This document shows positions 1 through 32,000 of a stretch of 32,000 nt of DNA, one piece after another. The notes beneath the pieces were generated by a model. That model was not told the origin of the DNA. It saw only the letters and a program-made list of their open reading frames with translations, and searched no databases. This stretch comes from Candidatus Pelagibacter sp. HTCC7211 (GTDB lineage Bacteria; Pseudomonadota; Alphaproteobacteria; Pelagibacterales; Pelagibacteraceae), in assembly GCF_000155895.1 (NCBI RefSeq), contig NZ_DS995298.1, positions 570,001-602,000 of the forward strand, read 5' to 3'. The position numbers and the translations under genes were made by a program. The stretch's first letter is position 1; every line of letters starts with the position of its first letter.

Positions 1-270
1 ATAGTTGGCCCAGTGCTAGTTAACGTTATGGCTCAAGCTGGCTTTCCTGAAGTACAAGCAGCTATCGTTGTAATAGTTGGCTTTTTAATAGGATCAGTGA
101 CACCACCTGTTGGTGTTGCGTATTTTACTGCTGCAACAATAGCACAGGTACGCCTAGAAAAGGTAGCTGTTGCATTAATTCCCTATCTAATTGGGCTGTT
201 TTTACTTTTATTTTTTATTCTTGTTATTCCTGAATTAACCATGTTTCTTCCAAACCTAATGAGTAGTTAG
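1..270 (+). CDS. TRAP transporter large permease (DctM family), C-terminal fragment; the 5' end lies upstream of the window
   Basis: Frame 1 is open from base 1 (IVGPVLVNVMAQ...), so the GTG at 13 in the ORF track is not the true start. The hydrophobic C-terminus with ...GSVTPPVGVAYF... resembles the conserved TPPVG segment of DctM permeases. A DctQ-like gene starts 4 nt after the stop. Confidence 0.7.
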   Translation: MVGPVLVNVMAQAGFPEVQAAIVVIVGFLIGSVTPPVGVAYFTAATIAQVRLEKVAVALIPYLIGLFLLLFFILVIPELTMFLPNLMSS

Positions 271-274
271 CGAT

Positions 275-784
275 ATGTTGAAATTTTTAAACAACATTGA
301 CCGTTCTATCCATCGTATATTGGAAGCTATGTGCTCAATCTTTTTAGCTGCGATGGTTGGCTTCACTATTTATAACGTCACCATGCGATATGTTTTCAAT
401 AACCCTCCTGTTTGGGGAGATCTACTAACAGTATTAAGTAATATTTGGTTGATGTTTATTGCACTTTCTTTAACAGCTAGAGATAATGAGCATATAGCTT
501 TAAATTTAATTTATGAAAAATTACCAAATAGAATATCGCTATATATACGTCAGTTCTGGAAAGTAATGATTATGATAATTGGTATAGTTCTGATGATTTA
601 TGGAGTTGAACTTGTAGAAGGTATGCGTGGGAAATACTGGGAGATGTGGTATTTCGAAATTAGCTTTCAGGGTATTGAGTTCAAAGAGAATTATATGCCA
701 AAGAAATATGCAGTTGCAATCTTGCCATTAGCTGGATTTTTGACAACAGCTGGTGCTCTAATTTCTTTTGTGAAAAAGACATAG
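275..784 (+). CDS. TRAP transporter small permease (DctQ family)
   Basis: 169 aa with about four hydrophobic helices. The N-terminal ...MRYVFNNPPVWGDLL... matches my recollection of the DctQ signature. The ATG is 4 nt after the DctM-like stop. Confidence 0.7.
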   Translation: MLKFLNNIDRSIHRILEAMCSIFLAAMVGFTIYNVTMRYVFNNPPVWGDLLTVLSNIWLMFIALSLTARDNEHIALNLIYEKLPNRISLYIRQFWKVMIMIIGIVLMIYGVELVEGMRGKYWEMWYFEISFQGIEFKENYMPKKYAVAILPLAGFLTTAGALISFVKKT

Positions 785-903
785 TTTAATATATTTATTG
801 TCACATTCTTCACTTACTTAGACTTTCTTTAATGTATACAAGTCGTAAAATCTTTGGTAATTTATATTAACAGTACATTATTTATAAATAAGTGTTGATG
901 CAG

Positions 904-1064
904 ACGGGAGACAGAATAGAGCCTTAGTATTAAGGAAAATCATTCGGCCGAAGGAGCAACCACCCAGGAAACTCTCAGGTAAAAAGGACCGTAACATATT
1001 AACTCTGGAAAGAGATTAAATTCTCGCCGAAGGAGCAAAACTCTCAGGCAAATATACAGATGGG
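904..1064 (+). promoter_or_regulatory. Tandem glycine riboswitch (two aptamers) in the gcvT leader
   Basis: Aptamer 1 spans about 904-992: ACGGGAGAC...CGGCCGAAGGAGCAAC...CTCTCAGGTAAAAAGGACCGT, with P1 ACGG/CCGT. Aptamer 2 spans about 1002-1064: CTCTGGAAAGAG...CTCGCCGAAGGAGCAAAACTCTCAGGCAAA...ACAGATGG. Both carry the conserved GGAGA / CCGAAGGAGCAA / CTCAGG blocks of the glycine riboswitch class. The element ends 15 nt before the gcvT ATG. Confidence 0.9.
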
Positions 1065-1078
1065 TAAAACGAGTTAAT

Positions 1079-2182
1079 ATGGAAATAAAAAAGACTTCAC
1101 TAAATAATCTACACAAAGACAATCAAGCTAAATTTGTAGAGTTTGCTGGTTATGAGATGCCAATACAATACAGCAAAGGTATTATTGAGGAACATAAATT
1201 TACAAGACTTCATTCTGGAATATTTGATGTATCTCACATGGGTCAGCTATTTATATATGGTGATGAAAACTTAACAGAAGAATTAGAAAAAATTTTTCCT
1301 TTAGATTTAAAAAATCTAAAACAAAACAGTTCTAAGTATAGTTTTTTAATGAACGAGGATGCTGGAATTTATGATGATCTAATTATTACTAAAATTGAAG
1401 ATGGATATTTAATTATACTAAATGCTGCATGCAAAGATAAAGATTTTGAGATTTTATCCAATCTTCTAGGTACGAAATTTAAAATGAATTTAGACAACAA
1501 TAGATCATTGATAGCAATTCAGGGACCTAAGTCTGTTGAAATTTTAAACTCAATTATAAATGGGGTCGACCAACTAAATTTTATGTCAGGAAATTGGTTT
1601 GATTCTGATAATCAAAAATTATTTGTCACTAGATCAGGTTACACAGGTGAAGATGGATTTGAAGTATCAATTTCTAACGATAAAGCTGAAAAATTTGTGC
1701 AAAATCTAATTGAAAAAGGGGCACAACTTATAGGACTTGGGGCAAGAGATACCTTGAGATTAGAAGCTGGATTATGTTTATATGGTCACGAACTAAATTT
1801 AAATAAAACACCAATTGAAGCAAACCTTAAATGGGCAATCTCAAAATCAAGATTGTCAAATGGAGGTTTTATTGGATCAGAAAAAATTATGAACCAAATA
1901 CAAGATGGAGCAAATCAAATAAGAGTAGGGATTAAACCTAAAGGTAGATTGATTGCTAGAGAAAAAACTAAAATATTTAATGATACAGAGTCGCAAATCG
2001 GTGAGATAACAAGTGGAACGTTTGGACCAAGTGTAAATGGTCCTATAGCGATGGGTTATGTTGATAAAGATTTTTCAAAAGTTGATACCAAGATTTTGCT
2101 TGAGGTTAGAGGAAAAAAATATCCAGCAAATATTTGTGCATTACCATTTTATAAAAAAAATTATGTGAAAGGAGTAAATTAA
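1079..2182 (+). CDS. gcvT: Glycine cleavage system T protein (aminomethyltransferase)
   Basis: 367 aa. It has the typical GcvT N-terminus (...[35 protein letters not shown]...) and ...[14 protein letters not shown].... It is followed by gcvH and gcvP, and its stop overlaps the gcvH ATG by 1 nt (TAATG). Confidence 0.95.
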
Positions 2183-2562
2183 TGAGTGAAGTAAAATTTT
2201 CGAAAGAACATGAGTGGATTACTTTAGAGGGAGATGTAGCTACAATAGGAATTACAAAGCATGCAACAGAAATGCTTGGAGATATAGTTTTTGCTGAACT
2301 TCCTGAAAAAGGATCTAATGTTGAAAAAGATGGTACTGCAGGGGTGGTAGAATCTACAAAAGCTGCAAGCGATGTTTATACTCCAATTAGTGGCGAGGTA
2401 GTAGATACTAATCAAGCTATAGTTGATGATCCTTCCAAAATTAATGAAGATCCAGAAGGATCAGCATGGTTTTTTAAACTTAAAATGAAAGATCAATCTG
2501 AAATGGATAGCCTTATGAACAAAGAAGAATACGAAAAATTTGCAAAGGAGAGCTCAAGCTAA
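2182..2562 (+). CDS. gcvH: Glycine cleavage system H protein (lipoyl carrier)
   Basis: 126 aa. It has ...FSKEHEWI... and the lipoyl-lysine context ...[18 protein letters not shown].... Position is between gcvT and gcvP. Confidence 0.95.
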
Positions 2563-5432
2563 TGTTACATAATTCTCAAAAAGATTTTTTAAAAAGACAC
2601 ATTGGACCTTCTGATGAAGATCAAAATAAAATGTTGAAGGAACTTAATTATAAATCACTAGATGATTTAATCAAAAGTACAGTTCCAGAAAAAATCCAAT
2701 TAAAAGATGAATTAAATATTGGTGAGTCAAATTCAGAATATGAAGCATTAAGAAAATTAAAAGTAATTTCGAAAAAAAATCAAATTTACTCTAACTTTAT
2801 AGGAATGGGTTATTATGGAACTTACACTCCATACGTAATTCTAAGAAATATTTTAGAAAATCCAGGTTGGTACACTGCTTATACACCTTATCAGCCAGAA
2901 GTAGCTCAAGGTAGATTAGAAATGCTACTTAATTTTCAACAAATGATTGTTGATTTCACAGGTATGGATATAGCAAATGCGTCTTTATTAGATGAAGGAA
3001 CAGCAGCTGCAGAGGCCATGGGATTAAGTCACAGATTAAATAAAAAGGATAGTAATTTAGTTTTTGTATCAGAAAATTGTCATCCTCAAACAATAGATGT
3101 AATTCAAACAAGAGCAGAACCAATGGGTTTAAAAGTACTAGTTGGCGATGAAGATAAAGTATTGGATCAATTAAAAGAAGATTTGGTTTGCGGAATATTA
3201 CAATATCCAGGAACTTTGGGAGATATCAAAGATCCTAGTGAAGCAATAAGTAAAATCCATAAAAAAAACGGTAAGGCAGTCCTAGTCTCTGATTTATTAG
3301 CTTTAGCACTACTAAAAACTCCTAGAGAACTAGGTGCAGATATAGCCGTAGGTAGCTCTCAAAGATTTGGAATTCCAATGGGTTATGGTGGACCACATGC
3401 TGCATTCTTTGCGACTAAAGATGAATTTAAAAGATCAATGCCAGGAAGAATTATTGGTGTTTCAGTTGATAGGCATGGAAATAAAGCTTACCGATTGTCG
3501 CTTCAAACAAGAGAACAACATATTAGAAGAGACAAAGCCACAAGTAATATTTGTACTGCACAAGCGTTGTTAGCAATTGTTTCAGCAGCATATGCTATAT
3601 ATCATGGTCCAGAAGGCATTCGTACTATTGCTGAGCGAGTTTCTCAATTAGCTAAAAACTTTGCAGATAAATTAAAACAATCAGGATATGAGATTTATTC
3701 AGATCATTTCTTTGACACAGTCACAATCGTTACTAAAGAAAAAACTGATCAAATCTATAAAAATGCACTAGATCAAAAAGTAAACATCAGAAAAGTTAAT
3801 TCTGAAATGTTAGCAGTTTCTTTTGATGAAAAGAAAAATGTTTATAGAGCAAATCAATTATTAAAAATTTTTAATGCAGCGGAGTCAATTAAAAGAGAGG
3901 ATCCTTCTGCAAGTTTGCCTAATCTACCAAAAAATTTATTAAGAACATCAAAATATTTAGAACATCCTGTTTTTAATTCATATCATTCAGAAACTGAAAT
4001 GCTTAGATATTTAAAAAAATTAGAAGATAAAGATATAGCACTTAACAGAACTATGATTGCACTTGGCTCATGCACTATGAAATTAAATGCTACTGCTGAA
4101 ATGATACCTATTTCATGGAGAGAATTAGCTGAGCCTCATCCGTTTGTTCCTATTGAACAGATGGAAGGATATAGAGCAATGTTCACAGATCTTAAAAATT
4201 GGCTAAGATCTATTACTGGTTTTTCTGGAGTTTCACTTCAGCCTAATGCAGGTGCTCAAGGGGAATATGCAGGATTAATGGTAATTAGAAAATATCATTT
4301 AGATAGAGGCGAAGAAAATAGAAATATTTGTTTAATACCAAGCTCAGCACACGGAACTAACCCAGCTAGTGCTCAAATGGTTGGCATGAAAGTGGTTGTA
4401 GTTGATTGTGACAAAGAAGGAAATGTTGATTTTGAAGATTTAAAGAAAAAAGCTGAAACACATTCTGAAAACCTTGGAGCATTAATGGTCACATACCCAT
4501 CTACTCATGGTGTATTTGAGGAAAAAATAACTGATATATGTAAATTAATTCACGAACATGGTGGACAAGTTTACATGGATGGTGCAAACTTAAATGCGCT
4601 TGTTGGTATAGCAAGACCTGGTAATTTTGGTCCAGATGTTTGTCATATAAATTTGCATAAAACGTTCTGTATACCACATGGTGGAGGAGGACCAGGAATG
4701 GGACCGATAGCATGTAAAAAACATTTACAAGTTTATCTACCAAATCATCCAGTTGTTAAAGATTGTGGACCTGCTACAGGAATTGGATCAGTTTCAGCAG
4801 CACCATGGGGAAGCTCAAGTATTTTATCAATTTCTTGGATGTATATAAAAATGATGGGATCTCAAGGTTTAAAACTAGCCACACAAGTTGCAATATTGAA
4901 TGCAAATTATATAGCCCATAGACTTAAAAACCATTATCCAATTCTTTATAAAGGCTCAAACGGAAATGTGGCTCATGAATGCATAATTGACATTCGATCT
5001 ATTAAAAGTGAAACGGGTATTACCGAGGAAGATATAGCTAAAAGATTGATAGATTATGGATTTCATGCACCAACAATGTCATGGCCAGTAGCTGGTACAA
5101 TGATGATCGAGCCAACAGAAAGCGAGAGCTTATCTGAACTGGATAGATTTTGTGATACTTTAATTAATATTAAATCTGAAATAGACATGATCAAGTCAGG
5201 TAAATTTGATAAAGTCGATAATCCAATTAAAAATGCACCACATACTGATATTGAATTAGCTTCAGATGAATGGAGTCATAAATACTCAAGAGAGCAAGCT
5301 GCATATCCAGCAAAATTCTTAAAAACAAATAAATTTTGGCCTCCCGTAGCAAGAGTGGATAATGTATACGGAGATAAAAATATTTTTTGTACTTGTCCTA
5401 GTATGGATGAGTTTAAAGAAGATGCAGCATAA
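2562..5432 (+). CDS. gcvP: Glycine dehydrogenase (decarboxylating), single-chain P protein
   Basis: 956 aa. It has ...YTPYQPEVAQGRLE... and the PLP-lysine region ...CHINLHKTFCIPHGGGGPGMGPI..., both characteristic of GcvP. The start overlaps the gcvH stop by 1 nt. Confidence 0.95.
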   Translation: MLHNSQKDFLKRHIGPSDEDQNKMLKELNYKSLDDLIKSTVPEKIQLKDELNIGESNSEYEALRKLKVISKKNQIYSNFIGMGYYGTYTPYVILRNILENPGWYTAYTPYQPEVAQGRLEMLLNFQQMIVDFTGMDIANASLLDEGTAAAEAMGLSHRLNKKDSNLVFVSENCHPQTIDVIQTRAEPMGLKVLVGDEDKVLDQLKEDLVCGILQYPGTLGDIKDPSEAISKIHKKNGKAVLVSDLLALALLKTPRELGADIAVGSSQRFGIPMGYGGPHAAFFATKDEFKRSMPGRIIGVSVDRHGNKAYRLSLQTREQHIRRDKATSNICTAQALLAIVSAAYAIYHGPEGIRTIAERVSQLAKNFADKLKQSGYEIYSDHFFDTVTIVTKEKTDQIYKNALDQKVNIRKVNSEMLAVSFDEKKNVYRANQLLKIFNAAESIKREDPSASLPNLPKNLLRTSKYLEHPVFNSYHSETEMLRYLKKLEDKDIALNRTMIALGSCTMKLNATAEMIPISWRELAEPHPFVPIEQMEGYRAMFTDLKNWLRSITGFSGVSLQPNAGAQGEYAGLMVIRKYHLDRGEENRNICLIPSSAHGTNPASAQMVGMKVVVVDCDKEGNVDFEDLKKKAETHSENLGALMVTYPSTHGVFEEKITDICKLIHEHGGQVYMDGANLNALVGIARPGNFGPDVCHINLHKTFCIPHGGGGPGMGPIACKKHLQVYLPNHPVVKDCGPATGIGSVSAAPWGSSSILSISWMYIKMMGSQGLKLATQVAILNANYIAHRLKNHYPILYKGSNGNVAHECIIDIRSIKSETGITEEDIAKRLIDYGFHAPTMSWPVAGTMMIEPTESESLSELDRFCDTLINIKSEIDMIKSGKFDKVDNPIKNAPHTDIELASDEWSHKYSREQAAYPAKFLKTNKFWPPVARVDNVYGDKNIFCTCPSMDEFKEDAA

Positions 5433-5438
5433 TAATTA

Positions 5439-6686
5439 ATGAAAATAGCTGTTATTGGGTCAGGTATATCAGGATTAAGTTCAGCCTATTATTTATCAAA
5501 AAAACATAAAGTTGATTTGTTTGAAAAGCAAGATCGATTTGGTGGACATTCTTATACTCTTGATGTTGTTTATAGCGAAAAGGAAAAAGTTGCAGTTGAT
5601 ATTGGTTTTATGGTTTTTAATAAAGTCACATATCCAAATTTAATAAAATTTTTTGATGAAAATGATGTTAAAATTGAAAAAAGTGACATGTCATTTTCAG
5701 TTACAGTCAAAGAAAGTAATATTGAATATTGTGGCAAAGGCTTAAACGGTATTTTTTCTAATCGACAAAATTTGTTTAATATCAAATTTGTTAAAATGTT
5801 TTTTGAAATCTTAAATTTTTATAAAAATTGTGAAAATTTAGATGCTAACAATCTAGACAAACACATTACGCTTGGAGAATATTTAAAAAAAATAAAAAAA
5901 TCAAAATTCTTTGTTGATTATCATATAATTCCTATGGTTTCAGCAATATGGTCAATGCCTCCTTATGAGGCCTCTCAAATGCCAATGGTTTTTTTTCTAA
6001 ATTTTTTTAAAAACCATGGATTATTCAAACTTAAAAATCGTCCACAATGGTACACAGTTTCTAATAGGAGCAAAACATATGTGAATAAAATTCTATCAAG
6101 TATAAGTGGGGAATATTTTAAAAACTATGAAATAAATAAAGTTATAAGAGAAAACAATCTAGTAAAAGTTTATTATGGATCTGAGAATGAATTTTTTACT
6201 TATGATAAAGTAGTGCTCGCTTCTCACGCAGATGAAACTTTAAATATTGTTTTAGATTTAACAACTCAAGAGAAAGAAATTTTAAGTAATTTTAAATATA
6301 GAAAAAATAAAGCAGTCATTCATTCGGATGAAAGTTCAATGCCAAAAAATAGAAAAGCCTGGTGTTCTTGGAATTCTTCGTTAAATCCAAAAAATAATCA
6401 ACAATCTTCAGTCACTTATTGGCTAAATCAATTACAAAACCTCAAAGTAGATAAGAATATTTTTTTAACTATAAATCCTTTTTTCAATATCAATCCTGAT
6501 CTGATTTATAATACAATAGATTTTACTCATCCTTATTATGATCAAAAAGCGTTAGAAAATCAGTCAAAATTAAGATCAATTCAAAATATTAACAATACTT
6601 TATACGCGGGCAGTTATTTTGGTTACGGATTTCATGAAGATGGCATAAAATCTTCTATTGAAATGCTTAAAACCTTAAATGATTAA
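5439..6686 (+). CDS. FAD/NAD-binding amine-oxidase-like oxidoreductase of the CFA-synthase-associated cluster
   Basis: The N-terminal Rossmann motif is KIAVIGSGISGLSSAY...FEK..RFGGH. Length is 415 aa. It sits immediately upstream of DUF1365 and a CFA-synthase-like methyltransferase, a gene trio I recall as widely conserved. Confidence 0.8.
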   Translation: MKIAVIGSGISGLSSAYYLSKKHKVDLFEKQDRFGGHSYTLDVVYSEKEKVAVDIGFMVFNKVTYPNLIKFFDENDVKIEKSDMSFSVTVKESNIEYCGKGLNGIFSNRQNLFNIKFVKMFFEILNFYKNCENLDANNLDKHITLGEYLKKIKKSKFFVDYHIIPMVSAIWSMPPYEASQMPMVFFLNFFKNHGLFKLKNRPQWYTVSNRSKTYVNKILSSISGEYFKNYEINKVIRENNLVKVYYGSENEFFTYDKVVLASHADETLNIVLDLTTQEKEILSNFKYRKNKAVIHSDESSMPKNRKAWCSWNSSLNPKNNQQSSVTYWLNQLQNLKVDKNIFLTINPFFNINPDLIYNTIDFTHPYYDQKALENQSKLRSIQNINNTLYAGSYFGYGFHEDGIKSSIEMLKTLND

Positions 6687-7443
6687 TTCTTCAATTTACA
6701 ACGGTCATGTTATTCACAAAAGATTTAAACCAAAAGTTCATTATTTTAAATACAATGTTTTTTCATTACTAATAGATCTATCTGAATTAGATCAGTTAGA
6801 TAAAAAAATTAATCTTTTTTCCTATAATAGATTTAATTTAGTCAGTTTCTATGACAAAGATCATGGTGATAGAAATGGAACCTCCTTGATAGAGTGGGTA
6901 AATAAAAATTTAGAAAAAAATAAAATTCCTACAGAAAATATAAGTATTAAATTATTATGTTACCCAAGAATTTTTGGATTTGTATTCAATCCTTTGAGTG
7001 TATTTTACGTATACAATCAAAGCAAACAACTTATTGCAATTTTGTATGAAGTTAAAAATACATTTGGTGAACAACATACTTATATATTTAGAGTTGAGGA
7101 AGATAATAATTTAATTCAAAACAATTGTTCAAAAAAATTTCATGTATCTCCTTTTATTGAAATGAAATGCAATTATTTTTTTAGAATATTAAAACCAGGA
7201 AATAAAATATCAGTTGTAATTGATCAATATGATAGTGAAGGTAAGATTTTATTTGCTTCCCAAGAGGGTGCAAGAACTGATTTAAACTCAAAGTATTTAC
7301 TTAAATCATACATAAAACATCCAATAATGACCTTTAAAATTATATTAGCGATACATTATGAAGCGTTTAAATTGTGGATAAAAGGAATTAAATTCATTAA
7401 AAAAAATATTAAAAGTAAGAATAATATTACGATTGAGAATTGA
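6679..7443 (+). CDS. DUF1365 family protein
   Basis: 254 aa. The N-terminus ...YNGHVIHKRFKPKVHYFKYNVFSLLIDLSELD... matches my memory of the DUF1365 signature. It overlaps the upstream gene by 8 nt and the downstream ATG by 1 nt. Confidence 0.75.
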   Translation: MINSSIYNGHVIHKRFKPKVHYFKYNVFSLLIDLSELDQLDKKINLFSYNRFNLVSFYDKDHGDRNGTSLIEWVNKNLEKNKIPTENISIKLLCYPRIFGFVFNPLSVFYVYNQSKQLIAILYEVKNTFGEQHTYIFRVEEDNNLIQNNCSKKFHVSPFIEMKCNYFFRILKPGNKISVVIDQYDSEGKILFASQEGARTDLNSKYLLKSYIKHPIMTFKIILAIHYEAFKLWIKGIKFIKKNIKSKNNITIEN

Positions 7444-8621
7444 TGATTTTACATACTATAGCAGATAAAATAGTTTTTAGTATTCTCAATAAAGTTGTTT
7501 ATGGTTACATAGAAATAACAACTTTTTCAGGTCAAATCTTAAAATTTGGTAACCCAGATCAAAAATTAAAAGCAACTATAAAAATTAAAAATCCAGCATT
7601 AAATTTTAATTTGATAAAAAAAGGAAGCGTAGGGTTTGCTGAGTGTTATATGCGAGATGAATTTGAAACTGATAATTTATCTAATTTAATTGAATTTACA
7701 GCTAGAAATATAGACATTGTCCATAAATTTTCTGGAATATTAGATCTTAAATTCCTTAATTTTATTAAAAATAAATTTGTCAAAAATACAAAAAGTAGGA
7801 GTAAAGCAAATATTGCAAAGCATTATGATCTTGGAAATGATTTTTTTTCTTTATGGCTAGACGAAACACTAACTTATTCAAGTGCTATATTTGATGAACA
7901 AACTAAAAATTTGTCTGAAGCACAAAATAACAAGTATCAAAAGTTAATTAATCTAATCCAACCTAATACTGGAGATCGTGTTTTAGAAATTGGTTGTGGA
8001 TGGGGCGGTTTTGCAGAATATTGTGGTAAAAACTATGATATTAAACTTGATTGTATCACAATTTCAAAAAAGCAATTCGAGTACGCTAAAGAGAGAATTC
8101 ATAATTGTGGGTTAAATGAAAAAGTAAATATTGAAATAAAAGATTATCGAGATTTAAAAGGTAAATATAATTCAATCGCTTCGATTGAAATGATAGAGGC
8201 AGTTGGGCAAAATTACTTAGAAAGTTATTTTCAAACATTGAAAAATAATTTAGCTGATGGAGGCAAGGCAGGCATTCAAGCTATTACAATAGATGACAGT
8301 TTATTTGATCGATACAAAAATAAACAAGATTTTATTCAAAAATATATCTTTCCCGGAGGTTTTTTGCCCAATAAAAATACTATCAATAAACTAGTTTCTA
8401 AAAATGGACTAACTGTTAATTCATATATTTCATATGCGGATCATTATGCAGATACACTTGCGATTTGGAAAAAAGAATTTAATAAAAAGTGGGATATGAT
8501 TAAAAACCAAGGTTTTGATTTAACCTTTAAGAGAATGTGGGAATTTTATCTATCTTATTGTGAGGCTGGATTTAAATCAAAAAATATTGATTTAATTCAA
8601 TTTTCGGTTCAAAACAAATAA
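7443..8621 (+). CDS. Cyclopropane-fatty-acyl-phospholipid synthase-like SAM-dependent methyltransferase
   Basis: The SAM motif is VLEIGCGWGGFAEY, and ...HYDLGNDFFSLWLDETLTYSSAIF... and ...WEFYLSYCEAGF... are typical of the CFA/mycolic-acid synthase family. I place the start at the ATG at 7443 (TGATG overlap) rather than the TTG at 7440 used by the ORF track. Confidence 0.85.
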   Translation: MILHTIADKIVFSILNKVVYGYIEITTFSGQILKFGNPDQKLKATIKIKNPALNFNLIKKGSVGFAECYMRDEFETDNLSNLIEFTARNIDIVHKFSGILDLKFLNFIKNKFVKNTKSRSKANIAKHYDLGNDFFSLWLDETLTYSSAIFDEQTKNLSEAQNNKYQKLINLIQPNTGDRVLEIGCGWGGFAEYCGKNYDIKLDCITISKKQFEYAKERIHNCGLNEKVNIEIKDYRDLKGKYNSIASIEMIEAVGQNYLESYFQTLKNNLADGGKAGIQAITIDDSLFDRYKNKQDFIQKYIFPGGFLPNKNTINKLVSKNGLTVNSYISYADHYADTLAIWKKEFNKKWDMIKNQGFDLTFKRMWEFYLSYCEAGFKSKNIDLIQFSVQNK

Positions 8622-8641
8622 TGAATATATTGGAGTTTTAG

Positions 8642-9190
8642 ATGCGTCATATAAAAATTGTTAACTCTATTTTATTGATAATTTCACTCTTCTTAATTAC
8701 AAGTTGTTCAAACAACAATGCAATGAAACCTGAAGATTTTAAAAACAAAGAACCAAGACTTATAATAGAGGAGTATTTAACAGGAAATGTTAAGGCTTGG
8801 GGTGTTTTACAAAATCGTTCAGGAAAAGTTACCAGACAATTTTCAGCAGATTTGGATGGATCATGGGACGGCAAACAATTAATTTTAAAAGAAAAATTTA
8901 ATTGGGATGATGGCGAAGTTCAAAATAGAGTATGGACTATCACTAAAATTGATGAAAATAATTATGAAGGTACAGCTGGAGATGTTGTTGGTAAAGCAAT
9001 AGGATATTCTTATGGACCAGCATTTAAATTTGAGTATGTTTTATTAGTTCCTGTTAAAGGTAAAGAAATGAAAATTACTTTTGATGATTGGATTTTTAAA
9101 CAAGATGAAAGAGTTGCTATAAATCGAGCGACAATGACTAAATTTGGTTTTAAGGTAGCAGAATTAACAGTCGTATTTGTAAAAGATTAA
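8642..9190 (+). CDS. DUF3833-like lipoprotein
   Basis: It has a signal peptide with the lipobox LFLITSC. The body (...FDDWIFKQDE...) resembles DUF3833, which usually accompanies the oxidase/DUF1365/CFA trio. Confidence 0.6.
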   Translation: MRHIKIVNSILLIISLFLITSCSNNNAMKPEDFKNKEPRLIIEEYLTGNVKAWGVLQNRSGKVTRQFSADLDGSWDGKQLILKEKFNWDDGEVQNRVWTITKIDENNYEGTAGDVVGKAIGYSYGPAFKFEYVLLVPVKGKEMKITFDDWIFKQDERVAINRATMTKFGFKVAELTVVFVKD

Positions 9191-9215
9191 TTTTTTTCTT
9201 TATTGTGTTTTTATA

Positions 9216-9264
9216 GCTAACAATAATCATTCTCAAAAAAAATGTGAGATTGATTATCATTCGC
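9216..9264. promoter_or_regulatory. Two Fur-box-like sites forming an imperfect inverted repeat (alternatively a weak terminator hairpin)
   Basis: 9216-9234 GCTAACAATAATCATTCTC matches the 19-bp GATAATGATAATCATTATC consensus at 15/19. 9246-9264 GAGATTGATTATCATTCGC matches at 14/19 (both hand alignments). AATCATTCTCA (9225-9235) and TGAGATTGATT (9245-9255) can also pair as a hairpin. The region lies 46-94 nt upstream of the ATG at 9310. Confidence 0.35.
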
Positions 9265-9309
9265 CAACAATCTTGTTGTTTCTTCATTAAAAAAAAATAT
9301 TATTAAATA

Positions 9310-9486
9310 ATGGAAACACAAAACTATAGTTGTAAAAAATGTGGACTTACAGTTTCATCTATATGCTCTAAATGTGATAGAGTTGTAGATGTAAAAGTTC
9401 TTGATAACGGTTGTATTGTTCAAAAGACAAAATGTAATGATTGTGCAAATGTACCTGTTATTAAAGATGTTTGTTCACAAAGTTAA
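9310..9486 (+). CDS. Small cysteine-rich protein (58 aa, three CxxC pairs), absent from the supplied ORF track
   Basis: Hand translation gives METQNYSCKKCGLTVSSICSKCDRVVDVKVLDNGCIVQKTKCNDCANVPVIKDVCSQS. It has 8 Cys in 58 residues (C8/C11, C19/C22, C35, C42/C45, C55). It fills an otherwise empty 335-nt gap between 9190 and 9526. Confidence 0.45.
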   Translation: METQNYSCKKCGLTVSSICSKCDRVVDVKVLDNGCIVQKTKCNDCANVPVIKDVCSQS

Positions 9487-9525
9487 AAATAATTAAAAAG
9501 AAGTCTATTTATCCTATAAACAAAA

Positions 9526-9771
9526 ATGGAAGTTACAACAGGTATATTCAAAGCAGCCGAAAATATATTTAGAAATAATAAGGGTTCGATATTAAGAACT
9601 ATTGTTTATACTATTGGTCATTTTGCTATTGCAATAACTGTTCTTATGTTAGTTGCTGATGTATCATTTGTTATAGCTTTAACTGATGCAATTATAGAGC
9701 CTCTAGCTAATTCAATTTGGTATTTCATTCTTGATAAATGGTGGATTAGCAAAAATCTTAATAAAAATTAA
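9526..9771 (+). CDS. Small membrane protein, DUF2061-like
   Basis: 81 aa with two hydrophobic helices. ...ILRTIVYTIGHFAIAITV... and ...EPLANSIWYFILDKWW resemble the DUF2061 pattern as I recall it. Confidence 0.5.
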   Translation: MEVTTGIFKAAENIFRNNKGSILRTIVYTIGHFAIAITVLMLVADVSFVIALTDAIIEPLANSIWYFILDKWWISKNLNKN

Positions 9772-10529
9772 TTTTTTTTTTGATATTTTGTAAGTTTACT
9801 TAGTAAACCAAAATAAATACTACTAGGTAAAAAGCTCAAGAATTTTAAGATTAAAGTGAGTGTCTTAGGAAAATGTATCTCAAAATTGTTTTTATTAATT
9901 AATCCATCATAAATTTTATCTGCAGCATACTCAGAAGTCTTTAAAAATGGCATTTTAAAATCATTTTTATCGGTCATTGGCGTTTTAATAAAACCAGGTG
10001 AAACCAAACAAATACGGACATTAAATCTTTTAAAATCAAAATATAAACTTTCAGCTAAATTATTTAATGCTGACTTTGATGGACCATATCCTGTAGAATT
10101 TGGTAGTCCTCGATAACCTGCTATAGAGGAAACTATTGTAATAATACCATTTTTTTTATCTTTAAAATATTTCTCGACAGCTTTTATTGTATTAATTGTT
10201 CCAAAGAAATTAACTTTGAAAACATCTTCTATTTGTTCAATATCAATATCTTTTTCTTTTTTTGGGTTCCATGTTCCAGTTGAAAAAAAACAAATATCTA
10301 TATTTTCAAATTCATTTTTGATTTGATTGAATACTTCTGTACATTTTATTTGATCAGTTACATCGAGAGGAAAAGAAGATATATTTTCATAATCATCCGA
10401 CAACTCTTTCAAAAGTTCCTCACGTCTAGCAGATACAGCAACATTCCAGCCTTTACTTGCAAATTTAATTGCTAAAGCCTTACCTATACCTGTGCTACCA
10501 CCTGTGATCCAAATAGTTTTTTTATTCAT
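9768..10529 (-). CDS. Short-chain dehydrogenase/reductase (SDR)
   Basis: It has TGGSTGIGKALA (cofactor motif) and the YGPSK (YxxxK) catalytic motif. I start it at MNKKTIWITGG (ATG at 10529). The 22-codon N-terminal extension in the ORF track would overlap the TspO gene and looks non-coding. Confidence 0.85.
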   Translation of the reverse strand: MNKKTIWITGGSTGIGKALAIKFASKGWNVAVSARREELLKELSDDYENISSFPLDVTDQIKCTEVFNQIKNEFENIDICFFSTGTWNPKKEKDIDIEQIEDVFKVNFFGTINTIKAVEKYFKDKKNGIITIVSSIAGYRGLPNSTGYGPSKSALNNLAESLYFDFKRFNVRICLVSPGFIKTPMTDKNDFKMPFLKTSEYAADKIYDGLINKNNFEIHFPKTLTLILKFLSFLPSSIYFGLLSKLTKYQKKN

Positions 10530-10551
10530 ATTATATTGATATATTATTATC

Positions 10552-11019
10552 ATGATTAAAAATAAATTTTTAACTTTTATATTATTTTTTTTCATTACTT
10601 ATTCAGCTTCTTTAATTGGCGGATTAGCTACTATTAATTTTAAAGAGCCTTGGTATTCACAACTAATTAAACCATCGTTTAATCCACCAGATTGGATTTT
10701 CGCACCTGTTTGGACAACACTTTATTTAATGATGACAGTAGCAATTTGGTTTTATTGGCATTCAAAAAACAGAAACATGAATACAGTTTATATTTATTTT
10801 ATTCATTTAATCTTTAATACAACTTGGAGTATAATTTTTTTTGTATTCCATAATATTCTCTTAGCACTAATAGTATTAATTATATTAATCGTATTGATAA
10901 TAATTCTCATAATAAGGTTTAAACGTGTCAATCTGCTTAGCGTTTACTTAATGATTCCATATTTACTTTGGTGTTGCTTTGCATTAATTCTTAATACGAG
11001 CTTATTAATATTAAATTAA
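10552..11019 (+). CDS. tspO: TspO/MBR tryptophan-rich sensory protein
   Basis: 155 aa with five hydrophobic helices. ...WYSQLIKPSFNPPDWIFAPVWTTLYLMM... is the typical TspO signature. Confidence 0.8.
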   Translation: MIKNKFLTFILFFFITYSASLIGGLATINFKEPWYSQLIKPSFNPPDWIFAPVWTTLYLMMTVAIWFYWHSKNRNMNTVYIYFIHLIFNTTWSIIFFVFHNILLALIVLIILIVLIIILIIRFKRVNLLSVYLMIPYLLWCCFALILNTSLLILN

Positions 11020-11021
11020 AT

Positions 11022-12125
11022 ATGGATGATGTAGTAATTATTGGTGGTGGAATAATCGGTACAGCTACTGCATACTTTTTATCAAAAGAAGGAAGAAAAG
11101 TTAAAGTAATAGAAAGAGATCCCACATATAAAACCGCTTCATTCCCTTTATCATTAGGTGGATTTAGAAGACAATTTTTTCAAAAAGAAAATATCCTTTT
11201 AGGTAAATTTGCTAGAGAGTTTATCTTTAATATTCCTGAGATTTTAAAAACAGAAAAAAATCCTAATCCTACTGCTAGCATGGTAACTAATGGCTATTTA
11301 TTAATGTTTGGTCCTGAACATGCAGAAGAACAATACAGAGCTCTTGAAAATCATAAAGAGTGTGATGCAGGAACAAAAAATATTAAGGGTTCTGAGTTAT
11401 CAAATGTTTTTCCTTACATTAATAATGATGGGATTGAGACAGCCACTTACACAGACAATCAAAGCGAAGGTTGGATTGATCCATTCATGTTTCATGGTGC
11501 ATTAAAAAGTAAAGCTATTGAATTAGGAACAGAATTTATTAAAGGAGAAGTAAAAAGTATCTCAGAAATTAAAGCAAAAACTATAATATCTGCTGCTGGA
11601 TGCTGGACTAAAAAGTTGCTAGATGACATTCCTGTAGTACCCCAAAAACACACAGTTTTTAGAGTTAAGTGTCCAAAATATATAAAAGAAATGCCATTAA
11701 CTGGTGATTTAACCACCGGAGTTTATTGGAGACCAGAAGGTGGTGAGTATCTTGCAGGTTCTCCACATTCTGTATTTGATGCAGAAGATTTAGAACCAGC
11801 TTGGAATGATTTTGAGGAATTAGTTTGGCCCGCATTAGCTAAAAGAATACCAGCATTTGAAGAATTAAAATTAACTGGTGGTTGGGCAGGCTATTATGAT
11901 TGTAATAAATTAGACAACAATGCGGTTGTTGGCAAACATCCTAAATATGAAAATGTATATATGGCTTCAGGTTTTACAGGAAGAGGTTTAATGCAAGCAC
12001 CTGGAATCGGAAGAGCCTTAACAGAATTAATTACTACTGGCTCATATCAAACGATTGATATAAGTGATTTTTCAGTTGAAAGAGTGCTTGGTAATAGTGC
12101 TAGACCTGAACCTTACGTTTTATAG
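11022..12125 (+). CDS. FAD-dependent oxidoreductase (DAO / glycine-sarcosine oxidase-like family)
   Basis: The N-terminal motif is VVIIGGGIIGTATAYFL...ER and the C-terminal motif is ...ASGFTGRGLMQAPGIGRALTELI.... Both are typical of the DAO family. The substrate cannot be assigned from sequence. Confidence 0.75.
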   Translation: MDDVVIIGGGIIGTATAYFLSKEGRKVKVIERDPTYKTASFPLSLGGFRRQFFQKENILLGKFAREFIFNIPEILKTEKNPNPTASMVTNGYLLMFGPEHAEEQYRALENHKECDAGTKNIKGSELSNVFPYINNDGIETATYTDNQSEGWIDPFMFHGALKSKAIELGTEFIKGEVKSISEIKAKTIISAAGCWTKKLLDDIPVVPQKHTVFRVKCPKYIKEMPLTGDLTTGVYWRPEGGEYLAGSPHSVFDAEDLEPAWNDFEELVWPALAKRIPAFEELKLTGGWAGYYDCNKLDNNAVVGKHPKYENVYMASGFTGRGLMQAPGIGRALTELITTGSYQTIDISDFSVERVLGNSARPEPYVL

Positions 12126-12127
12126 AA

Positions 12128-13573
12128 TTAAGTCCCACAATAAGTTTGATAATTATTATTTGAGGATGGAAATTGGAATTCATCAATATTTTCTAAATTA
12201 TCGTACGGGTTTTCCAAAACGGACAGTAACTTATTGAAATTATCTAAATTATTTTCATTTGCAGCTAATAATGCTTCTTCAACTTTATGATTTCTTGGAA
12301 TTACAGTTGGATTAGTATTTTTCATAAGTTTTAAAGATTTTTCTATAGAGCCATTATTAATTAAAACTCTGTTTTTCCAGTTTTTAATCCAAGTTAAAAA
12401 TTTTTGATCTTTATAGATTTCATTACTAATAGAGTCTTTGTTCATTAAGTAACAAAAAGTATTTGTATAATCTGCTTTATTTTGTTCCATCCAATTGAGC
12501 AAATCTTCAATTATCTTTTTATCTCTTTGATCTTCTCCAAAAAAACCAAGTTTATCTCTCATCATGTTTAACCATTTTTCTTCATATATATTTTGAAAAT
12601 TATTAATAGTTTCGCTTGCTATTTTAATTGCTTCATCTTCATCTTTATCGATCACTGGTATGAGGCACTCAGCAAATCTAGCCAAATTCCATTTAGTTAT
12701 TGGTGGTTGGTTTGAAAATGAATATCTTCCAAATCTATCTATTGAACTAAATACTGTTTTTGGATCATAATGATCCATAAATGCACAAGGACCATAATCA
12801 ATAGTTTCTCCTGAGATAGCCATATTGTCTGTATTCATTACACCATGAATAAAACCAACTCGCATCCAGTTAACAACTAGCTGACATTGTTTTTCCATAA
12901 CAAGATTTAAAAGGTCTAATGCTTTATTATCAGATGTTTGAATTTCTGGATAGTGTCTATCAATTGTATAATTAACTAGAGTGTTTAAATCATCTATATT
13001 TTGTTTAGCAGCGATATATTGAAAAGTTCCTACACGAATATGGCTAGATGCTACACGTGTTAAAATCGCTCCAGGTAATAAATTTTCTCTAACAACTTTT
13101 TCTCCAGTACTAATTACAGCTAAACTTCTTGTAGTCGGAATATTTAATGCATGTATAGCCTCACTAACAATATATTCTCTAAGCATTGGTCCTAATACTG
13201 CACGTCCGTCACCACTTCTAGAGAATGATGTTTTTCCTGACCCTTTAAATTGGATATCAAAACGCTTGTTTTTATTGACCAAATGTTCACCTAATAGGAC
13301 AGCTCTTCCATCTCCCAACATAGTAAAATGACCAAACTGATGACCTGCATAAGCTTGGGCAATTGTGGAACTTCCTTCAGGTAAAACATTACCTGAAAAA
13401 ATTTTTGCTAATTCTTTTTTTGATATATTAGAAAAATCTAAATTTAATTCTTTAGCTAGTTTTTCATTTAATATTATTAATTCAGGATCTTTAACAGGCG
13501 TTGGTTTGATTACTTCTTTAAAATTATCAGAAAGTTTTGAATAGGTGTTATCAAAATGCCAACCAATGGTCAT
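12128..13573 (-). CDS. selO: Protein adenylyltransferase SelO (YdiU/UPF0061)
   Basis: 481 aa. Blocks ...AQAYAGHQFGHFTMLGDGRAVLLGE..., ...GDGRAVLGPMLREYIVSEAIHALNIPTTRSLAV... and ...HGVMNTDNMAISGETIDYGPCAFMD... align with E. coli YdiU as I remember it. Confidence 0.85.
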   Translation of the reverse strand: MTIGWHFDNTYSKLSDNFKEVIKPTPVKDPELIILNEKLAKELNLDFSNISKKELAKIFSGNVLPEGSSTIAQAYAGHQFGHFTMLGDGRAVLLGEHLVNKNKRFDIQFKGSGKTSFSRSGDGRAVLGPMLREYIVSEAIHALNIPTTRSLAVISTGEKVVRENLLPGAILTRVASSHIRVGTFQYIAAKQNIDDLNTLVNYTIDRHYPEIQTSDNKALDLLNLVMEKQCQLVVNWMRVGFIHGVMNTDNMAISGETIDYGPCAFMDHYDPKTVFSSIDRFGRYSFSNQPPITKWNLARFAECLIPVIDKDEDEAIKIASETINNFQNIYEEKWLNMMRDKLGFFGEDQRDKKIIEDLLNWMEQNKADYTNTFCYLMNKDSISNEIYKDQKFLTWIKNWKNRVLINNGSIEKSLKLMKNTNPTVIPRNHKVEEALLAANENNLDNFNKLLSVLENPYDNLENIDEFQFPSSNNNYQTYCGT

Positions 13574-13578
13574 TTAAA

Positions 13579-16347
13579 TTAAACTACTTCAGCTTGATTT
13601 TCTTTAGGCTTTACTTCTGTTTTAAACTGATTAGAAATTTTTTGAACTTCTACCGAAGATACTTTGTATTCAGCACACATAGTTTCTTCGTCTTTTCCAT
13701 GACCCGTAACCATATTAACCATGTGTTCAGGAAAATGAAAAGTTGTAAATACTATTCCTTCTTTCACTTTATCAGTGACTTCAACCTTTAAAGCTACTTC
13801 ACCTCGTCCTGAATATAGTCTTCCAATATCACCTGTATTAAGATCTCTATTTGCTGCATCGTTTGGATGAATAAGCAGAACATCTTCATCAACTATATTT
13901 ATATTTTTTGTTCTTCTAGTCATGGTTGCAGCATTATAATGTTGTAGGACTCTACTAGTCGTTAAAATTAAAGGATAATCTTTTTTATTAGTCTCTATTT
14001 CTGTTGACTCTTTCCAATCAAAGTTTTTAAGTCTTCCTTTTCCAAGTTTAAATGTTTCTGTATGAAGAATTTGTGTATCAGTTCCATCTTCTTGAACTGG
14101 CCATTGTAATCCAAGCTTACCGAGCCTTTCTCTTGTTACTCCTTTAAAGAAAGGAACCACATCTGCAATTTCCTTTAACATTTTATCTGCATCATATGTG
14201 GGTTGATCAAAACCAAGTTTTTGCATCATATCTGTTACAATAACTCCATCTGGTTTTGTACCAGGGAGTGGTGGAACCGCTCTATTAACTCTTTGTATCC
14301 TTCTTTCAGTGTTAGTAAACGTTCCATCTTTTTCTAAGAAAGTTGTTCCTGGTAATACAACCGTTGCAAGTTTAGCCGTTTCACTCATAAATATTTCTTG
14401 AACAACTAAAAGCTCTAACGAGTTCATTGCCTCAACAACATGTGCACTGTTGGGGTCTGTTTGCACAATATCTTCTCCAATAATCCATAGACCTTTTAAT
14501 TCTTTCTCAATTGCTGCCTCAAACATTTGTGGAATTTTTAATCCTGGTTTTGTTGGATGAGTTACACCATATTTTTCGGTATAAAATTTTTGATTTTTTT
14601 TATCAGCAACCTCAAAGTAACCAGCTCCTTGATGTGGTTGACAACCCATATCCGCAGCTCCTTGAACATTGTTTTGTCCTCTAAGTGGATTTACACCAAC
14701 ACCTTTTCTTCCAATATTTCCTGTAATCATTGCAAGATCTGCAATAAGCATTACTGTTTTAGACCCTTGTTCTTGTTCAGTAACTCCTAAACCATGGAAT
14801 TCCATTGAATTTTTAGCAGTTGCATAGGTTATGGCCGCTTCTTTAACCATTTGTTTGTCAACACCTGCAACACTAGCTAAATGATCTACGTCTTGTCTTT
14901 CTATTTCTTTAATAAAATTATCAAAACCTTCGGTTCTATCTCTTACAAAATCTACGTTATATAGCTTAGATTTTATAATAAAATGCAGCATCATATTCAG
15001 TACTGCAACATTAGTTCCAGGTCTTAATTTGATATGGTAATCTGCTAGTCTTGCTAATTCAGTTGTTACAGGGTCTAATACAATTAGTTTTTTACCTTTC
15101 ATTACTTGCTGTTTAATTTTTGCACCAGTTACTGGGTGAGCATTTGTTGGGTTTGCTCCAATAACTATAAAACAATCAGCATGATAAATATCTTCTGTAG
15201 AATTAGTTGCAGCACCCGTTCCGAATGTTTGTTGCATACCCCATGCTGTAGGCGAATGACAAATACGTGCACAACAATCAACACTGTTAGTTCCAACAGC
15301 TGCTCTAATCATTTTTTGAAATATATAGTTTTCTTCATTAGTACATCTTGCTGATGAAATTCCTGCAAATGCATCTGGACCATTATCTTTTACAATTCTG
15401 TTCATTTCTTTTTTTATAAAATCATACGCTTCATCCCATGAAGCTTCTTCAAACTTTCCATTTCTTTTTATTAATGGAGTTTTTAATCTGTCAGGATGAT
15501 CATAAAAACTAAATGCATATCTTCCTTTAATACAAGTATGACCGGCGTTTACTTCTGTTTCTTTAGGTGTATCAATTGCTACAACTTTATCATCTTTGAT
15601 TGATGCTTCTAAATTACAGCCAACTCCACAATATGAACATGTGGTTCTAACTTTTTTATCTACAGCTGCAGATTTAGATTGAAAAACATCAGAGATAGCA
15701 TCTGTTGGACATGTGTGTGCACAAGCTCCACAAGAAACACATGATGAGTCACCAAACATCATATCGTTATCAGTTGTAATTCTAGACTCAAATCCTCTAC
15801 CACTCATAGTTAAAACAAATGAACCTTGAATTTCGTCACAAGCTCTGACACATCTTCCACAATTAATACAATTATCTAAATTCATTCTCATATAGTCATG
15901 AGAAGTATCTCTTGGAATTCCTTTATGTTGTTTAGGACTATTGTATCTATGATCTGAGATACCAAGATCATTAGCAACAGTTTGAAGTTCACAATTATTA
16001 TTAACCTCACAACTATCACATTCCATAGGATGGTCTGTTAAAACCAATTCTACGATATTTTTTCTAAGATCTTTTAATGATTCATTTGATGTAAAGATAT
16101 GTTGATTTTCAGCAACGGGTGTATGACAAGATGCAACAACTCTTGTTGGACCATCTTTTTCAAGCGCAACCTCAACAGAGCACACTCTGCAAGCTCCATA
16201 TGGAGCAAGGTTTGGATCATCGCAAAGAGTTGGAACTTTCTTTTCTCCAACATAACTTTTAACAAATTTTAATATTGATGTATGATTAGCACCAATTTCA
16301 TAGGGCTTTCCGTCAATATAAGCAATTTTTCTTTTTTCAGAACTCAT
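13579..16347 (-). CDS. fdsA: NAD-dependent formate dehydrogenase alpha subunit (molybdopterin; N-terminal 2Fe-2S and 4Fe-4S domains)
   Basis: 922 aa. The N-terminus carries NuoG-like Fe-S cysteine clusters (CRVCSVEV, CDSCEVNNNCELQ, CINCGRCVRAC, CVSCGACAHTCP) followed by a molybdopterin oxidoreductase body (CSYCGVGC...). It lies beside fdsB and fdhD. There is no in-frame TGA, so it is a Cys-type enzyme rather than a Sec-type. Confidence 0.9.
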   Translation of the reverse strand: MSSEKRKIAYIDGKPYEIGANHTSILKFVKSYVGEKKVPTLCDDPNLAPYGACRVCSVEVALEKDGPTRVVASCHTPVAENQHIFTSNESLKDLRKNIVELVLTDHPMECDSCEVNNNCELQTVANDLGISDHRYNSPKQHKGIPRDTSHDYMRMNLDNCINCGRCVRACDEIQGSFVLTMSGRGFESRITTDNDMMFGDSSCVSCGACAHTCPTDAISDVFQSKSAAVDKKVRTTCSYCGVGCNLEASIKDDKVVAIDTPKETEVNAGHTCIKGRYAFSFYDHPDRLKTPLIKRNGKFEEASWDEAYDFIKKEMNRIVKDNGPDAFAGISSARCTNEENYIFQKMIRAAVGTNSVDCCARICHSPTAWGMQQTFGTGAATNSTEDIYHADCFIVIGANPTNAHPVTGAKIKQQVMKGKKLIVLDPVTTELARLADYHIKLRPGTNVAVLNMMLHFIIKSKLYNVDFVRDRTEGFDNFIKEIERQDVDHLASVAGVDKQMVKEAAITYATAKNSMEFHGLGVTEQEQGSKTVMLIADLAMITGNIGRKGVGVNPLRGQNNVQGAADMGCQPHQGAGYFEVADKKNQKFYTEKYGVTHPTKPGLKIPQMFEAAIEKELKGLWIIGEDIVQTDPNSAHVVEAMNSLELLVVQEIFMSETAKLATVVLPGTTFLEKDGTFTNTERRIQRVNRAVPPLPGTKPDGVIVTDMMQKLGFDQPTYDADKMLKEIADVVPFFKGVTRERLGKLGLQWPVQEDGTDTQILHTETFKLGKGRLKNFDWKESTEIETNKKDYPLILTTSRVLQHYNAATMTRRTKNINIVDEDVLLIHPNDAANRDLNTGDIGRLYSGRGEVALKVEVTDKVKEGIVFTTFHFPEHMVNMVTGHGKDEETMCAEYKVSSVEVQKISNQFKTEVKPKENQAEVV

Positions 16348-18002
16348 TAATTATCCTTAACCATATCATTTTTCATTTCATCTCCAAAGTACTTAAGAAT
16401 ATTCATTATTGGAGTAGGGATTGCTCCACAAAGAGCACATAAACATCCTTTTTGCATCGTAACTAGTAATTCATTAAGCAATTTAAGGGGAATTTTTGCT
16501 GTTTTTTTCTTTGCTTGGTCAAACATTTCTTTACCCCTGTATGATCCTAGTCTTCCAGGAAAACATTTTCCACACGATTCTTCAGCAGAAAATTCAAATA
16601 GATGATGAATATATTCTGACATTGAAAAATCTTTTGGAATACTTACCACACTTGCATGTCCTAGCATAAATCCTTTTGCAGTAAATTCTTGAAAATCTAA
16701 ATTTAAATTATCAATCTCAGCTAAAGGCACAACACCGCCTAATGGACCTCCTATTTGAAATGCTTTGACAGCTTCTTTATATCCACCACCAATTTCTTCA
16801 AATATTTTTTTCATAGATGTTCCCATATCAATTTCGTAGACACCTGGATTATTAAAAAAACTATCAAGACACACTAATTTTGTTCCTGCAGATTTTTTAT
16901 TTCCTATAGCTGAAAATTTTTCAGAACCATTAATTAAAATACCAGTTGCAGCAGCTAAAGTTTCTACATTATTTACGACAGTTGGTTTTTTATATAAACC
17001 TTCTGTAACAGGAAAAGGGGGTCTAACATCTACCTCTGCTCGTCTTCCTTCGATAGATGCAATCAATGCAGTTTCTTCACCACAAATATAAGCACCCTGA
17101 CCAATACAAATTCCTAAATCAAAAGAAAAATCTGTTCCTAAAATATTTTCACCTAAAAGATTTAATTTTTTAAGTTCGTTAATACATCCATTAATAGCCT
17201 CAATAGATTTTGGATATTCACCTCTTATATACAAAACACCTTCATCACTTCCAATCACTAGACCACAAATTACCATTCCAAAGATAACTTTTAATGGTTG
17301 ATCTTCTAACAAGTATCTATCCGAAAAGGCGCCTGAATCTCCTTCATCTGCATTGCAAAGAACATATTTTTTATCACCTTTTGCTTTACTACAAAAATCC
17401 CATTTCATTCCTGTAGGAAAACCTGCGCCACCTCTACCAGTTAGATTAGAGTCTAATAATGATTTAATGATTTCTTTTTTATCAACTTTTAAAAATTTGT
17501 TTAATTGATCTTTAAATTGGTCTGTCGATGAAAACTTATCATCCATTAAAAAACTTGTTGTAGCAAAACTTTTTGAAAAAAATTTTTCTTGTTTGATATC
17601 TTCACCTTTTAAAATTTGATCAATTTTTTCTATATCTTTTCCTGCATAATTTTCACCATCATAGTGAAATGCATTATTTTCATAACAATGACCAAGACAA
17701 AACATTTCACCAACTTTATCATCACCAAGTTTTTCTTTTAGAGTGTCTTTTAGTTTTTCTTGTGTTCCTGCACACATACATGCACTACCATTACACACAA
17801 ATGCTTTTTTTTCTCTGTGAGCAGGTCTTAAAAATTCATAAAAAGACTCTGCCCCATGAAGAGTTGACACTCCAAGATTATGTTTTTTGGCAATTTCCTT
17901 AATATCTTGAGGTTTTTCACTTAATGTATTTTCTGAAATTTGTTTAAATAGATTATCTTTTAATCCTATTCTTCCAGATAAATTACTTATGTTTTTTGAC
18001 AC
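16347..18002 (-). CDS. fdsB: Formate dehydrogenase beta subunit (NuoF-like FMN/NAD module with an N-terminal NuoE-like 2Fe-2S domain)
   Basis: GRGGAGFPTGMKW is the NuoF FMN/NADH motif. The C-terminal CGKC...C...C cluster is a 4Fe-4S signature. The N-terminal CNGSAC...CLGHC (Cx4C...Cx3C) is a NuoE-type 2Fe-2S pattern. The stop overlaps the fdsA ATG by 1 nt. Confidence 0.85.
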   Translation of the reverse strand: MSKNISNLSGRIGLKDNLFKQISENTLSEKPQDIKEIAKKHNLGVSTLHGAESFYEFLRPAHREKKAFVCNGSACMCAGTQEKLKDTLKEKLGDDKVGEMFCLGHCYENNAFHYDGENYAGKDIEKIDQILKGEDIKQEKFFSKSFATTSFLMDDKFSSTDQFKDQLNKFLKVDKKEIIKSLLDSNLTGRGGAGFPTGMKWDFCSKAKGDKKYVLCNADEGDSGAFSDRYLLEDQPLKVIFGMVICGLVIGSDEGVLYIRGEYPKSIEAINGCINELKKLNLLGENILGTDFSFDLGICIGQGAYICGEETALIASIEGRRAEVDVRPPFPVTEGLYKKPTVVNNVETLAAATGILINGSEKFSAIGNKKSAGTKLVCLDSFFNNPGVYEIDMGTSMKKIFEEIGGGYKEAVKAFQIGGPLGGVVPLAEIDNLNLDFQEFTAKGFMLGHASVVSIPKDFSMSEYIHHLFEFSAEESCGKCFPGRLGSYRGKEMFDQAKKKTAKIPLKLLNELLVTMQKGCLCALCGAIPTPIMNILKYFGDEMKNDMVKDN

Positions 18003-18019
18003 CGTTACCCTTTTTTAAA

Positions 18020-18859
18020 TTAATCCACATTAACTTTTTTGTTATTTGTGTAAATATTAAAACTATCTCTCTTTACGAAACCAATAAGGGTCATGTCAAA
18101 CTTATTCGCTAGGTCTATAGCAAGACTAGTTGGCGCACCAACTCCTATCATTATGCCAATATTAGTCATTAATACTTTTTGGACCAATTCAAAATTTAAT
18201 CTGCCTGAACAGGTTATAAATTGATTTTTTGGCTCTAGTTTTCCATTAATTAATATACTACCCACAAGTTTATCTAGCGCATTATGTCTTCCGACATCCT
18301 CTTTAAGATCAATAAGTTGACCATTACTACTAAATAGACCGCTAGCATGGATTCCTCCAGTTTTACTAAATTCTGACTGATTATTTTTTAAAATATTTGG
18401 CGACTCAATAATGACCTCTTTTGAAATTTGTGGTTCAACAGAGCTTGTTTTATCTTTTTTAATTATTTCTAAAGCATCTAATGATGATTTACCACATACA
18501 CCACAAGATGAATTTGTTAAAAAATCTCTTTTAATTTTAGAAATATTAACGTTCTGAGAATTATTAAGTGTTGCTAAAATTTTGTTTTGAATATTATATT
18601 GACCTACTTTTTTTCCATAACTTTCTATGGAGTCAATATCTTTAATATCTTGAACTATTTGTTCGTTAAATAGAAATCCTCTTACTAGATTTTCATCATC
18701 ACCTGGCGTTCTCATTGTAATAGAAAGATTTTGTGTAATCCAGTTATTTTCATCTTTATATTTTAACGAAATTTCTAAAGGCTCTTCAATTGAAATTAAG
18801 TCATCAATTGACTCAAATTTCTTTGAGTTAAATTTTAAAACTTTATATTTTGAATTCAT
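18020..18859 (-). CDS. fdhD: Formate dehydrogenase accessory sulfurtransferase FdhD
   Basis: 279 aa. It has the conserved ...SSCGVCGKSS... cysteine motif and ...VGRHNALDKLVG..., both typical of FdhD. Confidence 0.9.
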   Translation of the reverse strand: MNSKYKVLKFNSKKFESIDDLISIEEPLEISLKYKDENNWITQNLSITMRTPGDDENLVRGFLFNEQIVQDIKDIDSIESYGKKVGQYNIQNKILATLNNSQNVNISKIKRDFLTNSSCGVCGKSSLDALEIIKKDKTSSVEPQISKEVIIESPNILKNNQSEFSKTGGIHASGLFSSNGQLIDLKEDVGRHNALDKLVGSILINGKLEPKNQFITCSGRLNFELVQKVLMTNIGIMIGVGAPTSLAIDLANKFDMTLIGFVKRDSFNIYTNNKKVNVD

Positions 18860-18862
18860 AAA

Positions 18863-19339
18863 TTATTTTAAAGGATAATTTTTTTTTAGTATGAATTTAT
18901 TAATTAAAATTGCTAATAATAAAATTATGATACAACCAAAAATTATTGGACTTATTAAAAAATCATAAGAAGCACTTCCAATAATTACTATTATTGGATT
19001 TCCACCTGCAGGGGGATGTACCACATTAAGTAAAATCATAAAAAATATTCCAGCACCAACAGCTAAAGCAATATTAATATAAATTGGCAGAGGAATAAAA
19101 TTAACAAATATAACACCAACCAAAGCTGTGATTAGATGTCCAAAAAAAACATTTTTAGGCTGAGCAAAAGGACTTTCAGGAAAACCAAATAATAAAACCA
19201 TCGATGAACCAAATGATCCTGCTAAAAAATAACCTAGAGTACTTTTGTAAGTTAATACAGTTAATACACCGATAGTGAATGCAGAGAAAAAACCAGCAAT
19301 TAATGCTTTTTGTAATGTAGGTTTTGTAATTTTTATCAT
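18863..19339 (-). CDS. HPP-family integral membrane protein
   Basis: 158 aa with four hydrophobic helices. It contains the eponymous ...VVHPPAGGNP... motif. Confidence 0.75.
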   Translation of the reverse strand: MIKITKPTLQKALIAGFFSAFTIGVLTVLTYKSTLGYFLAGSFGSSMVLLFGFPESPFAQPKNVFFGHLITALVGVIFVNFIPLPIYINIALAVGAGIFFMILLNVVHPPAGGNPIIVIIGSASYDFLISPIIFGCIIILLLAILINKFILKKNYPLK

Positions 19340-19738
19340 TTAAATTTTTAAAGCTTTTAAAATAGTTTTAAAAGGTAGCAATAAGCATTCTTTACGAGCA
19401 AGATTTTTTTTATCTAAAATTTCCATAAAATCTTTCCAATGTTTTTCAATATTAATTTTAACATCATCAAATAACTTTTCGCTATTAGCAATAAAAGTCT
19501 TTATTTCGTCAATTTTTTGGTTTTTTATTTTTCTAGAAAGTAAGCTCACAGAAGCTTGGCAATAAACACAAGATTTACATTGATATCCCATATCTTTAAT
19601 CACATCGTTTTTAACAATTAAGCTGATTTCCATTTCATCTCCACATAGAGGATTTTTATGTTTAGACTTATGAGTGAAGTCCTCAATAATCTTATTATTT
19701 TCAGTGTGCGATGCTATCTCTAAAATTCTAAGGTCCAT
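19340..19738 (-). CDS. IscU/SufU (NifU N-terminal)-like Fe-S scaffold protein
   Basis: 132 aa. It has ...KNPLCGDEMEISL... plus downstream ...CKSCVYCQAS..., resembling the three-Cys scaffold pattern of the IscU/SufU family. The stop abuts the HPP ATG. Confidence 0.6.
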   Translation of the reverse strand: MDLRILEIASHTENNKIIEDFTHKSKHKNPLCGDEMEISLIVKNDVIKDMGYQCKSCVYCQASVSLLSRKIKNQKIDEIKTFIANSEKLFDDVKINIEKHWKDFMEILDKKNLARKECLLLPFKTILKALKI

Positions 19739-19781
19739 TATATTTCTTTAATTCAAATTTTAATGTTTTATATTTTGGTGG

Positions 19782-20390
19782 ATGGATCATAGCAATATTT
19801 TAGGTGTTGTACTAGCAGGCGGAAAGTCCCAAAGGTTTGGTGAAGATAAATGCCAAGTTAAATTAGGAGATAAATTGTTGATAGATTATATTTTATCAGA
19901 AATTATTGATGAATTTAAAGAGGTATTATTAATTTCAAATAATAAAATTAAATATAATAATTCAAATAAAATTTCATTAGTTGAAGATACAAAAAGGGGA
20001 TTAGGTCCTTTAGGAGGTATTTTAACTGCTATGAAATGGATCAGGCAAAATAATAAAAATTATAAATGGATTTCAACTTTTCCATCGGATACGCCTTTTT
20101 TTAAAAAAAAAATTTTAAATAATTTTCTAGAAGAAATTAAAGATTATGAAGGTAAACTTTTTTTTATTAACTCTAATGATACTAGACATAATATATTTGG
20201 ACTTTGGTCTATTGATTTATTAGATAGATTAGAAAAGGACTTGGACAATGGTGAAAGAAAAGTTGAAATGTGGGCAAATAAAATTGGTGTAAAGTCAATT
20301 AATATGAAGTTTGAAAACAAAGATCCTTTCTTCAATATTAATACCAAAGAAGATTTAATAAAAGCTAAAGAGTATTTAAAAAATGATTAG
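19782..20390 (+). CDS. mobA: Molybdenum cofactor guanylyltransferase
   Basis: The N-terminus is GVVLAGGKSQRFG.DK, with ...GPLGGILTA... and ...PSDTPF..., all typical of MobA. It overlaps moeA by 8 nt. Confidence 0.85.
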   Translation: MDHSNILGVVLAGGKSQRFGEDKCQVKLGDKLLIDYILSEIIDEFKEVLLISNNKIKYNNSNKISLVEDTKRGLGPLGGILTAMKWIRQNNKNYKWISTFPSDTPFFKKKILNNFLEEIKDYEGKLFFINSNDTRHNIFGLWSIDLLDRLEKDLDNGERKVEMWANKIGVKSINMKFENKDPFFNINTKEDLIKAKEYLKND

Positions 20391-21636
20391 TTATCAAAAC
20401 TCAAAAAAAATTTTGTCTAAAGCAATTATTAAAATTCAAGATGAAAATATTAAAAGTATGAATTCATTAAATAGAGTTTTATCTGAAAATATTTACTCAA
20501 AAATGAATTATCCTTCAGGAAACAATGCAGCTTTTGATGGTTACGCAATAAATTCTAAAGACACTAAACAAATTAAAAAAAAATTACCTCAACAATTCAA
20601 AATTATTGGTTCTGTTGCAGCTGGCGCCAAACCATTTAAAAAAAGAATAGAGAAATTTAATACTGTTGAGATCATGACAGGAGGAATTATTCCAAAAGGC
20701 TTTGATACTATTATTCCAATCGAACAGATTAAGTTTCATCCAAACAAAAACAAAAAAAAATACATAATAATTGATAAAAAAGTTAAGAAATATGATCATG
20801 TTAGATTTGCAGGATCTGATTATAAAAAAAATGAATTAGTAATAAAAAAAAATACTATAATTCAACCAAATCACATACTCGCTTTTAAAACTTTAGGTAT
20901 TAAGAACATCAAAGTTAAAAAAAAAATAAATATATTATTTTTTTCAACAGGAAATGAAATTTCTAATAAAGATAATATCCCTGATTGGAAAGTGAGAAAT
21001 TCAAATAGTCAATATATTAGAAATTTAGATAAAAACTTTTTATTTAATTTTATAGATGGTGGGATTTTAAAGGATCACCATCAAAAACTATATAAAACCA
21101 AGATCAATAGAATGTTAAGGTCTAATATAAATATAATTATTACTTCAGGAGCTGTTTCAGCAGGTAAATTTGACTATATACCAAGTGTAGTAAGGTCTTT
21201 TCAACTATCTAATTATTTTAAAAGTGTATCTATACGTCCTGGCAAACCTATATTGTTTGCAAAGATAAAAAACAACCAAAAAGCAATTTTTGGACTACCA
21301 GGTAATCCGATGTCATCAGCTGCTTGCTTTAGATTTTTTGTGTACCCTTATTTTGAAAAAATTTTAGGACTTAGTGCAGAAAAGCCGATTAAGGCAGTTT
21401 TAAAAAATGATTTTTTGAAGAAAAAAAATTTTACTAGATTTGCTAAAAGTAAATTAAACACAACTAAAGATGGAAAAATTGAAGTCGAAATTTTAAAAGG
21501 CCAGGAGTCTTTTAGAATTAAATCATTTGTAAAATCAAATATTTGGGCAATATTACCATCTGGTAAATCAAAATTTAAGAAAGGTGAAATTGTAGATTGC
21601 TACTTACCAAATCAATCAAATCAAGCCTTAATATAG
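20383..21636 (+). CDS. moeA: Molybdopterin molybdotransferase
   Basis: 417 aa. It has ...FDGYAI..., ...ITSGAVSAGKFDYIP... and ...GLPGNPMSSAACF..., which are MoeA family blocks. Confidence 0.85.
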   Translation: MISYQNSKKILSKAIIKIQDENIKSMNSLNRVLSENIYSKMNYPSGNNAAFDGYAINSKDTKQIKKKLPQQFKIIGSVAAGAKPFKKRIEKFNTVEIMTGGIIPKGFDTIIPIEQIKFHPNKNKKKYIIIDKKVKKYDHVRFAGSDYKKNELVIKKNTIIQPNHILAFKTLGIKNIKVKKKINILFFSTGNEISNKDNIPDWKVRNSNSQYIRNLDKNFLFNFIDGGILKDHHQKLYKTKINRMLRSNINIIITSGAVSAGKFDYIPSVVRSFQLSNYFKSVSIRPGKPILFAKIKNNQKAIFGLPGNPMSSAACFRFFVYPYFEKILGLSAEKPIKAVLKNDFLKKKNFTRFAKSKLNTTKDGKIEVEILKGQESFRIKSFVKSNIWAILPSGKSKFKKGEIVDCYLPNQSNQALI

Positions 21637-21686
21637 AAATGTCATTTTTGTTGTAGTTAAATCTATTTACAATTAAATATCTGCTT

Positions 21687-22592
21687 ATGTTAATACTTAA
21701 AAATCCTAAAATAGCTGTTCCGGTAGTTTTATTTGCAGGTCTAATTTGGTCATTTGGACCACTAGTTGTTAGATACATGAATGATCCTCAATTAATCCCA
21801 TGGCAATATATTTTTGGAAGAGGCTCAACAATTTTTATTTTATTAAATTTATATCTATTCTTTGAAGAGGGAAAAGATTTCTATAAAAATTATTTTAAGA
21901 TGGGTATCTCTGGACTAATAGGTGGCTCCGGTCTTGGTATTGCAATGATTTGTTTTATGTTTTCAATAACCAATACAAGTGCTGCAATCACGTTATTATG
22001 TTTAGCTGCAATGCCTTTTTTTACAGCTTTATTAGCTTTTTTATTTTTAAGAGAAAAAATTACTTTGAATGTTTGGATATCAATTATTATTGCAACAATA
22101 GGAATTTCTATTATGGCAATTGGAACCGACAACCAAAATACCATGGTAGGTTTTATTTTTGGAATTACATCTTCAGTTGGTTTTTCAATATTCTCAGTAT
22201 CTTTAAGGTGGCGTAAAGAAACTCCAAAATTTACTACAACTGCTTTTGCAGGATTTTTTTGTGTTATTTTTGCTTCAATAATGATTTTAACCAACGACTT
22301 AGTTTTCTTTTCATCTAGTTACAATAGTGCACTGTTTTCTTTACATGGAACATTAGTTTGCCTTGGATTAATTTTATATTCAATTGGATCTAAAGCAATT
22401 CCAGCTGCTGAATTAACTCTGCTTTCTCTAACTGAAGTCATTGGTGGAATATTCTGGGTGTGGTTACCTTTGTTTGGTATCAATGAAATTCCTTCGACTA
22501 ATACTATTATTGGTGGTTTTTTCTTATTTATATCTCTTACTTATTACAGTTTATTAATGAGATGGAATAAAAGATATATCGGATTAAATTAA
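21687..22592 (+). CDS. EamA/DMT-family transporter
   Basis: 301 aa with about ten hydrophobic helices arranged as two EamA-like halves. The substrate is unknown. It is the first gene of the creatinase block. Confidence 0.7.
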   Translation: MLILKNPKIAVPVVLFAGLIWSFGPLVVRYMNDPQLIPWQYIFGRGSTIFILLNLYLFFEEGKDFYKNYFKMGISGLIGGSGLGIAMICFMFSITNTSAAITLLCLAAMPFFTALLAFLFLREKITLNVWISIIIATIGISIMAIGTDNQNTMVGFIFGITSSVGFSIFSVSLRWRKETPKFTTTAFAGFFCVIFASIMILTNDLVFFSSSYNSALFSLHGTLVCLGLILYSIGSKAIPAAELTLLSLTEVIGGIFWVWLPLFGINEIPSTNTIIGGFFLFISLTYYSLLMRWNKRYIGLN

Positions 22593-22596
22593 TCAT

Positions 22597-23814
22597 ATGG
22601 AACGACCTGATTTTTTTACATTAAAAAATGGTGAAAAGGTTAAACTTCCCTTCAGTAATTCTGAGTATGACAGAAGAGTAAATAATTTAAGAAATGTTAT
22701 GGATAAAAATAATCTAGACATGGTTATTTTAACTTCAATGCATAATATTGCTTATTATACTGGTTTTATTTACTGTTCTTTTGGAAGACCTTATGGATGC
22801 GTTATTACTAAAAATAAAATTTCAACTATTTCAGCAAACATTGATGCAAGTCAACCTTGGAGAAGATCACACTGCGATAATGTAATTTATACTGACTGGA
22901 AAAGAGATAATTTTCTCAGAGCAATAGTATCAATTATTGGTAGAGACGATCCACCTAAAAATATTGGACTTGAGAATGATCACGTAACACTAGATATGAG
23001 AGAAAAAATTGGATCTATTTTTACTTTTTCAGTTTTTAGTGATGTCTCAAAAGAATTAATGAAATTAAGAATGATCAAATCTAATGAAGAAATTGAGATT
23101 ATTAAAAATGGAGCTCGTATAGCCGATCTAGGTGGAGAGGAAATTGTAAAAAATATTAGAGAAGGTAATACAGAAATTGAAGTTGCAATTGCTGGACGTG
23201 ATCGAATGGAAAGAGAAATTGTAAAAACTTATCCTGGTGCAGAATATATGGATACATGGGTTTGGTTTCAATCAGGGATTAATACAGATGGTGCACATAA
23301 TCCAAAGACAAATAGAAAATTAACAAAAGGAGACATATTATCTCTAAATACTTTTCCAATGATTTCTGGATACTATACAGCATTAGAGAGAACACTATTT
23401 TTAGATCATGCTGATGATGCTTCACTTAAAGCATGGGAAGCAAATGTAAAAGTTCATAAACGTGGATTAGAACTTATCAAACCTGGTGTAAAATGTTCTG
23501 ATATATGCCATGAACTGAATGAATTATTTGCTAAACTTGGTTATTTGCATTATCGAACTTTTGGGTATGGTCATTCTTTTGGAGTTCTCTCTCATTTTTA
23601 TGGAAGAGAAGCTGGATTAGAACTTAGAGAAGACATCGATACTGTCCTCGAAAAAAATATGGTCATTTCAATGGAGCCAATGATTATGATTCCCGAAGGA
23701 AATCCAGGGGCAGGTGGATATAGAGAGCATGATATTTTAGTTATTGGTGAAGAAGGTGCTGAGAATATTACAAAATTTCCTTTCGGGCCTGAACATAATA
23801 TTATACAAAATTAA
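22597..23814 (+). CDS. Creatinase (creatine amidinohydrolase, M24 fold)
   Basis: 405 aa. Long collinear blocks match Pseudomonas putida creatinase as I recall it: ...YCSFGRPYGCVIT...ISANIDASQPWRR..., ...WFQSGINTDGAHNP..., ...GYYTALERTLFLDH..., ...YRTFGYGHSFGVLSHFYGREAGLELREDIDTVLE...GAGGYREHDILV...GAENITKFPFGPE. Confidence 0.9.
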   Translation: MERPDFFTLKNGEKVKLPFSNSEYDRRVNNLRNVMDKNNLDMVILTSMHNIAYYTGFIYCSFGRPYGCVITKNKISTISANIDASQPWRRSHCDNVIYTDWKRDNFLRAIVSIIGRDDPPKNIGLENDHVTLDMREKIGSIFTFSVFSDVSKELMKLRMIKSNEEIEIIKNGARIADLGGEEIVKNIREGNTEIEVAIAGRDRMEREIVKTYPGAEYMDTWVWFQSGINTDGAHNPKTNRKLTKGDILSLNTFPMISGYYTALERTLFLDHADDASLKAWEANVKVHKRGLELIKPGVKCSDICHELNELFAKLGYLHYRTFGYGHSFGVLSHFYGREAGLELREDIDTVLEKNMVISMEPMIMIPEGNPGAGGYREHDILVIGEEGAENITKFPFGPEHNIIQN

Positions 23815-23818
23815 AATT

Positions 23819-24934
23819 ATGAATGATCAAAAGACTATCGTTAATAGTTGGAATGAATGGGATTCGTTAAAACATGTAATTGTTGGTAGAGCGGATGGAA
23901 CATGTATTCCAGCACCAGAGCCAGCTTTAGATGCAAAGGTTCCAGAGGATAGTGATATGAGAGGTCAGTTTGGCCCTAGAACAAAAGACACTGTTGATAA
24001 AGCAAATCAACTTTTAGATAATTTTGCAAGCTTGCTTGAGAAAAAAGGAATTAAAGTAGATCGTCCAACCCCAATAGATTTTAATCAAAAAACATCTACT
24101 CCAGATTGGGAAGCAGAAACTATGTTTGGATGTATGCCTCCAAGAGATGTTTTGCTTACCGTTGGAAATGAAATTTTAGAAGCAACCATGAGTTATCGAT
24201 GTAGATGGTTTGAATATCTATGCTACCGACCTTTGTTGAAAGATTATTATAATTCTGATCCTAATATGAGACATGAGTCAGCTCCAAAACCAAGACTGAC
24301 AGATGCTGATTATCGAAAAGATTATTTATCTGACAAGATTGGTATTCAAAAAAGATTACAATGGACTAAAGATAAGTTTTTTGTAACAACTGAAGAAGAA
24401 CCGTTATTTGATGCTGCTGATGTTTTAAGATTTGGTAAAGACTTGGTCGTTCAACATGGCTTTACTACTAATTTAAAAGGTATTGATTGGTTAAAAAGAC
24501 ATTACAAAGATCATAGAGTTCATGCAGTTAACTTTCCAGGTGACCCTTATCCAATACATATTGATGCAACTTTTACTCCAATCAAAGAAGGATTAATTAT
24601 TAACAATCCTCAAAGAAGACTACCAAAAGAACAAAGAAAACTATTTGAAGATAATGGCTGGGAAATTATTGATAGTGCTCAACCTGCACATAATGAACCG
24701 CCTCCTCTATGTTATTCATCAACATGGCTATCAATGAATGTGTTAGTTCTTGACCCAAAAACAGTTTGTGTTGAAAAGAGTGAAGTTTATCAAGCTGAAC
24801 AACTAGACAAATTAGGCATGGAAGTAGTTCCTGTAGAACTTAGAGATGCTTACGCATTTGGAGGTGGACTTCATTGTTGTACTGCAGATGTTTATCGAGA
24901 AGGTGATCTTAAAGATTATTTTCCAAAGCAATAG
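23819..24934 (+). CDS. Amidinotransferase of the L-arginine:glycine amidinotransferase (AGAT/StrB1) family
   Basis: Blocks match human AGAT from memory: ...NEWDSLKHVIVGRA..., ...MPPRDVLLTVGNEILEATM..., ...EPLFDAADVLRFGKD..., ...PIHIDATF... (catalytic His) and ...GGGLHCCTADV... (catalytic Cys). I start it at the ATG at 23819 (MNDQKT). The ORF-track start at 23744 would overlap creatinase by 71 nt. Confidence 0.85.
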   Translation: MNDQKTIVNSWNEWDSLKHVIVGRADGTCIPAPEPALDAKVPEDSDMRGQFGPRTKDTVDKANQLLDNFASLLEKKGIKVDRPTPIDFNQKTSTPDWEAETMFGCMPPRDVLLTVGNEILEATMSYRCRWFEYLCYRPLLKDYYNSDPNMRHESAPKPRLTDADYRKDYLSDKIGIQKRLQWTKDKFFVTTEEEPLFDAADVLRFGKDLVVQHGFTTNLKGIDWLKRHYKDHRVHAVNFPGDPYPIHIDATFTPIKEGLIINNPQRRLPKEQRKLFEDNGWEIIDSAQPAHNEPPPLCYSSTWLSMNVLVLDPKTVCVEKSEVYQAEQLDKLGMEVVPVELRDAYAFGGGLHCCTADVYREGDLKDYFPKQ

Positions 24935-24936
24935 AT

Positions 24937-25989
24937 ATGGCAAAAATTAAAACAAAAAGAGAAAGAGTTAAATTTGCATCAGATAATGTTGCGGGTGCTT
25001 GTCCAGAAGTATTAGATGCAATTATTAAAGCTAATGAAGGAGACAGCACTCCTTATGGAAACGACCAAATTTCAACAGAACTTCAAGATAAATTTTCTCA
25101 AATTTTTGAAAAAGAAGTTATAGTTTTTCCTACAGCTTCAGGAACAGCTGCTAATGCTTTAGCTTTATCAACGATGACACCATCATTTGGTAATATTTAT
25201 TGTCATAAAATGTCCCATATTAACACTGATGAATGTGGCGCTCCAGAATTCTACACTGGTGGTGGAAAACTTGTTACTCTCCAGGGTGTTAAAGGAAAAA
25301 TAACTGCTGAAGAACTAGATGAAGCGATTACTGGAAAAGGAATTGTACACCATACTCAACCCTCGTCTGTTAGCATTACACAAGTTTGTGAAACAGGAGA
25401 AGTTTATCAATTAGATGAAATAAAAAAAATATCAGATGTTGCTCATAATCATAATTTAAATATGCATATGGATGGCGCTAGATTTGCAAATGCATTAGTG
25501 TCACTTGATGTAACGCCAGCCGAGATGACTTGGAAGTCAGGTATTGATGTATTATCTTTTGGTGCAACCAAAAATGGTTGTTTAGCTGCAGAAGCTATAA
25601 TTTTCTTTAAAAAAGATTTAGTTGGCAATGTTACTTTTTTAATGAAAAGAGCAGGGCATTTGTTATCAAAAATGCGTTTTGTATCTGCTCAATTAGATGC
25701 TTATATAACTAATGATGTTTGGATTAAAAATGCAAGACACGCAAATAAAATGGGAAAAAAACTCAGTGATGGATTGATTAGTCACCCTGATATTAATTTA
25801 TCTTTTCCAACCGAAGCTAATGAGGTTTTTGCAACATTTCCAAGAAATAAAATTGAACATTTAAATTCCGAGGGCTATACAATAAATGAAGACGAGTGGG
25901 ACGGTAAAGCAGTGAGATTAGTTGCAGCTTGGAATACTAAGGATAATGATGTTGATGAGTTTTTAAATATACTCAATAAGACTAACTAG
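24937..25989 (+). CDS. ltaE: Low-specificity L-threonine aldolase (PLP-dependent)
   Basis: 350 aa. It has ...FASDNVAGACPEVLDAI..., ...FPTASGTAANALAL... and the PLP-lysine context ...SFGATKNG..., all typical of threonine aldolases. Confidence 0.85.
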   Translation: MAKIKTKRERVKFASDNVAGACPEVLDAIIKANEGDSTPYGNDQISTELQDKFSQIFEKEVIVFPTASGTAANALALSTMTPSFGNIYCHKMSHINTDECGAPEFYTGGGKLVTLQGVKGKITAEELDEAITGKGIVHHTQPSSVSITQVCETGEVYQLDEIKKISDVAHNHNLNMHMDGARFANALVSLDVTPAEMTWKSGIDVLSFGATKNGCLAAEAIIFFKKDLVGNVTFLMKRAGHLLSKMRFVSAQLDAYITNDVWIKNARHANKMGKKLSDGLISHPDINLSFPTEANEVFATFPRNKIEHLNSEGYTINEDEWDGKAVRLVAAWNTKDNDVDEFLNILNKTN

Positions 25990-26209
25990 GGTTTTGTTTT
26001 AGATATTCAATATAATTTACCACCTCATTAAATTTTTCATCAGGAATATCTTTGTAACTTGCATTAAAATTATCTTTCACACATATCGCTACATGGGCGT
26101 AGGAGTTTCTTCCTTTAGGATGATTTGGGTGGTCGGGCAGCTGACCGCGCAAATAATCGCCAGCTTCCTGAATAATTTTCCAGAGTTTATTTGCGTTTTC
26201 TTTATTCAA
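25982..26209 (-). CDS. Small hypothetical protein (75 aa, TTG start) whose 5' end is duplicated at 28374-28433
   Basis: The open frame begins MNKENANKLWKIIQEAGDYLRGQLPDHPNHPKG.... The C-terminal half (...SYAHVAICVKDNFNASYKDIPDEKFNEVVNYIEYL) vaguely recalls phage ORF6C-type domains, which is unverified. The start is TTG, whereas the duplicated stub has ATG. The 3' end overlaps the ltaE stop by 8 nt (convergent). Confidence 0.5.
   Translation of the reverse strand: MNKENANKLWKIIQEAGDYLRGQLPDHPNHPKGRNSYAHVAICVKDNFNASYKDIPDEKFNEVVNYIEYLKQNPS
26150..26209. repeat. Left copy of a 60-bp imperfect direct repeat (5' end of the 75-aa gene)
   Basis: A hand alignment of 26150-26209 with 28374-28433 gives 52/60 identical positions with no gaps. 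The first 21 nt (CAAATAATCGCCAGCTTCCTG) are identical. Confidence 0.85.
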
Positions 26210-26220
26210 ACTACTTAAAT

Positions 26221-26259
26221 CCTTGTTTTATCTCTTCTGTGTCGAGTTAGTGTCGAGTT
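26221..26259 (-). promoter_or_regulatory. Roughly 40-bp element containing tandem GTGTCGAGTT (11-nt period), copy 1, upstream of the 75-aa gene
   Basis: GTGTCGAGTT occurs at 26239-26248 and again at 26250-26259. The wider block CCTTGTTTTATCTCTTCTGTGTCGAGTTAGTGTCGAGTT recurs at 28218-28257, with about 32/39 identical and one 1-nt indel. Read on the minus strand it gives TCGACA, an 18-nt spacer, then GATAAA, which is a plausible -35/-10 arrangement. Confidence 0.45.
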
Positions 26260-26303
26260 ATCCTATAAAATCCTACAATCATTATCTTAAAAGTTTTTTC
26301 ACA

Positions 26304-26684
26304 TCAGTATTTTTGCTTTGATGGAATTACACCTCTAACACCACCTCTTGGGTCATCTATATCTCCTTTACGCCTTGGTATTAAATGTATATGAAGATGC
26401 ATTACAGTTTGACCTGCAGTTTCTCCCTGGTTTATTCCTATATTAAATCCAGTAATGCTATTATCTTTTCCTATTAAACTGTCTTTTTGAAATTTTATTA
26501 TATTATTTAATTGAATAATATCTTTATCTCTAAGATCAAAATATGTTTTGTTATGTTCATTTAAGATAATTAATGTGTGATCCGTAGTTACAGGATATGC
26601 ATCTCTTATCACATAAAAAATATCATCTTCGTAAATTATATTTAATTTTTCTTTGTTACAGAATATACAATTATTATTTTCCAT
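26304..26684 (-). CDS. HIT (histidine triad) family nucleotide hydrolase/transferase
   Basis: 126 aa. It has the N-terminal CIFC and the histidine triad MHLHIHLIPR (H96/H98/H100). The C-terminal tail is DIDDPRGGVRGVIPSK. The start overlaps the upstream HNH gene by 11 nt. Confidence 0.85.
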   Translation of the reverse strand: MENNNCIFCNKEKLNIIYEDDIFYVIRDAYPVTTDHTLIILNEHNKTYFDLRDKDIIQLNNIIKFQKDSLIGKDNSITGFNIGINQGETAGQTVMHLHIHLIPRRKGDIDDPRGGVRGVIPSKQKY

Positions 26685-27681
26685 TATTTAATACTGTTAA
26701 AAATCTTTTAAAAAATAAGTCTTTTTCCCTGTTATAATCTTTATCTCCCATCCAATAATTATTACCATAAACTTGCTTTGCATTCTCGTAATGATTTAAT
26801 AAAGTTTTTCTTCTTTGATTTTTAGTCGAGCCTAGAGATGCAACTATCTTTCCTTTCCAAGGATGGCTACTTCCAATGATATTTTCATTCCTGTTGAATA
26901 ACTTTTCAATATAATGTGGTCCAACTAATGCTTCTAGTTTATTTTCGTTACACATCCTATGACTAACAGTTAAATTCCATTCTTCATCATGCTGCAATAA
27001 ATCTCTAGGTATTAAATGTTCTACAGGAGGGGTTTCATTTTCAAGTAATTCTAAACCACATAGAAAGCATATATTTGATTGATATGCTCTTAAAAAATCT
27101 CTTTGATCTGAAAGATCTTTCCTGTCATGACCGTTTGTTAGATATATATTTCGAATATCATTTTCTAATTTAAAATTGTCTCTCTTGATTAAGTAAGCAC
27201 CCTCAAGCATACTATGTTTCATTTCTGCTTCTTTTTCTAGACTAATCATTTGGTTTTTTGGAATTTCAAAAAAATTATCTTTCAATATTATTTTTTTACC
27301 AAATTGATATTCATAAAAATAATTCTTAAGTGTTTCTTTATCCTTACCAAATGACTGAAATCTTGGAATTACATCATTAAAGCCATCTTTACCTATTTCA
27401 CTTATTGCTTGATCATAGTTAATTCTATTATTTTTTAATTTATAAAACACTGTCTCTTGGACAGATCTTCTAAAAGGATTGCTTTGTTGAGGTCTTGGAT
27501 CATTTGTCAATCTATCAAAATAAATTTTAAAATATTGTTCTGATAAATCTTGCCAGGAAATAGTATGTTGATCATTGTTATAAAAATGATTTAAGGTTTT
27601 AAACAGAGCAATTTTATGAGTACCTGCATTTAATCCATATAATAATATGGCTTGAGCCCAGTCATAGTTTGTAAATTTCAT
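26674..27681 (-). CDS. HNH (His-Me finger) nuclease-domain protein with an uncharacterised N-terminal region of about 200 aa
   Basis: 335 aa. Residues 205-248 read CFLCGLELLENETPPVEHLIPRDLLQHDEEWNLTVSHRMCNENK, which fits the pattern CxxC ... EHxxP ... WN ... CNxxK (nt 26938-27069). I recognise no motif in residues 1-200 or 250-335. Confidence 0.75.
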   Translation of the reverse strand: MKFTNYDWAQAILLYGLNAGTHKIALFKTLNHFYNNDQHTISWQDLSEQYFKIYFDRLTNDPRPQQSNPFRRSVQETVFYKLKNNRINYDQAISEIGKDGFNDVIPRFQSFGKDKETLKNYFYEYQFGKKIILKDNFFEIPKNQMISLEKEAEMKHSMLEGAYLIKRDNFKLENDIRNIYLTNGHDRKDLSDQRDFLRAYQSNICFLCGLELLENETPPVEHLIPRDLLQHDEEWNLTVSHRMCNENKLEALVGPHYIEKLFNRNENIIGSSHPWKGKIVASLGSTKNQRRKTLLNHYENAKQVYGNNYWMGDKDYNREKDLFFKRFLTVLNNGK

Positions 27682-27683
27682 TA

Positions 27684-27857
27684 TTAATGAAGTACTCTAT
27701 CAAGTACCTCAATTTTAATATGCTGATAATCATCCTGGATATCAAATTCTATTGCCATGTCATCATCAGGATCTAACGTTTTACGAACTAAATTAACGTA
27801 TTGATCAATTCTTTTATAAGAAATTTTGCCTCTAAATATTTTTTCAAATCTTTTCAC
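27684..27857 (-). CDS. Possible 57-aa ORF (GTG start) wedged between the DUF1330 and HNH genes
   Basis: Hand translation gives VKRFEKIFRGKISYKRIDQYVNLVRKTLDPDDDMAIEFDIQDDYQHIKIEVLDRVLH. It starts 6 nt after the DUF1330 stop, and its TAA ends 2 nt before the HNH ATG. It is not in the ORF track, and I recognise no homology. Confidence 0.3.
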   Translation of the reverse strand: MKRFEKIFRGKISYKRIDQYVNLVRKTLDPDDDMAIEFDIQDDYQHIKIEVLDRVLH

Positions 27858-27863
27858 TGAGTT

Positions 27864-28151
27864 TTAATTCCCCTCAACTAAAACTAGATGAGCTTTGGCC
27901 GCTAATTCTCTAACCGCTTTAGCCGCTTGATATTTTTCTGACTCATAGAATTTACGAGCAGCATCAATGCTTTCAAATTCAATTAATATAACAGTACCTA
28001 AATTTTCACCTTCTCTTACGTCAGGACTGGGTTCACGAACAAGAACTTTGCCACCGTGCTCTCCAATAGTTGGTCCAGACATTTGTTTAAACTTTTCCAT
28101 ACCTTCTTTATCGTGTACTTTAAGATGTGCTATCAAATATCCTTTGCTCAT
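27864..28151 (-). CDS. DUF1330 family protein
   Basis: 95 aa. ...GYLIAHLKVHDKEGMEKFKQ...HGGKVLVRE...VILIEFESIDAARKFYESEKYQAAKAVRE...LVLVEG follows the DUF1330 consensus as I recall it. It is preceded by AAGGAG 8 nt upstream of the ATG. The gene looks G+C-richer than its neighbours by eye. Confidence 0.75.
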   Translation of the reverse strand: MSKGYLIAHLKVHDKEGMEKFKQMSGPTIGEHGGKVLVREPSPDVREGENLGTVILIEFESIDAARKFYESEKYQAAKAVRELAAKAHLVLVEGN

Positions 28152-28217
28152 AATTTTCTCCTTTATGTTTTAATGTAACAAATCCTAAACCATGAGTCTA
28201 TTTGCTTTAAAATAGCT

Positions 28218-28257
28218 GTTTGATTTATCTTTTTTGTGTCGAGTGTGTGATCGAGTT
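28218..28257 (-). promoter_or_regulatory. Roughly 40-bp GTGTCGAGT-repeat element, copy 2, upstream of the DUF1330-HNH-HIT cassette
   Basis: GTTTGATTTATCTTTTTTGTGTCGAGTGTGTGATCGAGTT is homologous to 26221-26259 in the same orientation. It lies 66 nt upstream of the DUF1330 ATG. Confidence 0.45.
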
Positions 28258-28364
28258 TTTTAATTAAATTGATGAGTCTTTAAGAGATTTATTTCAAACT
28301 AACTTTTTAATATCCGCATTTGTACTGTAGAATAATGCAGCTTAATGCAGGATAGATTGAACCT

Positions 28365-28433
28365 CTAATCCCCCAAATAATCGCCAGCTTCCTGTATCAT
28401 TTTCCACAGTTTACTTGCGTCCTCTTTGTTCAT
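28365..28433 (-). pseudogene. 22-codon stub duplicating the 5' end of the 75-aa gene (ATG start, premature TAG)
   Basis: The reverse complement reads ATG AAC AAA GAG GAC GCA AGT AAA CTG TGG AAA ATG ATA CAG GAA GCT GGC GAT TAT TTG GGG GAT TAG, giving MNKEDASKLWKMIQEAGDYLGD*. This compares with MNKENANKLWKIIQEAGDYLRG... for the full gene. Homology stops abruptly at 28373/28374. Confidence 0.65.
28374..28433. repeat. Right copy of the 60-bp imperfect direct repeat
   Basis: See 26150-26209. Identity is 52/60 in the same orientation. Confidence 0.85.
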
Positions 28434-28466
28434 CACTTATTTAATTTTATAGTTTATAAATTTTAT

Positions 28467-28835
28467 ATGAAAAATATCTTAATTTTAATAATTATCTTTT
28501 TAAACATTAATTCTATAGCAGTAAGCAAAGGAACTACTTTCACCAATGAGATATTTGAAAAATCTCAATTAGAAGGGAAAACAGTCGTTATACACTCATG
28601 GAATAAAACTTGTTTAACTTGCGCAGAACAAGTTAAGATTTTAGACCAGGCTAAACAGGACTTTAAAGACACGATATTCTTGAGCTTTGAACAGACTAAA
28701 GATAAAAAAATTGCTAAATTTTTAGATATTGATTATTGGACAACAATAGTTGTCTATAAAAACAATAAAGAAATTTCACGTTCTATTGGTCAGACAAATA
28801 AAGAAGAGATTTACTCTCAAATTAATTCTAAGTAA
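28467..28835 (+). CDS. Secreted thioredoxin-fold protein (CxxC)
   Basis: 122 aa. It has an N-terminal signal-like hydrophobic segment. ...VVIHSWNKTCLTCAEQ... carries a W-x-x-x-C-x-x-C active-site context typical of the TlpA/thioredoxin-like fold. Confidence 0.65.
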   Translation: MKNILILIIIFLNINSIAVSKGTTFTNEIFEKSQLEGKTVVIHSWNKTCLTCAEQVKILDQAKQDFKDTIFLSFEQTKDKKIAKFLDIDYWTTIVVYKNNKEISRSIGQTNKEEIYSQINSK

Positions 28836-28844
28836 TATAGAAAT

Positions 28845-30155
28845 TTAATAGGTTTTATTTTCTTCGACTACAGTTTCATCTATTGGTTTAATTGGTTCTT
28901 CAATAGGTTCAGTTGTAGGGTTTAGCTCCATACCTATAGGCGTAATAGTTTGTGGCATAGGAGTAAATTGAGAGTCTGGATTATCTTTTGTATCTCTAAC
29001 TTTCATTCTATATAATCCAAAAATTCCAATTATTCCGTGGAAAACAATTAAAAATACAAAATAACCGTTAGGACCTGTAGCATTCATAAATAATGAACAT
29101 AAAAAAGGTCCACTTATAGCACCTAAACCAAATGCAAATTGTAATGCAGCCCCTGCTGACACAAATTTTTCTTTTGGAATAAAATCATTTGTATGCGCAA
29201 AAATTATTGCAAACATTGGTAGACTTGCAAATGCAAATAAAATAATTGAAATATAAAACAAAGTCTTACTAGATCCAAGCACTCCGTCATAAAACATTGT
29301 GCCACTACTAAGAATTGCACAAAGAGCAAAAAATGAAGCTGCAAAAGTTGTATAAATAATTACCCGCCTACGATCAATACTATCTGAAAATTTTCCTATA
29401 GGCCATTGTGATAACGCACCTGAAATTGCAACCAAAAAAGTTACAATAGAAATTTCTAAAATTGAAAAATTCATTGATGCTGCATAAACCGGTAAAAGAG
29501 AAAATAAAGCTGACTGAGCGGTTCCATAAAAAAGAGATCCAATCATTCCTAATGGTGATACTTTGTAAAGTTCTTTTAAACTCATTCCTGTAATTCTTTT
29601 AAATGTAGGAGCTTTTTTTTTCGTCAACAATATTGGAATTAAAGCCAAAGACATGAATAAAGATATAAGTATAAAAGGTTGAAAATTTACTGGTGAACTA
29701 AAATTCAAAAAGAACATTCCAATCGCCATCGATCCATAAAGTATGATCATATAAATAGACAAAACACTTCCTCTATTTTTGTTAGAGGATCTGTCATTTA
29801 ACCAACTTTCTGCAATTGTATATATGGAAACCATACTAATACCTGTAATCACTCTAAGGACAAACCAAGTAAAAGGATTAATTAAGATTGAGTGCATAAG
29901 AACAACTATTGATGCAATGGATGCAAAAGCTGCAAACACTCTAATATGACCTACTCTAGAAATTAGATTGGTTATTGTTTTCGCTCCAATAAAATATCCA
30001 ACATAATAACCTGACAACATAAAACCTGTTGCTGTTAAACTAAAATCTTCTTTAACAGCTCTTACACCTAAAAGTGAACCTTGGTAACCATGAGCTAACA
30101 TAATTAGGCCCATACCAAGAAAAAGTGCCCAAGAGTTTTTTAATATTTTTTGCAT
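28845..30155 (-). CDS. MFS transporter with an acidic, proline-rich C-terminal tail
   Basis: 436 aa with about 12 hydrophobic helices. It has MFS-like loop motifs (...WLNDRSSNKNRGS..., ...KFSDSIDRRRV...). The last 50 or so residues are hydrophilic (…PTTEPIEEPIKPIDETVVEE…). Confidence 0.75.
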   Translation of the reverse strand: MQKILKNSWALFLGMGLIMLAHGYQGSLLGVRAVKEDFSLTATGFMLSGYYVGYFIGAKTITNLISRVGHIRVFAAFASIASIVVLMHSILINPFTWFVLRVITGISMVSIYTIAESWLNDRSSNKNRGSVLSIYMIILYGSMAIGMFFLNFSSPVNFQPFILISLFMSLALIPILLTKKKAPTFKRITGMSLKELYKVSPLGMIGSLFYGTAQSALFSLLPVYAASMNFSILEISIVTFLVAISGALSQWPIGKFSDSIDRRRVIIYTTFAASFFALCAILSSGTMFYDGVLGSSKTLFYISIILFAFASLPMFAIIFAHTNDFIPKEKFVSAGAALQFAFGLGAISGPFLCSLFMNATGPNGYFVFLIVFHGIIGIFGLYRMKVRDTKDNPDSQFTPMPQTITPIGMELNPTTEPIEEPIKPIDETVVEENKTY

Positions 30156-30198
30156 AAATTCAGCCCTATTTAGTTCGATCTATTCGTGAATCAAGTCT

Positions 30199-31074
30199 TT
30201 ATTGTGACAATCGCTTAGTATTTTTAAGCTTCAAAAACGAGTGGATGGCTATCGTCAGTATTATAACAATCCCACCTTGAATTGTCTCGATACTTGGTTG
30301 CTCATTGATAACTAGCCAGACCCAAAAAGGACCTATGATTGTTTCTAGTAAAAAGAATAGGTTTACCTCTTCAGCTGGTATAAATCTTGGTGCAATTGTT
30401 ACTAAAACAAATGGGATAGCTACACACATCACACACATTAAAGGAACAAATATTAAGTCAGTACCAACAAGAGCAAAAGTATCTACGAAAAAGAAAGCAA
30501 AAATTGCTACACATAGTTTTCCAATTACAGCAGATGGAACAAGATCTCTATTTTTGGCATATCTAGCGATGACAGCGTTACAAGCAAGACCAAAAGCGGT
30601 AATTATACCAAATAAATCACCATAAAAATTGCCCATTTCAATAGAATCGTGGAAGATATAGGTGACTGCAATTAGAGTAATAATAATAGCAATCCAAGTT
30701 TTACTGTCAGGCACTTCTTTTAAAAATATACTGCCTAATATAGCTGATAACATTGGTGCCATTGCAATCATTACTAACGTATTAGCAACATTCGTATTTT
30801 GAATAGAAATTATAAAAGTAATATTACAAATAGAAAAACTAATAACGTAAAAAATACCAGGATAACCTATGTTTATTAATGCTTTAAAGAGATTATTTTT
30901 ATAAAAAAATATAAGTCCAACAAGAACAACCACAAAAGGAATTGCACCTCTATAAAAAAGCATTCCCCAAGTTTCGATATTAGAAAGTCTAATTAAAATT
31001 GAGTCTGGAGTAATCAACATTACAGCAATAAATGCCAAAAGAGACCCTTTTTTTTGGTTTGAAAGTTTATTCAT
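30199..31074 (-). CDS. EamA/DMT-family transporter
   Basis: 291 aa with ten hydrophobic helices in a two-halves EamA architecture. Confidence 0.75.
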   Translation of the reverse strand: MNKLSNQKKGSLLAFIAVMLITPDSILIRLSNIETWGMLFYRGAIPFVVVLVGLIFFYKNNLFKALINIGYPGIFYVISFSICNITFIISIQNTNVANTLVMIAMAPMLSAILGSIFLKEVPDSKTWIAIIITLIAVTYIFHDSIEMGNFYGDLFGIITAFGLACNAVIARYAKNRDLVPSAVIGKLCVAIFAFFFVDTFALVGTDLIFVPLMCVMCVAIPFVLVTIAPRFIPAEEVNLFFLLETIIGPFWVWLVINEQPSIETIQGGIVIILTIAIHSFLKLKNTKRLSQ

Positions 31075-31083
31075 TGATAAAAT

Positions 31084-31950
31084 CTATTTTAAAGACATCA
31101 CAATATTAGCATTATTTTTAAAAACCTTAATATATCCAAGATTATAAAGATATTTTACTAAATCATATTTCCATAAATGATTAGAGGCATGTTCTAAAAT
31201 TATATTTTTGGGGTATAGATTTTTTTTACAATTTTTTAAAAATGATAAGAGAACTCTATCTTCATATCCTTCAATATCTATCTTAAGATTTGTGATATAA
31301 TTTAATTTTTCTTCTTTAACTATATCTATTAACTTTCTACAGTTAACTACAATATTTTTTTTACTTTTTTTTTTAATTATTCGTCCATTTGCCAAACCTG
31401 GAGTAAAATCAAAGTAAATTTTTTTATTTCTATCACCTAGTGCACAATTTTTAATTTTTACAATTGAAAAAATTTTAGAGATTTTCTTTTTTAATAATTT
31501 CAAGTTTCTTTTTAATCTTAAGTTATTAATTGGATTTGCATCAATCGCGATAATCTTGACTTTATTATTATTACTATAAAGTGACGCAACATTAAGTGTG
31601 AAGAGACCCATATTTGAACCAATATCAATAAAGACACTATTGTTTAAAGATTTACTTTTAATAAAATTTATTTCCTTATTTTCATTTCTTCCAAAGTAAA
31701 CTTTAATTCCGGTTAACTTATCGTTGTAAAAGTGAAGAGGTATTTTGTTAACTTTACAGACAAATCTAGAATTATCAATATTACCAATTCCAATAAAAAA
31801 ATTTATAAAATCTATTATTATTTTTCTAATTTTGCCTCTCCCTAAAAATGTTTTTTGACCCAAAAAAAGGATTATTTTAATTATAAAAATTTTAGTTTCA
31901 GAAAGCTGTATTAATTCAGTTGATTTCTTCATAGTTTTAAATCTTTCCAA
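31084..31950 (-). CDS. FkbM-family SAM-dependent methyltransferase
   Basis: ...FIDIGSNMGLFTLNVA... is the SAM-binding motif. ...ALGD... and ...IDIEGYE... are typical of the FkbM family. The true start may be the internal MKKST at 31932. Confidence 0.65.
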   Translation of the reverse strand: MERFKTMKKSTELIQLSETKIFIIKIILFLGQKTFLGRGKIRKIIIDFINFFIGIGNIDNSRFVCKVNKIPLHFYNDKLTGIKVYFGRNENKEINFIKSKSLNNSVFIDIGSNMGLFTLNVASLYSNNNKVKIIAIDANPINNLRLKRNLKLLKKKISKIFSIVKIKNCALGDRNKKIYFDFTPGLANGRIIKKKSKKNIVVNCRKLIDIVKEEKLNYITNLKIDIEGYEDRVLLSFLKNCKKNLYPKNIILEHASNHLWKYDLVKYLYNLGYIKVFKNNANIVMSLK

Positions 31951-32000
31951 AAGATCCTTGCAAGATTTATACCTGATAAATCAAATAAAGTTTTTAACCC

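Follow-up and report, generated by a model that had tools for sequence, protein, structure and literature searches.

A probable integrase-less integrative element at the 5' end of a small gene beside ltaE in the SAR11 bacterium Candidatus Pelagibacter sp. HTCC7211

How does a segment of cargo genes come to lie between two copies of the 5' end of one small protein-coding gene? In the 32,000-nt stretch of Candidatus Pelagibacter sp. HTCC7211 analysed here (the window), this arrangement is found at a 75-aa gene adjoining ltaE, which is labelled p75. The segment between the copies (26210–28373; 2,164 bp) is very probably an integrated, integrase-less member of a family of SAR11 integrative elements that use the first ~60 nt of p75. 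The element keeps both conserved ends, and its genes are cargo only, namely a DUF1330 gene, a 57-aa ORF, and an HNH–HIT pair. The features are as follows, in window coordinates:

24937–25989, plus strand: ltaE-like threonine aldolase (Beta_elim_lyase; Pfam E=2e-59), conserved host flank
25982–26209, minus strand: p75, target gene, intact and 75 aa long, TTG start (ORF)
26150–26209, minus strand: attR core, surrogate p75 5' end from the element, codons 1–20 (52/60 to the stub)
26210–26279, minus strand: element right end (P arm), a module present in 45/81 loci and in the attP of relatives
26275–26259, minus strand: right end, TAGGATTTTATAGGATA
26258–26250 and 26247–26239, minus strand: right end, two tandem repeats ACTCGACAC
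26234–26221, minus strand: right end, GAGATAAAACAAGG, then an 11-nt spacer to the p75 start codon
26304–26684, minus strand: cargo, HIT-family protein of 126 aa (Pfam HIT E=1.7e-17; PADLOC HIT-family model E=2e-9)
26674–27681, minus strand: cargo, HNH-domain protein of 335 aa (Pfam HNH_4 E=0.0011, below the cut-off)
27684–27857, minus strand: cargo, putative 57-aa ORF (ORF only)
27864–28151, minus strand: cargo, DUF1330 protein of 95 aa (Pfam E=6e-29)
28152–28364, minus strand: element left end (P' arm), conserved in mini-elements and aligning with the attP/int 5' region of L085 and L081
28364–28354, minus strand: left end, small palindrome AGGTTCAATCT
28353–28323, minus strand: left end, three tandem repeats of 10–11 nt, ATCCTGCATTA / AGCTGCATTA / TTCTACAGTA, then a conserved spacer
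28256–28247 and 28244–28236, minus strand: left end, arm repeats ACTCGATCAC and ACTCGACAC
28229–28220, minus strand: left end, GATAAATCAA after the arm repeats
28365–28433, minus strand: attL, displaced original p75 5' end of 22 codons, closed by the TAG of the element (28367–28365)
28434–28835, plus strand: host flank, a 33-nt spacer and a thioredoxin-like gene (28467–28835; Pfam Thioredoxin E=2.5e-8)

The two repeat copies (26150–26209 and 28374–28433) match without gaps at 52 of 60 positions, contain an exact run of 21 nt, and lengthen to a match of 57/68 (26141–26208 and 28365–28432), forming target-duplicating direct repeats of the attL/attR kind. The sequence-only reading had regarded the repeat as non-random, and this judgement holds: the best chance match among 200 simulated first-order Markov sequences, each 32 kb long, has a mean of 32.2 and a maximum of 36 of 60, and the runner-up match to the 60-mer elsewhere in the window is 32/60. 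As that reading also described, the left copy forms the start of the intact 75-codon ORF, which is initiated at TTG, and all four ORFs between the copies lie on the minus strand. The right copy is indeed an ATG-initiated 22-codon stub, MNKEDASKLWKMIQEAGDYLGD (ATG at 28433–28431), but its TAG is not placed exactly at the junction 28373/28374, as had been stated; it is located two codons past the end of the 60-nt repeat and belongs to the conserved element end. A second, previously unlisted repeat of the same structure matches at 83% between 26223–26252 and 28220–28249. The segment has a low G+C content (0.235–0.27, versus 0.31–0.37 in ltaE), a dip that is not decisive as evidence of acquisition because the genome drops to 0.21 elsewhere in the window. 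The reported lack of an integrase and a tRNA is also borne out, with no integrase or primase homologue in the whole window, no tRNA gene found by a search of the window, and no recombinase gene in 26210–28373 or the rest of the window. Because a recombinase gene is absent here, though present in relatives, the window copy is classed as non-autonomous.

Comparative loci were picked with ltaE as the anchor. ltaE adjoins p75 in 80/80 Pelagibacter loci, and this pair is invariant, yet the distance to the MFS/EamA genes varies between 1.2 kb and over 10 kb in the same loci. An element end lies immediately upstream of intact p75 in 45/81 SAR11 loci, and in 45/81 the right-end module precedes intact p75 or inner stubs. 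Further out, the 80 ltaE-anchored loci each carry 0–3 extra p75 5' fragments (stubs), in one orientation throughout; the stub homology ends abruptly near nt 60 and is followed by conserved element-end sequence. The core copies of p75 are 92–98% identical throughout. Empty-site alleles of the kind envisaged by the sequence-only reading were found in L112 and L088, where an ATG-initiated intact p75 lies ~36–46 nt from the thioredoxin-like gene. The attR core has the CTCTGGAAAATTATTCAGG variant at nt 34–43, whereas the stub and both empty-site alleles have ATGATACAGG; the G at nt 26 (CTGTGG) is common to the stub and L112 only, L088 having CTCTGG. In L099, the stub of the window (with one mismatch) and a near-identical flank are present, but the cassette is a different one of 1.45 kb. 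Another host flank, in other SAR11 lineages, abuts intact p75 in nine genomes and a terminal stub in five. From such comparisons, the first ~60 nt of p75 is read as the chromosomal attachment site.

Autonomous relatives of ~9 kb carry a ~570-aa tyrosine integrase and an AEP-type primase/DUF5906 protein. One of these, L081, was retrieved via the core motif and is a circular virome contig of 9,041 bp with a 29-nt terminal overlap; both L081 and L082 come from IMG/VR. The attP of L081 adjoins the gene for a 581-aa protein that matches PHROG_1 integrase (E=1e-22) and Pfam Phage_integrase (E=8.6e-6; 26.1 bits, below the 27.1 cut-off), and it carries a primase gene as well. The catalytic R-K-R-H-Y residues of this integrase (R383, K410, R507, H531, and Y541) are invariant across 24 homologues, and a comparison of the integrase-family profile with solved structures found none by sequence. 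L085 and L083 are copies integrated at ltaE–p75 with the layout stub-int-...-primase-...-p75-ltaE. Three more integrases, 62–70% identical, are each directly preceded by a p75-mimic attP (L146–L148), and L146 contains two tandem copies with a period of 9,124 bp. The integrase and the replication module occur together in L081, L083, L085, and L146–L148; the window copy is without both. The free or joined form, with both ends meeting through one core (attP), is present in the relatives L081, L082, and L146–L148, whereas the window's own cassette is known only as integrated.

In the autonomous elements, the attP lies just upstream of int and comprises three parts. The first consists of two tandem 11–12-nt repeats, GAGATAAA(A/T)CAA, a start codon, and ~20 p75-like codons; the second of a TAG, a small palindrome, and three ~10-nt repeats; and the third of the tandem repeats of the first part again, ~144 nt on, within the 5' end of int. 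The integrase 5' coding sequence thereby contains the same tandem repeats as the element ends, and the arm module of the left end keeps a fixed position at +144 from the core in most elements. The right-end module is also located upstream of the p75 mimic in the attP of L081, L082, and L146–L148. Downstream of this module, the attP sites encode p75-like N-termini, e.g., MSPEKSQKLWKIIQEAGDYLGE*, so the p75 copy in attP is a mimic of the N-terminus at the protein level. The earlier proposals of site-specific integration with a substitute gene start, and of incoming DNA that brought along a diverged 5' end and an upstream element, are thus supported by the empty alleles and by the attP of the integrase-bearing relatives.

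In a lambda-type attP, repeated arm sequences flank the core, two of them on one side and a larger number on the opposite one. By likeness to it, the tandem repeats here are interpreted as candidate integrase arm-type sites on both sides of the core; unlike in lambda, one repeat set of the p75 family falls within the 5' coding part of int itself. At least 18 arm-repeat types occur in 35 elements, which have one common core site. Within one element, the repeats of the two ends agree at a mean of 18.6/25, versus 13.3 ± 0.45 in 2000 permutations (maximum 15.5), a match that would also be expected by passive inheritance if the mini-elements were internal deletions of autonomous parents. The ends are intact and matched in ~30/35 elements, and ~5/35 have differing arm types. 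The window element shares its arm type, ACTCGACAC, at both ends with the integrase-bearing L085.

These features suggest a probable course of integration. Strand exchange by the integrase would take place close to the repeat's 3' edge (gene nt ~49–63), an interval inferred from few informative polymorphisms. In L085, the intact gene carries the element-type base at nt 48 and the stub the host-type base, and the host sequence of p75 begins at ~codon 21. After integration, p75 would be read from the upstream module and N-terminus supplied by the element, and the old 5' end would be left behind as the 22-codon stub closed by the element's TAG. Successive integrations would push older elements outward to form arrays. 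In the window element, the integrase and replication genes would have been replaced by DUF1330, the 57-aa ORF, and the HNH–HIT pair. Among the three mechanisms offered by the sequence-only reading, a non-autonomous, integrase-less member of a tyrosine-integrase family fits best; such an element most likely arrived, and could leave, via a cognate integrase acting in trans.

The relation between cassettes and their surroundings bears on how the integrase-less members spread. A cassette in L001 and L043 is 99.85% identical over 4.08 kb, compared with 80–83% in the core flanks, and it occupies a different array position in each genome; its spread would appear to be horizontal, without an integrase in the cassette. 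The DUF1330 protein of the window is 100% identical in amino acids to that of the L006 and L007 cassettes, and the DUF1330 gene with the left end is 92% identical in nucleotides to L006, compared with 84% in the core flank. The window cassette is a mosaic, the first ~530 nt being common to L006 and L007 and the remainder unique. Altogether, 44 cassettes were counted at the p75 site, and none of the 80 genomes has an integrase or primase closer to ltaE than 10 kb.

Such data could also be read as an inert remnant, that is, a full-length element made immobile by the in-situ loss of its integrase and replication genes, whose presence elsewhere is due to descent or to recombination of the locus. 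The left-end arm module aligns with the int 5' coding region of L085 and L081, as deletion predicts, no integrase is found nearby, and decay or fusion is visible in the truncated stubs of L001 and L004 and the internal left ends without a stub of L028 and L007. However, the mini-elements have their own conserved left end of ~235 nt, with a pre-arm spacer, CTTATGCGGATATTAAAAAGTTAGCTTGAAATAAATCGCTTAAAGACTCATCAATTTAATTAAAAA, unlike that of the autonomous elements, which favours one lineage that propagates over repeated, separate deletions. Together with the intact and matched ends of most elements and the L001/L043 cassette in its divergent flanks, this makes immobility the less likely reading. 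Cassettes could alternatively pass between genomes by homologous recombination through the conserved flanks. The full form of this explanation, in which the 60-nt cores, the element ends, and the ltaE/p75 flank mediate the exchange and the integrase serves for the first arrival only, merits limited but real credence: the cores are 92–98% identical in all copies, the few elements with unlike arm types are as cassette recombination predicts, and the window cassette is mosaic. Nevertheless, homologous exchange alone makes neither stubs nor tandem arrays and needs an integrative source, and the retention of both arm modules at a fixed distance is left unexplained by it. A more far-reaching proposal, put forward tentatively, is a cassette economy of self-propagating, integrase-less mini-elements with their own ends, whose matched 9-nt repeats would act as an address code read by satellite-borne integrase variants. 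If true, dozens of orthogonal integrase/arm pairs would operate on one core, shuttling defence and metabolic genes between SAR11 species, and gene capture would be functionally integron-like while made of phage-satellite parts.

A true integron-like platform, in which an integrase resident next to the site would take up promoterless cassettes delimited by a recombination site, is suggested by the small, mostly cargo-only cassettes arrayed in one orientation at one site. It is highly improbable, because the 10 kb around the site lacks an integrase in all 80 genomes, the integrases found are element-borne, and the unit is a coding 5' fragment between asymmetric, distinct left and right ends instead of one attC-type site per cassette; the integron gene cassette was rejected as a candidate. 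HNH-driven homing, also raised by the sequence-only reading, would have the 335-aa protein cut the empty p75 site and repair copy the cassette in. The segment does contain an HNH-domain gene, but this explanation is scarcely credible and was likewise rejected, since the gene does not track p75 insertions and occurs in 1/44 cassettes, only that of the window. The HNH–HIT pair recurs away from p75, both in another metagenome contig and in a Robiginitalea genome, where its neighbours are EcoRII-like, MazG-like, and helicase genes, and the conserved ends and integrase-bearing relatives explain the insertion unaided.

The p75 family has partial counterparts in other bacteria. SXT/R391 ICEs, which target the 5' end of prfC, and phage 21/e14, which targets icd, integrate into gene ends and keep the gene functional through a replacement terminus, SXT also giving its target a new promoter; these are large conjugative elements or prophages of enterobacteria and vibrios. 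The p75 elements similarly enter the end of a protein gene and supply a replacement terminus, and comparable arrays of mini-cassettes with variable arm repeats are not known from SXT/R391-type or phage 21/e14 systems. CIMEs of streptococci, mobilisable genomic islands, and SCC arrays at orfX retain att sites without a recombinase of their own, accrete in tandem with autonomous relatives, and use their integrase. Compared with these, the p75 family has another recombinase family, host, and target, and its many arm-repeat types share one core.

The p75 elements resemble known islands of the tycheposon or phage-satellite type. Tycheposons of Prochlorococcus are tyrosine-recombinase elements with primase or replication modules that integrate site-specifically at a few island hotspots and carry cargo including defence and nutrient genes; successive integrations leave neighbours split by a partial target copy, and degenerate remnants lie deeper inside (Hackl et al., bioRxiv 10.1101/2020.12.28.424599). 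The p75 family likewise combines a streamlined marine bacterium, a hotspot site, a recombinase with a primase, and side-by-side elements with partial targets. In contrast to tycheposons, which enter island-associated tRNA genes and are bordered by partial tRNAs, the target is a protein-coding 5' end rather than a tRNA, with no tRNA in the window, the elements supply a protein-level surrogate N-terminus with an upstream module, and most units lack an integrase while having conserved ends of their own (44 cassettes, no integrase, 80 genomes). The tycheposon combination of an integrase and a replication module (primase/helicase), linked to cargo or a PICI-like module, has its match in the autonomous relatives and not in the window copy. 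VEIMEs are small marine virion-encapsidated mobile elements or phage satellites with an integrase and a primase (Eppley et al. 2022, PMC9618062), and tyrosine-recombinase mobile regions are described in Pelagibacter (Biller et al. 2025, PMC11876622); in the available parts of these papers, integration is "frequently near tRNAs". The p75 family is similar to VEIMEs, as portrayed there, in that small elements with an integrase and a primase occur both in data from the virus fraction and integrated in Pelagibacter, with the 9-kb circle of L081 and the tandem of L146. VEIMEs and phage satellites are marked by DNA inside virus particles, often as concatemers, and by dependence on a helper phage; for the p75 family, the related observations are the IMG/VR contigs L081 and L082 and the two tandem copies in L146, and no capsid or terminase gene was recognised. 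The p75 attachment site, the p75 mimic, the arm-repeat code, and the integrase-less cassettes are not described in the available parts of PMC9618062 and PMC11876622.

No bacterial group in the ocean is more abundant than SAR11, and recent pangenome work noted no canonical mobile elements and a single integrase in its genomic islands (PMC11796062). At least one flexible SAR11 island, that beside ltaE, would be built by site-specific integration, with a defined attachment site and element ends, an identifiable integrase family, and many integrase-less cassettes that cross species boundaries, as the 99.85% identity within 80–83% flanks indicates. The locus shows how streamlined SAR11 gains and swaps genes, and could be used as a marker of recent gene gain in SAR11 genomes and metagenomes. 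Meanwhile, the att core, the arm repeats, and the integrase constitute a testable recombination system and a possible site-specific tool, SAR11 being without genetics.

As for the individual proteins, p75 has 4974 homologues by word-indexed search (245 cluster representatives) and no Pfam or PADLOC family by profile searches. Its AF2 model comprises three helices (pLDDT 92.7), and a fold search with this model gave no significant match. A Pfam search with the 57-aa ORF gave no family. Homologues of the 335-aa HNH protein carry PF13395 and PF01844, its PtuB-like matches are weak, and the HIT gene following the HNH gene forms a conserved pair in L149 and L150. Elsewhere in the window, the sole Rfam match is a glycine riboswitch at 995–1069.

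The 2,164-bp unit at 26210-28373 is very probably an integrated, non-autonomous member of a family of elements that insert at the 5' end of p75, a 75-aa gene beside ltaE, and the sequence-only reading of site-specific integration with a substitute gene start is supported. The segments 26150-26209 and 28374-28433 are equal at 52 of 60 ungapped positions, and the repeat extends to 57/68 (26141-26208 versus 28365-28432) with a 21-nt exact run inside. The runner-up match of the 60-mer elsewhere in the window reaches 32/60, while the best match in 200 Markov-1 sequences of the window's size and composition averages 32.2 and never exceeds 36. A chance origin (52/60 versus a simulated maximum of 36/60) is therefore ruled out, and the gapless direct repeat is confirmed by both alignment and simulation. 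The features of the locus are as follows.

25982-26209, minus strand: p75, intact 75-codon ORF with a TTG start; the left repeat copy is its 5' end
26304-26684, minus strand: HIT-family protein, cargo ORF
26674-27681, minus strand: HNH-domain protein of 335 aa, cargo ORF
27684-27857, minus strand: 57-aa ORF, cargo
27864-28151, minus strand: DUF1330 protein, cargo ORF
28374-28433 region: right repeat copy, a 22-codon stub (displaced p75 5' fragment) with an ATG start; TAG at 28367-28365

As first described, all four ORFs between the copies lie on the minus strand, and the stub has an ATG start and 22 codons; its TAG, formerly placed exactly at the end of homology, is actually located two codons past the 60-nt repeat. 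A second direct repeat, absent from the first reading (26223-26252 versus 28220-28249), exists because ACTCGACAC arm repeats, ACT-type tandem repeats, stand at both element ends (26239-26258 and 28236-28256). Searches of the window for tRNA/tmRNA targets and for integrases are both empty, as the first inspection had indicated. The G+C profile across the segment, a check suggested at that time, has a mild dip and is not decisive, and a promoter/terminator scan of 25900-28600 is uninformative (16 promoter-like sites versus 16.3 expected).

The p75 family is narrow, with 245 cluster representatives and the conserved motif HPKGRNPYAHV...SYKD, and has no family in Pfam or PADLOC. The AF2 model of p75 contains three confidently predicted helices (pLDDT 92.7), and Foldseek against the PDB gives nothing with E<2, hence no significant fold match.

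The 80 best relatives of the window's ltaE gene, all from Pelagibacter or Pelagibacteraceae genomes, were used as the comparison set; together with a glycine riboswitch placed before gcvT, they identify the window as SAR11. The genes ltaE and p75 are convergent neighbours in 80/80 loci, and the next conserved genes (thioredoxin-like, MFS, EamA) lie anywhere between 1.2 kb and over 10 kb away from p75. With the window included, the p75 5' end is present once in 49 of the 81 loci, twice in 22, three times in 8 and four times in 2; the extra copies sit within the variable stretch, always in the orientation of p75. Nucleotides 1-60 of p75, the core, have 92-98% identity in nearly all copies, stub or intact, and homology in the stubs ends abruptly at about nt 60-63. 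An element end lies directly upstream of intact p75 in 45 of the 81 loci and is absent there in 36. Cassettes bounded by two cores number 44, with sizes of 0.69-9.55 kb. Their contents, judged from ORF clustering and by eye (Pfam was run on the window's cargo alone), resemble restriction-modification and other defence-like genes, helicases, DUF262-like/HNH proteins, secreted proteins and metabolic genes. Searches for integrases and primases were negative in the 44 cassettes, in the window and, for the 80 genomes, up to 10 kb from ltaE; an integron model is rejected on the integrase result in that 10-kb neighbourhood.

Both ends of the elements, given in the reading direction of p75, are conserved. 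At the left end, canonical stubs all run into GGG(G/T)..TAG, then a small palindrome (e.g. AGGTTCAACCT) and three tandem repeats of ~10 nt, for example ATCCACATTA AGCTACACTA TTCTACAGT. At the right end, upstream of the next p75 copy, TAGGATTTTATAGGATA is succeeded by two tandem 11-12-nt repeats starting with ACT, by GAGATAAA(A/T)CAAG and by a spacer of about 11 nt before the start codon; the GAGATAAA module is conceivably a candidate promoter. A second ACT-repeat pair is situated in the left end at a fixed distance, its GATAAA motif standing at position +144 relative to the core. The ACT repeats vary among elements, with at least 18 types in 35 elements, and the left and right modules within one element match at a mean of 18.6/25, against 13.3 ± 0.45 (maximum 15.5) in 2000 permutations. 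In the window's unit both ends are complete and of one arm type, that of the integrase-bearing element L085; the window-type right end reads …ACTCGACACTAACTCGACACAGAAGAGATAAAACAAGG… and the left end GGGGATTAGAGGTTCAATC…. The L085 integrase gene spans L085:830-2536, and L082 has an integrase of another arm type, ACTATA. Non-canonical junctions were also observed. The outermost stubs at L001:18744-18804, L004:16992-17052 and L040:3368-3427 are truncated at nt 35-47 and continue directly into unrelated sequence without a canonical element end; these junctions are decayed or non-canonical. The cassettes L028:11271-15180 and L007:14746-16382 each have an internal left end that lacks its p75 stub, and look like two cassettes fused through loss of the core between them.

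A core-motif scan of viral contigs identified L081, an IMG/VR contig of 9,070 nt whose 29-nt terminal overlap gives a circle of 9,041 bp. A looser core pattern in the same kind of contig gave, beyond L081, only L144 and L145, G+C-rich phage contigs rejected as chance matches. The L081 circle has the following order.

First: right-end module ACTCGAACCAA ACTCGAATTAA AAGAGATAAATCAAG
Second: ORF encoding MSPEKSQKLWKIIQEAGDYLGE, ending at a stop
Third: left-end module, with the palindrome and three CACACTA repeats
Fourth: 581-aa ORF directly after, its first codons holding the ACTCGA repeats again and GAGATAAAACAA

The 581-aa protein is identified as an integrase by its matches to PHROG_1 (E=1e-22) and to Pfam Phage_integrase (E=8.6e-6; 26.1 bits, just below the 27.1 cut-off), and by its catalytic residues: R383, K410, R507, H531 and Y541, invariant among 24 homologues, form the tyrosine-recombinase set with the first His replaced by Lys. 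The protein collection searched contains 352 members of the integrase family, whose profile gives nothing at E<=0.1 against PDB sequences. The circle also encodes an AEP-primase/DUF5906 protein and a RusA-like protein, and contains no recognisable capsid or terminase gene. In L085 (GCA_902601045.1), the order is stub, int, small genes, Prim-Pol/AAA_25, p75, ltaE, amidinotransferase and creatinase, and the layout of L083 is equivalent; the integrated autonomous copies are exactly at the predicted place. Three more integrases, 62-70% identical, each have matched arm repeats and, immediately upstream, an attP encoding a p75-like N-terminus (the mimic). The three mimic peptides, each ending at a stop, are MNEDNRRKIWKLIQEAGLYLGS, MTKENASKLWKMIQEAGDYLRD and MNEDNRRKLWVLIQEAGHYLGG. 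Their DNA differs while the conserved residues of the p75 family are kept, and the mimic is for this reason under selection for restoring a working p75; such protein-level selection explains the imperfect repeat in the window.

Within the left end, the arm-type repeats fall in the first ~25 integrase codons (K-L-D/E-x-K-L-D/E ... I-K-Q-T-R) at L081:5766-5820, L085:830-900, L146:10001-10071, L147:2653-2723 and L148:4582-4652, so the repeats and the integrase N-terminal peptide co-vary by construction. In the 18-kb Tara contig L146, two tandem ~9.1-kb integrase/primase copies (877-17329, period 9,124 bp) each carry an attP; their position-by-position identity of 91.6% is possibly lowered by indels, and the tandem may stem from packaging of a concatemer, from integration in tandem or from faulty assembly. 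At L084:9566-11479, a terminal stub with host flank and an integrase (called as 492 aa) are succeeded by more than 10 kb of opposite-strand genes including GIY-YIG, PD-(D/E)XK and an 852-aa protein; L084 thus carries a larger element at the p75 site.

Identity between attP and p75 DNA is highest over nt ~40-60 (CAGGAAGCTGGCGATTATTT). In L085, p75 nt 46-48 read GCC, as in the element, in the intact gene and GCT, as in the host, in the stub, placing the crossover 3' of nt 48 and ahead of the end of homology at ~63. Some stubs fuse host-type TTTAC (nt 56-60) to the element's GGGATTAG, which points to a crossover at the extreme edge of the repeat. From these junctions, strand exchange may tentatively be placed somewhere in p75 nt ~49-63.

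The host flank …agatcagagaaattatagatattagaaaaagtttattttttagataaaact… adjoins intact p75 in 9 genomes and the outermost stub in 5 others. The window's own context was compared across 58 metagenome loci, with the thioredoxin-like gene as anchor. The empty-site alleles sought at the outset were found in L112 (amidinotransferase-ltaE-p75-Trx-MFS-EamA) and L088, where an intact p75 with an ATG start lies 36-46 nt from the thioredoxin-like gene. The nt 34-43 variant ATGATACAGG is shared by the window stub, L112 and L088, whereas the window's intact p75 has CTCTGGAAAATTATTCAGG, the pattern expected if the element donated a new 5' end; the proposal that incoming DNA supplied a substitute 5' end is backed accordingly. 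G at nt 26 (CTGTGG) is common to the window stub and L112, and L088 reads CTCTGG. In L099, the stub and flank equal those of the window save one position, yet the cassette is a different one of 1.45 kb.

In the window and other mini-elements, the integrase-less units, CAATTTAATTAAAAAACTCGAT stands at the position that the int start codon (GAGAAAGATGAAAGAAAAACTCGAT) takes in L085, and cargo starts after a GATAAATCAA motif. Their common left end of ~235 nt includes a spacer missing from autonomous elements, so the mini-elements appear to form a separate lineage and not a set of independent deletions. The first ~530 nt of the window cassette (left end and DUF1330) are 92% identical to the L006/L007 cassettes, compared with 84% for the core flank, and the remainder is unique among the loci compared; the cassette is a mosaic. 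A cassette placed second in the L001 array and first in that of L043 has 99.85% identity over 4.08 kb, against 80-83% in the core flanks, and L008/L018 and L009/L015 present smaller contrasts of the same kind. We infer that cassettes would be transferred through the element ends by an integrase acting in trans. They may also be moved by homologous recombination within the conserved cores and flanks; about 5 of 35 elements have mismatched ends, and several cassettes are fusions. As for trans-mobilisation by an integrase, the balance tips slightly towards the window copy being still mobilisable.

The HNH gene overlaps the HIT gene, and the two make up a conserved pair, found at window 26304-27681 (minus strand), L149:5001-6376 and L150:1880-3264. 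The HNH homologues, 43-47% identical, are in a Robiginitalea aurantiaca genome and one metagenome contig, and the R. aurantiaca pair neighbours EcoRII-like, DUF6339, MazG-like and GIY-YIG/helicase genes. The pair is cargo and not the agent of insertion: only the window's cassette, of the 44, carries this HNH gene, and neither outside pair sits at a p75 site. HNH-driven homing, one of the mechanisms originally listed, is rejected. PADLOC on the cargo recognises no defence system, with only generic HIT and weak PtuB-like HNH matches; the pair is possibly a defence module of two genes that has yet to be described.

SXT at prfC and phage 21 at icd supply a replacement gene terminus, and integrase-less, att-flanked relatives of integrative elements are termed CIMEs or mobilisable islands. 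The p75-site elements are like the tycheposon islands of Prochlorococcus in their site-specific integrase, replication module, tandem accretion, intervening partial target copies and remnants, but differ in that their target is not a tRNA. Pelagibacter-associated VEIME satellites and tyrosine-recombinase regions in marine particles resemble the autonomous elements. The literature searched, outside which many subscription papers fall, describes related element classes and contains no account of p75 as an attachment site, of the mimic at protein level, of arm repeats that are matched yet highly variable (one set inside the integrase CDS) or of a dominant mini-element lineage. As tyrosine-integrase site-specific integration, the mechanism is of an ordinary kind; its particulars are new. 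A recent survey of SAR11 islands reported essentially no mobile elements (PMC11796062), and integration at p75 is informative for SAR11 biology.

In addition, the sole Rfam match in the window, far from the insertion site, is a glycine riboswitch (RF00504, 46.3 bits) at 995-1069. It lies upstream of a 367-aa ORF heading the ORF series 1079-5432, which we take, from its position, to be a putative gcvT-gcvH-gcvP.

Follow-up and report, generated by a model that had tools for sequence, protein, structure and literature searches.

A mobile HNH nuclease-HIT enzyme cassette in Candidatus Pelagibacter sp. HTCC7211, a candidate two-gene defence-type module

Introduction

What does a gene for an HNH nuclease do in the genome of Candidatus Pelagibacter sp. 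HTCC7211 when its reading frame runs into that of a small HIT-family enzyme? The stretch analysed here (the window: 32,000 nucleotides of contig NZ_DS995298.1, positions 570,001 to 602,000) holds four closely packed minus-strand ORFs that were originally predicted, from the letters alone, to form an uncharacterised four-gene conflict module. An HNH-HIT pair goes unmentioned in a 2025 survey, which recorded 51 putative systems in 46 of 321 genomes. As HTCC7211 can be cultivated, a mobile cassette of this kind provides a candidate for active immunity of the lineage that is open to testing. We asked which of the four genes belong together, what the proteins are, whether the pairing recurs elsewhere and which function accounts best for its distribution.

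Results

Layout, insertion site and extent of the cassette

The four ORFs lie as originally described (Table 1): a 6-nt gap (27858-27863) separates the DUF1330 gene from the 57-aa ORF, a 2-nt gap (27682-27683) separates the latter from the HNH gene, and the HNH stop and the HIT start overlap by 11 nt (26674-26684), with about 22 nt of the cassette lying past the HIT stop. The GC content is 0.27-0.28 over 26501-28000 compared to 0.33-0.35 toward 24-26 kb, and the window genes that flank the cassette are housekeeping or metabolic genes, with no defence neighbours. Promoter and terminator scans returned scores no better than those of shuffled sequence, no Rfam family matched near the cassette, no repeat arrays were found in the window, and there is no integrase-like ORF among the Pfam-annotated genes within ~10 kb on either side (~21 kb in total).

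Table 1. Features of the cassette and its borders, in window coordinates
Feature	Coordinates	Strand	Description
75-aa ORF	25982-26209	-	Resident gene on the opposite side of the hotspot; outside the module
Short element adjoining the cassette on its 3' side	26223-26290	-	TATAGGAT x2, tandem 11-nt ACTCGACAC x2, then GAGATAAAAC
Mobile cassette (57-aa ORF, HNH, HIT)	26282-27856	-	Insert relative to the empty site of genome L073
HIT protein, 126 aa	26304-26684	-	Predicted HIT-family nucleotide hydrolase/transferase
HNH protein, 335 aa	26674-27681	-	From ORF list
HNH protein, residues 173-335	26677-27165	-	Predicted HNH core (~190-270) and C-terminal helical region
HNH protein, residues 1-172	27166-27681	-	Predicted N-terminal domain (AF2 model; invariant columns)
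57-aa ORF	27684-27857	-	GTG start; opens the cassette; lineage-specific small protein
DUF1330 gene	27864-28151	-	95 aa; from ORF list

The 95-aa protein belongs to DUF1330 (Pfam, E=6e-29), and an identical, syntenic protein is present in the cassette-free Pelagibacter genomes L073 and L075-L078. The site between DUF1330 and the 75-aa ORF is empty in L073 and filled with different cargo in other Pelagibacter strains, and the 75-aa ORF is kept both at the empty site and past the other cargo of L075, L077 and L078. The sole stretch common to the window and the Pelagibacteraceae SAG AG-905-M05 (L002) is 26308-27856 (80% nucleotide identity), a block that starts at the start codon of the 57-aa ORF and leaves DUF1330 outside; the 10-kb flanks of the L002 copy are unrelated to the window and thus mark a different insertion locus. 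In all other family loci compared, DUF1330 is absent beside the HNH gene. We conclude that DUF1330 is a resident Pelagibacter gene at the border of a strain-variable hotspot, outside the module, and that the cassette is accessory and mobile in SAR11, with an empty site, alternative cargo at that site and a second, unrelated locus. The cassette landed right behind the DUF1330 stop codon, hence the 6-nt gap, and DUF1330 probably supplies it with read-through transcription. Of the four-gene unit first proposed, the 57-aa ORF, HNH and HIT genes do travel together in Pelagibacter, whereas DUF1330 drops out; the HNH-HIT pair, missing from strains with an identical DUF1330 protein, is not a syntenic core feature.

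The 57-aa ORF has 157 homologue clusters; among the matches listed (120), nearly all are exactly 57 aa long, with 75-96% identity, and all come from marine metagenomes. It has no Pfam, NCBIfam or convincing PADLOC match, and no counterpart was found upstream of the HNH gene in other phyla. Judging from this conservation, it is a real gene, confined to the Pelagibacter version of the cassette.

The HNH protein combines a Cas9-type core with an orphan N-terminal domain

The 335-aa protein falls below the Pfam cut-off (HNH_4, E=1.1e-3, 19.4 bits vs 22), and its homologues carry PF13395/PF01844. The family profile retrieves HNH-domain proteins from the PDB at E=2.4e-9 and Cas9 at 1.3e-7, and the top Foldseek matches of the AF2 model (full length, pLDDT 90.1) are Cas9 HNH domains with a probability of 1.0. 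The core residues named in the original prediction are present and, apart from position 221 (E in the Pelagibacter clade, D elsewhere), belong to the set that is invariant in 17 homologues down to 42% identity (C205, C208, H222, N236, H241, C244, N245 and K248). In an alignment of 69 sequences the catalytic residues are nearly invariant. The core is followed by a conserved C-terminal helical region (R264-N-E-N-I, W275 and R290). Profile, alignment and model together assign the protein to the HNH / His-Me finger superfamily, which is defined by a ββα-metal core with a catalytic His, a structural Asn and an Asn/His metal ligand, joined in many members by a CxxC...C(H) zinc site.

As a fold search with the full-length model was swamped by the HNH domain, residues 1-172 were modelled separately (AF2, pLDDT 92.9, pTM 0.88). 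This N-terminal domain, in which a long helix ends near E160, contains the conserved motifs G16-x-N18-x4-K23, P64-Q65 and F101-N-D-V104-x3-F108. Its best match among PDB folds is not significant (E=0.33), with weak winged-helix-like ORC/MarR matches at a TM of ~0.3; no viral structure matched, and no Pfam family was found in this region across 33 family members. The impression that the N-terminal part resembles nothing recognised was correct for ~170 residues, which match no Pfam family, PDB fold or viral fold.

The HIT protein is a superfamily member below the specific equivalogs

The 126-aa protein matches Pfam HIT (PF01230, E=1.7e-17, 64 bits vs a cut-off of 21.5), and its closest solved relatives are of the Hint/Fhit type (E=4.7e-16). 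The HLHIHLIPR motif (H96/H98/H100) and the DPRGGVRGVIP tail, both pointed out in the original prediction of a clear HIT enzyme, are part of a pattern, HxHxH...GD..nPRGG.R, that is conserved across 27 HNH-linked HIT proteins (the tail reads GD..DPRGGVR in the window), and by these sequence features the protein is placed in the HIT superfamily. In the HIT motif, H-φ-H-φ-H-φ-φ, the middle histidine is the nucleophile. Aprataxin and the Ap4A hydrolases are among the HIT enzymes, whose substrates are NMP-X conjugates or dinucleoside polyphosphates, not bulk NTPs. The protein is 100% identical to a database entry named 'diadenosine tetraphosphate (Ap4A) hydrolase [Ca. Pelagibacter sp. HTCC7211]'. 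Assignment to an Ap4A hydrolase / ATP adenylyltransferase equivalog was rejected, the NCBIfam scores lying far below the cut-offs (38 bits vs 290 for ATP adenylyltransferase, 69 vs 130 for HinT), and the reading developed below would correct the current annotation of the gene.

The conserved core is the HNH gene and one of three interchangeable partners

The HNH family comprises 2,393 cluster representatives at E<=1e-3 (609 at E<=1e-10) and spans bacteria and archaea, including Thaumarchaeota, in a patchy distribution that is incongruent with taxonomy. We took 65 loci from one-genome-per-species contigs and counted 56 full-length members from bacteria and Thaumarchaeota, 48 of which have a directly adjacent gene for a small enzyme, usually overlapping. 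The enzyme is a HIT protein in 28 of them, a class-I SAM methyltransferase in 12 and a MazG-like NTP pyrophosphohydrolase in 8. Since it is seen in dozens of unrelated genomes, the pairing is far above chance. The recurrence across phyla that the original reading called for was found for HIT genes, often overlapping the HNH gene, in Bacteroidota, Alpha- and Gammaproteobacteria, Planctomycetota, Nitrospinota, Ignavibacteria and Chloroflexota.

Domain scores are strong for the methyltransferase (Methyltransf_25/23/11, E=1e-15) and HIT (E=6e-24) partners and weak for the MazG-like/PRA-PH partners, and each of the three types retains its catalytic and binding motifs. The methyltransferase is a 190-aa class I protein of the small-molecule type, with weak TehB/BioC/UbiG-like matches that all lie below the cut-offs. 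Partner type changes at least five times on the HNH tree, the order of the two genes varies, and insertion sites are unrelated between genomes. The pairing extends to plasmid members that are 25% identical, the partner being MazG-like in B. thuringiensis pKK1, a methyltransferase in Acinetobacter and Roseomonas and a HIT protein in Persicobacter. About 11% of the family members have no partner, and HNH genes without one, their catalytic residues intact, also occur on several plasmids and in a prophage copy. No third gene is conserved (neither the 156-aa gene upstream in Robiginitalea, nor small upstream ORFs, nor DUF1330), and no HNH-partner fusion was found among the family members; the 520-aa P0161, the single long outlier, has a low-complexity N-terminal extension that probably reflects a mis-called start. 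The conserved core is thus two genes, HNH plus one of three interchangeable partners.

XRE-type regulators, called by eye from the sequences, lie upstream of the Bacillota versions; regulators of this type are found upstream in many restriction-modification (R-M) and defence operons. The family had no match in 50,697 phage genomes and a single one in the 2.9 million viral contigs of IMG/VR, at a prophage-like locus where the HNH gene stands between tail and lysis genes and adjoins a DUF262 (GmrSD-like) protein, a call made by eye from the motif IPDYQRGYAWQ.

Defence genes among the neighbours of the family

Family members are found on plasmids and beside integrases. Near the Robiginitalea locus are EcoRII, Vsr, Dcm and a GIY-YIG/ResIII/SLFN helicase; an Exiguobacterium plasmid locus has a type I R-M system nearby, and the pKK1 locus a trio of TerB-N protein, ATPase and helicase, which we take to be Shango-like. 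Among 256 neighbouring proteins, raw counts gave ResIII (7), integrase (7) and PLDc (5), and the same sample contained type I, IIG and IV restriction, PbeA, HerA+SIR2, DRT and BREX BrxL/PglZ, with further matches to GmrSD, HEC-06 and PDC candidates. The second half of the sample contained many ordinary metabolic genes.

The pair resembles several known systems in part

Scans of five proteins against Pfam, NCBIfam and PADLOC agreed with the original prediction that the pair matches no named defence system: no name for an HNH-HIT system exists in PADLOC, NCBIfam or the literature searched, PADLOC linked the window proteins no more than weakly to PtuB and, at the generic HIT level, to ThsC, and no paper describing an HNH+HIT/MazG defence pair turned up in the literature searches. 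A partial earlier sighting of the family may be 'Group 23' of a His-Me finger classification, compared here by description, whose HNH proteins lack annotation, are encoded beside MazG genes and are stated to have no Pfam match (PMC5714182).

Type IV HNH enzymes (McrA, the SBD-SRA-HNH protein ScoMcrA and the SRA-HNH protein TagI) likewise join an N-terminal domain to a C-terminal zinc-containing HNH domain in one polypeptide. The likeness extends to the window cassette, which has no cognate DNA methyltransferase, and to the family with its apparent defence-island context and solo copies, and EcoKMcrA is a weak Foldseek match (E=0.2); the HNH protein would be compatible with a type IV architecture. 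However, the N-terminal domain is unlike the type IV readers (SRA, SBD/wHTH, NEco) in sequence and fold, and the HNH core is nearer to the Cas9/IscB type; no type IV enzyme is known to have a HIT protein, a MazG-like enzyme or a small-molecule methyltransferase as its partner. Cas9 and IscB themselves provide the best profile and fold matches to residues ~190-270 and share the D/E-H...N...N catalytic arrangement and the CxxC...C zinc site, but the HNH protein has only 335 aa and lacks RuvC, a guide-RNA locus and a CRISPR array.

Septu and retron I-A PtuAB also encode their HNH effector within a small operon, and a nucleotide, ATP, regulates PtuAB activity. PtuB shows weak PADLOC similarity to the HNH protein (E=2e-4 over ~60 residues; solved PtuB chains, E=0.03), whose N-terminal architecture is different and whose partner is a nucleotide-acting enzyme instead of an ATPase. 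Septu was rejected, there being no PtuA ABC/SMC-type ATPase in the cassette and no conserved ATPase neighbour in 55 loci. Type II Thoeris as defined by PADLOC likewise includes a HIT protein, ThsC, in a defence operon, and the authors of PADLOC hypothesised that ThsC makes or degrades a nucleotide signal (PMC8565338). The window HIT protein matches the ThsC2 model at E=2e-9, a likeness at the generic HIT level; Thoeris was rejected with no ThsA (SIR2/SLOG) or ThsB (TIR) in the window and no TIR or SIR2 among the conserved neighbours. A type I or II R-M system was rejected likewise, as the window cassette has no methyltransferase and that of the relatives is of the small-molecule type and interchangeable with hydrolases. 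By analogy only, a conceptual parallel is offered by the m6-dAMP-triggered PUA-Calcineurin-CE/HAD systems and their MazG-like variant, in which an infection-derived nucleotide is the cue, nucleotide-processing enzymes (including MazG-like ones) are swappable and HNH occurs as an alternative effector (10.64898/2026.01.15.699771). The HNH-HIT cassette differs in having no PUA-like, calcineurin or HAD domain.

Discussion

The pairing recurs over many phyla, often beside anti-phage genes, and is therefore probably an unnamed anti-phage module; we give a probability of about 60% to the reading of the HNH-partner core as a two-gene, horizontally mobile, defence-type module with a predicted anti-phage function. 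What stands of the original conflict-module reading is the recurrent HNH-HIT pair and its mobility, whereas the four-gene extent does not. Points that count against a defence role are the housekeeping flanks of the cassette in the window, the many metabolic genes in the second half of the neighbour sample and the weakness of the PADLOC similarities. The 335-aa protein would be the effector, with a Cas9-type HNH domain that presumably cuts DNA, and the 170-residue N-terminal domain might serve as a recognition or sensor module, 'sensor' being a guess for a domain with no detectable relative. The translationally coupled HIT protein would be an accessory whose target is a nucleotide and not DNA. 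The choice of nuclease partner from among three nucleotide-processing enzymes suggests that these have a nucleotide substrate or signal in common, and because the HIT slot is filled by a MazG-like enzyme or a methyltransferase in relatives, we take the shared task to be the conversion or inactivation of a nucleotide-type small molecule, the handling of which would be linked to nuclease activity. In HTCC7211, the cassette with its 57-aa gene would operate as a promoter-less unit directly behind the resident DUF1330 gene of a strain-variable hotspot.

In the version that we prefer, the accessory sets a threshold or performs sanitation: it would remove a nucleotide that, if left in place, activates the nuclease or is a harmful by-product of foreign-DNA degradation. 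This specific role of the partner enzyme is tentative, and we regard it as doubtful. In function, the methyltransferase does not obviously match the two hydrolases, and the partner is dispensable, as it is missing in ~11% of the members and in plasmid and prophage copies, which weakens the case for a strict safety catch. A more far-reaching model, which may be termed small-molecule-tuned restriction, is unlikely on our estimate; here the nuclease, equipped with a novel ligand- or DNA-sensing domain, would be gated by a nucleotide-type cue whose level or identity is set by a plug-in HIT, MazG-like or SAM methyltransferase enzyme. If true, compact innate immunity would gain a new class that differs from R-M and type IV restriction as well as from Septu and cyclic-nucleotide signalling. 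SAR11 populations would then harbour, in the form of a circulating promoter-less cassette, one of their few active anti-phage systems. Irrespective of the model, the family is sizeable, extends over bacteria and archaea and carries a previously undescribed 170-residue domain.

Four other explanations were weighed against this module. Defence could be exerted by two effectors in parallel, the nuclease degrading phage DNA and the partner depleting or corrupting the nucleotide pool with no regulatory link between them, and for other defence systems it has been proposed that MazG-like enzymes are effectors that target nucleotides (10.64898/2026.01.15.699771; DefensePredictor paper). The retained catalytic motifs of the partners fit such an arrangement, as do the solo HNH genes, which imply that the nuclease can stand alone. 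Yet the substrate specificity of HIT enzymes, which spares bulk NTPs, and the presumed inability of a small SAM methyltransferase to deplete the pool mean that one explanation of this kind fits the three partners poorly, and constitutive depletion would be costly in a streamlined cell, making the arrangement quite unlikely. Less probable again is a toxin-antitoxin pair that stabilises islands and plasmids, with the HNH protein as toxin, the enzyme as antitoxin (by binding or by destruction of an activator) and phage defence at most a by-product: the tight two-gene architecture with overlapping frames, the plasmid locations and integrase neighbours and the variable gene order speak for it, but the intact solo HNH genes of several genomes, plasmids and a prophage argue against an obligate antitoxin, as an unguarded toxin should not persist, and the partners are conserved enzymes, not labile binders.

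HNH is also a classic homing-endonuclease fold, and a selfish, free-standing cassette whose nuclease cuts empty sites and which is itself copied in by repair, with the HIT and 57-aa genes as passengers, would explain the very tight boundaries without an integrase or own promoter, the intergenic hotspot and the second locus in another strain. Passengers, however, are not expected to be swapped repeatedly for related enzymes with conserved active sites in hundreds of lineages; the insertion sites are unrelated across genomes, and the phage genomes and viral contigs, in which homing endonucleases abound, yielded zero matches and one match, respectively. We therefore regard homing as very improbable. 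The least probable explanation is a housekeeping pair for DNA repair or nucleotide metabolism, for example, an aprataxin-like HIT enzyme and a nuclease working on damaged DNA ends. Aprataxin and Ap4A hydrolases are indeed HIT enzymes, 'Ap4A hydrolase' is the NCBI name of the HTCC7211 protein, and metabolic genes flank the cassette in the window; against this, the pair is missing in sister strains with an identical flanking gene, its cross-phylum distribution is patchy and at odds with taxonomy, and it combines low GC with plasmid, integrase and apparent defence-island contexts.

A short element at the 3' end of the cassette

The element that directly follows the cassette was aligned in 10 copies; its motif has three matches in the window vs 0.09 expected. 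An integron gene cassette was rejected, since the element is built of direct 11-nt tandem units, not of an inverted-repeat attC, and the Pfam-annotated genes within ~10 kb on either side include no integrase. The 5' 68 nt of the 75-aa ORF are duplicated at 28365-28432. The element is also present behind the HIT gene at the unrelated L002 insertion site; possible roles are those of a recombination site or of a promoter for the gene that follows.

An HNH nuclease with an unmatched N-terminal domain

All four minus-strand ORFs of the original prediction lie exactly where it placed them (see the table), and its gaps of 6 and 2 nt and its overlap of 11 nt can all be derived from their coordinates; its observation is confirmed. 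Although the 335-aa product (hereafter HNH protein) scores below the Pfam threshold on its own, the HNH assignment is sound because PF13395/PF01844 are present in its homologues, C205, C208, H222, N236, H241, C244, N245 and K248 (all but H241 singled out previously) are invariant in 17 sequences with identity down to 42%, a 69-sequence family profile matched Cas9/IscB-type HNH domains in the PDB (E=2e-9 to 1e-7), and Cas9 HNH domains were the first structural matches of an AlphaFold2 model (pLDDT 90). The HNH active site, of Cas9 type, is intact. The HIT protein shares 100% identity with one from Candidatus Pelagibacter sp. HTCC7211, the SAR11 strain from which the window thus derives.

The N-terminal region, previously described as resembling nothing recognisable, proved just as elusive here: residues 1-172 gave no significant match in a fold search of the PDB (best E=0.33), none among viral predicted structures and no Pfam family. 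Modelled alone, they form a confident helical fold (pLDDT 92.9, pTM 0.88) that starts like a winged helix and contains a small beta-hairpin as well as a long connecting helix. The most conserved residues (G16, N18, K23, Q65, D103/V104, F108 and E160) are polar and sit in loops, which would fit either a pocket or a DNA surface.

The HNH gene adjoins one of three partner genes

In an exhaustive profile search, the HNH family comprised 2,393 cluster representatives with a threshold of E<=1e-3, or 609 with E<=1e-10; full-length members were mostly 330-350 aa. Scanning one genome per species, we collected 65 loci spanning Bacteroidota, Gamma- and Alphaproteobacteria, Planctomycetota, Bacillota, Chloroflexota, Nitrospinota, Ignavibacteria, Legionella and Thaumarchaeota. 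Clustering of neighbours revealed only three recurrent ones, tightly co-encoded with the HNH gene, which in nearly all cases they adjoin at +1 or -1, often with an overlap: a HIT protein (about 121-129 aa; Pfam E=6e-24), a class-I SAM methyltransferase (about 192 aa; Methyltransf_25/23/11 E=1e-15, with only weak TehB/BioC/UbiG-like matches) and a MazG-like / PRA-PH-like all-alpha NTP pyrophosphohydrolase (about 105 aa; weak Pfam matches), annotated as 'nucleoside triphosphate pyrophosphohydrolase' in Bacillus thuringiensis pKK1. A HIT partner accompanies 28 of 56 full-length members (26 from neighbour clustering, plus loci L022 and L055), which bears out a HIT gene as conserved neighbour across phyla; 12 have the methyltransferase, eight the MazG-like protein, two a partner within three genes, and six none. 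Partner active sites are intact: HIT proteins keep HxHxH and a GD..nPRGG.R tail, methyltransferases LDAGCGsGRD and MazG-like proteins EExxE...EELADxxE. Partners also interchange: in a neighbour-joining HNH tree partner type tracks clades, yet with at least five switches. Members sharing only about 25% identity with the window protein obey the rule too, for instance pKK1 with a MazG-like gene, plasmids of Acinetobacter and Roseomonas with the methyltransferase, and a plasmid of Persicobacter with HIT. Copies lacking a partner occur on Nostoc, Calothrix and Exiguobacterium plasmids, and a search among family members revealed no HNH-partner fusion.

The mobile unit excludes DUF1330

The proposed four-gene unit did not hold, in contrast to its two-gene core with a lineage-specific 57-aa gene. 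On contigs encoding a protein identical to the window DUF1330, this gene is a syntenic Pelagibacter resident that borders a small variable hotspot, bounded on the far side by a 75-aa ORF and a Beta_elim_lyase gene. The site is empty in contig L073, where the 75-aa ORF directly follows DUF1330, and the window carries a 1,575-bp insert relative to it. Elsewhere the cargo is an alginate-lyase-like protein with a DUF3303 gene (L077), DUF3303 alone (L078), or a 306-aa protein with two large proteins that combine multiple treble-clef zinc fingers of DUF4379 type with Vsr-like, restriction-endonuclease-like regions (DUF559/MTES_1575) (L075), a set that may represent further nuclease-type conflict genes. 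The sole DNA common to the window and L002 (Pelagibacteraceae SAG AG-905-M05) is a block that lacks DUF1330, at an unrelated site with glycosyltransferase-like and pilin-like neighbours (judged by eye). Empty site and shared block together rule out DUF1330 as a cassette member; the mobile unit consists of the 57-aa ORF, HNH and HIT. It begins at the GTG of the 57-aa ORF with no promoter region of its own, and its insertion immediately after the DUF1330 stop codon created the apparent 6-nt coupling.

With 157 homologue clusters, the 57-aa ORF is a genuine gene; nearly all of the 120 listed are exactly 57 aa (75-96% identity), and those listed are limited to marine Pelagibacter-type cassettes. 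No counterpart was found upstream of HNH outside such cassettes.

Family members frequently lie in apparent defence islands or on plasmids

Among 141 proteins within four genes of 30 loci, Pfam matches (raw counts) included ResIII (7), Phage_integrase (5), PLDc_2 (5), SWI2_SNF2 (4) and SLFN helicase (3), and PADLOC matches, many at E<1e-100, comprised type I, IIG and IV restriction, PbeA, HerA, SIR2, a DRT and several PDC candidates. A further 115 neighbours added GmrSD, NERD, SNase and integrase (two each, raw counts), BREX BrxL/PglZ, HEC-06 and another DRT, along with many ordinary metabolic genes. In Robiginitalea the pair is flanked by an EcoRII/Vsr/Dcm system with a DUF6339 gene and by a MazG-like gene with a GIY-YIG/ResIII/SLFN-helicase gene; the copy in Exiguobacterium lies right beside a type I R-M system; and just upstream of the pKK1 pair stands a TerB-N/ATPase/DEAD-helicase trio, which we take to be Shango-like. 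The HTCC7211 cassette is flanked by metabolic genes. A search of 50,697 phage genomes gave no match to the HNH family, and IMG/VR gave one (L083, UViG_3300037045_000218), without partner.

That copy has tail/baseplate genes on one side and holin/amidase on the other; a 695-aa protein encoded downstream was judged by eye to be DUF262 (GmrSD-like) from an IPDYQRGYAWQ motif, and the locus looks like a prophage-borne defence spot. In Bacteroidota, a second recurrent pair adjoins HNH-HIT, a 113-aa MazG-like protein and a 562-aa GIY-YIG/ResIII/SLFN-group-3 helicase protein, and in pKK1 the next gene after the MazG-like and HNH pair encodes a 'DNA/RNA helicase domain' protein, which suggests a wider association of small NTP pyrophosphohydrolases with nuclease/helicase effectors. 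Directly upstream of HNH, Bacillota and Chloroflexota versions encode a 74-80-aa protein, by eye a putative XRE-family helix-turn-helix regulator, resembling the controller proteins found in R-M and defence operons.

Relation to known systems

As the original prediction had it, no named defence system fits: PADLOC v2, NCBIfam (June 2026) and the literature searched hold no name for this one, and a 2025 SAR11 defence survey makes no mention of the HNH-HIT pair. Type IV HNH restriction enzymes would be closest in working, with a reader domain and HNH but no DNA methyltransferase; the N-terminal domain here matches no known reader, and modification dependence would be hypothetical. Membership of other systems is ruled out by missing components: PtuA for Septu, despite weak similarity of the HNH to PtuB; ThsA/ThsB for Thoeris II, which shares a HIT protein in a defence operon; a DNA methyltransferase for R-M; and attC or IntI for integron cassettes, promoter-less as this one is. 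'Group 23' of the 2017 His-Me finger classification, HNH proteins adjoining MazG genes (PMC5714182), may overlap the MazG-linked branch. The module is hypothetically a new form of nuclease-based defence.

Proposed mechanism

We infer that the module is anti-phage: the HNH protein would cut DNA, the N-terminal domain would supply recognition and, on the most economical reading, all three partners would convert or inactivate one nucleotide-type small molecule. Tentatively (probability about 0.3), we favour a threshold-setting or sanitation role, in which the partner would clear a nuclease-activating nucleotide or a harmful product of foreign-DNA degradation. Conversely, the partner might make an NMP-type cue, which is conceivable because an m6-dAMP-triggered system was recently described (bioRxiv 10.64898/2026.01.15.699771).

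That nuclease and partner act as parallel dual effectors, each with its own intact active site, is doubtful. An addiction module, with which tight co-encoding and mobility would agree, is somewhat less probable still; solo HNH genes exist, so the partner is dispensable, which argues against an obligate antitoxin. A homing-endonuclease cassette would account for a mobile HNH gene and leave the interchangeable partners aside, and we consider it improbable. Slightly less probable again is a housekeeping repair or nucleotide pair, to be set beside the metabolic flanks in HTCC7211 on one side and the frequent defence-island or plasmid context on the other.

Further features of the hotspot and the window

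Cassette junctions in the DUF1330/75-aa-ORF hotspot carry a repeated boundary element. It consists, in order, of TATAGGAT twice, a tandem pair of 11-nt ACTNGAnnnn units, GAGATAAAAC and the opening ~22 codons of the 75-aa ORF; variable bases of the units co-vary within a copy (ACTCGACAC twice, ACTAGATAC twice, ACTTGTATC twice, etc.). One copy separates each cargo gene in L075, and in L002, at its unrelated site, the first half is likewise present after the HIT gene. No integrase was found nearby; the element might serve cassette exchange as a recombination site, or act as a portable promoter/operator. Upstream of DUF1330, the window carries a truncated duplicate of the 75-aa ORF 5' end (peptide MNKEDASKLWKMIQEAGDYLGD*); such duplicates in other strains have a conserved TAG stop after ~23 codons, and only the last copy of an array runs on into the full 75-aa gene. 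The 75-aa ORF is conserved beside the Beta_elim_lyase gene (3' ends overlapping by 8 nt), and its C-terminus is faintly similar to DUF2281/VapB antitoxins (E=0.02-0.1).

Metagenomic contig L072 encodes an identical HNH protein and is 99% identical to window 26095-28198, but the sequences diverge upstream of DUF1330 (L072 3798-4683 vs window 28199-28466), with a Methyltransf_11 gene and PPDK in L072 vs thioredoxin/MFS in the window; this side is therefore variable too. L073 and L075 have YajQ and 2-hydroxyacid dehydrogenase there. Elsewhere, the window holds a glycine riboswitch aptamer upstream of an ORF, and three segments of markedly low GC.

Coordinates of features in the window and in loci from other genomes (local to each locus)
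Feature	Sequence	Position	Strand	Remark
DUF1330 gene	window	27864-28151	-	Pfam DUF1330, E=6e-29
57-aa ORF	window	27684-27857	-	GTG start
HNH protein, 335 aa	window	26674-27681	-	Pfam HNH_4, E=1e-3, sub-threshold
HIT protein, 126 aa	window	26304-26684	-	Pfam HIT, E=1.7e-17
75-aa ORF	window	25982-26209	-	
Insert vs empty site	window	26282-27856		
Block common with L002	window	26308-27856		80% identity
Boundary element	window	26141-26290, 28220-28257, 28365-28437		
Boundary element	L075	3926-3993, 4715-4777, 6390-6474, 9863-9954		
Boundary element	L078	367-493, 1546-1671		
Boundary element	L002	11379-11431		
Truncated duplicate of 75-aa ORF	window	28365-28437	-	
Alternative cargo, 306-aa and two large proteins	L075	5426-9782		
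MazG-like and 562-aa helicase pair	L001/L009	11461-13484		
MazG-like and 562-aa helicase pair	L012	4417-6438		
MazG-like and 562-aa helicase pair	L016	11364-13385		
MazG-like and helicase association	L080	7290-9203		
74-80-aa upstream protein	L043	9722-9949		
74-80-aa upstream protein	L048	9735-9977		
74-80-aa upstream protein	L049	9712-9936		
HNH copy	L083	7989-8996		
695-aa protein	L083	11203-13290		
Glycine riboswitch aptamer	window	995-1069	+	Rfam RF00504, 46 bits, E=1e-6
ORF downstream of aptamer	window	1079-2182		
Low-GC segments	window	5501-8000, 18501-21000, 31001-32000		GC 0.23-0.26 vs about 0.31-0.35 elsewhere
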